Shown one piece after another: positions 1 through 64,000 of a DNA stretch of 64,000 nt; positions within the stretch are counted from its first letter, which is position 1; every line of letters begins with the position of its first letter. The stretch is from Blasia pusilla. Its lineage: Eukaryota. The stretch spans positions 38,068,001-38,132,000 of the forward strand of contig CM114271.1 in assembly GCA_050084515.1 (NCBI GenBank), written 5' to 3'. A model generated the notes under the pieces. That model was not told the DNA's origin and searched no databases. It was given only the letters and a program-made list of their open reading frames with translations. Made by a program: the position numbers and the translations under genes.

Positions 1-382
1 ACACGAGGACACATCTTCATCCCCCGGCTGGCCATAGAGATGTATGGGGCTATGGGGGAGAGGTTCGACGGGATGCGCCCATCATCTCCACTCGAGAAAT
101 GGGTTGTCCTTAGCTGACAGGCGTGGTCTCCATAGCGTTGCGGCGTGCCAGGCTAATGGGATTTTCTGTGGAGACGCCGGCGCTAGAGGCCCACTTAGTA
201 GTAGTCATAGCTCTCTTGTTGTTTGATATTGTCTCTGCTTTGTTGGTGAGTTTAAATCGTTAGGGGGAATGCCCCTTCTTCCTTTCTGGTCGTGTTGTGG
301 CCTTCAGGTTTTGACTCTTTGAGTCCCCCTCTTTTGTACTTCCGATGGGTTTTCCATCACTCGTTTTTATCGAAGTGCATCT
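1..382 (+). mobile_element. 3' end of an RLE-type (CRE-like) non-LTR retrotransposon, degenerate, with 3' UTR
   Basis: Manual translation gives HIFIPRLAIEMYGAMGERFD and, after frameshifts, VVSIALRRA(Q)ANGI. These match FIPFAMEVSG...CISVALQRAQALAL at the end of ORF 12254-12868. A T-rich UTR follows, and its last 75 nt recur at 49003-49077. Confidence 0.75.
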
Positions 383-1087
383 TCCTCCTGAGTCTGCAGT
401 ATGGGTTCTTCCGGTCAATTATGCTGATTAATTTAATCCATATCATCATAATCCAGCTTATTCCTATGAACGCCATTTTGATGTTAAGCTGTTCTCCGGT
501 CAATTATGTTAATATTATCCATATCATTATGGTATTATAATTTCTCCATTATTATTTTCCAGTTAATTATGGTCTCCTAATTTCTAACATTATTCTCAAC
601 ATCATAAAAATGATAGGAAAAATTAATGTAAGAAAATACCGTTCGGTTAATTTTTGAGCGGTATTTTAAATCAATTTTGAAAAATATTATTTTTCCGGAA
701 GGCGAGTGATTCTATTGGTTGAAATTGTCAAAAGGAGAATAGTTTACAAAATGAATGGGCATTCTCCAATACTAATATAGATGGTAACATAGTTGGTATT
801 TTGAAGTGGCCTTTGAAGTTGGAAATTTTCGTGGGTGTGAAATTATAGGGAAGAAAGAGGTTCTATTTAAATCTTGGGATAAAGGAAAGTGGTCATAAAA
901 GGAAGATTTATTTGATACTCTCCCATAAAGTGGAGGAGTGGGGATATTTGTAGCGAAGAATGGGGTATTCATTAAATGGATTACTACTTCTTCTTCAAGA
1001 AGGAAAATATTTGTTTGTTACAAAGACCAAGAAAATATTTGGGACCCAAGAGTGTAAGAATGGGGTGTTCATTAAGGGTCTAGCATG

Positions 1088-1730
1088 TCATAATAGGATT
1101 TGCAATAAGCCACGCACTCGCTCCTGTATCCGCACGTAAACGTAGGCGAGCTCGATAAACATCATGGAATACTGGAAAAGTTAATTTGGTGCAAATTCTC
1201 GGAGATATGCTCTTGAAGTCGATCAAGTCCTTCCATAACCAATTGACTAAAAGGTGGTAGAATTGCTTGTATAGCGAGAGGAAGAAGAGCTTGGGCAAAT
1301 CCCAATTGTTGTTGAAATAATAGGTCCCCCCTCCTCTACATGGGCGACACGATCCATCAAAATAGGAGTATCTCCTTGGAGAAATCTAAAACCTTGAAGC
1401 CATAATCGCTGCTACCAACACCCAATTCCCCCAAAAAAGTTGTTGGATCACATGCGATTGTAGAATAAAACCCCACCCCTACAAAAAAAAATAGGCAAGA
1501 TAGTTTGTCATGAAGCCAAGACACCATCGTCTCCCTCAAATGCATTCGGGCCAAGAAGTTGACAAAAAGTTTCCAAGATAGAAGTGTCAAAAGAGGCCAA
1601 CCAATATAAGCACGTTGAAATGGGAGGACAAGTGCGAAGAAGATAGGAGGGACATCGTAGAAAATATTTGGAGAGAATCCCATAAGCTACTTGGAGTACC
1701 CCTCCACGAGATAACATATGAAACCATTCT
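1088..1730 (-). mobile_element. Internal fragment of an RLE/CRE-like non-LTR retrotransposon (post-RT region)
   Basis: Colinear nucleotide similarity to ~12950-13590. Peptides YRARLRLRADTGASAWLIANP and ETFCQLLGPNAFEGDDGVLAS correspond to YRARLRSCAGIGAGAWLIANP and ATFGQLLGPNTFEGDDGVFAS. Confidence 0.85.
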
Positions 1731-2985
1731 AATAATATCTATTTGATTTTTCTTTCTAAAACTTGTAATTTTACCAAACTTGGAAAAATCATCTCACTTT
1801 AAGAGGGAAAAAATTCCCACAAAAGTAGTCGGTGAAGTTTTTAAATGTGCATAGGGCATGCTATTATGCATGTACTAGGACAAGAAGGAGACGTAGTTGT
1901 TGGTTGGTGAATCATACATGGATAATTCTCATACCCTCCACTAAGCAAAAAGTATTCCATCCATGAAAGAGATAGAGAAACTATGATGAATCTACCAGCC
2001 ATCAAACAATGCATACCTTAAAAACAAGAGAGGGAACTAACCGTATATAACTCTTGGAATTAAATGATGAAATTGAGAACTCAAATAATTACATTGAGCA
2101 TTCAGAATTGTGCCTCTTTTAATAATGGAGTAAAGCCAATGATGAATAACGAAAAATAAAATTAAAGAAGCACACACGTCAAGGACATACATACTATGTA
2201 AGATTTGAACCGTGCATGATAGGGACATATAGGAAATCATAGCATTGTGGTCAAACCAATATCCAATTCATAGAGTGGGAAAAGAAGCCAAAGGTTGCTC
2301 TCAACAATGTAGTACATGGTTTAGACGAAGAGAAGGAGATTAAATCATTTTTATAACAGCCCTGTTCTTACAAGGCGCCTCATTTCCCTTCCACTCTTGT
2401 AGGACACTCGTCTACTTCAGCTTTAAAAGCTTCTATTCCACTCGTATTTCCCATTGTTGTTGTTGTTTCTTCTTCTTCTTCTTCGAATTCTCCATGGGAA
2501 ACTCATCAAACAGGGAACAGAGGTAACGTTTACCTTCCCACTCAGCCATGGATCTCATCGATGTTAACACTGCAAAATCTACAGTGATAGTGGCTGAAAG
2601 AAGGCAAACAAACTGCAAGATCTCTCACTTGGGTACTGAGAATATGCATAGCAGACTGTAGCAGACAAGCGGGTGATTGAATGAAGGGGCTCAAAAACCA
2701 GTCTTGTCACACCCTCTACCATTCTAACCCATGGCTCAGGTGGTGCACACATTCTGAAAACCTTGAAGCGTCCGAAAGAGTTCCATCAGAGGTTCGTTTC
2801 TGAGGACCACCTTCCATCATGTTCCACTCACTCATTCAGGACAGGTCCAGTAAGCTGCAAATGGCAACATGACAGATGAAACTTAAGTTCATTCATGAGC
2901 TCAACGAAGAAAGAGAGCACCTGCTACACCTACTCGTTAGTCATAGCCAATAGAACTAACTTGAGGGTGGCTACTATCAGCTTAA

Positions 2986-3351
2986 GCTGGATGTGAAAGT
3001 TGCCACCTTTTCTGCTTCCCACATTCTGAATCGTCAACACCTACAACACGACTATAACTTGGGACTGTTCTTTAGATAAGGAATGGCTTCAGCAACACTG
3101 CTGTTTAGTATCTTCTCTGCCACTCACAAACAGATTGAGCTGGATATGAAAGTTACCACCTTTCTGCGTCCAACATTGAACAGCCCTCAACACTCCAACC
3201 CAAAACAAGCAACACTACTCTACCGTTGGGTACCTTCTAAATCGTCAACACACACATTCAGCAGCCCTTAAAACTAAAACACGGCTGTAACTTGGGACTG
3301 TTCTCTAGATAATGTAAGGCTCAAGTAACACTGCTGTTGAGTACCTTCTCT
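2986..3351. repeat. Imperfect tandem duplication downstream of the HK gene
   Basis: The block gctggat(g/a)tgaaagtt(g/a)ccacctttt...aatcgtcaacac...taacttgggactgttct...aacactgctgtt...cttctct occurs at ~2986-3118 and again, with an insertion, at ~3139-3351. Confidence 0.75.
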
Positions 3352-3657
3352 TTTGGCCAGCTCCCACTACTTCAGAGATTGCAAGCTGCAGTGGTACCGC
3401 CTCACCTGCAGAGAAAAAAATAATGTCCAACTTAGTTGGTGAATGAACTTAAAGTGTCATCGGGTATGGAAGATGAAAATAGCATGCACCTTAGGCTAGA
3501 ACTTCAGTCTCATAGGACTCGAGAGTGCAAAATGAAGTCTTGAAAATCTCCACTCTACAAGGCCAGCTTTGTACTTGGTATCTTCTCATTTTGATCTATA
3601 AAGTAGGAAGAAGTGGAATTCGCACATGTAGAAATCTGTAGCTAGTAGAAATGATCG

Positions 3658-6600
3658 TTACCTTCTAGTATCCATGAGTCTTGCGGGTGGCAGGTACTTG
3701 TCAATGACGTCCAGCAACTGGTTGATATCAAATGGCTTTCCAAGATAGCCATCCATACCGCATGACAAGCATGTCTGCTCATACCCGTGAATTGCATGGG
3801 CTGTCAAACCCAGTATCGGCAGTCTTCTCCGTCCCTTCAGCAATTCCTCCTCTCGGATTCTTCTTGTCGCCTCCAATCCATCCATTTGTGGCATCTGACA
3901 TGAACGGGCCCTTATAAGTCTATACACCCAACTGTTTTTCAAACCCAATTGCTTCAAGTTCTTCAAATCCTCGAAAGTGATATGCTTAGTCAGGAGTATA
4001 TTCATCCGTCACTTGCAATTCATTAGTCTGAGTGACCACTCCAAAGAGACGCATCTGATCGTATCTCGACCAAAGCAGAAGTTGCAAAGGAATTGGGGAG
4101 GAAACACTGTGATAGTAGTCAGTGACGATACCTGTACATCCATTAAAATAAGATCAAAGCTATTAGGATTGGCTCGCACAGCCTCCAAGACGTGAAGGCC
4201 ATCTCCAACGACCGTCACTATGTGTCCATACTTCTCTAACTGTCGGCTTGCCACTTTCTGGTTTATAACATTATCTTCAGCGAGAAGAACATGTAACTTC
4301 AGGTCTGTATGAGACTGATGAGTCCTTTCTGAAGAATCATCGCTTCCACGCTGTTTCTGTGAAGTGTATGGTACAGAAGGTTTCTGTCCAGTTTCCCCTG
4401 AACATGAAGGGACAACTGTATCTACAAAGTTGAGGCTGCTGTAGCTTCTTACGTCTACTTTACTTCTATCACTACGTTCAACTGTGAGACTACATTTGAG
4501 AGGAGTTTCTACCCCAAAAAACGGCCGTTGTGCGGTTTGATCCGCAGCGCATTGTTTTAAAGTTGGTTTACTGCATTCCATCGATGGTTGTTGACAACAA
4601 CCCAAGGTCTTGGTTGATGGAGATGACATGGCTACTGAATTGCAACCCTTCAAGCTAGTTTCAGAGTCTGAGCATCGACAATCTCTTGTTACGCTCATTG
4701 AGTCTTTATCAAGGACCCCTTCCTTCCAGCTTGCCAGCATAAGATCCAGGTTTTCAACAGATATCCTTGGCTTCCACGCCATTTCACTAGATGGTAAAGT
4801 TTCGCTATGCGTACGCACTGTCGTGTGTCTGTGGGCATCCAACGAATATTGGCCAATACACTTGTTTGACGCATTCATATTGACAAGAAGTTCTAGACCA
4901 TAGTTGGGAGCGCCTTCGTGACCGACTCCTTTCACGTAACTCGTTGCGGTCGATCCTGCGTCTGCGTAGGCCAATCAAAGCTCGTGCATTATTTCCACTG
5001 GGATTCGTTCTGTATTGAAGAGAACGTCAAAAAATCACATTGCTTTCCTTGAACACAAAGTGCACGCTTCCAAAATTCTCTCCTTCGCAATACCCACCTG
5101 ATAACCCTGCCGATGCCACTTCGTCAGCTGTATCCGGAGACGATTCGCAATTTCGATTACAACATCCACCCAGGCGGCCCTTTGAACTTGAATCCGAATT
5201 CTCTTTGATTTCGCTTGAAAGGCCCAAGGGGACATAGAATGAAAAACAACTCCCCTTGCCCATCTCACTCTCTGCCTGAAGTTTACCACCCAAAAGCTCT
5301 ACAAATCTGGACAGATGGAAAAAAGAAAAAATCGAACTCGTTAGTTTTCAACGTACGTGCAACGAACAATTGCTGTCCATGTTAAACAAAGGTATTCGAA
5401 CGTGAGACAATTTTATGGGAATGATCTGAAAAGCTACAGCCGCCATAATAGCAAGGCTACTTACTTCACCAAAGCTGACATCCCATCCCAACTCACAATG
5501 TGCTCAAACGTACCTTTGCACAATGCAGAGTCCAAGGCCAGTGCCTCCATACAATCGTGAAGTTGATGCATCTGCCTGAGTGAAAGGGGTGAAAATGTCT
5601 TGTAATTTCTCACTGCTGATACCAATGCCTGTGTCACGAACCTCGAAGACAACAGGTACGCAATGCAGAGATCCATCATTTTTGTAGATGGCAACGTTTG
5701 GAGATTTGCGTACATTGGCGATGTCAAGTGAACAACATTTCCAATCCGAAGGTTTTGCGAACACCGATATCACCCTAGCTGGGGAGCTTCGATCATTAGA
5801 GTTTCCAGATGAAGAGCTATCAGAGATCGCCATGTCAGTCGCGACTCTGATCTGATCCTCTGAATCCTTGTACACACTGCACTTAGCAGATTCATAACCC
5901 CCGTCAACTTTCACTTGCACTGTAACCGAGCCTTCATGTGTGAATTTCAGAGCATTACCAACTGCGATAAGACAAGCGAACCATCCATGAGATGCCCCGT
6001 TTTAGAAATGAGGTTTCCTGAACGGGGAAACGGATAAAAGTCTTGACAATCAGTAAGATTCCAAAATAGAACATCTGGCATGAGCGTTTTGATTCTCTCA
6101 AAGTCCAGCAACTGATCTTCTGGTGACGGACGATTGTATCAAAGCTAGCATTGAGCTTAAAACTGTCTGTGTGTCTGGCAGATAAACCCCAGATTACCGC
6201 GTCGAGGGTGCATGAAAGCCACTAACATCCAACCTACGACTGCATCTAGTACTCACAGGCGAAAGCTCAAACCATATCATGTGCTGAAACGCTATAGAGG
6301 GGGAATCTTACTCAGATTGAGAAGACACTGCTGAATCTTGCCAGAATCACCAACCATCCACTCTGGCACAGTCTCATCAACTTCACACACCAACGCCAAA
6401 CTCTTTTCTTTAGCTCGCGTGTGGAGCATTCGTACAGTGGTGGTCACCAAAACACGGACATTGAAAGGCACGAACTCTACTTCAACCCGTCCTGCCTCGA
6501 TCTTTGCTAGATCTAGAATACTGTTGATTATGTGCAGGAGCAAATTTGCACACTCTGTCACTGACTGCAGACTGTCTCTTTGATCCACACTCAGGTCTGA

Positions 6601-9241
6601 GTCAAGTAGTAGGGCTGTCATTCCCATAATCCCATGAATGGGTGTCCTGGCGCCATTAAAAATAAGACACCGGTTAGATTGGCACTCAAAAGAGAGAACT
6701 GATCATTATCTCCCAAGATCTTGTTTCCTGACGGACCAAGCAGATAGGATAAGAGTGATATAAACCTGTGGCGTAAAATGGAATGAAGCAGCTCGTTTTT
6801 CGACATATATAATGATAGAAGTTGCAGTGATCGTAAAGCTGAAACATCTGCAAGTTAGGCACACCAAGTACACGGTTCATGGCGACGCCTAAAAGCTATT
6901 ACATATTTCCTGTCCGTCCGTCTTCATGGGTTCTTGTGAAAGACCAAGATAATCTGGGCCACTCCTGCAATGATACACCCTGTTCACCATTCGGAAATGA
7001 AATCCTGATGCCAACTCATCAAGAAGGCTGTCGACTTCTGAAATACAACTCCAGAAGTTACCCAAAATTGGGAAAGGAAGACCTGTCATTCTCCATTCAC
7101 AGAAAGAGAATACGGCCCCGAATGGAGCTTGTCCTCATACTTATAGCTTCTCAAACGAGTGCATCTCGTCCAAATTGTTGCACTATACGACAATCCGAAT
7201 TGTTATTGAGCACTTCTATTGATGCTCAGTAGATGCAAACTTGTAGTTGATTTAGGAGTGTCTTAATAGAACTGAATACCACACTTCTAGAAACAGGCTT
7301 GAATGACCCAATTCCAAACTTCAATACACGCATATGGGCACCGAAAACAGATGTCCTAGATCCCTATAGGTCTACCGAGAAACGACGGTGAACCCAAATG
7401 GTCTTCCAGCGTACATAAACGAAGTAGGGAGGATTTTTCAAGGATGAATGAGATTCAACAATCTGAAGCGATGTAGTCGTCCATAAAGTTAAGTTCTGCG
7501 GAAAAGGCAAGTACGATTCGCAAATTGAGTGCAAGTGTTCCTTACAAATACTTACATTACTCGAGTAGCACAGGAAGACATACATCTTGTGAGCATGAAG
7601 ATAGATGTCCATTTCGCTATCTACAGCATCTTCACTATGCCTTTCCCCACAAGAAAAAGATTGAATGGAAACTTTTCACAGCCACATTCACTCGACCACT
7701 ACAAGCATGGCTAATCAAAGATTCCAACAAGAACCAGCAGGTAGAGAAGCCACTGTATTTCGTGTCTCATTTTGGCACGAGAAGCATGCTCTGCACCCCT
7801 ACAACCATGGCCAATCGGATTTTGCAACCAGAAGCAGTTGATAGAGAACGCACCGTATTTCATGACTCATGTTGGCAAGGAAATCAGACTTGGCTTGACT
7901 GGCTTCCTCCGCCTTCCTCTGCGACTCTTTGAGATCTTCATTTGCCTTCACGAGTTCTTGAGTCCTTTGGCTCACCGTGTTCTCAAGTTCCTCATTCATG
8001 TTATGCAAGTCCCTCGCCAACTGCTTTTTTTCTCGAACTGCTGCAGCGAGAAGAATCCCGACCAACCCCAGAACCGATGTAAATAGTTCAATCTGGAGGA
8101 TAAGTTTGGGAGAAGATACCGGTGTTGGACTCCCTGCCATTCTGTAGAGCGCACCTTTACCTCTCACGCTGGACCACGCGCAGACGTAAGAGATAGTGAA
8201 GACCACAAGAGCACAGCCCAGGCGATTGAAGCGAAACGCGCTCAGGATTATGATGGGGAAGAGAAGGTAAGGGAGAGGGTGGATTATAGTCTGGAGATTA
8301 GAGATGAAAATTATGATGACAAGACCTACAGTGACGACTGTCAGTGAGAACGCTTCTACAAGCTTGCGGGGACGAAGCAGAGAAGGCCGTGGCTTCCAAG
8401 CCAAAAAATGAGTTGCAGCCGGGGAGATGGTCAGAATGCCAGACAACACTCCCAACCAATTGGTACCCCAATAGAGATAGTAATCAGGCCACAGTACCAA
8501 GGAACTGGAACAGAACACCAGGGTAATCAAGGTGTCGAAAACCAAAGTACAAATCAGGACTATGACAAGGTACTGTATTGCTTCTTTTATGGATTCAATG
8601 GTGGGTATTTTTCTCCCATTTTCTCGACATAAGGCTTTGTGCAGAAAATGACTCTCTGTGAAAACTTCCGCTGTTCCCAGAAAAGAAGCGGCGAAGATTA
8701 CTACACCCCGGGTCGTTGAAATTAGATAATGTGCTCGTGCAGCTGCATAGATGCGCGACGTAAAGAATCCGGCAAAAACACCTAGGATTGTCGAATTTTT
8801 CCACTTGCAACCGATTGATAACCCGATTGCCTGAGGTAGGTGGATGGGGAACAGGACAGTCTTCCCCAAAGATTGACGCAGCACTTCCACAGAGCTTTCG
8901 TATGTGAGGATGCCGGTGATGAGGGTCACGACCATCACCAAACCATTGAGAAAGAGAAAGTTACACCATTCCTGAACGTCTTTTGGCCTCTTCCTGAGGA
9001 TCCTCCTCCACGAATTCAAGGCCCTGTCCCACAACGCCACGCTCATCCAACGGCTGCAACGACCCATGCGCGGCCGAATTCGTCTGCGTTGACTGGTCAG
9101 TAGATTCATGTCCACGCAGCTGGTGATTTGACTGCTGCTCCGGCCTCTTAACATTTCGCTCCACATATTCTCGTCTGTTTTAGAACCACTGTTAGTGTTA
9201 TCGTACAGCAGCTCTAGCTCCGAACAATTATCCCGCACCAT
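3658..9241 (-). CDS. Hybrid sensor histidine kinase: MASE1-like multi-TM sensor, coiled coil, HisKA, HATPase_c, receiver (~1148 aa)
   Basis: Exons with GT-AG introns and consistent phase: 9241-7854, 6646-6312, 5961-5514, 5306-5098, 4961-4132, 3894-3658 (3447 nt). Motifs: H-box [23 protein letters not shown]-box LLNLIGNALKFT; G1 VRDTGIGI; F-box [10 protein letters not shown]2 YGGTGLGL; receiver [11 protein letters not shown]...LILMDVQMPQMDG...LTAHA...GYLGKPF. The N-terminus is hydrophobic, with [31 protein letters not shown] and LQIELF...LLAAAVREK. The start ATG and the acceptor at 4961 are the least certain parts. Confidence 0.93.
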
Positions 9242-9299
9242 CTCCCCGGACCACCACAACCATCGCCCTTCTGTCCAAAGATGTAATCTACGCGGGATT

Positions 9300-9529
9300 C
9301 ATGATGTGCCTTGCTTTGCCTGCAGCAGAATCCGTCACCCTGGCACTTCTACCCGTGGACGACGTCCATCGCCCAATGAAATCCACCAAGGATCCTTTGC
9401 CCTGTCCTTTCTCACCCTTCTCAATTCTTTTTCTTTGCTGAACTCTTTCGCCTCCCTTCTCGGACGCCAATCAGCCTGAATATGCATCGACCTTTCGTGA
9501 ATTCAACGCCCTCCACAGCCTCCTCCTCC

Positions 9530-9567
<38 letters not shown>

Positions 9568-9862
9568 CTCTCTCAACTGTTGCACAATTTGCGAATCAAT
9601 TCGGGCCCCCGTGGACAATAAATCACTTCATTCATTCATTCGTGCGTGCATGCATACATTAATCGATTTCCAGCGCCTGAACATGAGGCGCTGGAAATCG
9701 ACAACTGACGGCGATGAAAACGATGGCGAATCATACGGAGCCACGGGCGTCGCAGTCGCAGTCCGCCCAGTCTCTTAAGGCGATCCGGACTACTTCCATG
9801 TTCTCGGTTGGAAACCACGCACGAGGGCGGGGGTTTCTCGCGGACCGGATCAGCCCCCCGCG

Positions 9863-9893
<31 letters not shown>

Positions 9894-11510
9894 AACAAAC
9901 AAAAAGACAACAAGCGAGTGATTTCCCCGCGAAATCACGCGATCTGGAATTGGCCAGCAGATCGGAATTCGGTCCTGCGAGTACCCCCTCCCCTGTCAGC
10001 AATTGGCATCGCCGTCCCGTCGCACAAGCGCACAATTCATCCCCGCGACCAGCAACACCAACGCCTTCAATCGCAAACCCGAAAGTCTGTCCCACCGGAA
10101 ACCCATCTCCTAGCGAGCTCCCGCAATGCGAATCCTTTCTCTCCCATGGTCTCATCGGGTCCCCATGGACGACGACAATAATATCCGCAAATCCCTCCGT
10201 CCCCCAATATTATCACTACCGTCCCAGTGCGAGCGCGCCACGCTCCACGTAGCCAGCGAACAATCCGTACAGCTCCGCTGAAGCCTTCCGGTGATCCGAC
10301 GCACAGGCAGAACAGAGTGAGTGAGCGGAACTGCGAGAGAACAGAACACAAAGTGGAGGAAACCGCGACGCAGCAGTTCGACGGACGACCAAGAGGTGGT
10401 AGCAACGACGGGCGAGCACGCGCCAGCGCACCACGCGAGAGAGAGAGAGAGAGATGTTTATGTGAGGGATGGCCCGGGATTCCCCTCAGGTGACGCGGTG
10501 GAATTTGGAAGCGAGTGGCGAATCGGGCAGCGACCGTAGCGCGCTGCAATGAATGAATCCCACGAGCATCGAGTAGTGAGTAGTGGCGAGGCGATGCGAT
10601 GCGATGCGATGCGAGGGCATGGGAATCGGCAGAGAATTGTAGCGCTGAGTGTCTTTGGACGCTGAGATCAGATGGGCAGAATTCGACGGAGAGAGTGCGG
10701 CCGATGAATGAACGACTGACCGACTTCCATCACGATGCTCGAGCCACGGCACAATAGCTCGCACCGCCACGTGTTACAACGCCGGTGCTACGCGTGTGCA
10801 TCCAACATGAACAGCGCGAGGTGGATCCGGAGCAGGAACACCACCACCTCGGCCCTCGTCTCCGATCCTCTCCCTCCACTTGAGTCGTCCCTCCCCCCAG
10901 CGACCAGTTCGTTGTCCTCCGCTGCTCCCCGATTTTACCACACACGATGGTAGATAAATAAATAAACAAATACAGAAATCCCGTCCCATACCTCACCGCC
11001 GTCCCTATGCTCTCGGGAGTCGGTCCCCGCCTCCCCCAACTTGCAACAAAACGAAAGAGCAATTCCAACTCCGTCGGCTCCGGCAGAGCTCCCAGTTTCC
11101 ACTTCCTCACACCCTCTTCCGTCCGCCACCCGGGAAGGGCGCGCGCAGCCAGCCAGCTGGCCCCGAACACTGTGAATTGCGCTCACTTGACGCGCGGAAG
11201 GCCGCGTAGCTTGTCCTCGAATCACCCGCAGCACAGTCGAAAACTTGGTCTGAACAAGGGCTCAATCGGCGCATGCGGGTTTCAAGTTGCCAACAGTCGG
11301 TACCTTCCGTGGGAATATCCTCCGCCTCTCTATTGGCCTGTCACTGTACATTCCTCGCAAACGTCTCTTGTACTGAAGACCTCTCGCCCTCCGAATCTTT
11401 TCTTTCCCAGATCCAAGGAAATTCAGCGCACCTCCCCCAACCTCGCTTTTCTAGTTGCCCCGACACGGTCGGGAAAAACCGAGCGTTTCTGAGTTCTGAC
11501 TGCCCGGGCA
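9300..11510 (-). promoter_or_regulatory. GC/CpG-rich 5' UTR and promoter island of the HK gene
   Basis: CpG-rich, with GA/CT tracts (~9534-9573, 9863-9890, 10436-10453), (GCGAT)n at ~10590-10612 and a CACGTG G-box at 10768-10773. It changes abruptly to AT-rich DNA after ~11510. Confidence 0.55.
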
Positions 11511-14500
11511 TATAACCAAATATTTTCAACGGTCCACTCTATTCTATTAAAGATTAGATTGTGCAATTTTTTTACTCTCTTTCTTTCATGTTTTTTCTTT
11601 TCTTGGTCTTCTCTTGATATTTATTTTATAATAAAGTGGATATATAATGAGAGGATTCTTTCAAATTTCTTTTTCTCTTAATTTGAAAAAAAGAAACGTT
11701 TTATTCCATTATGTTCTTTATACAAATTTAGTTTTTAGACTCATTATGGTATTTCGGCTATATTCGTATTAGAATTATGAAAACACATTTCAAATCCAAG
11801 AATCTTTAACCCAACTATATTCACAACTAAGACCCTACCTTCTCTAGGCATAATTTCTCTCTAGGGAGATTTAAATAAATGAAAGTATCTATTATTTTCA
11901 AACTGACCGTGTGGGGAAAAGGAGGGTTTTCACTTCATGTTGTTTTACACGTATGCCCAAAAAGTTTGGATACTCTCCAAAAATGGCACTTATATGAGTT
12001 TTGGTTGAGTTTCAACCAATGGGCTTTGAGGGGGCCATTCCACTTCTTTGGAATTTAAACTCTTCTCATATATCCATTTTATAATAAAATAAACCTCAAA
12101 AAAGGACAAAGAAAGGTAATAACATCTTAAAAGAGTCAAAAATGCATGAAAGAATGCAAAAAAGAAAATGGCAACTAGCCAACGTAAACACCGACTCAAC
12201 GAGCTACACGATTGATGGCATGAAACAAATCTGACAAGAACACGAGTGTTTGGTCAGACGTGAATGGACGATGAGACGAGTGACCCCCCACCACCTCCGC
12301 GTATCAATGCCAAGGCTTGTGCACGTTGTAAGGCCACTGAGATGCATTGCCGAAAATAAGTAATAACTATAGAGAGAGAAGGACTACGGGAAGGGCCAAG
12401 ATGATGATTCTCGAGGGAGTCGTGAGCACATGTTTCCAGGAAAGTATCAAAAGACACATATAAATGACCGGATACTTCCATTGCAAAAGGAATAAATCCA
12501 TCAGTCGCATGTCTCATAGCATAACTTAACTCCTTGATTCTTGCTACAGCTTCAGCCGCCAAACCTTTGGTATGTGTGGCTCGACACATCAAGTCAAAAC
12601 GTGTTGGATCAGCAACCACCACATCACCTAGTGTCCGGAATCCACCTCGAGATATAACAAGATCCACTCTCCGATGAAATGTTGCTTGTGTGGTTGAAGG
12701 TAGGACATGAAGTTGCTCTTGCCCAACGGTATATCCTACAGTATGAGCCATCGATGCTACCGTCTCTCTAATGATATCATGTATGGCCGTTTGTTTGCCA
12801 CCATGGGCATATCGCAGAATATGGATACCCTTGGCATCAATGAGATCCCTGCATACACAATTCGGCATACCTAACAGAAAAGGATGGGGAAGTCCAAGAC
12901 GTAATTACAAAGTTGTCGAGAATATACTTCGAGGAAAACGAAATGGAAGAATAAGAGGATTTGCAATAAGCCACGCCCCCGCTCCGATACCCGCACATGA
13001 ACGCAGACGAGCTCGATAAGCGTCAGAGGATGCCTCGGAGAGAATGCTGGAAAAGTTGATTTGATACAGATTCTCGGAGATATGCTCTTGAAGTCGATCA
13101 AGCCCTTCCGTAATCAATTGACTGAAAGGGGGTAGAATTGCTTATGTAGCAAAAGGAAGAAGAGCTCTTGCAGATCTCAGTTGTTGTTGAAATAACAAGT
13201 CCTCCTCCTCTACATGGGCGATATGATCCATCAAGATAGGTGTATCTCCTTGGAGAAACCTTGAAGCCATAATCGTTGCTACCAACACCCAACTCCCCAA
13301 AAAGGCTACGGGAGGAGATGTGACAATGGAGGACAGTCCCGCCCCTCCAAAAGAAATAGGCAAGATAGCTTGTTTTGAAGCAAAGACACCATCGTCTCCC
13401 TCAAAGGTATTCGGGCCAAGAAGTTGACCAAAAGTTGCCAAGATAGAAGCGTCAAAGAGGCCAACCGATGTAAGAACCTTGAAGTGAGAGGACAAGCGCG
13501 AAGAAGGTACAAAGGACGTCGTAGAAAACATTGGGAGAGAATCCCATAAGCCATTTGGGGATTCCCTAGATGAGGTAACAAATGAAGCCATTCCACGTCT
13601 TTCAAAAGGGCCTCATCTAAGAACTTTGAGACATAGTCGATGAAGCCAATAGGGACCCCAAGAACCCTAACCCCTTCAATGTAGATGGGAAAATCAAGAG
13701 TAGGTGGGATGAATGTTGAGGGAAGGCATGAAGGAGACCATACTCCACATTTACTAGGTTGGACTTTAAAGTTTAAGAAAGAGAGTTGCTCCACGAAATG
13801 GGTATAAGCAGGAACCACTTCAGAAGGAGGACTTATAATGTGAGTGTCATCAGCAATAGAAGGGAAAAGACAAGATGGAAATGCTTGCATTGATGCTCAA
13901 AGGGCACGAAAATGGGCAATGGCAAAGAGTGGGCCACCCATGGGATCACTTTGACGTGTGCCACAAGCCGATTGTAGAATACTATATTCACGGGAAGTAG
14001 CATGATGGGAATAGATAATGGGCATATCATAGGCATAGAAGGAGCGAACAAATGGAATGAGGATCGCAAGTTGTCCTCCTGCACAACATAACTCCTCAAA
14101 GATGGCTGCACGAGAAACTGAATTGAATGCGTTAGCCACATCCACTTGAATTTCTACCCAATCTGGATGAATATCAGGTGTGGAGTGAATCCCATGCACC
14201 GCATCTTCACAACCTCCAAGATTTGCCACTCCAAATTGATGAGGAAATAAGTGGGCACTAAAGTGAGGACGAAATTGCAAGCATAGGGATTGACTAACCA
14301 AGCGGTATAAAACCTCTCCAATAACCAAAGGACGCACACCTGAAGGAGGTTTATCCATAGCCAACAAACGACAAGCCCTTAAGAGCCTAGAGATAGAGAA
14401 TGGGAGACGACATGCCGCCATATGTGCATACACCTTATATAAAAAGACAAAGCCACTTGTTGAATCTGTCGAGATAAAGCAATCACAGAGATGCTCAAAA

Positions 14501-14549
14501 ACCATTCCTGATAGCCCGTTTGCTAATAAGCGATGAGTATGTAGAAAAG

Positions 14550-14859
14550 TGTAGAAAACTCTTAAAGAAGCATAACTGGTGAGAAACGGCTCACACTCTC
14601 ACACCACCATGGAGAACAAAATTTGCAATGAGAGGATAAGTGGAGGTTGGTTCCCTTCTCAATTATATAGGATATGTACAAGCAACCCTAATCCTAACCT
14701 TAACCATAATCTCGAGTTAGACTAACTGTGATTAACTAATCCTAATTAAGATAATCGTGCTTAACTGACTAACCAAGATTAAGCTTCCTTACTTCGTGTG
14801 AGTACCAAATATAGTAGTTCAAGTGTCTCATGAGCTTGAATGTAACTCAATCTTCAATA
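14550..14859 (-). repeat. Copia 3' LTR (310 bp)
   Basis: About 90% identical by eye to 18786-19097 and adjacent to the PPT. Confidence 0.93.
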
Positions 14860-17800
14860 TCCCCCCTCAATCTCATACCGATATCTCTAACGCCTAAATC
14901 ATTTCTAAACATCTCAAACTTATCTCTCGACAATGCCTTTGTAAAGATGTCAACAATGTGCTGATCTGTACATATATTCACAAGATTTATTTCTCCTGCA
15001 AGCACTTTCTCTCTGATAAAATGATAGTGCATCTGAATATGCTTTGTACGAGCATGAAACATAGAGTTATTAGCAAGCTTGATGCTACTAATATTATCTG
15101 CATATATTACACTAGGTCATAAGTTACTAACACCAATCTCAACAAGTAATCAATGAAGCCACACCGCCTCACATGCTGCATTGGTTGCTCCTCTGTACTC
15201 ATCCTCTGTTGAAGATAAAGCAACTATGGTTGCTTCTTTGAAGCCCAACTTATAACTGCGCTTCCCAAAGTAAATGAATAACCAGATGTGGAGTGTCGAT
15301 CAGACACGATTCTTGCCAAATCAACATATGTGAATCCCTGTACTTGAAAACTCGGAGAAGTTTCAAATTGAAGCATGAATTGAATAGAGAATTTCACATA
15401 CCGCATAATCCTCATCACAACATCAAGGTGAGTTTTCAAGGTGCTTGCATAAACTGGCTCACTAGGCCAACAACATAACTCAAATATGGTCTGGTTATAG
15501 TTAGATAGATCAAACTTCCAACCATGCGCCTATACATATTAGAATCTACAAGAAACTCTCCTTCAGCCACTCTTAGCTTCATACTCTGGTCCAACGGTGT
15601 AGATATTGGCTTACAAGCTGTCATACCATATTTTGAAAGCATATGAAGAGCATATTGTCATTGTAGTAATCACATGCTCTCTCCAACCTTGATAAACTCA
15701 ATACCAAGAAAGTACTTGAGTTATCTCAAGTCCTTCATATCAAATTCTGCTTGTAACTTAAGCTTCATTTGTTGTACCATTTCTTCAGTACTCCCAATAA
15801 TCAGGAGATCGTCAACATACAACACAATGAGAACCATATGATCTTGTCCTCTCAAGATATATAACAAGGAGTTAGAATCACATATCCTAAAACCCAACTC
15901 TTGTAGGACGTATGTAATCTTGCCATACCAAGCTCTTAGAGCTTGTTTGAGCCCGTATAAAGCTTTCTTCAACTTGCATACGCGAAATGGAAACTTGGGA
16001 TGCTCGTATCCAGGTGGTTGAGTCATATATATCTCCTCGTATAGATCTCCATTAAAGAAGCCATTCTTGATATCCATGTGATATAATCTCCACTTCTTAC
16101 TTATTGCAACTGCAACCACTGTTATAGTAGTCGCCATCTTTGCAACAGGGCTAACTATTTCCTCATAATTGATACCATATTGTTGTGCATAGCCCTTATC
16201 CACTAATCTCGCTTTGTATCTGTTAATTGTACCATCTTGATTGCGCTTGATTTTGTAAATCCATTTGCAACCAATAGCTTCCTTGCCAAAAGATATGTCA
16301 ACCAGCTCCCATGTTTGTTAATGTCTTAATGTAGCAAGCTCTTCCTCCATAGCTTCAATCTATTCGACTTTACTTACAACTTCTTCAAAATAACTCGGCT
16401 CTTGTTCTTGAAGGGTAGTCATCATATATGCATGATGTGTCGTAAGGAAACCTTCATTTATGAATCTGTGAACTAGATGTGTAACTCTACTTGATCTACG
16501 AAGTTTTTGTTTAGAAGTAGATGCCTCTTACACCTTACTTGAGCTCTGACTAGTATCAACAGATTGCATACATACTCTTTCTGTCCATAGACTCACACAT
16601 TTAATTGATGAATCTAGGACCTCTCCTAATCCTGCACTAGTACTTGGGGAAGTTGAAGACAATGTCTGTTGGTTTACCGTCATATTCTTCCCCTTAACAC
16701 ATGAGTTTCAAGGTGGAATAGGCTCAGATGGAGCATACCATGACTTTAACTCATCAAAGACAATATCGCGACTAATAATAAGCTGCCTAGAGGATGGAAT
16801 GTAGCACTTATACCCCTTAGTTCCATCAACATAGTTAATGAAGATACATCTTTCAAACTTGGGGTCTAATTTCTAACGTCTCTCAAAAGGAATATGAGCA
16901 TAACAAATACAGCCAAATACTTTCAAGAAGGAGAAATCAGGTTTACTTCCTATGAAGACTTTGAATGGTGTTTTATCATGAACTCTTGTTATTGGAGTTC
17001 GGTTGATTAAGAAGACTACACATGCTACAGCCTCCACCCAATACACCTTAGGCATGTTCTTCTCATTCAGCATAGCTCGTGTCGCTTCAGCAATATGTTG
17101 ATTCTTCCTCTCAGCCATTCCATTTTATTGTGGAATGTAGCGGCAAGTCACTTGATGTTGGATGTCATTCTGACGTAAATAGTCATCAAACTCTGTTGAA
17201 AGATACTCTCCTCCTCCATCACAACGCAATTTCAAAATGTGTTCTCCAGTCTGCTTCTCTACTAGAACTCTGAATGTTTGGAATATTGAAAATATCTCTA
17301 ACTTGGCTTTCAGAAAGTATATCCATATATAGCTAGAGAAGTCATCAATAAATGAAACAAAGTACTTGAAACCACTAAGGCTACGTTGTGATGTTGTCCA
17401 CACATCACTGTGGATCAACTCCAATATCCTGGATGCTCTTCTACTTTGCTTTGGAAAAGAAAATCTAGCTTGTTTTCCAAATTGGCAAGCAGGACATACC
17501 TCTAACGTAGCAGGACTCGCTAATTTTGGGAGTCCTATTACTATATTAAATGATGAAAGACTATGTAATCTTTGAAGATTCATATGTCCAATTCTTTTAT
17601 GCTACATATTTAGATTTGTGACTTGTTGGCCGGTTTGACCCTACATTGTTGTTTGAATCTCTAGCAGAGAAACATCTAATTTGAACATTCTGTCAGATCT
17701 AGTTCCTTTGGCTATCGTAGTCTGGTCATCCATTGTTTGAATGAAACAACCATCTGCGTTAAACTTCACTTGATAATCCTATTCTACTATCTGTCCTACA

Positions 17801-18785
17801 GAGATCAGATTTCTTGCAATGGTAGGAACATAGAGAACATTTCCAAGAGCACAAAGACCATCTGATGCTATTGGAACTTTACCGGTATGCGTGATATGAT
17901 GTTAAGTGTCATCTTTTGTGAGCAAAATTGCACGATCTTTCACCGGCTCCAAACTACTGAACCATTTAGCTTGTGAGGTCATGTGATTTGATGCATCAGA
18001 GTCAATGTACCAATCTGCTGTTGAGTCTTTCTTGACCATTGCTCCCATATGATGAGTCATGACCAAGAGATGCTGTGTTTGTGAATGTTGTTGTTCTTGG
18101 TATTGTTCTTGGTGTTGTTGCTCCACATAGTTTTGTTGCTGTAAGGCTCCTATTCTCATATTTGCCTTCTTCTTGAAGCAAAACTTTGCATAGTGAATCT
18201 TTATCCCACAGTAATTATAAAATTCAGGGACCCTCTACTATTGACCTCGACCCCAACAGTTTCCACCATCACCACCTTGTGATTGTGTCTGGTACTGGCT
18301 CGTAGTTGATTGAGTGACGTTATGTTGAATGTCTCTTCCTCCATAGCAATCGACCAAAAATTTGCCAAAATTGATCAACTGTATGAAAGAACTAGTTGAA
18401 ATTGGCTTGTAGAGGGCAAATTGCACAACTTTTCTTCACTAATTGCACTTTCCTACACTGAAATTGCTATTGCATGAGCTCAGAATGTCAGAATTGAGCA
18501 ATTGTTGGGTGCTTTGGAAATTTCTCGATGAGCTCTACAAGATAGCTAGAACCAGCCTTTGGCATTATTTTGGCTGTTGCGGATCCAGAAGGCTAAATCG
18601 ACCAAGGAAGCCCTAAAAAACGCCTCCAAAGTTTTATCATTGTCAAAGCTCCACCTGAAATCTGCATCCACTGAGCTTTGAACAAAATTTCCTTCTCCCA
18701 AATTGAAGCTGTGCCTTCTCTTGCCTCTCTTCTCTCCTCAAACACCAAGAATTTCAAGTGATGTTCTCCTATCGCTCTAATATCA

Positions 18786-19097
18786 TGTTGAAAACTGCTA
18801 AAGAAGCATAATTGGTGGGAAACGGCTCTCACACTCACACACCACCATGGAGAACAAAATTTGCAATGAGAGAATGAGTGGAGGCTGATCCCCTTCTCAA
18901 TTATATAGGGTATGTACAAGCAACCCTAACCCTAACCCTAACCATAGTCTCGAGTTAGACTAACTGTGGTTAACTAATCCTAGTTAAGATAATCACGCTT
19001 AACTGACTAACCAAGATTAAGCTTCCTTACTTCGTGTGAGTACCAAATGTAGTAGTTGAGGTATCTCATGAGCTTGATTGTAACTCAATCTTCAATA
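18786..19097 (-). repeat. Copia 5' LTR (312 bp)
   Basis: Adjacent to the PBS. Contains a TATATAA on the - strand (~18901-18907) and a CCCTAA run (~18924-18941). Confidence 0.93.
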
Positions 19098-22000
19098 AAA
19101 AAAAACCCTTGTGAAAACCTCCTAGTCAAGATCCGTTATATAGTCTTCCACAAAAGGTGGAGCATCGCCACTTGAAGGAGGGTAAAGAGCTTCTAAGAGA
19201 GCCACTGTTTCCGCACTTGGAACCGCCGGAGAAAGAGGACCCAATGCTCGAGTTGCACGTGAAAACTCACCAACCTGCCCCAAAAGTAGACTTCGTCAAA
19301 GGCGTTGTTGTATTGATGGCCTCCCATTATTGGCATGTTGAGAGGGATGAGCCGCAGCTTAGGCCTCTGCTCGAAGTACATGCTCATTCTAAAGATTCTC
19401 CCAATCCCCAGACATAAAGCGTTGAATACGTGTGGAGGTTTCACGATGACCCGTCGCACCACCCCTTGAAGGGAAGAATAAAACCCATTATGGAAAGAGA
19501 AATAGGAGACACCAAGTATTTATATCTATGGGATCACGCGCTAACCTTTCTAATGGGAAAAGCAAAGCTTGTTGGGTGATGGGTCAAAGAGCAATAGGAA
19601 TGCGAGTGTAGAGTCTAAGACGAGGAAGACCTAGATGGAAAGAGCGAAGGAGATCAATTTGGCTTAACCAGGTCCAAGCAGTTGTTGAGGGGAATGCAGT
19701 AGGAGGTGGTATTGGGTTAGGGATTGAAGGCCCATGCATGGATCAATAGTACCGCTGATGTCTTTTGATCCTATTAGGAGCAAACTCCTTACCACAAGGT
19801 ATGCAACAAACCTTTGGCACAAATGGAGAAGTAGAAGGGTTACATGGAGAGGAGGTGGGAGGTGCGAGAGGTGGTGATGGACAACAATGAGGGGGTAAGT
19901 AGGTTGGGGAAGGAGGAGGAGGAAGAGGGGATATTCGGGTAGAATATATGGGAGTTGGAAGCAAGGGCATAGATGAGATATGTGGGGATGGAAAAATAGA
20001 AGGATTTGGTAATAATGGATCAAGATTAGGCTCAATAGGACAAGACAAAGAGGGGAGAAGAGGAGAATCCGGAAGAAATGCAGCGAGTGTAATTGGTGTA
20101 TTAGCATCTGGAGGAAAATGGTGAGATCTACGATGAGGAGGTGAATTGGGAGGAGATGTTATGGCTGTATGAGGGCGTGTAAAACCAGATAAGCGAGTAG
20201 ATGGAGAATCCAACTCCATCTCTGATGACATAGAAGCAAAGGTAGGCAAGTCATCGAAGACAAGGGAAGACATATGAAACGTGGTTTGGAGAAAGCATGA
20301 GGATAACGAGAAAAAAAAAAGTAATGGAATCCGTCTAAAAGAAATTTCGATGGAGAGAAAAAGATTAGGCAATTCCGAATTTACGATTGAAAGTTACTAT
20401 AAGAAAAATACAACCAACCCTATACATCTTCTTCCCAAGTTTCTTTTGTTTGCTATAGGCTTAAGCAGCCTTATTCTTCCCTTGTGAAAATTTCAAGGAT
20501 CACCCATATGTAACATCATCTAAGACTCCACTCCTCCTAAACCCAAAGTGATGTAAAAAAATTCAAGACAAGAATGCCCTACAACTCTACTTCTTGAAAG
20601 AATGTCCAATTGATTATCATCCATTCCACACATATTTATAAAAATCTTCCAACCCTTACAAAAAAATTATGTCGGCTCCGTTGTGAATATTGATTTATGT
20701 GGGAATTGGACCCATAAGGTTATCACTCAACCAAGAACCATCAAGAGCTCCTACAAATTTTTCAAATGCCCTTCCAAAATTCTATGACGTACTATTGAAT
20801 GGAATCTTGGAAATAGTGACTCTAATTCACCAACATTCCTTTCCATGATTCTTCATGGAGTTGTGAGGATGGGGGCGGATTCTTCACCCTTAATCTTTTC
20901 AATGCTATCATTATTGTCTATATTCTCTTTCATTGCATCCTTAAAGTGATGCCCGATCTACTTATATCCCGCTTGAGCCTTGCGAGCCAACCCAATCCAT
21001 TGATGCCATAATCCATTTTTTAGTTGATTTTCCCCCTCTTCTTCCCCTTTCATTATTTTCTCCTTCCAATGAACTACGGAATGGATGCACATGATCATCT
21101 AATCTAATCTAATCTACTTGTTTACACAATTCAAAAAAATCATTGTCACTCACACATTTATAACGAGTTCCATCTCAAATTTCCACATTTGGTTTGAAAA
21201 CATACATCGACTTCCATACACTAAAGGAAGTTTGAGCTGCTTATACTCTCTATTTTATCTCTACTAGCTTAATGGTCCATGAGATGCTGAAAAAATTACT
21301 CTAAACTATTTTTTAAATATAATTTTAAAAAATAAAATAATTCAACGATAATTTTATATTAGCCTTAATGAAAAATATTTTGACATAATCAACAAATATT
21401 GAAAGGATAAAGGGAATCCATAGAGCATCTTTTATTCTTGAACTCCTGACATTTGTAATAGTATATAATAGTTTATATTTCTCATGCGATCCAAGATGCC
21501 TGCATTTATCACCTTCCATCATATATCTATTTGCTTCCTACCTTGCCTTCAACTTGTCTTTCTTTGTCTTGACCATCCTCTACTTTTCACTACCATCATC
21601 TTTCCTCTATATCCTTGTTCATCATATGCTATTCATTTAATTTTTGTCCAACAAGCCTCCATTTTTCTCCACCTCATATGTCATGTGATTTTCATATCTA
21701 TATCATCCTTTGTGTCAATCTTTTGTCAATACAATTTACTTTTATCCACTCCATAGTATTTTTTAAAAATTATCAATATTTTTCCGATATTTTCATTTAT
21801 ACCCCATTTCCTTAGGGTTGAGAGCGTCCCCCACTATCCAACGGGGGAATTGAACTAGAGACGTATTTGAGAGGATCTTAAAATATAAACTATTAAAGAT
21901 GCATGCCTCCAAAAAATTTGTTTATATAGCTTTCTTTACCTTTATCTCTACCACAACTCAAGTTACTCAACTCATTTTTGTTCCATCATTGATTATCTAA

Positions 22001-24699
22001 TTCAATCTTCCATTCCATGATGGCCCTTCTAATTTTCCTATATTCATCATCTATCCTCATCCTTGTAGCTTGCCTGACCATCATGTCATTCTCATTTATT
22101 TATCTTTTTCTATTATACCCATCCCCACTTACTCCCAAACTCCATGATGTTTTTCACTTAAAATGATTTGTCCTTCTCAACCTACCTATGTGTATCCCTC
22201 CAATTTTCCTATTCGTGTCAATTCACCTCCAAACACTAGACTGCCCTTACCATGACGACATCACTTAATTGGTGGTAATTTTGTGTACAATCTACCTAGG
22301 ACTTCATATTCTATCTTTTTTCTTTCTATCGCCGAATATTTTTCTAGTATCATTTTTACCCAACATGTCTTTTGTCCATTAGCTTTTGTTGTATGTTCCA
22401 ACCTACTTATCGTGCCGCTTTGACTAGTCCATTCCCACCCACTCATGGATCTAGAACCATTCTATCACTATTATCTATCATCATATATCTCAAACATATA
22501 ACCTACCTTAGTTGATCCAACGGATATTTTCATCCCACTTTCTTTCATATATTTCTTTTTCCATCTTGACTTACGTTCATTTGCTCCTCTAATATGTATA
22601 TATCCAGCCTCCCTCCCTCCCTCCCTTCCAACCACTGTACATCCCTTTTAGATATCACTCGTTGATCATTGTATCATTATAAAGAATCTAACAATAGTTA
22701 ATTTTCTAATTCTCCTTATTCCATCATTTCTAATAAAAGAATTCATTTCTCCTGTCTTACACTTCATAATCCATTATTTAATATATGTCCAATATGTGTT
22801 TGTGTATCTTAACTAAGATGAGTCCATATCATGTTTTCCAAATTAATATATTTTATATTTGGTTCGTCTTAAAAAACATATGATTTGAATATGTTTTCAA
22901 CATTTATTCATATTGAGGATATTTTAATACCATATTATGTTTGTTTTTTGGTATCTTATTTTTCATATTTAAAAATAAAATAACTATATTATTATTTCTG
23001 TAAATTTTTGCACCATACTTATAAATTATGATGGAAATGGGATTTTTCTTAAGAAACTATTATCTACTAAATGACTTTTTTTATTTTATATTAATTAATT
23101 TCCAATAGGAGTCACTAATGGACACTTGTACGATGCACGATTTAAATTACCCATCAATATGGATATGACTAATGTTTAATTAACCCCCAAAATTGTTAAG
23201 TGATATCCTAAATCAAATTCGGATGATCCTATTGGTTGAGAGATTGGTGTCCTATTGGTAAATTTAAAACTGAGATCTTCATAAAGATACCTGATTTAAA
23301 ATTTTAAATAAATATCACTAAAAATCATACTTTTTTTAAGAATATACATCTGCTTTCAATTTAAGATATTTCTAAAAAAATATCTTCTATTTATTCAAAG
23401 AAAATCAATCAAAAAACTAGTATGATGCTCTTTCTATTATTTGGAAACTCTTGATGAAATAAGAAATACTTTCGAATATGAAAGAAAAACTTCATAATAA
23501 AAATATATAGATCTCAAATCATAGTTTAAATCTCTCATTAAATATTTCACTATCTAACATAATCATTATGGTAGTAAACATATGAAACTAAGAATGAGCA
23601 AAAGAAAAAAATTTGTGGATAAATTCTGAATCCCTAGCTTGCATTGCACTAATAATTAATTTGAGAAATCTTGATCTTCTACATCTCTCATTAATACAAT
23701 CTTAACATCTTACCCAATTTTTTAATTCTAAGAAAAGAGCTCATTTGAGAAATTAAATATAAACCCAAAAGTATCCTCCTCTATAAGTCACTTCAAATTG
23801 AAAAGTTTTAAATGAAAATGATTCTCATGCTCTAATACCACCAATTTTGGTAATATCCACTTTATAGGGTTAGAGGAAAATATTATCTTAGGAAGTTGTG
23901 ATAATATATTTGAACACATGAATCAAGTAAGAAAATTAACATTGATTTTAGTATTTCTTATTACATAGATGCTTAATGGTTTGTTCATTTCTATCATCAT
24001 TTCCATCTTGAATTTTTCAATTTTTGTGCGCTTGTTTGTTAGTCCCATTGACTTCTCCATCCCTTTCATACTTTTATTCCTTCTATCCCTTGTGTCATTA
24101 TGTTGTTTTTGTTGTTTATAGGTCGATCCTTAATATCTATCTATAATCATGAATATCTTGTGTTATTTAAATTATCCCTATCTATTTGTCGTATAGGTCT
24201 TTTGCTTCTATCCACTTCGAAATCATTTGCAATATTTTTTTTGTATGGTTTGAAATTTTCCTTCTAGAATGATGATGCCATTTGTCTCTTTGTATATACT
24301 TTCATGTAATTCCCCTTTCATCCATTTCAAATACATTATCATACACTCCTTATTTCTCCCCCCATGTAGCCTACCATACTGTCTATCCATGTCTACAGAT
24401 CAAATTCCTTTCACCACACATCCTTTTTCTCATCTTAGGTTCTAGTGATAGTCCATTCACATTTCTATCTCTTCCATCCATCTATTTGTAACGTGTTCAT
24501 CCACAAAGTTTTATGCCCTCCTCCCAATATGCATCTAATATTATTTTTCTTCTTTCTTAAGAATTTCATTTTTGGCTAGAATTAAGGGGAAAGTTACTCA
24601 AACATGGAAATCAAACACACATGGGATCATGTACTTTAAAGATCTCCAACTAAATTTTCTTATAGAACCTTACATAGATTGCATAGCTTCTCTCTTATG

Positions 24700-24765
24700 T
24701 CAAACCCAATCCACTCTCATAATGAGAGGCTTGGGTTACTAACCAACAAGTCATCCTCGGCCTAT
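24700..24765 (-). mobile_element. Deleted remnant of the gypsy-family LTR
   Basis: caaacccaatccactctcataatgagaggcttgggttac and caacaagtcatcctcg(g/a)cctat match two separate parts of the LTR at 55036-55679. Confidence 0.6.
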
Positions 24766-25662
24766 AGATGTCAACGCACAACCCCTCTAGGTTTGCCATG
24801 CAGTACTCTTTACTCCAAAATAAATAATGTGATAATGACCACTTCTCATAACTTTATGGTGGGGAGATCAACCGAAGACATAAGATATTTATATGTTAAA
24901 TTTTTATATCATGATGGTGCTCAAACTTGTGTATGTATGGCCCAAAGCAATAAGTAGGCAAGAAATCCAATTCAGGGAAACTCAACTCCCATATCTCCCT
25001 ACCAATATTTTTTTCCTTATTAAAAGTCAACTTAATTTAAAAAAAAACCCAAAATGGTATCCCTCGTGATGTTAGCAACTAGAAAATGGAAGTGTCAAAC
25101 TAGAAAGAGGTAGAGTTCCCTTTAAAGATACCAAAAAATCTCCTTTTTGTATAAAAATAGAAATTCGGGTTTTAAAGTTGATATCAATTCCATATCCACA
25201 CATAGACATTCTCCAAGGTCTTCTACCAAATTTGAAAAAAATCCATTGCGTTTAAGTAATATGTGAGAAGCCTTATAGATAAATAGATCACTTGCTAATC
25301 GACACTCACTTGTGGCTACTTTGCGAGTTAAAATCTTGGTAGAGTTTTTGGACTTTCTTTAAGTAAAAGAACTCAATTTTATCGGCATTCAACTTGCTAT
25401 GGAATCATGCGAAATTTCTAAATTGTGCCCAACTTGCAAACGATCCACATGAAAACTTTCATCCCTCTTTGCATGTTTCTCTTTGCATGTCCCTATGCCA
25501 AACCCAATTATCTTCTACCATTCATCCAATCCTCTATCTTTTCCATTTGATAATGTCTTTTTTCAAAGTGTCGTATCTCATCCAATTTTGGTCCTCCCAT
25601 CCATTTTGTTAGCATGATACTTATTACGGCCCTTATATACACTCCCATTTTTTTCTCATCAT

Positions 25663-25965
25663 CTAACCTATCCACGTGTTTTTCACACGAATTCAATAAC
25701 TAATTTCACCCCTCTCATAGAGCCGCATACTGGTTACGGCCTCTACAAGTTCTCGTTATTTTTTTTTTGCCATCTAGACTATCTCGTGTCGTCGTGTCCT
25801 ATGCACGTATATGTTAATTACTTTCTTTTCCATCCATCTCAAATACCTTGAATCATCTCGCAATTTTTTTCCTCGTGATCTAACCTATCTATCCAAGTGT
25901 TTTTCACACGAATTTTATAACTGATTCCACCTCTCTCTCTCTCTCTCATAGGGCCATACATTGGT
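25663..25965. repeat. Dispersed ~75 bp direct repeat
   Basis: ctaacctat..cca(c/a)gtgtttttcacacgaatt..ataact..tt.cacc.ctctcatag occurs at ~25663-25735 and ~25880-25965. Confidence 0.65.
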
Positions 25966-26769
25966 TTTTATGATTTTCACTTAATTCGGATCTCCTTAGA
26001 ATTTGATGGCATTTACATGTACAAATAGCCACACTATTAGATCCATTCGGTTCCTTTTCTTTTATATATATATCGAAAGATATTAAGCCTATTTCATGGG
26101 ACATCTTTTTTAAAAAAAATTTCTCCTGTTATATCTGGCCAGTCACTCACCTTTGTTGAAACGTGAAGGCATTTACATTTATAATAAATAAAATGGCTCT
26201 TGTGCACATGGAAGGGGTGCGAAAATCGAGACATGGAATCATCGAGATTGGAAATATTTTGGACTAAACGCAACCCAAGAAATATATATATAATAAAACT
26301 GGGCACCCATTTTCTATCCTTTATTACAAGAGAGCTATGGCGTGCACGATCATCTTTGATTCTTCCCTTAGATTTATTTTTTATGTCTTGTATTTTTTTT
26401 TGGGGTGTCTGTTTTATTTATTTTATTTATGGGAATGCATGAAAGGAAGTCACGTGAGCTTGAGGATGTTAATACTATTCTCGCTGCTGTAGATTAAAGA
26501 ATTAATTTATTGCATTAAGTTAGTGGATGTCAATGGTTTGATCTTTCTATTCTCTCGTTCAATCTTTTTTATTTATTTGTACTTAGATGAGCTTCTCTTA
26601 ATCCATGAGGTTATAGTCCATGCCTTTTGCGAATTTTTTAAGGTATAAGACTAGTTCCTTTTTTTTATTTCCCATGCAATCGTCCAAAAAGAAAATAGAT
26701 CGTTCATTATGTAATTCACACTCTAGTCATATGGCATTATTTTTAGGGTTCAATAATGGAAAAAGTGTC

Positions 26770-27103
26770 TAAGGGAGTTTGGGGGGTTAATCGTCTCTTT
26801 GACCATAAAATAATCATCCCGCTTGGATCCTAGCCCATGTTTCTAGGTTTAAAAAAAAACTCTTTTCTTTTAGTTTCTCCCTTTCTCAAATCCATATAAT
26901 ATCAGAGTTGCATGCTCATCCAATGAATAGTGGGGTAAGGGAGTTTGGGGGGTTAATCGTCTCTTTGACCATAAAATAATCATCCCGCTTGGATCCTAGC
27001 CCATGTTTCTAGGTTAAGAAAAAAAACTCTTTTCTTTTAGTTTCTCCCTTTCTCAAATCCATATAATATCAGAGTTGCATGGTCATCCAATGAATAGTGG
27101 GGT
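26770..27103. repeat. Near-perfect tandem duplication of a 166 bp unit
   Basis: taagggagtttggggggttaatcgtctc...ccaatgaatagtgggg starts at 26770 and again at 26936, with only a few differences. Confidence 0.92.
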
Positions 27104-28825
27104 TGCCTTGGACACCCACTAAACCCAAATATTAAGTAAGGTAACACCATCCATGTAACTCACTTAAGTGAAGTGGATTTTTTGAGAGGCCACCATCATG
27201 GGTTGAGTAAACCTAATACTAATATCAAACTTATGAAATAAACATTTGTTCCTATCGGGTTAGATTAAGCTTGCATGGCTACATGCAAAGACCCACTTCC
27301 TATCCAATAACAACCTTGGACAAAGGTGGTCGAATCCAATGACTTGGAGGTTGCGAGGTCCAAATTTACATTTTCATGGTGCACATAAAATCATCAAACA
27401 TTCACAACAACAATAGTTATGTGTCTATTTCTCTTCGTTAGTGGTAGACTTTGGTTTAAATTGGTTGGGATGGTGGCAAAATACATCATTTAGACCCACA
27501 CAAGCATCCTCAATTCCTTACTTTTATGAAATGTCACCAAAACCTTGACTCATCAAATCTAAGTATCAAAAATATATGCACATAAATCAGCCATCGATAT
27601 TGATGAACATTGGTGATGGTGCAAGAAAGCCCCACAATATTTTGAGCAACCAAGCACTTGTAACTTACTTTCAAACCAATTCCAAATGAAGAAACTAACC
27701 TAATGTTGTAATTGGAAAAAGAACATCATCACATTCATAATCAATCAAAAGATAGTTTCCCATAGAAAATTATCATTGTAAAAAAAAGTTTCAGTCCCGA
27801 ATGATTAATTCTTTTCTTGTTACTAAAATTCTCCACACCATGGGTGATGATGAATTTTTTCCATGTCCCCGTGAAATTGAATCTTAATCTTCTCAAAATT
27901 TTCTTATCTATTAATTCAGGAAAACAATCATGGATTTAAATTCTTATTTTTATATCCCTTTATAGTATGGATTTACATTTCATAGAATTTGTATATGTTG
28001 CAATGAAGTTATTTCTTACATGATAATAGAAAACTCCCACAAGAAAAGAATAGGCTATTTGGAAATTGAATGTTGATTTCTACAAGAAGATTTATTTAAA
28101 AGACTCTACGTTTCAGTCATTAATAAAATGAAATTAAATAATATTTTTTCCTATGGTGCTATCCACATTGACCTTTTTGGCATGAAAATCTCTTCCATGC
28201 ATCAACATAATATTAAAACCTATGTGGATCATCAGTGTGGATGCATATTCACTTTTACATGCACACTTCTAAAAATACTTAGATAGGGATTCAATTCAAT
28301 TTTTTTATTCTCTCACTATTAATCCACACACCAGATCCTCTTCTGGAGACTTTGACACTAATTCTCCTATTATAAGGATATTGAATTTAACTTTTCTAGA
28401 ATTGAAAAAAACCTGAAGAAATCCTTATCATTGCCCTTTGCAATTCTCTTGCAATCTTCTCTCTACAATAATGAGATCATAATGTCCGAAATTGGAAGGA
28501 AACTACTTATGTAAAAATGTAAGAAATATACTTCAATTTCCTTTAGAAACATATGAATTCTTAATCGCATGAATCTTTAATTTTCTTGGGAACTCATATG
28601 TTGGAACAAACCAAAATAATGTCCTCCCTATGAAATAAAGATGCCATGGAAAATGCATACTCATTAAGAGGGTGTTATAAGTGGATGCTAATTGGAGGAT
28701 GCAATTTTAGGGTCTAGGCTCCTACACGGGAGTGATTTCTTTCGAAAATATTTTTGATCATTTTAAGAAGTCTTATAAAGATTAGTAAGGAAAGGTACAT
28801 TTAAACACGAGCTATCAATAAAGGA

Positions 28826-29094
28826 TCCGTGCATCCACGGTCCCTTAGTGGTCCTTAGTAACATTAATTATGATATCAAGAAGTGTGGAATCCTCTATCA
28901 TAGAGAATAGAGTGGCAAAAATTTCAATGTTAATATTTTACATTAAAAATGAGATGTATCTATACTATTGACATGCGAAACGGGAAAATGAGACATGTGT
29001 TATTTTTAATCTAGAAGATTTATGGGTAAGGGAGGGCATTCAAGTTCAGGCCTTGGGGAGAACATGGAGGTCCCTTCACGGGTCCTAACTAGTA
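28826..29094 (+). mobile_element. Helitron-like 3' termini (two remnants)
   Basis: A ccgtgcatccacgg hairpin followed by ..cttagt (~28827-28860), and cacgggtcctaactagt (~29077-29093). Both resemble the hairpin plus CTAG(T) Helitron 3' signature. Confidence 0.4.
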
Positions 29095-32000
29095 AATGAT
29101 ATATGGAAAGAGTAAGTGATGTGGATATCTCTTCAAGATAACTAGATCTGTTCAAAATATATTAATTCATGGAACGTGTTACAAATATGATGTACTATCC
29201 TAAACTGGTGTTAAAATTAAAAGTCCTTTTTTTTTCTTCACTGCAAATTTTCCAAATAGAACTAGAAACTCAACCTAAAGGGAAAACTTTTTTGCTAGTA
29301 AGGAAAAACTCCCCTTAAGTTGTCAATTAAATTATTTTAAAGAATCTCAATGACTATTGGCACATTTATGATGCAAAAACTGGATTTATAGTGATCTCCA
29401 AAGGCGTACAAAAACACGCGTTTCAAGAAAAAGGATACGCATGAATTTCCACTAATCGGACGGTTTAGCGACGGAGTGAAAGTAATTAACTCTTCGAGTT
29501 AGACACTATATCCAAAGAAACAATAAGTTCCTTATATGTTACCCGTGATCGGAATCTTTTGAGTTGCTGTCGAATCAGGGCCCGACAGCGCATGCCTAGG
29601 GGAGGATACTTAGGCGTGTGTCCAAGCTCCTCGCAAGCATGACCGTGGACCGAAGACGTCACTGCAGAGGTCATAGAGGGGAATAATTTGGGCCATATCT
29701 ACTCTTAAAAATATCATAAAACAGGAAGAAAAAGCATTATTATTGGAATTATAAAAGAGAGGAGGGGACGAAGGGGCACATACGAGTTTTAATCTTAGGA
29801 TTGAGCTTTTATTATTATTATCTTTCCATTTTGCAGAGCCTTATTCGACGTCTTGAGGTGGAAAAGGATGAAGTGTAAGTCTAGGGACCCCACTTCTTCT
29901 TCCTTTTTCCGACCCCCCACCCCCCAACAAGGCCTCAGATGGAATAAAACAAATAAATAAAACGGTTGTCTCTATATCTGTAGTCATTTCCTCCTCTATT
30001 GATAGCATTGGCCCATGCTCCCAAGAGGGGATTGGAGCTTTTCTCCACATAGGACAACTTAGTGGGGAACACGACGAGGTTAGTTAGAGTTCCATGCCCA
30101 TCTCACCTAGTTGATGCTCTTAAGGGAGGGGTGTGAGCTTGCATTGATGTCTCGTCTTTGTACTTGAGGCTTTTTTTTATTCTTATTTTTGTTTATGCTT
30201 CGTTGGGAGATTCCTGCTTTCTTGATAGGGGAGGAGATTACATCGAAATGGGAGACAAAGTGATCACTTCCTTCATTCTATGATGTCATCTCCTCTAGCA
30301 TCATCGTGCAAGAAAGGAGAGAGGATCTAAATAACGAGAAAAAGGGGGGGGGGGAGGGGAAAGGCATTCAAGTCTTGATTCGTGGGAAAGTTGGCACTTG
30401 TCTTCTACTCACATATTTCTTTCTCTATTTCCTCATGCAAAGGTCATTCTTGGGGGTTGCGAGGTGGGACATCCTCATGTGGATGAGAAAGTGAAAAGTG
30501 TCTTTCTTTGTACATTATCATGCACTTGATCTCCATTATATGATGGGAAATGATGGGACATCATGGAATAGGCGAGAATGTGGCCCCATCTCTTTATGCA
30601 ATATCCTTTCATCCTTGTCTTGTGAGTTTTCTTTCTTCAAGTTGGTGCTTTTTTTTTTCTATGTTTGGAAGTTACAATATAAACATGCCATAAAGTTAGC
30701 CCATGCAGATTTCATGTCTCTTGTTTTTTTCTTTGTTATGAGTTTTATTTCTTATTTTACATCTATACTTTTAAGGAAATAGGGGTCTTCGTCTAAGTGG
30801 AAATATATTTCTTCGATTGAAGTATTCTATGATTAACTCTCGTCTTCTATTTATTTGAAATATGTTTTTAATCAACTAACGTTACTTGGTGAAATTTTTA
30901 TGTGTGCGTTTTTACGGCCATGTATATAAAGTTGATGGCACCTTGGTTAAGGTCTTGTTGGGAGGTGTGAAATGTTGGATTTACCATTAGACTTCGCTAG
31001 GGCTTGTCATCTTCATCCCAACCGAAACACCATTTTTTTATCATGAACAAACTTACATCCAAAATATGAAATGAATACCCCTTAGACAAGGTGAGGGGGT
31101 ACAAGCTTTAGCAAGAGTCAAAAAAATTATTTCAGTTACTGCCTACCCATGTATAAACATGTCTAGGTCTATACTTCCATCCCTGCAGCTTTTTGACTTA
31201 GATTTTCCCATCATTTGTAAAATAAAATCAGAATTATTTGATATTGGGGGACTTAGGATTTCAGAATTGATCACATTGTTACATTAGATCTATATTTACA
31301 TGGGTATGACGTCCATGTTAAGAAATAATTTATAAGACCTAATTTTATGAACCTTGTTGAGGAGATAGATCATTTAAAGGTCAAAATCTATGAATTAAAT
31401 TCTGGGTTACAGTTAATTGATCCAAATCTTCATGGTGGATTTTTTAAGGTCAAATTTAAAGAAATTTTTTTTTGCTGAAAATAAAATTTTAATGATTATG
31501 TGATAAGAGAAAGATTTTGTTTCATACACTCGGTCTCCATATATTTCAAAACTCTAACCAACTTAGGGAATAATCTAAGGTCGTATATGGACTCGTTATT
31601 AGTAATATACATAGAATTATGCATGTGATCTTGGCCTAACAAGGGCCATCTCACATTAGAGTCATCACATTTGTAATTAAACTTGTTTACTTTTGTTTAC
31701 TATTATTGGTGTTAGCTTCTCTTATGTTGAATGCTAAAATTACACAATGTGTCCAAAGCCTTCACACATGTCAATATGCCATTGGACATTTTGAGATACC
31801 CATGGGAAAAAGTCATCTTTCCTTCTTCTTAAAGAGTTTATGGAAACACTTACTCGAAATTTTCATTGGGAATACCCTCCAAGAAAATATGTTATCACTC
31901 ACCAAAAATATCCTCTAGAAATAGATGCAAAAAATATTTATAGAATAGCCAAAATTTTAACGTGGTAGAGCCTCAATTTTTCTATTTTCCCTAAGGTAAT

Positions 32001-33197
32001 AGGATTTATACCCTCTAGTAAAAATTGATTGATTGATTGATATATATATATATATATATTATTTATTAGCGTTAGATACGTCTCGTTGAATTTTTTTAAA
32101 AGTACACTTCTTACTTCTAAAATTTCCTTTATTTAGATCTTAATTTAAATTTTGAATGTATTTAGAAAAGAGAAACATCATCATTACACAAGGAAAATTA
32201 TATTTTTCACATAAATTAAATAATATAATTTTTAATTTTAATTGAGAAATTATTTAGTGGAAAAATTCCTCTTAGAAAAGAGTCCTAGAATTCTATTTTA
32301 TTTTCCAAAATCTTTAAGTCATCATAACGATCCATGAATAAAAGCATATTCGCCACTGTTGTATTGTTGCTTCATCGCCTAACATGCCATATTTAATCGA
32401 CTCAAGAATATTTTACTAAAGTTTCTATCCTAGATCTTGATGAGTGCTACCCAACTTCAAATTTCCCTCCTTACTTTGTACTAGGAATTTGGAGCTCATG
32501 CCTCGTGATGCATAAGGTTAGATGGATGGAAATGAAAAAAGGTAAGAAAAGAAGTCGATGAAATTCCAATGAGACAAATATATGGTTTGCTGTTTTTTTA
32601 TTAAATATTTCCAAACATGGAAGTGTAATCTGAAAACTTTCAAGGTATGATATTTCCAGCATAATGTTTCCCATATTGGACATTTCACTTGAAAATATTA
32701 TTATCAGATATTTATGACCTCTCAAAAAATGGAGGACTACAATCTCAAGGCTTTGGAAACATGTTGCAATTCTTAAGTTCAAAAGGCTAAAAGGTAATGT
32801 AAATAATACGTTACATACATTGTTAGCTGAATTGTTTCCACAATTATGAAAACTATAACATGAAAAGGTTATATTTTCAAAAACCTTACAATCTCTCATC
32901 ATTTTGGAATATTATTAATTTTACCCAAAAAAATCAAAATTTTAATCTTAACTTTCCCCACAACCAAGCTTGGAGATGAAACAATCTTAGTAAGAAAAAT
33001 CTGCATAACATTAGAAAAAAATCATTAGGAGGGAGACTTGAGAAGTTTACACAGAAATTGGGAATTCTTTTTAAAATTTATAAAAAAAAGTAGGATAAAG
33101 ACTTGGGCAAAGAATTTGAGATATTTAATTGAATTAAAATATTAGTAATACATAAATAATAATTTTTTTCTAATTTTCTCTACTTTAGTTTAAAATA

Positions 33198-33975
33198 ATA
33201 CTAGTGGGGCGTGCAATGCGCATATGTATATTTTTGAATTACACATCCTAAGAGTACAATTGACTTAGGCTTGTGAGTGATTCTATTGACTAAAAAGGAC
33301 ATGTGTTAAAAAGAAAAGTGATGTGATAATGAAGAGGCACTCTCCAAACATAATATGGATTCAAAGAAATTAAAATATAAAAAGCTTCATGAGAGAGTTT
33401 GTAAACAGGAAGCAAGGACATATAATGACACAATTTTTCTTCAAAATTTATTTTTATTTGACCTTCATCATAGATAGGCCAAACTAACTAATTAACTATC
33501 AAGATATATATATATTATTATTATATGGGAACATGAGAGCCTAAAGAGTTTTATTGTGCCCAATTTTTGTCTTGTAGGCAATAACTCGGTCCAACGGATA
33601 CTAATTCTTCCCATATATTGTAAGTTATGTTTCCAAATTCCATTTTATTTGCAAATTTTCCACTGAATCCCTAGTAGCCTTCATTAACTCTTAAAAACTA
33701 GTTTTTGAGATATCAAAATTATCGCCAAGATACAATTGGGGTCAATTCATTGTCGAAAGTAAAGTGAGCTCATTTCTAAATGCTGTAATCTATTGACCTG
33801 ATCACCAGATTGACCCCAAGAATCAACCCGGAGTGTCTATGGACGTGTGTCGTAATCGTATTCACTGAAAAAATCGAAAATGAAAAGTGTTTGAAAATAA
33901 AACAATACTAGGTAGTGCTATGCACGGGATGTATAATTTTGAATTATCCATCCTCAATGTACAATTGAATTTGAA
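33198..33975 (-). mobile_element. Two homologous Helitron-like 3' ends
   Basis: tactagtggggcgtgcaatgcgcatatgtatatttttgaattacacatcct..gtacaattga (~33199-33263) and tactaggtagtgctatgcacgggatgtataattttgaattatccatcct..gtacaattga (~33906-33968). On the - strand each reads as a palindrome followed by CTAGT. Confidence 0.45.
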
Positions 33976-35618
33976 TAATTTTATTAACTTGAAAGACTAA
34001 TAATAGTTCAAAACAAATCCAAATAATACAAACTTAAAAAAGCCATATGTCAAAAAATAAATAGACCCTCCGATAATAAATATTTTTTCCATAATAATAT
34101 AACCCTCCATTGTATCCCATTCTTATGTCACGACCGTCTAACTAACATTGGGGTTGTCTAGTCCTTCTCGTACAAGAACCATGACCCGAGGCCGACTGCA
34201 ACAATTCTAACAAACCGCCAAACTCCACGTGGACTCCTCAGAGCAGAAGCAAGTACCGGAGACCGGCTACAGCCTACAGCCCCTTGAAGGAGACTGCCAC
34301 TGGACTGGTGAGTCGGTGACTGACCTTCTAGCTTTGCCGGTCCTAGTCCCGTTCCTCCCTCGGAGGCTCGGAGACCCTCCCCAACGCGACCCCGACCCGC
34401 TTTGGACCGTTGCAATGATTTAAACGGCGAGCAAACGCGGAGAACGCAGCCTAAATTTACGACCATACCACCGGTGGGTCCCGCAGAAGTCCAGACTCCA
34501 GACTCCAGAAAGCGCAGCGGAAAGGCAATCGCTTGTCCGTACGCCCCGCATGGATGATGGATGGATGAACGAGTGGATCATCATGGACGATGGACGGGCC
34601 GAGTTCGTACACTCTGATCCCAGCCAGACCACTTGAATATCCGTCCGTCCGTCCGTCCATTCGACTCTGTTGTCGTAGATGCGGTGGATGGTGTAGAGCA
34701 CCCGTAGTACCGTACAGATCCGGCGACACAGGCACGGACGGCGTGAGCACGGATGGACTCATGGAGCGCACGGCGGCTGGGAATTCGCGGACGACTCCCG
34801 GCGTATGTCTTTCCGTCCGTGGCGTTGCGTCCTGCGCGTTTCCAGAGGAAGAGAGAGAGAGAGAGGGTCCGCTGTGTGTGGGGTTTCAGGTGATTGCGCT
34901 TTCCCCTCTTTTGTGGCGCGAGATGCAACGCCATGGAAAGAAGAGGGAGGCGGATTCGAGATGGATTCTGGCGCGTGAGGCAAGCAATCGGAGGGGACGC
35001 CATGGAAACAGACGGGAGCGACGGGGAGGCTGGGAGTGGGAGACGGATGCGTGGGCGGTACTCCAGAGGATGTGGGTGAGAGGATTTGGCATTCATTCCC
35101 TTTGCTGCGGGAAACGAATCTGCTCCGGATTCTGGAGATGGAGGGAGAGGCGTGCGTGGATATTGAATGAAGCGGGTGTCTCAGAGTCTCTGTGTCCCTT
35201 GGGGATTTCGTGGTCCGTGCGTGAAGGGCTAAGCTGAAGAGTACTCGGTGCCTTCTCCTCTGCGCAGTGGTCACGGGCGCGCCATTCGAGCTCGAAGCTT
35301 TGGCGGTTTGATGTGCTCATCTTGCACGATTTCTGAAGGGATTCCGACTTCGAGACCGGACGGAGCCGACACGCGCCGCGATTGAAGCGATGTTTTGACA
35401 TTTCATGATTGCAGCGAAATGGGAGAGACCACGCCTGTATGCATTGCACCTCCGAATGCCAGGAGAAAGTTCAGCGCTCTGGAATTGGCGGATTTCGTCG
35501 CGTCGATGATTCAAACGCTCTGTTAATAAAGTCGGCAGATCGGGAGGGCTGGGGATCATTCATGCGCTCGCGTGTCTCGCGCAATCAGTCTACCGTTCGC
35601 GAGGTGCCATGGAAGCGA

Positions 35619-35693
35619 TGGGTTTTTTTCCATCACTCGTTTTTATCGAAGTGCATCTTCTTTTTTCTTCTTTTTTTCTTTTTCTTTTTTTTT
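35619..35693 (+). mobile_element. 5'-truncated retrocopy of the non-LTR 3' end, with T/TTC tail and 11-bp TSD
   Basis: tgggtttttttccatcactcgtttttatcgaagtgcatcttc matches 346-384 apart from a longer T run. It is followed by a T-rich tail and flanked by CATGGAAGCGA at 35608-35618 and 35694-35704. Confidence 0.85.
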
Positions 35694-36276
35694 CATGGAA
35701 GCGAGTAATGCGTCCGAAGTTAGGAACGTGACAGAACCGCGAGACGAAAACTCTCTGGTAGTGCAGTGCACTGAGTGCACTGACCTCTCTACGTTCATAC
35801 CTAGGTCTGCTGGCATACGAGTTCGCATTATCAACAACGCTCCGAATAATCAATGCGCCAGCAGAATGAGAGCCGGCCTCATTCCTCCTTCACCATTGAC
35901 CAGAGCCTCAAAGTCCCCCCCCCCCAACCTCAGATCTCATTCTCAAGTCCCGCATTCCCCCCTGCACACATGCGGGTCGTTCTCTAGGTAAGAAGAAGGA
36001 CGTGCATTAAACCACATTTCGGGTTTCGGAACCCCGACAGCACAGCGGTACTCCTTTGGCGCAAACAAGTCGACATTTAAGACCTGTCAGTAAAGGACGA
36101 GCGTCTGACAATCGCCACAGGACTCCGGAGTCTGGAGAAATCTCAACTGTGACTACCATGGGGGATTACGACGAAGTGCGCACCGGTCGGTCGGTGACTC
36201 TGGTCTACCCCTACTCCTCCTGGGACGGGCTCATAGCCTCATAGTCTGAGGCCACTGCTTTTTATCGCTTTTTAAG

Positions 36277-36375
36277 AGCAATAAAATATATATGTAGAAA
36301 AAGGATGGGAAACCATCACGATACCAAAGAGGGGGGGGCATGGAGACCCAAAAAATAGAACCGGCCCCGAGGCTG
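36277..36375 (-). mobile_element. 99-bp insertion with 14-bp TSD, related to the non-LTR 3' UTR
   Basis: Flanked by TATCGCTTTTTAAG at 36263-36276 and 36376-36389. The - strand reads cccccctctttggta..gatggtttcccatc..ttttt, compared with ccccctcttttgta..gatgggttttccatc..ttttt at 325-368. Confidence 0.7.
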
Positions 36376-38746
36376 TATCGCTTTTTAAGGCTCTCGGTCC
36401 GCGCCACGGTTCAAAGGAAATCAGCGCAATGAATGCACCGAGTTTTGGGGATTGTGAGAGTTCATCCTAAGTTCAAAACCGCAGCTATTTCTTCTCCGTT
36501 CGCCTCGCACTGTCCACACTCCAACCGTCTTACTATTCCTCGGAGTTCTTTCTCGCAGACAGTAGAGACGATTCGCGGTTACAGCGAGAGAAAGAAAAGA
36601 CATGAAGTGAAATAATCTTTTCTCGTTTCTTCCTCTGCTCTGCTCTCGTCCGGATCGATGAGGAAAGGAAACGAATGGCTATAAGAACTGCTTGTTTGCG
36701 TGCAGCCTATAGTTTCCCTAATAGCGACGGGGATCAAACAAACCACTGCGCAATGTTCGGGCCGGCGACATAGAGGCTTCTGACAAGCACTCCGAGATGA
36801 AATGCGAAGGCCACTTCCGTAGCAGCGACGGCAGAAGCGCAATTGCCTCACAATTGCGCTTGTGAGGCAATTGCTCATGCACTTGCCTCCTGTCTCCGAG
36901 GAGGGGGTCCAGAACACAGATTCGCATCCCTCGCCGCACCCGCTGGACTGGCCCCTCCATTCGCCTTTTCAGATCAAGACATGTCGTGTAAAAAAAGGCT
37001 ACTAGTCTCCGAGGAATCCGAGAGCCTATTATCCCCATCTCGCACTCCATCTCCTTGCGGGTGCCCTGGCGGTGAGAGCGGGGCGTTGATGAGGCGAGAA
37101 GAGGAAACCTTCCACGCCTGTGGTCCGCCATCGCCATCGGGTACCACCGACTCGCCGGCAGAGCTCACCGCCGATTATTGTCGTCGAGCTCCGCTGCTCC
37201 CGCATACTCTGCGGATCAGACGGCGTCGAGGCGAGCGCGAGGGAGCTTGAAATCCTCGTACTGTGTGGGCAACACGAATACTACAGCGTTCTGCAGAGCA
37301 AGCGTGCTTCTTGCATTCGGCGGCTCCGGCCATTCCGAGCTTTTGCGCTCTCGTAGTTCCCGGTTTTCAACGGCACTAGCGCCTTCGGAAACCTGGACGA
37401 GGATCCACGCAAGCAGCGAGAGTGGTTGTTTCTTGCTGTATCAAAAGAAAAAACTAATGGCTCGAAGCTCTCCACCCGAGTGGAGAGACATTTGCGTAAG
37501 GAGCAGGTGCGTGAAATCTTGGTAAATCCATGAGGGCTACTCATGGCTCGAAGCTCGACCCGCGTAGAGAAGCGAAGAAGCTGCAATGGCGGCCACTTTG
37601 TTTCCGGAGGCTATGGATGGGAACTGGACCACACGCCAGTTGCATATCTCGTACGAATGGGAGAAATTTTACTTGTGGATCTTCCACACATGTTTTCCGG
37701 TTCTGGAAAGAGCCCAATCCCCATCGATTTCGTTAGCTGCTGACGGTAGCTTCCGCCAGCAGCTAACGAGATCGTTGTAGGAGCTGAAAGAAACCATGGC
37801 AGACAGAAGTGCAATTGAGAGCCGATGCACAGGTGGCTAGTCCAGTCCATTCATGCTGCAGGGTTACAATCGGAACAGCAGTGTGCCATACGCCATTTTC
37901 CGAATTTTTCGTCTCCTTATTAAACTCGCTGGATAGAACAGAAGGATAAATTCTGCAGAGATATGAACATTGAATACGCTTTCTGCAGTCCCAGGACGAC
38001 CTGTTCAGTCACCTAAAAGCCGTTTGTTTTGCGAGCTTAAGCAACCGTTTTATGAACATGCTCTCAACTTGAGATGGAAACTATCTCACTCACTTGTCTG
38101 CGAAAGCCTTCGCATAGACAACTCGGTAGCCACAATACAGTCAGCATTTGACACATTCAAAACGTCCAAATCGTTTCAGACACACAGATATGTCTTTCCA
38201 ACCACTAGGATCTGACCATGATGCTGCTTTCCAGCTGAAAGCTAGCACCACAGAGGACCAATGAGTTCGTCCTCGCTAACAGGACCCAACAAGAGATTCC
38301 CATGTCCTACGGGGAAAGAGCTGCCCCAGTGGCTGTAGCCATGTCCTAAGGATTTGTGCCAGACAGCCTTCCAGTCCCCGACATGCTGGAGGTTGCAACA
38401 GTTGTTCCAAAAATGCAGGCTGCGGTGCCTCCGATACATTTTCGAGGATGCTCAACCATCTTCCAGGCAGCAATCTGCAAACGACATAAATCAGGGGTGT
38501 GCTGTATGTTTCTTCCGAAGCATGAGAACTGACGGTCTGCGTATACCCTGAAAATGATTCCCCAAAGTGCGCCACAGGGGCTGATCTGGACAGATGGTCT
38601 TAGGAGGTAACCTTGTTCTGAATCGCAAGGCTCAAGAGCAATGGTGGTGAACCTCCATAAAAACGGGTGCTACTAGAATTTTACATCCTGTCTCAACAGA
38701 AAAAACTACAATAGAATGAACTCCAAAGAATTGACTTTGCGCGCAC

Positions 38747-41700
38747 CTAATTATTAAGAAGCTGTCGGAGAACGTATTGCAAAATGCCTCCGTGCTCAAA
38801 GTAAGTGAGCTCCACCTGTAAGACCAGACAAAGTTTGAGTTATGTTACTGCATAGGACAAATCTCTGGAGTTCTGCCCCATTAAACAACTACTAAAACAC
38901 GGTACCAGATAAACACAGGGAACTAGCAACATAGTACTTGCTTTGACGCACTTGTAAGCAAAGAGTTCTCGACATTACCTCAGTGTCAAAACGCAGGGTG
39001 CAAGTGAATTCCTTGCCGTTGTCTGTTGTGACTACCACGTCTTGACCCGGCTTAATGTCCCTCACATTGGTAGGAAGGTCGATGGTGTACTTCTCGTAAC
39101 CAGTGAGTCCCAGGGTTTCAGCATCTTCTCCTTTCTTGAAGCAGAGGGGAATAACACCCATACCCACAAGATTGCTCCTGTGAATACGCTCAAAACTCTT
39201 GGAAATAACAGCCTTCACACCCTGGTTGCATGAAATGTAAGATCAAGTCAAATTCCCTGCCACGGTATATTTTTCCAAATAAAACCTATATTATCACAAG
39301 AAAACTAAATGCACATGCTGCCAATGCACTCAGCTGCAAAGCCACCATTTGTAGCTTTAAACTCTAATAGCTGCTGGGGGCAAAGAAAATGGAAGGTAAA
39401 AAGTGCATTATTTGCACAAACTCACTTGCAAGTACGGGCCCTTTGCAGCCCAATCACGAGAGCTTCCACTGCCATACTCTGCACCTGCAAGAATGATGGT
39501 TTCGTGACCTTCCTCCATGTATTTCTGCACAACAATTACAGATGTCACAGCGACAGGAAATTGTTAGCAGATAACCCTTCGCATTGGCCCATATTCTCAT
39601 CCACCGCTGACCCTACCAAACCACTTGCTCTCCACTGATTACTCTTAACATAGAATCCTCAGAATAATTCTGATGAAACCAGCCCTTCAGTTCAATTCAT
39701 TTTCAGGTACACACACCCTGCAGGGGCAAGGCAGACAAAACAAAAATAACACCCGAGACCCCAGAAAGGCCCGGCAATGATATGAACCAAGTACAAACAT
39801 TAGACATACCTTTGCTGCCTCATAGATGGGCAGTTTCTCCTTGCTTGGAACATGGATAGTATTTGGTCCGACTTCACCCTTTAAAAACTTGTTCACAATC
39901 CGAATGTTAGCAAAGGTTCCTCGGGCCATGATCTCATCATTACCCCTACGACTTCCATAAGAATTGAAGTCCTTGCGCTCAACTCCACGTGACATCAAAT
40001 ACTTTGCAGCTGGGCTATCCTTGCTGATGTTACCAGCAGGAGAAATGTGGTCAGTGGTGATACTATCACCAAAATTGAGGAGGCAGTAAGCGTCCTTAAC
40101 ACCATGTCCACCTGGAGGATCCTTGGTCATTGTCTTGAAGAAGGGAGGTTCACGGACATAGGTCGACTCTTCATCCCATGCATACAGATCACCCTCAGGT
40201 GAAGGTAGTTTGTTCCACATTGCGTTTCCCTTGGTAATGGTCTCATATGTTGCCCTGAACATTTCTGGTAGAACTGATTCCTTCTCGATCTGAAACAAAC
40301 CACAAACAGTGAGCTGACCCATTGTCAACACATGACCCTCTCAGCAGAACTTAGCCAAATGTCCCACACAGCACTTTCAAACCAATCAAAACATGATCTG
40401 ACAGTAAAACTTCACCTGTGCGATATCCTCAGAGGTGGGCCAGATATCTCTGAGGAAGACTGGTTTTCCATCCTTTCCGGTGCCGAGGGGTTCCTTCTCA
40501 AAATCAATATCCACCTATCAACATGTTCAAATCAGCATCATGAGTTACTTCATCACCAAGTTCCTGGTAACACTGCTAGTAAGTACACATTACCTGACAC
40601 AAAGGTGTTAGTCTTCCCTTGCCTAGTATGACGTCTTTGCAAATACTCTGGACCAATGATAGAACATCCATAGTTCGATAAAATGGATGATGGTTCTTCT
40701 TTTAAGAAATACTAGATTGTAGCCCACATCAATTTCAACAAATTGAACTTATCTCAAGTATCAATTAAAGCTTTCTAGCAAGGACATGGTGGTAATCTCA
40801 TTAACAGGTAATCTCATAACCTTACCGTTCCAGCTAAAGCATACGCCACTACAAGGGGAGGAGATGCCAGGTAGTTTGCACGTGTCAAAGGATGCACACG
40901 ACCCTCGAAGTTACGATTTCCAGAAAGAACTGCAGAAGCAACGATATCTGTACAACAAGACGAGGAAATACATCAACGACAGTCTACTGAATAAGTGACG
41001 ACTTGCAGGAAAATACATTTTCATGCTCCCACTTGTCATTTCCACTTCCAGATGTACTTCTGCACGGATTCAACAAGGAGTTGCCGGTCTTTCGACGCTA
41101 AGGTTATGTGTCTAGAATTACACAATCCACAATGTCTGGACGATCAGTTCTCCAAACCTGAAAAAATTATTGACATTACCATTTTCAGCGATAGCAGTAG
41201 AGACAGCTTCATCAAGTTCACCAGAATTTCCAATACATGTGGTACACCCATAACCAACCAGACTGAATCCCTGCTTGTCCAGGTACTTGTCCAAACCACT
41301 GCAAGTCCCATCACAGCCAGCAACAAGTAAGATTCATGTGAGCAAGGCAAATCTAACAAGGTCCTCTTCATTCAGATCTTGTGAAGGCTTGCCCATGAGA
41401 CCTGTCACAACTTTTGATCAATTAAGGCTCTAAGCCCAAGAATCATTCTGAATTTTTAGGAAGGTCCTGCCATTTTATTGCGTCACTGTCATTTTAAAAG
41501 GCAGTATCTGTGCCTAAGCCAGCGGGAGAGGAGAGGCTTTTGCATACTCTAGATGACGAGGTCCATTGCTTCAAGATAGAGGGGAGACTATATACAAACA
41601 CTCGGATCTTCCCACAAGATGAAAGAAAGAGATCACCATCTGTACCTTTCTTTCAAGTATTTTGTGACTACTCCTGAACCAGGAGCCAGACTGGTCTTGA

Positions 41701-44700
41701 TCCAGGGTTTCACCTGCATTAACAAGGCAATCAAGGAATTGGGTAAGAAAATTTCCTTGGCGACAGTTACATTTAGAAGTCATCCATTATGTCAGATGGT
41801 ACCACAATAATGCCTTCAAGGTGGTGAACGTTGTGAACGCCAAACTACTGTAATGATCTGGCAGTCTGATTCCAAATCAAAATTTTCACAAATTGGATTT
41901 CACTTTCATAATTTTTGTGCCATCATATCTTCTGTTGCACTGCCCTGAACATGCTACTGCATTACCAAAACCATCTAAAGCAACTAGTTACCTGCAAACC
42001 CTTTTCAGTTGCCTTCTTGGCAAGAAGACCAGCACCAAGCATCACTGTTGGGTTGGATGTATTGGTGCAACTGGTGATGGCAGCTATGACAACATCACCC
42101 TGGCGGAGCTCTGCAGGCTCCCCATGGAAGTCAAACTTAACAACTGTTCCCTGCTCTTCCTTCGGAATACCAAAGCCCTGAAATCACCAGAAACATTGCA
42201 AATGTCAGAACTCTCAACAAACCACACTTGTAATTGTGAGGAAGCATCATAATCAACTCTGAACAGCCGTACAACAGCTTGTGAAACCTTCAGCTGTATT
42301 CCTAGGCAGATGCAAATCCAATCTACCAACGGTACTTGGCATTTGATATTCCAAAGAGAATTAGAGGCACAAGCCAGATTGCTAGACACTTATGGATTGT
42401 TAAAATAGCAACAATAAGACTGCACCTTGAAGCCAACTTTGTTGTCCAGGCAGGCATGCCAGTCCTGCTTCATGTTCTTCAGAGTCACACGGTCATGTGG
42501 TCTGCAAAGTAAAATGTACCCTACTGCCTTAAAATAAAGCTAGACAAATTAACCCCCACTATTTTTTTCTCTTAAACTTCTGAAATCAAAATTGTCTCGA
42601 GGACATACTCTACTGAAGCAAACAAACATATTAAGAACTTCAACCAACTTAGACACAAGTGAATTTAATCCTCTAGAATCTAAGCATTATGAAAAGTTTG
42701 CAAATTACCTCTTGGGACCAGAAATACACGGCTCCACTGAGCTCAGATCAAGCTCCAGATATGAAGAATACACATTGTCCTCGCGTGGCTGCATTTCAAC
42801 ATGTACCATCATAATATTTTGTAAGCTGATGCTTACCAGCTCATTGAAAAGCTTAGTAACCACGTTCTGTAATTAGTACTAAGACATTTCGAGGAGGCCA
42901 ACAAACTAACTTCTGATTCACCATGATCTTACCTTGTCATAGTCTATGAACATGTCATTTGCTCGCAGGTACGCTTCAATAAGATCCACCTAGAGAACCA
43001 TACACACAAAGATAATTTTAACTTTTGTATCATGTTCCTGAATTCATTTCAAGTACGTCCAGTAAACCATATTCACATCTTGAGCTTTGGAAAATTAATC
43101 TAGAGAAGGAGATGGATAAGGAATCAGGGACTTGACCAAGCTTAGTGTCCCACCTTCTCCTCATCCCGACCTGTGAGCCGCAAATAGTCCAGAGTGACAT
43201 GATCAACAGGGAAAAAACCCATAGTAGCACCGTACTCAGGGGACATGTTTGCAATAGTTGCTCGGTCTGCAAGGGAAAGCTCCCCCATTCCATCTCCTGC
43301 AGATGTGAATTGTATCAGGTCACATGAATAAAAAGCTAAATGAGGGGTGAGCCACTCCAGCAATCAACTCCCTGGCATTTGCGAAACATGCCTAAGTCCA
43401 TGATCTTTGCAACTCTGAACTCACCATAAAACTCCACAAACTTGCCAACAACTCCATGCTTCCTCAAGATCTGAGTTACTGTAAGAACCAGATCCGTGGC
43501 AGTAACTCCAGTCTTCATCTTGCCTGTTAACTTGAAACCAACAACCCCTGGAAGCACCATACTCATGGGCTGGTTGGTACACAACAGCTAGCAATTAGAA
43601 AAGTATTTTCTGACAGGTGTATGGAACTACTTATTCAATTGATCATCAGAAGTACATGGACCTCTTGATTCGTGAGCAGGTTTGCCTTCTATCCTAGCGC
43701 AGTGTATTCATCAATTTGAGTGAGAAAGCAATACCAACCGAATAGAGGGAACCAGGCATCTGCAAATAATGATCTGGCCCCTATCTGACATGCATATTTT
43801 TGTAGTATCCCTTATTCAGTTGAAAGATAGATCTATTTCATGCAGTCCATCTGCTTACTTGTCCAAGCATAGATGCCTCTGCTTCAATACCACCAACTCC
43901 CCAGCCGGCAACACCAAGTCCGTCAATCATGGTAGTGTGGGAGTCTGTTCCCACAAGACTGTCCGGGTACAGAATTCCTGAGCTGTTGAAAACCACACGA
44001 GCCAAATATTCCAGGTTCACCTGCACAGTAATGATGAGTGCATCCTTTCAGTAAAAATCTCGATTAAGCTGTCCTTTGAGCTCAATCAGCACAATATTCA
44101 ATGCAAAGAATATGTGGCAGCAGCAGGTATCCAATCTGACCAGCTCACTTTTGTAGTTAGTTGACCCCAGTCCTAAATCTGTAGGCAAAGAGACTTTATT
44201 GGGAACTTTTTTTTGCATATTCACCTGATGCACAATTCCAGAACCTGGAGGCACCACCAACATGTTTTGGAAAGCTGTGGCACCCCACTTCAAAAAAGCA
44301 AAACGCTCTTTGTTCCTGTCGAATTCCAGTTTCATGTTGCTCTCGAGGGCATCTATTTTGCGGGCAACATCCACCTGCACAGAATGATCGATGACGAGGT
44401 CTACTGGCACCTGCAACATGAACAGCATAATCAAAACAATTACTCTGCTGTCATGGCCCACCAGGAAATCCAACAGATCCTGCAAACTCGAAGAGCCTGC
44501 CCATTGTACTGCCAGTTCCGGATTAAGCAAGTACTGTGAGAAGCCAATATGTTTAGGATACAACTCTGAGAAACAATTCTTCTGATGATTCCTGCTGAGT
44601 TCAGGTAGTAGAAACCCATTACCTACTTCATTCACTAGAAAGAATACCTCCCCATGCATCGTATTGTCCACCTTTTGCATCACTACTTACCAGTGGATTG

Positions 44701-46495
44701 ATCCTTGTGGGATCACCACCCAACCTCTTGATGGCGTCACGCATGGCGGCAAGATCCACAACAGCTGGAACTCCGGTGAAATCCTAGAAGAATCATTCGA
44801 CATTTAGATCACAGAAAGATATTCAAATCTGTTTTGAACTCATTTGCCACAAAAGAGTTGACATTCCATCAAAAACCTCAAGGGGTTTCCTAACTAGCAC
44901 CGTTTGACAACACATAACCAAGTCCAATGAAATAGAGAATCGGAATAATAAGGAGTTGTTCTGAACTTCACATACTTGGAGGAGCACGCGCGCAGGCTTG
45001 AAGGGAATCTCCACTTGCTGGGGGGAAGTTTTCTCCCAATCTATGATCTTCTCAACATCCTTTTCTTTGACAGCGAAATTATCACAGTTTCGAACAGCCG
45101 ACTCCAAGAGGATTCTGATGGAATACGGCAGCTTATCTGCAATTGGCATAACGGTGCTATCAAACGCAAGATCCGACCCACTCTGTGAAGAAACTCCGAA
45201 AAGATAAGTCACTCCCACTACGAGCGCTTTCCAGGCGAGGAGCTCCAATGAAAGGAATGGGAATTCGCCCTACTCGAAATAGACCAGTACAAGCTGACAT
45301 GACTTCAGTTAGACTTACCAACTCGCTTATCGCCCAATTTTGGGAGACTGAAGTATTTTCCATACGATCCACCGCCGGGCTTGGGCAGGTCGGTCAAAAC
45401 CTCGTTGAAGGGATGGTCCGAACCTACATCATACACGTCAGGCCATGAGGAATCATGATCATGAAAATCCAGCACCGGAAAAAACAAAGATCGGACAAAA
45501 TTCGACTTCACTACTGCACTTGTTACCAGTCGCATCCCAGTACAGAAATAATCCACAGCTTCGTCGTAGAGAAAGAAATCCCATACAACACATAGAGAGC
45601 AGCACAAACACGATTCCGTCCTCAGCACCGGTCATCCACGCATGAGAAAGCCAGGTGCGAAGTCCACGGGGGTTTGTGAACAGATCCAAGATCAAGGAAC
45701 ATCTCTTGCTGGACAGATCGTACATGTAGATCATCTCGCCGATGACCAGAAACAAAACCCAGTCAGCGGTCGAAGAGCACACGAAAATTTTGAGAGCGTG
45801 TGGAGGCCACACAAAGTCATGTCGCGAAATGGCGAGCGTGTCAGCAAGAAGCCCATCGTACAAGTCTCAGAAAACCAAGCGACGCAATCTGCGGTTAGAC
45901 GACATCGGAGACCATGTGCATGTGATGGTTCGCTCGGCCAGGAGCATTCGGTGAATTTTCGCAATCTGCAAGCCAACGTGGGGGTAATGACAATTCCGGG
46001 CATAAGGCGAAAGCCAGATCGTTCCATACCCATTGATGAGTATCCTCGGGACGACAAGGCCCTTTCTCCGAGAGCTCCTCTGCAGCCTGCAGCAACCCGC
46101 GCAACGCTAGAGCTCGATGAAACCAACGCAGGAGAGAACCCGGTGCCCGCCCTATGCAGAGAAAAGCAGGCTGCCAAATTTGGGTTTCTCAAGTGAGCGG
46201 AGCCTTGCAATTGAGATCTCAACCTCAATTGCAGATTGGATGCCAAAGAACGAGAACTGTCGGCGACTGCTTCGGATTTCGCGAGGGCCGCTACTACGGA
46301 AGAGGCAGCGGCAGCCGTGTGCGAAGCTCTCGTCAGCAGGGGATTCGCGGCAGCAGCAGCAGCAGAAGAAGAAGAAGAAGAAGAAGTCGCGGATGCAGAT
46401 ATCGCAGTCCCAGCCGCTACGGCAGCCTCCTGGCGTCGACGAGACAGGGCGCGGCCCGCACGGATCAAAGTCGGTGCCGTAGTGGTGATGTGCAT
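38747..46495 (-). CDS. ACO: Aconitate hydratase (AcnA/IRP-like plant aconitase) with N-terminal transit peptide, 1052 aa
   Basis: 20 GT-AG exons: 46495-46030, 45423-45319, 45136-44976, 44783-44691, 44410-44225, 44020-43859, 43569-43425, 43296-43154, 42989-42933, 42788-42709, 42501-42426, 42177-41992, 41713-41646, 41298-41180, 40947-40826, 40514-40416, 40289-39810, 39524-39426, 39221-38979, 38815-38747 (3159 nt, in frame). Motifs: [94 protein letters not shown]. Confidence 0.98.
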
Positions 46496-47089
46496 GCTGG
46501 AATTCCCACCTTAAGAAGAGTCGGGACAGACTGCGGGCATAGAAAATCTTCCCCCACGTTTCCCGCGCGCCGTTCCTCCTCTCCCCTCCTCAACCCAATC
46601 CGTCAGGTGTCGTGTACGGATCCCTCTTCCGGATGACGATGCCACGAGATCTTGCTCTCCCCCTTTTGATCGCTCCACCCTCTCCCCCTCGAATCCCCAC
46701 CTCCGCAACCTCTCTCTCTCTCTCTGAGCATTCCTCTCCTCTCCAGTCCGATCGACTCCCCGATCCACGTCCCTCTCCCTCTCAGTCGCTCGCTCGCTCG
46801 CTCGCTCGCTCTCTCTCTCTCCGAACGATCCTTTTTCTCTTGTCGTCACACGCCCTCCACGAGCCCGCCACTCGCTCGCTCGCTCGCCCTCCGTCTGTCT
46901 CGTGAGAGTCCTGTCCGCCCGAGCGTCCAACGGATCCGAAGACTCGGCACCCGCACAGTCTCAGTGAGTGAGGGAGTCAGTCAGTCCGTCCCACCGATCA
47001 AAATGTAACACGGCACCCGCACGGAATATACAGGAAGGAAGGAAAGGAATAGGGACTCTTCCGTCTTCTCCTGTTGTTATGTGTGCGTC

Positions 47090-47126
<37 letters not shown>

Positions 47127-47600
47127 GCTCACTCTCTCGCGCTGCTTCCTGTCGGGGGCTGCTTTGTGAGGCCGAGTGGAAGGGCGGGGTGATATGATGG
47201 AGAAACGCACGGAGGGAGCATGGATGGATGGATGGATGGTGCTGGGCTCGAGGGGATTTCGGTTGCTGTGGGGGGGGATTATGACCTAACTGATGGAGGT
47301 TTGGGAGGGAGGGAGGGAGGGAGGGAGGAATGAGTGAGTGAGTGAGAGGAGAGGAAGGGGGGGAGCACATGAGCCTCGAGAGTTTGGCACGGTTGCTGTT
47401 GTTTGCGAGGGGTGGGTGTCGCCTCTTGCCTTGTTTTCTTCTTCGATCTGATGGGTTGACCACGCTCATGTTTTGGCTCATCTCGCCGATGTTTCGACTG
47501 CTTCGGTTTCTGGCTTCGCCTCGGATGAGACGTAATGTGACTCTTACCTCTTGAGGGTTTTTCCTCCTCCTCCTCCTCCTCCTCCTCTCTACACTCTTAA
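46496..47600 (-). promoter_or_regulatory. GC-rich 5' UTR and promoter of aconitase with microsatellites
   Basis: Contains CT/GA tracts, (TCGC)n, (GGAT)n, (GGGA)n and (CCT)n, plus a duplicated CGGCACCCGCAC (~46945 and ~47010). Confidence 0.55.
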
Positions 47601-47637
47601 GCCATGCTCTTTTGGGCCTTCACCCAATATTCGAGTG

Positions 47638-48037
47638 CATCTTGCCAGCACTTCCGAGGCTGGCTAGGAGTCTCTTGATTCGACCTTGCTAGCACTTCGA
47701 AGGCTGGCTATCTCTTCAATCCCTCTTGCTAGTCCTTCCCAAGGCTTACTATCTCTTCGACCCACCTTGCTAGTCCTCTTCAATCCATCTTGCTAGTCCT
47801 TCCAAGGTTTACAATCTCTTCTATCCAGCTTGCTAGTCCTTCCAAGCCTTACAATCTCTTCTATCCATCTTGCTAGTCTTTCCAAAGCTCACTATCTCTT
47901 CATTCCATCTTGCTAGTCCCTCCAAGGCTTACTCTTTCTTGATTCCATATCTTGCTGGTCCTTGCAAACTAAGTTTGGATCCCATCTCGCTAGACCTTCC
48001 AAGGATTTTAGTATCGAGTGAGTCCATCTTGCTAGTG
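47638..48037. repeat. Minisatellite, ~11 copies of a ~40 bp unit
   Basis: Consensus is approximately ccatcttgctagtccttccaaggcttactatctcttc(a/t)at; copies degenerate toward both ends. Confidence 0.9.
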
Positions 48038-49002
48038 GTTCATACCCCAGGGACGAGTAGCGAGGGGGGGGGGAGCATGGATTCAAAGGACTGGCCAAAA
48101 CCAAGCAGTGACAAAAGAACTCTAAAACCATGGTGGTTGATGGATGGATGCCTCCACACCCATCCAGCTGAGCTGCTGGTGGGCGATCATATAGCCCCAA
48201 CAATCATGGGGACAAGGATTCCACGAAAATTGGGGAGGGGTCTCTAGACTCTAGAGCGCATATTGATGCGTTGGCGAGAGATCTTTAAGGCTTGGCCTTC
48301 GAGGAAGGACGTAATAAAGAGGGACAGCTTCTGCACGTGGTCCTTTTATTTCGGTTTTTGGAATAGAATACGATCATAAGATTTTGTGCAAATCTCAAAA
48401 GTGGACCCACCCCTCGCGGTTTGTGAGGGTGAATCCATCCATCCGTTGTAGTTTCGGCTGGTTTAGGGAGGGAGGGACGGAGTTGAGGACTTTATCGGAA
48501 GGAACTTTTGGTTGCAACAAACGTCTCACAAGATGCATGGAAACACTAACTCAAAAATAATTAATTAATTGTGCACTTTCCTCCCATGTTAGTAAAAAGT
48601 GTCCTTGGCCTTTCTTATGTAGCCTTCCTTCCTCGACCTTTGAGTTGTGTCCATGGCCTGCACAAATAAAATCCCGCTTGCATGATGTGTTAGATAAGAG
48701 GTAGAGGGGGGCGTTTGGTATTTATGTATAGCGCTTCTTTGGATAGCATTTTGTCCTTCTAAAGTTAATAGTTTAGGCTTTTCCATAATCACTTAAGTAA
48801 ACTCTCTTGGAGTATGTCTTGTAGGAGTTGAGTTTTGTGACTTTTGTCGAGTGGGAGTCATAGTTGCTTTTGTGCAGACAAAATGTCTGTCTTGTTGTTC
48901 ATGGCACTTTATTTCTTGTTGGGACAAACAAAGCCATTATGACTAGAATATAATCAAAGAATATAGAATATAATCAAAGATAAAACCCATTATTTTCCTC
49001 AC

Positions 49003-49077
49003 GTTTTGACTCTTTGAGTCCCCCTCTTTTGTACTTCCGATGGGTTTTCCATCACTCGTTTTTATCGAAGTGCATCT
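49003..49077 (+). mobile_element. 75-bp copy of the non-LTR 3' end
   Basis: Identical by manual comparison to 308-382. No TSD found. Confidence 0.85.
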
Positions 49078-52000
49078 CTCTTGACTTGGGGAGGTAAACG
49101 CTTTTTCTCCTTGTTGTTCATGGCAATTTATGTCATGTCGGGGCCAACAAAATGCATGAGGAATAGAACCTCATCATGCATAGACCTAGCACTACTTCCC
49201 TCACTTAGCACCTTTGTTGGACATTTGGTATGTAACAAATTTAAATCGTCTTGTAGCAAATTGTCTAGAGGTACTAGTTTACAAACTCTCCCATATGATT
49301 GGATTATGTGAGGAAATATAAGTGTGAGCATGCCATACCATGGTTATATTTATCTATTCAAATAGGATTTTTTCCTCCATAGCATAATGACAAAGAGTGG
49401 ATATGAATGAGAAGCCTCACATCAATATTGGAGAAGCATGAAAGCAATTAAAGGAAGAAATAATAGGAAGACCAAGAATAACATAAATCAAATTGGTAAC
49501 AAAATTGTCAAGTTGAATGGGAACACAATAGTTGGTTTACAAGCGGAATATGGTGTACCGATGTCTCAAAGTCAATGAGTTAAAAATTCTATATTGAGGA
49601 AGGTATACCTCTCCAAAATCAAAGAAAGAGTAAGCTGTAAATATACTAGTTGTTAGATTCCATTTGGAGGCTCATAAATGAGTGTAAATAATAGTGATCA
49701 GCGAGTCTACCAAGAGGATGTCATGAAAAGTTTTAGTCCATGGATTATGTATGAAATAATTGAAACTAGTATGATGTCTGTGTAATGCACAAATGAGGGG
49801 AAATTTTTCCTTGCTTTTCTTAATTCTTTAGCCCTCTTAATTTAATTATTCCCTTAAATCTAACACGTGTCAAGAGTAGAAGAGTTTTCAAAGGACAGGT
49901 GTCAACATCGGAGGAGGGTTTCTCTAACCCCATCCTCTGTTAATATTATAGACTCTCTCTATATATAAACTAGCAAGATAAAGATCCAACTAAGCACATC
50001 AACCATTACCAACCCCCTTAACCCAATATTTAGTTCATCCTTTATTGCCTATTTTCGATCATCACAAGAGTTTTCTTAATAGTTAAAAGTCCCCTTATAA
50101 TAATATTATTGAGAAAAAAATATTTAAATTATGAAAAATGGATTTACATTAAAATTCTATTACATCTCAAATTATTTTGTTATCTTTTTTAGCTAATTTT
50201 TTAACTAATGTTTAATATTGGTAGTTGAGATATTTAAGGCACATTCTTTGGTGACAAAAGTCTCTAATTATTCTTTTATTTATGCTAACAAAATTTTAAA
50301 CTTTGAACTTTGGACATATATCATAGGCTTCATGAATAGCTTATGAAGAAATATTCAATTTATGTGAAAGGGGTAAAAGAGGTAAAACCTAATCTTTTAC
50401 CAAAAGAGGGCTTTTAAAGGTTTCTAAAAGGTTTTAGTCCGAATAGGGTTATGATAGTGAAGAAGGCATACACTTTTTAAAAGTTAAGATTTTATAAGTA
50501 TTTTTTAAATCTTTATTTCCAATATGTGAGAAAGGATAAATAAATTTTACTTTTCAATGAGACAAGCAATGGGAGAAAGGGATAAATTCGTAACAAAGGA
50601 AGGGTTCATAATGAAAAAAAAACAATTAAAAAATTAAGATTTTCACTAGATAAGGTAAGCATAGAAAAATAGGTTTAATTTTGAAAAGGGGAGGGGAAAG
50701 GGGGACATTTTCAATAAGGGTTGGCTTCATGAGCATCTCTTTTTACAATCTAGTTGATCTGCAATATACTAGGGGAAAAGGGATAATGCTCACTTTTCAA
50801 TAGAGGAGGGGAAAAGAGAAATAGATAAATTTGCAACAAAGGACGATTCCCTAAGGAATGTTTTTCTAAACATATTTAATATAAAATCTGAATTTAAATT
50901 GGGGGAGGCGAAGGAGAGAGAAAGGGACAAATTTTCAACAAGGTAAGGCTTTACAAAGATATTCGAATGTTTTAGATTTTAATGGGGAATGGAAGGAGAG
51001 AAAGGGAAGAAATTTTCACGGGATAATGAATTGATTAACCTTCCTTTAACCCTCTCTTGCCTCTAGAAAGGGATAATTGGATGAGGACGAGAGTTATGAG
51101 ACATATGAAAATAACCAACTCACTGTATTGGGCTAGAGAAACTACTATATTCGTACCCACTTTGCAAGTCGTGGGAACCGCAACTAAGTAGTAAGAGTGT
51201 TGCATTGAAATTGAAATTTTGCAAGTCCTACACTCGCAATTAACTTGCAAACTTCATGAATAGACTCACCAATTATGGCAAAAGCATGACTCAAAAAAAA
51301 TTTTCCTTCCACTTGCAGTTTAGTCACACTTTGGTTGCACAAGTCTTGCCAGGTGTACTCACAAATTTTTTGAATCTTTTGCAAGTCATTCGGGGATGTT
51401 TACGAGTTTGAGCAGTCACAAAAAATTTACTTGTAGCTCACTTGAAAATAGTCAAAAAAATTTGCCCAGAAAGCCACAAAAAATGAATCCAAATAATGGT
51501 TTTTTCCTCTTAAAAAGTTTTTTTTTTCTCCTCTTCTATTCAATTTGGACTCATTTTTTTATCCAAGGGGGATTTGACTTCTTCCAATTTTTCCTTCAGG
51601 GTGGAATTTCTTTTCTCGATTATATTGTTATATTTTAAAATCAAGAATTGGAAAAAAAACATACAATATAATGAACCTCACTTATCTACATGTTCCTTAA
51701 ATTATTTGATTGACTAATAGTGCAATAATGCGCACACTTGCAATTAAAACATTAGTAGAGTTGTATGATATGTTGGCAAGTAGGTGTTATAAACCCTAAG
51801 ATTCATAATTGATTTTTGGGAGGAGACGGTTTCCTATTACTAAAGATGGAAATAATTATAAGATGATGGTTACTGGTTAGATGAACCAACTAGCCATTTG
51901 ATTTTTGTGCAGGGGGGTGATCCACAAGGAAATATGATAAATACATTAGAGACATTTTTATGATAGTATTTGCTATCAAAGAGAGTTTTTGGAGGGAAAT

Positions 52001-52462
52001 ACCCATACGAAGGACATTCCTATAGCAAAAAATTCCCATGAAGAGACAAACCATGATAGATATATGTTCCCATAGTGATGATACCCCTCAATCATTATGG
52101 GGTACAAGTATCAAGTTATAGAGGAATAAAGACAAGCGTATGAAACAAGCATGGATTGAGGCCTTCATTCCGGAGTATGAGGAGCTGGTAGTCTTGGATA
52201 CCATATCCATTGTATAATAGTGTCCCAAAGAGAGTGTGAGAGTGTTTAATCTCTTTGTAGGGATGAGCATGGGATTGGATAAAATGTTATAAGCTAACAT
52301 ATGGGTAAATTGGTATATATAAATTGAGAGAGATGACATTTCATGATGAATTTCATTACATCATATGGCAAGGTTGGTCCAAAAATATTATCAAAATTTA
52401 TTGGTATTGGTAGTATGTAGGGTACCGACATACATTACTCTCATATGTTTCGTTATTGGGGA

Positions 52463-53116
52463 TGTCACATCTTTTGCAGCGAGTCAATGAGTATCCATAG
52501 ATTGCCTTTGGTGAGGTTGGAGGACATACTCAAGAGGTTGAGGATGAACTACTAAGAACTAGGGTAACCTGAGAGAACATATATCCCCTTATTTTGGGCT
52601 CATTTGGAGTCATATTGAGAAACTTATTATTTTAAGTAAGTTCCTATTGTAAGTATACTTGCCTTTCTATTTGGGAAAGTGGTCTTCAACCTACTATTAC
52701 AAGTCAAGAGCCAAGGAAGTGAAGTGTGTGGATAAGTGACCAAGGAGTATACCCTAAGAGAGTAGGCTTGAGAGCTCGTTCCCTCTTAGTTGAACCTCCT
52801 TTCATGAGGTGGCGGAGCTTTGGTCCTCCTTGCATTGTAAGTAACCCATGCCTCTCATTATGAGAGTGGATTTGGTTAGACATGAGAGAGATAATTAATG
52901 AATAGATTTATAGTCCATGGGGACCCCACAAGGCCATGAGAGAGAGACAAAGAAAGAAAGAAAGAAAGAAAGAAACACAAAGAATGAGTTTTGTGGTGAC
53001 TTGATTTACAAAGATGATCGTTTATGTGTTTAGATGCCATGAGTAAGTATAGATCTTGTGTTTATGTGTTTGGCAATAGCGATTATTTTTGTGTAGTAAT
53101 TTGTAAACGCACAATA
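52463..53116 (+). mobile_element. Solo LTR (~654 bp), diverged relative of the LTR at 55036-55679
   Basis: TGTCACATC...CGCACAATA aligns along its length to the reverse complement of 55036-55679 (TGTCACGTC...CGCACCACA). Flanks GGGA/AGGA may be a 4-bp TSD. Confidence 0.8.
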
Positions 53117-54329
53117 AGGATGAAAGATTTTAGGAAAGATCTAGACAAAGTTGGCATAATTCATTTGGTGATCTATGGATTGTTATGTCAAGGTCGTTCA
53201 TTGGATGGTTAAGAACTTAGTTTGCAAGATACGAGGGAGAGCATGTTTTGAAGATGTTGCAAGTATTACGACACTTGCATTAAAATCAAACATATAATGT
53301 ATATTTTAGGGAACATGTTGTTGGGTAACAATTGTGCATAAGTTAGTATGAACTTATACCAAACAAGATCCTAATTAGGCTCAATAATATATTTAGACAA
53401 GATGAGTATTGGATTACACATACAAAGTCCATGATCATGGTGGACAAACCTCCTACCATCATAGGTGCTAAGGCAAGCTTATAATAGAGTTCAAAGAGCA
53501 TTGCACTCGAGAATGGATGTTATCTTAAATCTAGGGCGATAATCTTAGATTGTGACTCATGAGGATAGACTATTGTCATCTTTAGGCAATATGGTGGGGG
53601 AGTTGAGGGTAACACTATCCATATTGATGAGATTTTTGGAATCCCTTGCCTTTCCTTCAGGAGGTTCGTACATGATCTGAGATGAATAGGTACAAGGATT
53701 GGAGGAGCATACTTGTGATGAGCAAGAGTGAGCAATGGGTTTTATATCGGTTTAACCATAATATTGAGTGTTAGGGCCAAATCTCATGCACATAAGGAAT
53801 TGGTGACTATAGAGGTTCGCCCGTTTTTCTGCACCCAAATCTTTTGGGCGCAAAATGGCCCAATGACCTCCATCTATTTATGATTGGAGGTAGTTATTAG
53901 GGACCGGTACATTTTTTTGCATTATCCATTAGTAGATTACTTTGGACGCACAAATGGAGGTCGCGGGAACCTCTACTCGTGTCTATGGGATCGCGCTCTT
54001 AGAGTCATCATGGAGACAAGTGTTAGGTTAATTGATAAACTTGAACTATCTAACATAGATAGTCAATCTAGGATTTGCTAAGAAATAATGAATCTAAGCA
54101 ACATCCATTTTATCATGTCTACCTATTAGTCCATTTCATACAAAGATTGTTGAGGAATTTGTTGAGTTTTTTGTTTCTTTTTTTTTAATGGGGGGGAATT
54201 CAAGGAGATATATATGCTCATGAAAACCATGGACTATCCTTCAAGAAGAGTGTGTGAATTTGGATAGTGCAGAATATGGTCATTTTTCACATATAGAGCA
54301 TGATGTTATGATGTCTTCCATAAAGGTGA

Positions 54330-54770
54330 CTAGGCTTATTGAGTGGTAATCAGAGATTGTGCCTCCTTCTTTGAATGAGGTTATGATGGAGACTTGAGAG
54401 CATGTGGTAGGTATGAAGTTGAGAAGAGGAGAGAGATGAAAATAAAGATCTCCTCAAGAGTAGGTATAGCATATTGATGTGACCTCGTGTGTTGGTTGAA
54501 AGGACAATCATCTCCACATATCTTCCTAGCCTTTTGATTGCCATACATATCCTTCTTTACAAACATAGCTCTAATAGACTCATACTCTCTAAGTGATAAC
54601 TCTGCCAATCATGCCCCCACAAGCCTTGACTTCCATTTTTAATCAATGCTCTCTCCATGCCACAATATAAAAGTGTTATTCTAAAAAATAGCATATTACT
54701 AGCCAAATTTCTTCGTATACGAGGAACCTTTAAAGTGCCCAAATCCCTCATACTAGCCGTCTCAAGACTC
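54330..54770 (-). pseudogene. Older degenerate gypsy RT fragment of the same family
   Basis: MRDLGTLKVP, MERALI and EYESIRAMFVKKDMYGN...YAIPTLEEIF correspond to MEDLGTLKGP, MERALI and EYASATVMPTKKDVHGN...YAMPTPEEIF at ~58660-58965. Confidence 0.8.
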
Positions 54771-55035
54771 ATGCCATTGTTGTACGCATACACATTGCTA
54801 CACAATATACATCGTTGTCACCGAATACACACACAAACACGCACGATCCCATGCTAACTCATGACATCCAAACAACCAAAATATCTCCAATTAAATCAAG
54901 ATCCAATCTCTCACACACCACCATAGTTATCACATATGTGCACTCTCACATGTCTCTCTCAATGTCAAACCAAACCCACTCTCCTAATAAGAAGCTTGGG
55001 TTACACTCACAAGGCAAGGGACCATAACTCCGCCA

Positions 55036-55679
55036 TGTGGTGCGCATACACATCGCTACATAACATACATCGTTGTCACCGAACATACACACAAACACGC
55101 ACGATCCCATGCTAACTCATGGCATCCAAACAATGAGACAAGAAGTACTAAAATATCTCCAATTAAAGTAAGATCCAATCTCTCTCTACACCATCTCACA
55201 CCATAACTCTCAAAGGTGTGCACTCGCTCTCATGTCAAACCAAACCCACTCTCCTAATGAGAGGCTTGGATTACACTCACAAGGCAAGGGACCATAGCTC
55301 CGCCGCCTCATGCCAAGAGGTTCAACAAAGAAAGAATGAGCTCTTAAGCTCTCTCTCTCCTTGAGGTATACTCCTCCCCTCTCCCAAGCTCTCTCCATGG
55401 TAACATATTCTCCCAAGTCACATCCTTGGTTCTCGACCTGATGTAAGAGGTCAAGGGCCACTTACCAAAAATAGAAAGTCGATCATATACTCAAAATGGT
55501 ACTTATCTAAAATAGTAAGTTCATCAATATGGCTCCAAATGAGCCGAAACGAAGGGGAAACCTGCTCTCTCAGGTTTCCCAGGGCCTCAACAAGTCATCC
55601 TCGACCTATTGAGCGTGTCCTCCACTACTCACGAAGGCGTTCTACTAGATCTCACCGATCTATCTTAAAAGACGTGACA
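55036..55679 (-). repeat. Full LTR (644 bp, TG...CA) flanked by two partial LTR copies (54778-55035 and 55682-55808)
   Basis: Three copies of tgt(t/g/c)gt(a/g)cgcatacacat...atatctc(c/t)a start at 54778, 55036 and 55682. Confidence 0.8.
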
Positions 55680-55995
55680 ACTGTCGTGCGCATACACATC
55701 GCTACACAACATACATTACTGTCACCGAACACACACACAAACACGCATGATCCCATGCTAACTCATGACATCCAAACAACGAGACAAGAAGTACTAAAAT
55801 ATCTCTAATCGCCCCCCTAGCTAGTGGTTAGGTCCATCTAACTCCAAAAAGGCATCTTTCCCTACCTACCATCACATACATCTCTCAGACGCTAAGAGCA
55901 AGAAGGCCGGATGCTCATGTGGCCCCATCATTAGTCACCTTCCTATCATCCATGTCATAGAAAAAGTAGGAATCGAAACCTACCTAGTATCTCCT

Positions 55996-57260
55996 CTATG
56001 TATATCTGGGACATATCCATCGTCTCCGAGGAACCCTAGTAAGAGGTGATGTCAGACATGCCATATGCCAACCTCTCGAACATCCATCACAGACTAGCAT
56101 CGTGGCCGCACCACCGGCAGAACCACACAACATACAACGCAAGCATGTAGAAACTATTGCTAAGCTCGGATCTACTGTACCATCAATGTTAGAAAGATGA
56201 CATGGTGCACAATTGTGCACATGGTCCTTCCATACCATACCATCGTATCCCTCCAGCAAGAGAACACCAGATGACAAAACGTCACGCACTCTCAAGATAG
56301 TGCATCCTACAGTCACATCCAACGTCGTTAGTAGCGTCTGTTACAAGTAGACATAATCTCCCTGATGAAACCTCCTGATAGTTGGTCGATAACCACCACC
56401 CCGAATAGTTGCATACCTCAATGTACCCCGATGTTGTGCAATTGCCAAGTTCTTGAACGCCATGGGCATCACTCTCCGAAACAACTCAGCCCTCTAAGAA
56501 CATGCTCACATCCATACATCTGGGTCATCAAGGTTCAGTACCTCACCAACATCTCGACCAATGGCCGTAAGTAAATCTGGCTCTCGGCCATAAAGTAGCA
56601 AGTACGGTGAAAAAGACGTTAAGGATGTCTGCATGCTGAATCTGTATCCCATCGCCAAAAAGGGCAATTGGAGGTCCCAATCTCCTAGGTGACCTCTCTG
56701 CAAGCCATACTTGCGTAAATCCCTCTTCACCATATACACAACTCTCTTCGCTAATCCATCCGCCTCGGGATGATCTCGCGAAGTTGTGCGATGGTCGATC
56801 AGCGCCTGATCACACAAGGCCTCGAACTCACCACGAAACTCGTTACCCTGATATGTCAATACCTCAACCGGTGCGCCATAATGACGCAATACTCTGTCAA
56901 GGAAGGCATAAGCTACTCCCTCACTCGCTTTGTCAGGAAATGCAACCAACTCGATCCACTTCGAGAAGTGCTCGATCATCACCAACGCATAACGATTGAG
57001 ACGCTCCGTCAAAGGCAAAGATCCTACAAAATCCAAACTCCATCTATACCCTAAGCCCATGATTGGTAATGGATGCAACTGTGGTGTCGGAGCATTGAAC
57101 GATGCTCGGACCCGATCACACACCATGCACCTTGCAGCAAGCTGCTGAACGTCAGTCTGCATGCCTCGCCACCAATGATGAATTTGGAGCAAGCTGTACG
57201 TCCGCTTCACCCCAAATTGACCCAACTCCTTGTGGGCATGCTACACTAGTCGTGCTCTAT
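55996..57260 (-). pseudogene. Gypsy integrase with C-terminal PHD finger
   Basis: H..LGQFG...HWW.GM..DV...CMVC zinc-binding region; decayed DDE (WSLDF, VLTYQG, GLAKR); then CMLC..MLVCDGCSRGWHMACLTSPLTRVPRRRWICPRY (56136-55999). Confidence 0.9.
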
Positions 57261-57558
57261 GCAAAGGATGAGGCACTACGCGTATTCTGCCATCCTCCCA
57301 AACCCTCAAAACATGTGTCCCCTCCCAATGGAACCGTCTCGCCCGCTGTAGAATCCGATCCCCCTCTCTAGCACCCATTGTGCTCGTAATGTTGCCACTC
57401 CGAAGGTACTCCAAGACTACTCCATCATCATGAATATCTCGGCCATCCGTCGTCTCCTCACTGGCCTCGGGATCCAAGGACTCTCCACTAGACCGCGCCA
57501 TCAAAGTCTCCACACTCTGGCTCTCCATATCCAACATGCCTAAATAGGCTTACGCGTG

Positions 57559-58990
57559 TCATCCTGGCACTGACTCCTCATCACTCTCTCCATGCCATCG
57601 AGCTCTAGTTGCATCTCGCTGACTCAGGCATGGGTTACGACTCAACCCATCTGCATCCTGGTTGAGCGTCCCAGGTCTATGTACCACTTGAAAATCATAC
57701 TCCTGCAACAACAGAGCCCATCTCGCAAGCTTCCCTGTAAGCTTGTCAGACTCCATCAACCACTTCAGTGGTTGCTGATCAGTGATGATGGTAAAGGGGT
57801 TGCCGAATAAGTAACACCTGAAATACGTGACAGCCCACACTACAACCAAGCACTCACCCTCATACGAGCTATACTTCACCTCTATAGCGTTGTTTGAGCG
57901 GCTAGCGTTAGCCACCATGAACTCTCTACCCTCATCATCATGCTGGGTGAGCACCGCTCCAAGCCCCATCATGCTCCAATCTGTGTGCAACTGGAAAGGA
58001 CGCCCCCTGATCGGTCTCTTCAAGATGGGCGTGAACGTCAACCTGTCCTTGAGCAACTTAAATGCTTGCTCCTGCTCATCCCCCCAGTGCCACTCGTGGT
58101 CCACCTTGGTCAGCAAGGTCAACGGCTTTGCAATCAAACTGAATCCCTTGACGTACCACCGATAGAAGTTTGCCAATCCCATGAATGCGCGAACATGACT
58201 CACATCTGTAGGGCGGGAATGCGTGAGATAGCCTCAACCTTTGTCTGCTAAACACCATTGCCCCCTGGTATATCGTTTGATCTAAATACTCAATCTGGTC
58301 GTAGAAGAACTTGCACTTGCCTGGATATAACTTCAGCGCATGTAATTGCAATCACAAAACACCTCCTCTAAATGTCGCTCATGCTCCTAAACCGTGGCAC
58401 TAAAGACTACGATGTCATCAATATAATACCTAGCAAAATCCAAACCAGCCAAGATCCTATCCATGACCCTCTAAAACTCAAACGGGGCGTTCTTTAACCC
58501 AAATGGTAAGAGCCGCCATTGGTACAAACAATCCTTCCCGTGAGGATTGATGCCCCAAAATTCCGTCTTCTGCATGTCCTCCAATCTGATAGGGAGCTGA
58601 TGGTATCCGGCTCGCAAATCCAATGAATTGAAAACCTTTGCATAACCAATCGTATCAAAGATCTCCTCAGGGGTGGGCATGGCATACCTATCGGATTTTG
58701 TCTGCCGATTGATAGGTCGGTAATCCCTACACATCCGCCTATCCGTCCAGTTGCCATGCACATCCTTCTTGGTGGGCATGACAGTGGCAGATGCATACTC
58801 CCCATGCGAGATCTCCACTAGTATTGCTCCAACCAAGTTCTGGATCCTACTCTGAATCAGAGCCCTCTCCATATCACTGTACGTGTAGGGTTTTCAGAAG
58901 ATCGGTGTATCACTCGACAACTCAATGCAGACCCCGGTCCCTTCAGCGTACCCAAATCCTCCATGCTAAACGCAAAGCAACTCCTATAAC
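57559..58990 (-). pseudogene. Gypsy reverse transcriptase and RNase H
   Basis: ORFs 58471-58872, 58076-58351 and 57559-58203 carry the canonical motifs, with stops and frameshifts. Confidence 0.93.
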
Positions 58991-59413
58991 TCATGAGGAA
59001 CTGATATATTCGGCGCCGCTCTCCTCTTGTCAACTTAAGGCCCATATCTGGCTCCCAAGTCTCCATCGTGACTACTATAGGACTCTCCGACGCGGATATT
59101 GGTGGTTGCTATGGTGCAACCTTGTCTCAAAAAACAACATTTGACCGCTCTCCTGCAGCCAACTACAAACTCTGATCTCCTCCACATGCAGTGCCCGGAA
59201 CCACGCTCGATGCTGTGGCTATCATCACCTGGCATACCTGCAAAACATCCCAAGAAGTCCAAGGGTGTCTCTCTCGATCTCCCTGGTGTGTCGATCTCCT
59301 CGGGTCTTGCCCCCAACCACTACCTCCACCATCTCGGTAGGCATGGAGCTCACCAACGCAACCGATGTGATCTGTGGCGATCTCATCCGACCTTGCTCAG
59401 CCACTCCCAAGCT

Positions 59414-60356
59414 GAAGATCCATATCAAATAGTTCAGGTCCATCGCCTGACCCAAGAGATGGCATCGTGATGCCTCTGATACTGACGGGACTGCCGTCAC
59501 TCCTGGGGGAAATCCCATCGCCCACTCTTTCTCGTTGGCGTTGGGCTCCACCAACCTCTGAACCTGGTCATCCCAAACCAAGCCAGGACCGGCCACCTTG
59601 TATGCATAAGAAGCGGGAAAACTCACAAACGTGGGAAAGGTTTCCCGCCGCCTGCCTACCCTGTTGACCACAGTCAACGGTGGTCGATCATCGTGCCTCA
59701 CTACATGTGGTCGACGACCAGGATCCAGAATGGAATCCACTAACAAATGGGAGGGGCGCTCCACTCTCGCATTCGCCCTCCGTAAGACTACCTGGGGCAC
59801 CAAGTTGGTCCACCATAGACGCGGCGATGGGCTCTAGAACCTACACTCGCCGCATCCAAGAACATTGCTGGGCTGATCCAGGCACGCACCTGATGAGCAC
59901 TTGTCACCACCCGTGACCTAGAGTCTCCTAAGATGGGCACATTCTCCAGAATGTAGGCTGGAGAACGAGATTAGTGCTCCTGCAACTGCCGTAAGACCCT
60001 CAACATCTCCCAAAACAACCTAAATCGAGTATCAGCCAACCCGCTGCCTCATCCAACACTCCATTGGCCCTGACATGGCCAACCAGAAATGACCAAATCA
60101 ATGGTCCCTACGTGCTCTAAGTCCTGCGCCCCCGACAACGAAATATATCCCTCGGTAGGGAACTCTGGTATCCCTGTACCGCGGACGCAGACAATAAGTC
60201 GGGAAAACGTAGGCGTAATTGCGCCATATGTCGTAGTGAGATGCGCCTCGCAACATCATCACTCTCCATATATAGGTACTGTTGTACTCACACTCTTACC
60301 TGCAAAACAACAACTAACCCATTGCTAATCCCTCCAAAGAGATCTAACACTTGAAT
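59414..60356 (-). pseudogene. C5-cytosine DNA methyltransferase domain (DNMT3/DRM-like) embedded in gypsy pol
   Basis: Manual translation: motif I IQVLDLFGGISNG (60356-60318); II YLYMESDDVAR; IV IDLVISGWPCQG..GLADTRFRLF (60102-60067 onward); VI YILENV (59955-59938); VIII LDAASVGSRAHR(P)RLWWTNL (~59860-59801); IX EKEWAMGFPPGVT; X RCHLLGQAMDLNYLIWIF. Three stops and two frameshifts. Confidence 0.92.
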
Positions 60357-60554
60357 ACCCTCCTCCGGGGTACACCACACAAAAGGTGTGGTATCCAAGA
60401 TTATCATCGTAGCACTCCCTGCTACCTCAGGTTCCTTAGACCCGTCATGCTACGGTGCAAACGCCTCACTCCACACGGTTTGCACGTGCTCATCTACCAA
60501 TTGTCGAAGCTCCTCAGTTGAGCCCCACAGCGGCACCTCTCCTCCACGGAATGA

Positions 60555-61295
60555 TTAGGCTATCATAACACTCCTCTCCATAGAAATGTTAGGAACGGGA
60601 GTATCCTCTGCATGGACATGTCCCTCAATCAAATCACTAGGCCAAGTGATGGCACTGCTAAATGCTGCTAAGGTCGCCATCTCTCTTGGCCGTTGCTCGA
60701 TCACTGAACATGTGAATTGAACGGGTAATGAGCTAAGGCGCCCATCACTTGACTGCCATCCTCGTCTGTAGGACGCCGACTCTTCCCAGTAATCCAGGAA
60801 AAACCCCATCGGGTATAACACTGCTCCACCAACCAAGACGTCGTAGGACTCTGCATTAGTCACTATCGCCTTCGCTCACACCATGGACTCATCTGTAGGA
60901 TGTCCCGGGCGAATCCTCACCACGACCTCCTGTCGGGTAATATACTATGTGGTACTCGCTCCACCCAAGGATTTCTGTATCCGGAATAGACAATGCTCCA
61001 CATCGGCTCTCGTCAAGCCCAATCCTTTGAATGACGCTTTCCCCAACATCAGGGATTGGGCTCCTGAATCCAACAAGACGCGTTGCGGACTAAAAGCTCT
61101 ACCTCCGGGACTCACCAAGTGGAAGACCTCTCCTCGGTTATCTAGCAACACAATACCAGGAGAAGCCATGGCACGCTCTATCGCGGGTCTAGCGGGCATC
61201 TCCGCCATCCTAGCAGCCGCAGCCTCCCATGAATCTGACATGGACGGCCCGAGCATCCGCTCCAAGGGCAGTTCCATCACCTCCTCTGCAATCAC
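60555..61295 (-). pseudogene. Gypsy aspartic protease region
   Basis: FSPQRVLLDSGAQSLMLG followed by YDVLVGGAVL. Confidence 0.8.
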
Positions 61296-61639
61296 CTCTC
61301 AACGTGATGTAAGAACTCCAACTCCACACTCACATAGCGTAGCAGCCAACTGAAAAGCCTTGGCGGGCGTACCCCCCAACGTCATATCATCGGAAGCAAA
61401 AAATAGAAGAGCGCGGTACACAATGGTGGCCTCCCCCAACAACGTGCTCGACACATGCCCCTCTTAAGCATCAACAATAGGAGTCGTCGCACTCGCTTCT
61501 CCCATCACCCTCCGTGCGTGCACACCAACAACGTCACCAACTCTCCAGGAACTCTGATCAGGACCCATCGATGGGGTCCTCATCGCCTCAGACAACGTGA
61601 AAGACTGGGGAAGCCTAGTCTGTTTCCTGCTTCCCCTCA

Positions 61640-63150
61640 CTATGGATCCAACTCTGTGGCTGCTCCACGCGTCACAACTATGGCGGCCTCCATCTGGGCA
61701 ACCCCGCACATCCAACCAAGATCCTCCATATCTCTGGCTGCTCCATATGATATCGATGCCACGGATTCGGCATCGGGTAATCTCAATGCCATAGAGGCAA
61801 TCTGCTTCTGTAGTTGATGTATTCGAGCACCCATTCTAGCCTTACGCCTGGTATCTCCCTCGATGCGTCTAGGTGGTAGGACTCTACCTCCTCCACGGGC
61901 AGCTCCACCACCCTCTCGGGCAACTCCAGCTCCTCGTCCCCCAACGGGACCACCTGGTGCAAGATCTCTAGGCCCACCCGGACCGACTACTCGCTCTGGT
62001 GCCCTCTCTGGCCCTCGGTCCGAACGTAACTCAGGATGTAAACTGAAACACCTGGCGCGTGTATGACCATACCTCTGACAATAGTCACACTGATAACCTC
62101 CTGGTGCAGCACCATCTCCTCGTCCATGCTGAGGCACATGTCCATGACCCTAACGAGTGCAATCGCGCTGATGATGGGCTCCACCACATGACCAACAAGT
62201 AATAGTAGGCGGTTGCTGTTGAGCCGCATATGAAGGCGAAGGTCTCTGTGGCACTGCCTCTCGGTATCCTCCCTGAGCTCGTGGGGCCACAATCGACCTA
62301 TCTCGAAGTCCATGTTGCTGCACAGATAGTGCAGACAATCGTGACTCCTCTCGCCCAGAACCCATGGTGGCTATGCTCTCCTCCGCCATGTTGCACTCAA
62401 TGTTCTCGGCGGTCCTGAAAACATCTCTCAACGTAGGGGAGGTGTTCAAAAGAAGTACCCCCTCCCGCACCCGTGTCCGCAGGGTCCGGTCCAGCATCGC
62501 GTACCATGACTGGATAGCTTGAGCCTCTGTCACCCCCTAGTGACGTTGATCAATCGGCGCAAGCGAGTGTAAGCCTCAAGCAAACTCTCACCCGGGCGCC
62601 TCTGGAAGTCGTGGATGCTCCGCAACTTCTCCGTTCGTACCCCTTGGTGGCTCGCCCTCAACTCAGCAAAGAACTCAACCACGGGGTTGAACCTGGGATG
62701 AACCCGACTAGACGGTGCAACTGCTCCAGTGCGAGTGACCCGTCCTAAAATATCACTAGTGGAAGAGGAAGTAGCCTCTCTTGACTCCTCCTCTTCATTT
62801 GGGAATGGCTCCGTCCATGACACATAGTGTGGGTCGTAGTAGATTCGCCATGCCTCAATCTCCAGGGCATATCTGTGGGAGAACTCATGGTAATTGTCCA
62901 TGGGTGCCCCCTCTAAATGCTGGAACATACCATTCCATGGTGTAAACGAGTTGAACTCTCTAGAGTTCGTGGCATGCTATGAGTCGCACCAACTCCTAAA
63001 CTCTGCTATGAAATCGTGCCTTCTGCACCTGAAAACCTACGCGGTCTTCTACCCGATCGTCCATCTTGTACACCCAACTGGTAGGACCTCTCACAATGTG
63101 TGGAGATGTGCTCACAAACTCCTCTACATGCTCCCCCTCGTCTGAAGACG
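61640..63150 (-). pseudogene. Gypsy gag with two CCHC zinc knuckles
   Basis: FQRRPGESLLEAYTRLRRL (major-homology-like), CWSCGGAHHQRDC, CDYCQRYGHTRARC and an RG-rich tail. Confidence 0.8.
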
Positions 63151-64000
63151 ACACAAAAGGAGATCGAGGTGGTCTCTCACGTGGAGACCCTCGAAACCTC
63201 GCACCACTCCGGGTAAATCCTCAAGAGCTACTCTTAGGTCCATTACTTTGCCTCTCAAAATCCTAAAAGGACGTCGTGATCGCCCTTGTGCCCCTCTCAC
63301 ACAATCACTCTCAACCTCACGAGTAATCCCTCGATCACTCATCCCAAACATACGGCATTCGATCTACACTCTCCATCCTTGAGATGTGGAACGTGCGGCA
63401 ACAAGCGGCGCGGTGCGGCACATTGACCAGGCTATCATCTCATCGACAAACTACCCTCAACTCCGGACATCCCACACAGGTCTATGTCCCCTAAACCACA
63501 TACATAAATGACGATCTCAGCATCCACACACCCAATATCCCCAAATAAACTACCCAAATCCCAGAATCCCTCACACGTGCAGGGTAAAGGATCAGAATGG
63601 GTAACCTAAACACATGTCGATATCGCTCCTCAAAAACTGCAAATCTCGACCCCAACTCGGTCGTGGAGACAACTCCTCCAATCAGCAAGTCATACTCCTC
63701 TCGTACTGACGCTGCTTAAAACTCTTTGATGGACAGTGCGATTCCAGCAGAACGGTGCGGCGTTGCAGGCGGCACAGAACGGTTACGAACGGCACGACCC
63801 TCGATGATGGGATGCAACACTCGTCGGCATACCCTCCTCAATCAACAATAAACCCACACTCTGCTCCACAATGACGATGCGGCTCCACGATCGAGACAGT
63901 GCGGTGCGGCCACGAGCGGCATGACGCGGCAATCGGCGGAGCGTTGTGGCTACGGGCGGCACGGCATGGTACTCGATCGTCGTCGAGCGGCTACCAATCA

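Follow-up and report, generated by a model that had tools for sequence, protein, structure and literature searches.

Retrotransposons equipped with chromatin tools of their own show how mobile DNA adapts to silencing by its host. The element KnitGypsy-Dnmt3 from Klebsormidium nitens was described as carrying an intron-less DNMT3-like domain in its Gypsy Pol, with a repeat layout that the legend of Fig. 4 gives as A-coding-B-A-B (de Mendoza et al. 2018, PMC5890265). The word PHD has 0 occurrences in the main text of that paper, a count to which Fig. 4c and the supplements do not belong. Chromoviruses are Gypsy elements whose integrase bears a chromodomain at its C-terminus (PMC6673714; bioRxiv 10.64898/2026.05.21.726589). 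In the LTR retrotransposons termed EpiLTRs/DAM-LTRs, chromatin reader and DNA methyltransferase domains are united in one Pol, and the main text of the respective preprint makes no mention of a PHD finger (bioRxiv 10.64898/2026.05.21.726589). [quoted passage not shown] Both transposons with PHD fingers and Gypsy-DNMT3 elements have been published before. The main texts of the literature searched, as distinct from figures and supplements, contain no description of an integrase-borne PHD together with a DNMT in bryophytes or algae. An earlier interpretation of the DNA from its letters alone (from here: the sequence-only reading) had supposed that PHD-bearing Gypsy integrases may already be described in some non-seed plants, and within the texts consulted this found a match only in the Chlamydomonas elements.

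The stretch of 64,000 nucleotides analysed here (the window) contains, on its minus strand, a Ty3/Gypsy LTR retrotransposon whose integrase ends in a PHD finger. Its Pol comprises, in this order, protease (PR), a DNMT3-like methyltransferase, reverse transcriptase (RT), RNase H (RH), integrase (INT), an SH3-like domain and the PHD; the succession of protease, RT, RNase H and integrase, the rve core and the H2C2 zinc domain are those of Ty3/Gypsy elements. With KnitGypsy-Dnmt3, to go by its published description, the element shares the DNMT3-like domain inside a Gypsy Pol, but the plant that hosts it is bryophyte-like and not a charophyte alga, and no relative from K. nitens appears by name among the protein matches to the element family. 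The EpiLTRs/DAM-LTRs, as the main text of the preprint presents them, combine a chromodomain with Dam and a DNMT4-related DNMT, whereas the element described here combines a PHD with a DNMT3-like domain.

The coding features of the element, all on the minus strand, begin with a gag region with CCHC-like knuckles (61640..62976), assigned from ORFs and by tblastn to the related proteins P0037 and P0035; the 5′ end of the element lies outside the window. The protease region (60555..61298) yielded no Pfam match and was assigned by likeness alone (blastp/tblastn to P0034, P0035 and P0037, 48–61% identity). The interval between protease and RT is occupied by the DNMT3-like C5 cytosine methyltransferase (59225..60255, tblastn), which is disrupted by changes of frame and by stops. 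Pfam gave no match to the DNMT pieces of the window at E 0.01 or better, and the assignment was made via relatives, the remnant being 54–59% identical to the Pfam-positive P0035 and P0037 (tblastn); GWPCQG and ENVP are visible in its ORFs. The RT (58076..58956; PF00078, 5e-08; tblastn with P0030; translation) has retained YIDD and is interrupted by stops. It is followed by RNase H (57559..58233; Pfam PF17917, 6.9e-33) and by the integrase (56506..57240) with its H2C2 zinc domain (PF17921, 4.3e-10) and rve core (PF00665, 1.6e-09), in the frame of the PHD. The SH3-like beta domain of the integrase C-terminus (56221..56319), which is conserved in relatives and forms four strands in the AlphaFold model (residues 8–40), is connected to the PHD by a linker. 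Both tblastn and straight translation gave one single frame, with stops, from 58956 to 55996 across RT, RNase H, integrase, SH3-like domain and PHD, and ruled out that the PHD is in another frame than the integrase.

Repeats were delimited on the minus strand 3′ of the coding region. Repeat B1 (55682..55809) is located 187 nt past the stop codon and repeat B2 (55036..55163) is 92% identical to it. The presumed 3′ long repeat A2 (55164..55681) lies between the two and was assigned from this position and from the related locus L027, where the layout is A1...B1-A2-B2. L027 thus shows the A-coding-B-A-B arrangement given in the legend for KnitGypsy-Dnmt3, while the window holds the B1-A2-B2 part plus a third, weaker B copy (54778–54905), A1 as the 5′ partner of A2 being outside the window. 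Repeats of 300–350 nt are found ~8.7 kb apart in related loci, and B1 together with B2 was seen in 15 of 48 non-redundant loci. The likeness of the window to related loci at the DNA level stops at position 55675.

The last 114 codons of the frame form the minus-strand ORF 56340..55996, which ends in ...CLRCMLCGSAGGAATMLVCDGCSRGWHMACLTSPLTRVPRRRWICPRYT*. Residues 69–112 of this ORF, corresponding to window positions 56136–56005, match the Pfam PHD model PF00628 with an E-value of 2.6e-10 and a score of 40.6 bits, where the curated cut-off is 24, while the matches to three NSD-type PHD models are weaker. This is a true PHD finger, also according to a phmmer search of the PDB (E 1.7e-13) and an AlphaFold model of the 114 residues, the PHD part of which overlays solved PHDs at 0.8–1.7 Å over 44–49 columns (Foldseek). 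Owing to the mean pLDDT of 64.6 for the model, with 66–84 in the PHD part and 56–70 in the SH3-like strands, the Foldseek E-values are weak, at 5e-4 to 1e-2. The sequence-only reading had proposed a C4HC3 pattern with the last Cys changed to Tyr, to be checked against Pfam, and this is borne out in every position. Zinc ligands 1–7 are intact (C4HC2; 56005..56136). At ligand 8, where the codons were read directly, the window has TAT for Tyr (56002..56004) instead of the Cys of its relatives, which if intact read W.CPRC at this site; a Thr codon (56001–55999) follows, and the TAG stop of pol (55996..55998) comes two codons past ligand 8. The window copy hence departs from the complete set of eight ligands, Cys4-His-Cys3, and is a broken member of a family that does belong to the PHD fingers.

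The decay is not restricted to the finger, and the window copy is a dead relic. There are 12 internal stops from the RT to the PHD, three of which lie past the integrase core and ahead of the PHD, further frame changes in gag and protease besides those in the DNMT, and Tyr instead of the second catalytic Asp of the integrase (LTYQGNEF, compared to LTDQG.EF in relatives). No more than 268 of 6054 DNA reads were at least 99% alike to the element and the PHD bins were near single-copy depth, so that a close living copy of this stretch was not seen in the sampled reads. Three RNA runs of the same organism contained sense-biased reads on the element, 95–99% alike and with a depth of 2 or less over the PHD; these reads are not assignable to one copy and point to low-level transcription of family members. 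Because of the stops, a protein from this locus, for instance from a domesticated ORF under selection, is very unlikely. We are nearly certain that at the window locus the PHD has no function and is just the degraded end of an insertion that is dead; the interest lies in the family, and the explanation of its PHD given below is compatible with an inert window copy.

The PHD is a trait of this family and not a chance pattern. In metagenome contigs 525 related stretches were confirmed by tblastn, and the same module is present at the same place in 80 out of 80 related loci kept. Of these 80 loci, 66 have Cys as ligand 8, 7 have Tyr and 5 another residue, the position being uncovered in 2, and a stop occurs 1–6 residues past ligand 8 in 72. 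The full set of eight zinc ligands has been preserved in 49 of 78 loci, and in 39 of the 63 that remain once duplicates are removed. A set of 33 protein matches with 46–76% identity, including Marchantia, Calypogeia and Sphagnum, contains PF00628 in 31 cases. Sister elements carry the PHD, so an objection from its absence there falls away. The zinc ligands, W91 and P104 are conserved throughout the family, and D85, G106 and W108 at 90% or more. In the living family the PHD is maintained by selection, judged from NG86 dN/dS values (289 pairs from 49 copies, each pair below 1) whose median is 0.38 in the PHD core, compared to 0.23 in the integrase core; these values are biased downward because only stop-free and gap-free copies were used. 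The hosts of the relatives are liverworts, mosses and Coleochaete, plus a large group of chlorophytes. The chlorophyte relatives have 100–370 extra residues past the PHD, and the finger may there belong to a larger module. A profile from RT to PHD (1188 positions) matched 341198 proteins at E 0.001 or better, a number that describes Gypsy Pol generally and is not specific for the PHD because the profile spanned the whole region; 150 returned sequences were used.

As the sequence-only reading had it, the PHD takes the place of the chromodomain in chromoviruses, at the extreme C-terminus of the integrase and behind the SH3-like domain. Common to both, as far as the published descriptions of chromoviruses go, is a small histone-reader domain behind the integrase C-terminal domain with a proposed role in directing integration; the reader here is a PHD with the H3 N-terminus as its expected ligand, whereas that of chromoviruses is methylated H3K9. 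A PF00385 chromodomain match was not obtained for the C-terminal ORF of the window, which is matched by PHD models only (Pfam). In one relative, P0138, the two were noted together, PHD first and then Chromo. With the CR1-like LINEs, REM1, Gypsy-7a_cRei and Chlamys, as characterized in the passages devoted to them, the element has in common that a PHD serves as accessory domain of a retroelement protein. In Gypsy-7a_cRei it was placed between RH and INT, and in our P0264, P0276 and P0290 it likewise precedes the integrase, in contrast to the integrase C-terminus here. These three proteins, of which P0264 also possesses a Dam domain, fall outside the clade with C-terminal PHD. That clade comprises 187 of 187 rows with a C-terminal PHD in integrase trees built without the PHD columns, supported by SH-like 99 (FastTree, 233 rows) and SH-aLRT 99 (IQ-TREE, 61 rows), which suggests that the C-terminal PHD of the integrase had one origin.

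Without exception, the 60 best PDB matches by sequence are PHDs from chromatin proteins. The best hits are KMT2D/KMT2C, the second fingers of KAT6A/B and DPF2/3, PHD1 of KDM5A/B/D/Lid, CHD4/5, PHF21A, ATXR5, BAZ2A/B, UHRF1/2 and AIRE, with E ranging from 1.7e-13 to ~1e-6, and the fingers of BPTF, ING and TAF3 are not among these 60. The structural neighbours reported by Foldseek are BAZ2A-H3K4me0, DPF2/3, MOZ, KDM5B, ATXR5-H3, UHRF1-H3 and BHC80, and most of the listed ones that have a ligand bound are complexes with an H3 tail. By sequence and model, the nearest solved PHDs are all of the kind solved with unmodified H3 tails (KDM5-PHD1, UHRF1, BAZ2A, BHC80, MOZ/DPF-PHD2), in agreement with the likeness to fingers reading unmethylated H3 that had been claimed from the letters. 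Compared to BAZ2A, KDM5B PHD1, BHC80/PHF21A, UHRF1, ATXR5 and the second finger of MOZ/DPF, the finger has the same C4HC3 spacing and the same pattern CD.C...[aromatic]H..CL.PP...P.G.W.CP.C, 32–49% identity and an rmsd of 0.8–1.7 Å; those are host chromatin proteins, whereas here the finger belongs to an integrase and is devoid of most of the acids known to contact K4 and R2. A Trp two residues before the zinc-binding His is the mark of PHDs that read H3K4me3 with an aromatic cage. This Trp is absent, as had also been stated: the window reads S-R-G-W-H and Gly is found at the position in 90% or more of the relatives. The P-x-G-x-W loop, which forms the pocket for H3 A1, and the strand before Cys3, which pairs with the peptide, are conserved in the family. 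Acidic residues are few. At least 90% of the relatives keep the Asp that follows Cys3, but the next acid, which in UHRF1 and MOZ is the second one and pinches H3R2, is Ser in the family, and the family alignment revealed no conserved acid N-terminal of Cys1, where H3K4me0 readers carry one. The missing acids imply that the mark read may not be K4me0 and that the finger may even have a ligand other than H3.

The best-supported function of the family PHD is that of a tether that reads the H3 tail and steers integration, to which we assign a probability of roughly 0.55; histone binding, the mark read and the effect on integration are what we infer from the likenesses described above. On nucleosomes, the PHD of the living family would bind histone H3 by its N-terminal tail, like other fingers that have no methyl-lysine cage and typically prefer tails unmethylated at K4. 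The tethered integrase and the cDNA would thereby go to a chosen chromatin state, as with the chromodomain of chromoviruses. The co-inherited DNMT would act separately, on the DNA of the element itself or of its neighbourhood.

A DNMT3-like domain together with the PHD is present in all non-redundant bryophyte copies in which the DNMT stretch is preserved (25 of 25), which upholds the proposed co-occurrence of both domains across the family; eight copies without the DNMT domain are truncated or deleted. Loci with an RT and no DNMT were considered as DNMT-less sisters and rejected: in L042/L052 and L023 an internal deletion has brought the long repeat next to the RT, L025 is cut just upstream of the RT and L051 inside it. 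L001 and L002/L003 (L002 is the L003 locus) were rejected as DNMT-PHD fusions and are stop-ridden deletion derivatives. The order is PR-DNMT-RT-RH-INT-PHD in bryophytes and RH-DNMT-INT-PHD in chlorophytes, with the DNMT directly before the integrase. Another 118 proteins yielded RT-DNMT-INT-PHD in 84 and DNMT-INT-PHD in 24 cases, counts that are biased, like those of the RT-to-PHD profile search, because the queries contained both domains. The pairing of reader and writer is conserved in many related bryophyte and green-algal elements. P0186 and P0195, which possess the PHD and no detectable DNMT, are nested among DNMT-bearing relatives in the integrase tree.

A bolder reading, which we regard as unlikely though conceivable, takes the family for an old green-plant Gypsy lineage whose defining trait is the fusion of integrase and PHD, and in which this fusion and the co-inherited DNMT3-like domain form one self-contained epigenetic kit of reader and writer. 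The lineage would range from the chlorophyte algae by way of Coleochaete to the liverworts and mosses, and the co-inheritance would have held despite the DNMT moving within Pol. The PHD would lead the intasome to nucleosomes without H3K4 methylation, after which the new copy would be methylated by the DNMT, in algae possibly as a single DNMT-integrase-PHD polypeptide, so that the element would both choose and write its own chromatin state.

Still less probable, in our view, is that the PHD serves the DNMT of the element and reads the H3 tail to place it or switch it on as one unit, comparable to the ADD of DNMT3. The ADD of DNMT3A/3L is a composite of a GATA-like and a PHD-like domain and adjoins the catalytic domain in one polypeptide. 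A predicted reader of the H3K4me0 type associated with a DNMT3-type catalytic domain is common to both systems, the best solved match of the P0035 DNMT being DNMT3A (E 1.3e-9). The joint occurrence of both domains in the bryophyte copies and in most of the 118 proteins is in line with such a unit, and since the chlorophyte DNMT adjoins the integrase, a DNMT-IN-PHD protein is conceivable there. The finger here is, however, a single canonical C4HC3 PHD and not an ADD, and in the branch of the window it is ~950 residues away from the DNMT, beyond RT, RNase H and integrase. The Pol of retroelements is cut into separate enzymes, which also counts against a PHD serving the DNMT, as do the bias of the co-occurrence counts, the two PHD proteins P0186 and P0195 and the fact that the DNMT occupies two places in Pol, whereas the PHD has remained joined to the integrase. 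What had been read from the letters hence stands for the finger, its place, its presence in sisters, its pairing with a DNMT and its kind, whereas the parallel to the ADD-plus-catalytic logic of DNMT3 is weak and the precedent in non-seed plants was not found.

About equally doubtful is a PHD that binds a non-histone partner, such as an H3-like host N-terminus, an import or chromatin factor or nucleic acid, and aids the integrase in general without choosing chromatin: the UHRF1 PHD, a near match, was solved also with the non-histone PAF15 (6iiw), the likeness of the SH3-like domain with PHD to Tudor-PHD pairs is no more than loose (rmsd 12–14 Å, Foldseek) and the acidic contacts of K4me0/R2 readers are mostly absent, but the chromatin-protein nature of the 60 best matches, the prevalence of H3 tails among ligand-bound neighbours and the conserved loop and strand argue against it.

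A Gypsy lineage with PHD-integrase and DNMT3-like domain that extends from green algae to bryophytes has in Marchantia a host that is a model amenable to experiment. Two questions would become testable with this lineage, namely what purpose a DNMT carried by a transposon serves and whether integration can be steered by readers other than chromodomains. With regard to annotation, many gene models labelled ‘PHD-type domain’ or ‘DNA methylase’ in Marchantia, Calypogeia and Sphagnum are fragments of such elements and not host chromatin genes.

A C-terminal open reading frame of 114 residues (56340..55996, minus strand) ends in CLRCMLCGSAGGAATMLVCDGCSRGWHMACLTSPLTRVPRRRWICPRYT directly before its stop and contains a PHD finger at 56136-56005 (minus strand). 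The Pfam profile PF00628 matches ORF residues 69-112 with 40.6 bits and an E-value of 2.6e-10, the curated cut-off being 24. By direct reading of the minus strand, the codon for the last zinc ligand (ligand 8, 56004-56002) is TAT for Tyr, followed at once by a Thr codon and the TAG stop at 55998-55996. Together with the Pfam match this bears out the sequence-only reading in its PHD pattern, its coordinates and the change of the last Cys to Tyr.

The PHD finger is the integrase's own C-terminus and not an exon of a neighbour. One frame (58956 to 55996) spans RT, RNase H, integrase, an SH3-like domain and the PHD. On the same strand, upstream of the finger, lie the integrase with H2C2 and rve (57240-56506), RNase H (58233-57559) and, in the upstream part of the frame, RT (58956-58076). 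A broken DNMT-like stretch (60255-59225, minus strand), in which GWPCQG and ENVP are still readable, precedes them, with a protease-like region and gag farther upstream and the 5′ end of the element outside the window. The window copy is a dead, ordinary insertion. The RT-to-PHD frame is interrupted by 12 internal stops, three of them between integrase core and PHD, the gag-protease-DNMT part contains at least three frame changes, and the second catalytic Asp of the integrase is replaced by Tyr (LTYQGNEF, compared to LTDQG.EF in relatives).

A protein search matched the 114-residue ORF with 33 proteins at 46-76% identity. PF00628 was present in 31 of these sister sequences and the rve core was also visible in 10; named sources were Marchantia polymorpha (6), Calypogeia fissa (3) and Sphagnum fallax (1). 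Intact relatives terminate with W.CPRC and 1-7 further residues. Peptide patterns from the integrase C-terminus, SH3 and PHD matched at least 600 metagenome stretches, at least 525 of which were confirmed by tblastn; the best 80 of these were taken as loci and form 65 non-redundant groups. The eight ligand positions were covered in 78 of the best 80 loci and all intact in 49 (63 and 39, respectively, after de-duplication), while a stop followed ligand 8 within 1-6 residues in 72 of the 80. Ligand 8 was Tyr in seven of the 80 loci, hence the Cys-to-Tyr change in the window is recurrent. Pairwise NG86 dN/dS, calculated from stop-free and gap-free copies only and therefore somewhat lowered, had a median of 0.38 in the PHD core (all 289 pairs from 49 copies <1); the SH3-like part gave 0.26 and the integrase core 0.23 (10 copies, 27 pairs). 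Four agreeing lines of sequence evidence, i.e. proteins, metagenome, zinc ligands and selection, identify the PHD as a feature of the element family. The sequence-only reading would have been refuted by sister elements lacking the PHD, and this refutation did not occur. By sequence, the Marchantia, Calypogeia and Sphagnum gene models P0003, P0004, P0011, P0013, P0023, P0008, P0018, P0037, P0034, P0038 and P0042 are pieces of the family's Pol, publicly named 'PHD-type domain' protein, 'hypothetical protein' or 'DNA (cytosine-5-)-methyltransferase'.

The best solved sequence matches of the finger were the second fingers of KMT2D/KMT2C, KAT6A/B and DPF2/3, PHD1 of KDM5A/B/D and Lid, and fingers of CHD4/5, PHF12, PHF21A, ATXR5, WSTF, BAZ2A/B, UHRF1/2 and AIRE; those of BPTF, ING and TAF3 were absent from the best 60. 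In an AlphaFold model (mean pLDDT 64.6, PHD part 66-84) the finger overlaid BAZ2A-H3K4me0, DPF2/3, MOZ, KDM5B, ATXR5-H3, UHRF1-H3 and BHC80 at 0.8-1.7 Å over 44-49 columns, with Foldseek E-values of only 5e-4 to 1e-2. Conserved in the family are the zinc ligands, M-L-V before and Asp after Cys3, G-W-H and P.G.W.CP.C. In PHD fingers that bind H3, the peptide pairs with the strand preceding Cys3, and its Ala1 is capped by the P.G.W loop. As noted earlier from the sequence, a Trp two residues before the His is absent, G-W-H being conserved in the family, which makes an H3K4me3 cage unlikely. Solved matches, overlay and conserved residues thus support, by likeness, a finger of the unmodified-H3-tail type. 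Further acidic residues, which contact K4me0 and R2 in PHDs reading these, were not evident among the family residues; K4me0 reading by the finger is putative. A non-histone ligand of the PHD would be an alternative, though an improbable one.

The sequence-only reading had further paired the PHD with the methyltransferase. The DNMT was not part of the metagenome patterns, so these loci provide an unbiased test of co-occurrence. Among 33 non-redundant loci that extend 4600 nt or more upstream of the PHD, drawn from the best 80, 23 showed the order PR-DNMT-RT-RH-INT-PHD, two retained the DNMT and had lost RT by internal deletion, and eight had no DNMT, so that the pairing was recovered in 25 of 33. 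All eight DNMT-less loci were deleted or truncated and were rejected as DNMT-less forms: the long repeat is fused straight to RT in L023 and L042/L052, L025 is cut immediately upstream of RT and L051 within it, and four others start inside RNase H or integrase. Not one untruncated copy without DNMT was found among the 33. Of the solved structures, DNMT3A came closest to the DNMT of the related protein P0035 (E 1.3e-9), ahead of DNMT3B and 3C. In the loci L001 (7800-10350), L002 and L003, deletion has removed RT, RNase H and the bulk of the integrase and left protease, DNMT, integrase C-terminus and PHD. L002 and L003 represent the same locus from two assemblies (99.4% identity, flanks included), and the L001 breakpoints differ from theirs.

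A DNMT search yielded P0040 and P0041, long algal-looking proteins in which a complete DNMT separates RNase H from integrase and which have the same SH3-PHD module plus an extra tail. As the queries of the wider searches held both DNMT and PHD, the following proportions are biased upward: the DNMT-to-PHD region of this type matched 130 proteins, with PF00628 in 109 of the 120 listed, and local profiles assigned RT-DNMT-INT-PHD to 84 and DNMT-INT-PHD to 24 of 118 new proteins. Haematococcus, Scenedesmus, Monoraphidium and Chlamydomonas eustigma were named sources among the matches listed. A complete RT-RH-INT-PHD ORF (P0030) came from a Coleochaete scutata transcriptome. Integrase trees were computed without PHD columns. 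FastTree (233 rows) placed 187 of 187 C-terminal-PHD rows in one clade (SH-like support 99), and the corresponding branch had an SH-aLRT of 99 in a quick IQ-TREE run (LG+G4, 61 rows) after dropping four long-branch rows, excluding truncated C-termini and randomly subsampling large groups. Outside the clade stood 31 Gypsy integrases lacking a PHD and three elements whose PHD precedes the integrase. The algal arrangement formed one sub-clade (support 89) and the bryophyte-type arrangement occurred in others, with the window, P0020 and P0024 together (support 99). P0186 and P0195 have a PHD and no detected DNMT; their nesting among DNMT-bearing rows suggests DNMT loss.

We propose, with a probability of roughly 0.55, that the PHD is a putative H3-tail tether of the integrase, which by analogy would be the counterpart of the chromovirus chromodomain: it would hold the integrase to nucleosomes via the H3 tail and so bias integration. 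Chromoviruses carry a chromodomain at the integrase C-terminus, whereas the PHD is found there in this family and P0138 has PHD then Chromo. That the PHD instead serves the DNMT in the manner of the DNMT3 ADD domain agrees with their co-occurrence, but is unlikely and the weaker reading, because the finger is a simple PHD, is separated from the DNMT by RT, RNase H and integrase in the window's branch, and has kept its position while the DNMT shifted within Pol.

Gypsy elements with DNMT3 are already published. KnitGypsy-Dnmt3 of Klebsormidium nitens (de Mendoza et al. 2018, PMC5890265) combines a Gypsy Pol bearing a DNMT3-like domain with a DIRS-like repeat layout; its main text does not mention a PHD, and our searches returned no K. 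nitens sequence. PHD fingers are reported from CR1-like LINEs, REM1, Gypsy-7a_cRei and Chlamys elements (PMC6673714, PMC8557442, PMC9940879). EpiLTRs pair a methyltransferase with a chromodomain as reader (bioRxiv 10.64898/2026.05.21.726589), and the main text of this DAM-LTR preprint contains no mention of a PHD. In full-text searches of the literature we found no main-text description of a C-terminal integrase PHD defining a DNMT-bearing Gypsy clade, of its presence in bryophytes and chlorophytes, or of the DNMT shift within Pol. The KnitGypsy-Dnmt3 layout recurred in the metagenome locus L027 (A1 ... B1-A2-B2), and, of 48 non-redundant loci extending far enough downstream, 15 showed B1 plus B2. 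The window has 128-nt units B1 (55809-55682), B2 (55163-55036, 92% identical to B1) and a third, weaker B (54778-54905, 77%); a 73-nt unit is present twice within 54778-55809. The arrangement agrees with the B-A-B tail of the family and one more, incomplete A-B unit.

On 54700-64000, 231, 211 and 203 raw reads were obtained from three RNA runs of the same organism. Nearly all were 95-99% alike to the element and thus derived from related copies, with a strong bias to one orientation and a depth of at most 2 over the PHD; in a DNA run, 268 of 6054 reads were at least 99% alike. The reads are compatible with sense transcription of family members at a low level, and with the copy at this locus being unique and old.

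A few decayed copies cluster at the site of the element. Just downstream are two related fragments at 53093-53743 (plus strand) and 54444-54623 (minus strand), one DNMT-like (42% identity over 106 aa to the window element's DNMT, E 5.8e-20), the other, on the opposite strand, RT-like (52% over 60 aa). Host-like ORFs and other retroelement remains (Copia RVT_2, RVT_1) at 4009-9298, 39687-40340 and 13897-16317 (all minus strand) place the element in mixed gene and transposon territory, with a G+C content of 32-53% along the window. The host-like ORFs include an aconitase C-terminal domain and a combination of MASE1 with a response-regulator receiver, which probably belongs to a MASE1-type histidine kinase.

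Several relatives differ around the PHD. The Gypsy Pols P0264, P0276 and P0290, outside the C-terminal-PHD clade, have it between RNase H and integrase, and P0264 has a Dam-type adenine methyltransferase near its N-terminus (PF05869, 3.2e-10). P0138, ordered RT-RH-DNMT-INT-PHD(1923-1967)-Chromo(1993-2043), combines a DNMT with two consecutive, different histone-reader domains that follow a single integrase. The algal relatives P0033, P0041, P0250-P0258, P0269 and others continue for 100-370 residues after the PHD. Pfam gave nothing firm for these tails, with a faint Tudor-like match in P0252 only. P0041 and P0033 have tails that are ~28% alike, and a stretch in the P0033 tail, DPWCGTGS, resembles a SAM-binding motif.

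What the first reader, a model, noticed from the sequence alone, without database searches (positions are those of the whole stretch)
59414..60356. Ty3/gypsy retrotransposon encodes its own DNMT3-like cytosine methyltransferase between protease and RT
Seen: reading the - strand across 3 stops and 2 frameshifts gives C5-MTase motifs in canonical order: VLDLFGGIS.G (I), YLYME.D (II), DLVISGWPCQG (IV, catalytic PC intact), YILENV (VI), DAASVGSRAHR.RLWWTNL (VIII), E.AMGFP.G.T (IX), R.HLLGQAMD (X). The domain is ~315 codons, between PR and RT, with no introns seen. Established: motifs VIII-X resemble DNMT3 (AHRARYFWGNL; ERVFGFP..YT; RQRLLGRSW), and the order is not circularly permuted as in DRM. 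MTase-carrying retrotransposons have been reported in dinoflagellates and charophyte algae; I do not recall this as a standard feature of land-plant gypsy clades. Inference: the MTase was part of the pol polyprotein and could be packaged to methylate the element's cDNA or new insertions, for self-regulation or host mimicry.
Basis: partly seen in the sequence, partly recalled or inferred. Interest (0 to 1): 0.95.

Follow-up and report, generated by a model that had tools for sequence, protein, structure and literature searches.

The report
Decayed gypsy retrotransposon carrying DNMT3-like methyltransferase
This is a dead copy of a jumping gene whose own protein chain includes a DNA-methylating enzyme of the DNMT3 type, a kind already described in a green alga and here also found in liverwort and peat-moss records.

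Summary
On the - strand, 60368-59393 reads as a non-permuted C5 cytosine methyltransferase broken by 3 stops and 2 frameshifts. One piece read with X at its stops hits Pfam PF00145 above the curated cut-off.

The domain lies between protease and reverse transcriptase of a Ty3/gypsy-ordered element that ends in integrase plus a PHD finger. Intact single ORFs elsewhere have the same order (P0022, P0178). Marchantia, Calypogeia and Sphagnum gene models are collinear with gag-PR-MTase.

An intact relative (P0159) matches DNMT3A/B best, by sequence and by fold.

In a DNA run with the window's species label, the whole element, MTase included, is covered hundreds-fold by 90-95% alike reads. Three RNA runs show strand-biased reads along it. 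Most reads differ from the window by an indel at both frameshift places. So this copy is dead, but its family is abundant and transcribed.

This is the kind published as KnitGypsy-Dnmt3 (PMC5890265). I rate it a new member of a known kind. What the enzyme does is untested, and I found no paper describing bryophyte members.

The parts
61970..62976 (-). gag region with CCHC zinc knuckles, frame -1
   Evidence: Collinear with residues 10-164 of the Marchantia model P0160. CX2CX4HX4C strings are visible in the ORF translations. The upper bound is the ORF end only. No Pfam gag family was found.
60555..61298 (-). aspartyl protease region, frame -3, with in-frame stops
   Evidence: Weak Pfam Asp_protease_2 (E 0.079, below the cut-off). 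Collinear with the PR part of P0160, P0157, P0022 and P0178, whose PR regions hit Pfam.
59393..60368 (-). DNMT3-like C5 cytosine methyltransferase domain, motifs I-X in canonical order; 3 stops, 2 frameshifts (about 60144 and 59824)
   Evidence: tblastn of P0159. PF00145 at 35.4 bits on 59827-60141 read with X at the stops. The GWPCQG and ENV motifs are present.
58217..58965 (-). reverse transcriptase, frame -2, with a frame-shifted stretch 58351-58217 and stops
   Evidence: Pfam RVT_1 E 5e-08 on 58471-58893. Ungapped HSPs against P0022 and P0178 leave 58360-58212 out of frame -2.
57559..58233 (-). RNase H
   Evidence: Pfam RT_RNaseH E 6.9e-33 and RT_RNaseH_2 E 1.6e-29.
56506..57465 (-). integrase (H2C2 zinc domain and catalytic core)
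   Evidence: Pfam Integrase_H2C2 E 4.3e-10 and rve E 1.6e-09 on 56506-57240. tblastn of P0025 and P0037 reaches 57465.
55996..56340 (-). C-terminal PHD finger after the integrase (PHD proper about 56004-56136)
   Evidence: Pfam PHD E 2.6e-10, 40.6 bits against a cut-off of 24. Collinear with residues 2119-2341 of P0178, whose PHD is at 2300-2344.
51956..53749 (+). second, much more decayed PR-end/MTase copy on the other strand, interrupted at about 52533-53135
   Evidence: tblastn of P0157, P0158, P0159 and P0160: 26-40% identity with many stops. GC 0.377, CpG observed/expected 0.39.

Best explanation
The window holds a dead, mutated copy of an LTR-type Ty3/gypsy retrotransposon on the - strand. 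The family's gag-pol polyprotein reads gag(CCHC)-PR-MTase-RT-RNaseH-INT-PHD.

The MTase is a DNMT3-type C5 cytosine methyltransferase with no introns and no rearranged motif order. It is an integral, inherited part of this element lineage, not a secondary insertion in this copy. The family is abundant and transcribed from the sense strand in the organism whose runs carry the window's species label. Relatives occur in liverworts, Sphagnum, Closterium and many unnamed environmental contigs.

It is the same kind of element as KnitGypsy-Dnmt3 of Klebsormidium nitens.

Mechanism (inferred, not shown): in intact copies the MTase is translated within Pol. PR either frees it or leaves it joined to RT. 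It then methylates cytosines of the element's own double-stranded cDNA, or of the new insertion. The PHD finger on the integrase reads a histone-tail state and steers integration.
For: Shown:
- Motifs and frames of the domain.
- PF00145 above the cut-off on the window's own piece.
- Pfam order PR, RVT_1, RNaseH, Integrase, PHD on one strand.
- Single intact ORFs with the same order: P0022 and P0178, both collinear with the window.
- Named gene models collinear with gag-PR-MTase: Marchantia P0160, Calypogeia P0157, Sphagnum P0165. Marchantia P0316 and Riccia P0307 run from MTase into RT.
- Size of the family: 644 representatives at E<=1e-3 and 283 at E<=1e-10 for the 202-aa window piece.
- DNMT3 type, tested on the intact relative P0159. 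By PDB sequence: DNMT3A 6.1e-12, DNMT3B 1.4e-09, DNMT3C 6.1e-09, a DRM 1.2e-08, M.HaeIII 3.5e-04, DNMT2 0.02. By fold: model pLDDT 87.3, and every chain listed by Foldseek is DNMT3A/B/C, best E 3.9e-19, TM 0.82.
- PC, ENV and other motif residues are at least 90% conserved in 32 aligned relatives.
- The MTase tree (75 rows) and the RT tree (63 rows) both split MTase-before-RT from RT-before-MTase proteins by one branch with SH-aLRT 100. The window falls on the MTase-before-RT side in both.
- DNA run X17: all 30 bins covered 215-1380 deep; 46186 of 49526 laid reads are 90-95% alike and 147 are >=99% alike.
- RNA runs X20, X21 and X22: the first mate lies on + in 30, 29 and 30 of 30 bins, which the tool text reads as RNA of the - strand.
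- At both MTase frameshift places most reads carry an indel relative to the window: 567 of 791 and 290 of 374 DNA reads. In the three RNA runs the counts are 30 of 38, 20 of 20 and 28 of 43 at one place, and 6 of 7, 0 of 0 and 8 of 8 at the other.
Against: - No LTR pair or other terminal repeat of the element was found in the window. The 5' end may lie beyond base 64000, so 'LTR retrotransposon' rests on domain order alone.
- Raw ORF pieces give no Pfam hit and the 202-aa piece gives no PDB hit. The DNMT3 assignment is therefore made through a relative that is 52-63% identical, not on the window copy itself.
- No DNMT tree with host DNMT3, DRM, DNMT1 or bacterial outgroups could be built.
- No Klebsormidium sequence was among the proteins fetched, so kinship with KnitGypsy-Dnmt3 is by architecture only.
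- MTase bins are shallower (321-831) than PR bins (about 1210-1320) and the two RT bins 58339-58880 (about 1050-1130). Some copies may lack the domain or differ more there.
- Almost no RNA reads are >=99% alike (0, 0 and 1 in the three runs), so this copy itself is not shown to be transcribed.
- Activity is unproven. The KnitGypsy-Dnmt3 domain gave no methylation in yeast, a result its authors call inconclusive (PMC5890265, section 10).
Confidence: 0.85

Rival explanations
1. The MTase block is a one-off capture or nested insertion in this copy, or an assembly chimera. It is not part of the element family.
For: MTase bins are 2-4 times shallower than the PR bins in the DNA run. The neighbourhood is a mosaic of nested repeat fragments.
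Against: Single intact ORFs with PR-MTase-RT exist. 20 of 86 two-domain proteins have this order. Marchantia, Calypogeia and Sphagnum models are collinear with the window. The MTase bins are still 321-831 deep, from reads only 90-95% alike. The MTase and RT trees show the same deep split.
Confidence: 0.02
2. It is a pseudogene of a host DNMT3 gene that merely lies between transposon fragments.
For: The best structural and sequence matches are cellular DNMT3A/B. Plants of the bryophyte grade have host DNMT3 genes (PMC6453930 abstract; PMC10952607 passages).
Against: There are no introns. It is on the same strand as PR and RT, and collinear with single-ORF polyproteins on both sides. It is high-copy in the DNA run. 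No PWWP, ADD or other host-type N-terminal domain was found by Pfam in P0022, P0178 or P0176.
Confidence: 0.02
3. The element family is real, but its MTase was acquired independently of the Klebsormidium elements. It may also have been acquired independently in the two architectures, PR-MTase-RT and RT-RH-MTase-INT-PHD. On this reading it is a convergent new lineage and not a member of the published one.
For: Two insertion positions exist, 20 and 66 of 86 proteins, separated by a branch with support 100 in both trees. No Klebsormidium protein appeared among the named hits. PMC5890265 documents recurrent independent acquisitions.
Against: Both architectures share the PHD after the integrase. 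Their MTase domains find each other at E down to 1e-59. Their RTs are close enough to align over about 450 residues. One acquisition followed by a move inside pol explains this equally well. The word-based searches could simply have missed Klebsormidium.
Confidence: 0.15
4. The enzyme's role is not cDNA self-methylation. It could act on host chromatin at large, on RNA, or serve only as a structural spacer in Pol.
For: No activity was detected for the Klebsormidium domain in yeast (PMC5890265, section 10). That paper's Discussion (section 11) lists several alternatives.
Against: The catalytic motif residues are at least 90% conserved across 32 relatives, which argues against a mere spacer. The fold matches DNA-bound DNMT3 structures. 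Nothing here separates cDNA from genomic targets.
Confidence: 0.3

Closest known systems
KnitGypsy-Dnmt3 of Klebsormidium nitens (de Mendoza et al. 2018, PMC5890265; sections 9-11 and 15 read, figures and supplements not seen)
   Same: An intronless, non-rearranged Dnmt3-type DNMT inside the Pol ORF of a Gypsy-type retrotransposon of a streptophyte. Key catalytic residues are conserved.
   Different: Here the named hosts are land plants (Marchantia, Calypogeia, Riccia, Sphagnum) and Closterium. The family is high-copy in the run laid, whereas the paper speaks of few copies in K. nitens. A PHD finger follows the integrase. I could not see where the DNMT sits in the K. nitens Pol, nor compare sequences. 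The DIRS-like repeat structure named in that paper's Fig. 4 legend was not found here.
SymbioDIRS-Dnmt3 and SymbioLINE-Dnmt of Symbiodinium (PMC5890265)
   Same: Retrotransposon-borne C5 DNMTs. The DIRS ones are Dnmt3-type and methylate CG de novo in yeast.
   Different: They belong to other retrotransposon classes (DIRS, LINE) and to dinoflagellate hosts. No integrase/PHD module is described in the text I read.
Animal DNMT3A/3B/3C catalytic domain
   Same: Best sequence and fold match for the intact relative P0159. Motif order I-X is the same, and motifs VIII-X are alignable (alignment).
   Different: About 20-23% identity. No PWWP or ADD domain lies upstream of the MTase. The domain is embedded between PR and RT.
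Plant DRM methyltransferases
   Same: A weaker but significant sequence match (E 1.2e-08 and 1.6e-04).
   Different: DRM motifs are circularly permuted, according to the PMC5890265 section 9 text. Here the order is canonical.
EpiLTRs and DAM-carrying retrotransposons (bioRxiv 10.64898/2026.05.21.726589; passages read)
   Same: LTR elements that combine a DNA methyltransferase with a chromatin-reader module.
   Different: Those carry adenine MTases plus a DNMT4-related DNMT and a chromodomain. This element has a DNMT3-type MTase and a PHD finger.

Membership tests
C5 cytosine DNA methyltransferase (Pfam PF00145) | Profile match above the curated cut-off on the window's own sequence | tested here: met
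   35.4 bits against a cut-off of 22, E 1.1e-08, on 59827-60141 read with X at two stops. The raw ORF pieces and the other two pieces gave no hit.
C5 cytosine DNA methyltransferase (Pfam PF00145) | Motifs I, IV (Pro-Cys), VI (ENV), VIII, IX and X in canonical order | tested here: met
   Seen in the alignment to P0159 and in the piece translations. The motif numbering is from my own knowledge.
C5 cytosine DNA methyltransferase (Pfam PF00145) | Open reading frame able to give an active enzyme | tested here: not met
   3 stops and 2 frameshifts in the domain. At least 7 frame changes along the element compared with single-ORF relatives.
DNMT3 subfamily | Closest solved relatives by sequence and fold are DNMT3 enzymes | tested here: met
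   Tested on the intact relative P0159, not on the window copy. DNMT3A E 6.1e-12 ahead of DRM and bacterial enzymes. All chains listed by Foldseek are DNMT3A/B/C.
DNMT3 subfamily | Placement inside the DNMT3 clade in a phylogeny with DNMT1, CMT, DRM, DNMT2/4/5/6 and bacterial outgroups | not tested
The trees hold element proteins only.
DNMT3 subfamily | N-terminal reader domains of animal DNMT3 (PWWP, ADD) | tested here: not met
   Pfam finds none upstream of the MTase in P0022, P0176 or P0178. A PHD lies far downstream, after the integrase. PMC12344493 (passage) says protist and algal DNMT3s also lack companion domains.
Ty3/gypsy LTR retrotransposon | Pol order PR-RT-RNaseH-INT on one strand | tested here: met
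   Pfam hits in that order from 61298 down to 56506. Collinear with P0178.
Ty3/gypsy LTR retrotransposon | Flanking long terminal repeats, primer binding site and polypurine tract | tested here: inconclusive
   No direct repeat pairs 62500-64000 with 50000-56600. The window ends at 64000, about 1 kb upstream of gag. PBS and PPT were not looked for.
KnitGypsy-Dnmt3-type elements | Intronless Dnmt3-type domain within the Pol ORF of a Gypsy element | tested here: met
KnitGypsy-Dnmt3-type elements | Sequence kinship with the Klebsormidium copies | not testable with these tools
   No Klebsormidium protein was among the named hits.

The most novel reading that the evidence does not exclude
The DNMT3-plus-PHD gypsy elements form one old lineage with two pol layouts. 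It spans chlorophytes (Monoraphidium), zygnematophytes (Closterium) and land plants (liverworts, Sphagnum). It is still high-copy and transcribed in at least one land plant. On this reading, element-borne de novo methyltransferases are a standing part of the bryophyte methylation landscape, and plant host DNMT3 genes and element DNMT3s may have exchanged.
Probability: 0.25. Interest if true: 0.7.

Novelty: new member of a known kind. Interest (0 to 1): 0.45.

Why it matters
Cytosine methylation is the host's main tool for silencing transposons, so an element that brings its own de novo methyltransferase reverses the usual roles. That idea has been in print since 2018 for one charophyte alga and for dinoflagellates.

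What this window adds:
- The same kind of element occurs in land-plant records: Marchantia, Calypogeia, Riccia and Sphagnum.
- It reaches high copy number in the run laid.
- It is transcribed from the sense strand.
- It carries a PHD finger on the integrase.
- It comes in two pol layouts.

Marchantia is a genetically tractable model. That would allow direct tests of what an element-borne DNMT3 does to the element's own cDNA and to the host methylome.

Tried and rejected
- Pfam on the five raw ORF pieces of the MTase: no family at E<=1.
- PDB sequence search with the 202-aa piece: none at E<=10.
- The genome search 'own' with PF00145: no genome is held for this window.
- LTR or terminal-repeat search around the element: only local repeats at 54773-55809 and an inverted match 55224-55679 with 52891-52463. 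Nothing pairs with 62500-64000.
- The look-up of sequencing runs: no RNA holder listed. The best share of words was 0.23, in DNA rows.
- Literature searches for bryophyte or land-plant DNMT-carrying retrotransposons found no paper that describes them. The term 'Gypsy-DNMT3' occurs in 2 papers only, and both refer to the 2018 work.
- Searches for a PHD finger on gypsy integrases ('chlamyvir' + PHD; PHD finger + integrase + chromodomain + algae) gave nothing relevant. My recollection that green-algal gypsy clades carry a PHD is unverified.
- The idea that the MTase is bacterial Dcm-like was rejected on the ranking.
- Supplements are closed. Supplementary Data 1 and Figs 13-14 of PMC5890265 and Fig. 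S3 of PMC12344493 may already list bryophyte members.

Full report
**1. What is in the sequence**

tblastn of an intact 368-aa relative (P0159) against the window gives three collinear pieces:
- 60485-60144 in frame -3, 52% identity;
- 60171-59824 in frame -2, 60% identity;
- 59824-59393 in frame -1, 63% identity.

The summed E is 2e-86, with no intron-like gaps. Inside the domain there are 3 in-frame stops, near 60290, 60049 and 59973, and 2 frame changes, near 60144 and 59824.

**2. Family assignment on the window itself**

- The five raw ORF pieces give no Pfam family at E<=1.
- The 202-aa C-terminal piece gives no PDB sequence match at E<=10.
- The 105-aa piece 59827-60141, read with X at its two stops, hits PF00145 at 35.4 bits against a curated cut-off of 22, E 1.1e-08, on profile positions 59-120.
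- The N-terminal and C-terminal pieces alone still do not hit.

**3. Context**

On the same strand Pfam finds, from 5' to 3':
- a weak aspartyl protease in the ORF 60945-61298, E 0.079;
- RVT_1 in 58471-58893;
- RNase H in 57559-58233, E 6.9e-33;
- Integrase_H2C2 and rve in 56506-57240;
- a PHD finger in 55996-56340, E 2.6e-10.

This is the Ty3/gypsy order.

Compared with single-ORF relatives, the copy changes frame at least 7 times. The frames run -1, -3, -2, -1, -3, -2, a shifted stretch at 58351-58217, then -2. The aligned pieces carry at least a dozen stops. It is a dead copy.

No terminal repeats could be paired. The window ends about 1 kb upstream of gag, so the LTRs are unverified.

**4. 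Is the MTase part of the family?**

The 202-aa piece finds 644 representatives at E<=1e-3 and 283 at E<=1e-10 among 1.84 billion proteins.

- P0022 (2188 aa) has zf-CCHC, protease, PF00145, RVT_1, RNase H and integrase, in that order, in one ORF.
- P0178 (2358 aa) has the same order plus a C-terminal PHD, which is exactly the window's layout.
- Both are collinear with the window.
- The Marchantia model MARPO_0008s0049 (P0160, 961 aa) aligns from gag at 62536 through PR to the end of the MTase at 59348. Calypogeia (P0157) and Sphagnum (P0165) models do likewise.

I built an MTase HMM from alignment A1 and ran it, together with a phmmer search using the RT-RH part of P0022, over all 339 proteins fetched:
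- 338 hold the MTase;
- 86 also hold RT;
- 20 of those 86 have the MTase before RT, among them Closterium P0179, P0180 and P0212, Marchantia P0316 and Riccia P0307;
- 66 of the 86 have RT-RH before the MTase, followed by INT and PHD (for example P0025 and P0037, and Monoraphidium P0200).

This set was collected by MTase similarity. It says nothing about how common MTase-free relatives are.

**5. Trees**

From the 86 proteins I kept 60. The criteria were an MTase covering at least 280 of 329 HMM positions and an RT covering at least 380 of 452 query positions. I also left out five proteins that are members of the clusters of P0022, P0025 and P0037.

- The MTase tree has these 60, 14 further MTase rows and the window read with X at its breaks: 75 rows, IQ-TREE quick, LG+G4. 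It puts all 51 RT-before-MTase rows on one side of a branch with SH-aLRT 100. The window sits in a 7-row group (support 99) with the Calypogeia, Marchantia and Sphagnum rows.
- The RT tree has the 60, two Closterium rows and the window: 63 rows. It gives the same bipartition with support 100, and the window groups with the 11 MTase-before-RT rows.

So the MTase has travelled with its element lineage. Without outgroups the trees cannot tell one capture followed by a move inside pol from two captures.

**6. DNMT3 type**

These tests use the intact relative P0159, which is 52-63% identical to the window.

- PDB sequence hits rank DNMT3A (6.1e-12), DNMT3B (1.4e-09), DNMT3C (6.1e-09), a tobacco DRM entry (1.2e-08), DRM2 (1.6e-04), M.HaeIII (3.5e-04), M.HhaI (about 4e-03) and DNMT2 (0.02).
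- An AlphaFold model built from a 32-row alignment has mean pLDDT 87.3 and pTM 0.88.
- All chains listed by Foldseek for that model are DNMT3A/B/C. The best is 6f57_D, E 3.9e-19, target TM 0.82, 22% identity.
- In the 32-row alignment the GWPCQ, ENV, AH..R..WTN and ERE..GF residues are at least 90% conserved.

The motif order is canonical, unlike DRM.

**7. The family in sequencing runs (observation only)**

Runs are coded. The stretch 59300-60500 is partly held by 11 of the 24 rows listed, with a best share of 0.23. I laid one DNA run and three RNA runs of the same species label on 55900-64000, requiring at least 90% likeness.

DNA (X17, about 1 in 100 of the run read):
- 49526 reads were laid. 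Of these, 147 are >=99% alike, 3193 are 95-99% alike and 46186 are 90-95% alike.
- Summed depth per bin is 215-1380.
- The four MTase bins reach 584, 831, 594 and 321. PR bins reach about 1210-1320, and the two RT bins 58339-58880 reach about 1050-1130.

My inference is that the family has on the order of hundreds of copy-equivalents and that the MTase is present in a large share of them. This is rough, because the single-copy depth was not measured.

RNA (X20, X21, X22):
- 2251, 1791 and 2433 reads were laid, nearly all 90-95% alike.
- The first mate lies on the + strand in 30, 29 and 30 of 30 bins, for example 72 against 5.45.
- By the tool's note on stranded libraries, this means the RNA is from the - strand, which is the element's sense strand. 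All MTase bins are covered, at 8.5-40 deep.

At the two MTase frameshift places most reads differ from the window by an indel:
- near 59822: 567 of 791 DNA reads, and 30 of 38, 20 of 20 and 28 of 43 RNA reads;
- near 60143: 290 of 374 DNA reads, and 6 of 7, 0 of 0 and 8 of 8 RNA reads.

The frameshifts are therefore private to this copy or to a minority of copies. Similar indel differences sit at other frame breaks: 58215, 58353/58354, 58931 and 61628.

Where the window differs from the reads, the places fall into these classes: A>G 171 and T>C 192, against G>A 53 and C>T 57 (X17). So the window copy has an excess of G-to-A and C-to-T changes. CpG observed/expected is 0.72 in the element, with TG at 1.41. 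Both fit decay by deamination of methylated cytosines. That is my inference.

**8. Comparison with what is known**

De Mendoza et al. 2018 (PMC5890265; abstract and sections 9, 10, 11 and 15 read) describe intronless, non-rearranged Dnmt3-type DNMTs in the Pol ORF of a Gypsy retrotransposon of Klebsormidium nitens. The copies have Ka/Ks below 0.2, and the domain gave an inconclusive yeast assay.

Two later papers cite only that work for 'streptophytes' (PMC12344493 passage; bioRxiv 10.64898/2026.05.21.726589 passages).

Six full-text searches found no description of liverwort, moss or other land-plant members. Supplements that might list them are closed.

The window's element therefore belongs to a published kind. 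The named land-plant relatives, the high copy number, the sense transcription, the integrase PHD finger and the two layouts are additions, not a new principle.

Its MTase is 59-66% identical to liverwort and Sphagnum proteins, and in the tree it is sister to the group formed by those rows.

**9. Mechanism**

Shown: the domain is translated as part of Pol in intact relatives, its catalytic motifs are conserved, and the family is transcribed.

Inferred: PR processing frees the enzyme or leaves it on RT. It then methylates the element's double-stranded cDNA or the fresh insertion, and the PHD finger on the integrase reads a histone state for targeting. Nothing here tests the target or the sequence context.

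**10. Verdict**

It is a new member of a known kind, of moderate interest.

Noticed in passing
window 51956-53749 (+): A second, far more decayed PR-end/MTase copy on the opposite strand. It has many stops, GLLCQG where the main copy has GWPCQG, an interruption of about 600 bp at 52533-53135, GC 0.377 and CpG observed/expected 0.39.
   Followed up: partly
window 54773-55809 and 52463-52891: Local repeats just 3' of the element. 54773-55034 matches 55032-55304 at 80%. 128-nt units lie at 54778, 55036 and 55682. 55224-55679 matches 52891-52463 in inverted orientation at 72%, and the latter stretch overlaps the start of, and runs into, the interruption of the second MTase copy. Whether any of this is an LTR or DIRS-like terminal repeat is open.
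   Followed up: partly
window 54444-54706 (-): An isolated RT fragment, 69% identical in DNA to 58657-58770 of the main element. It lies between the two MTase-bearing copies.
   Followed up: no
window 55996-56340 (-): A PHD finger follows the integrase, at the place where chromoviruses carry a chromodomain (that comparison is from my own knowledge). The same PHD is found in both pol layouts of the family. Its histone target is unknown.
   Followed up: partly
window 57873-58941 and 58518-58829: Joints seen in RNA only. A skip of 1067 bases has 7, 8 and 5 reads in the three RNA runs and 0 DNA reads. A skip of 310 bases has 22 other letters in between and appears in RNA only. They could come from spliced or deleted transcribed copies.
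   Followed up: no
window 16930-17382 (-): A weak integrase-like match (24-29% identity to P0025 and P0037), so another gypsy-like remnant lies elsewhere in the window.
   Followed up: no
proteins P0214 and P0258: Two members of this eukaryotic retroelement family are labelled by their source as bacterial MAG proteins (Minisyncoccia; Candidatus Obscuribacterales). This is probably mis-binned eukaryotic DNA.
   Followed up: no
window 8001-12000 and 34001-38000: GC-rich blocks (0.51-0.53) with CpG observed/expected of about 1.0. The rest of the window is at 0.67 and the element at 0.72. I did not look at what they encode.
   Followed up: no
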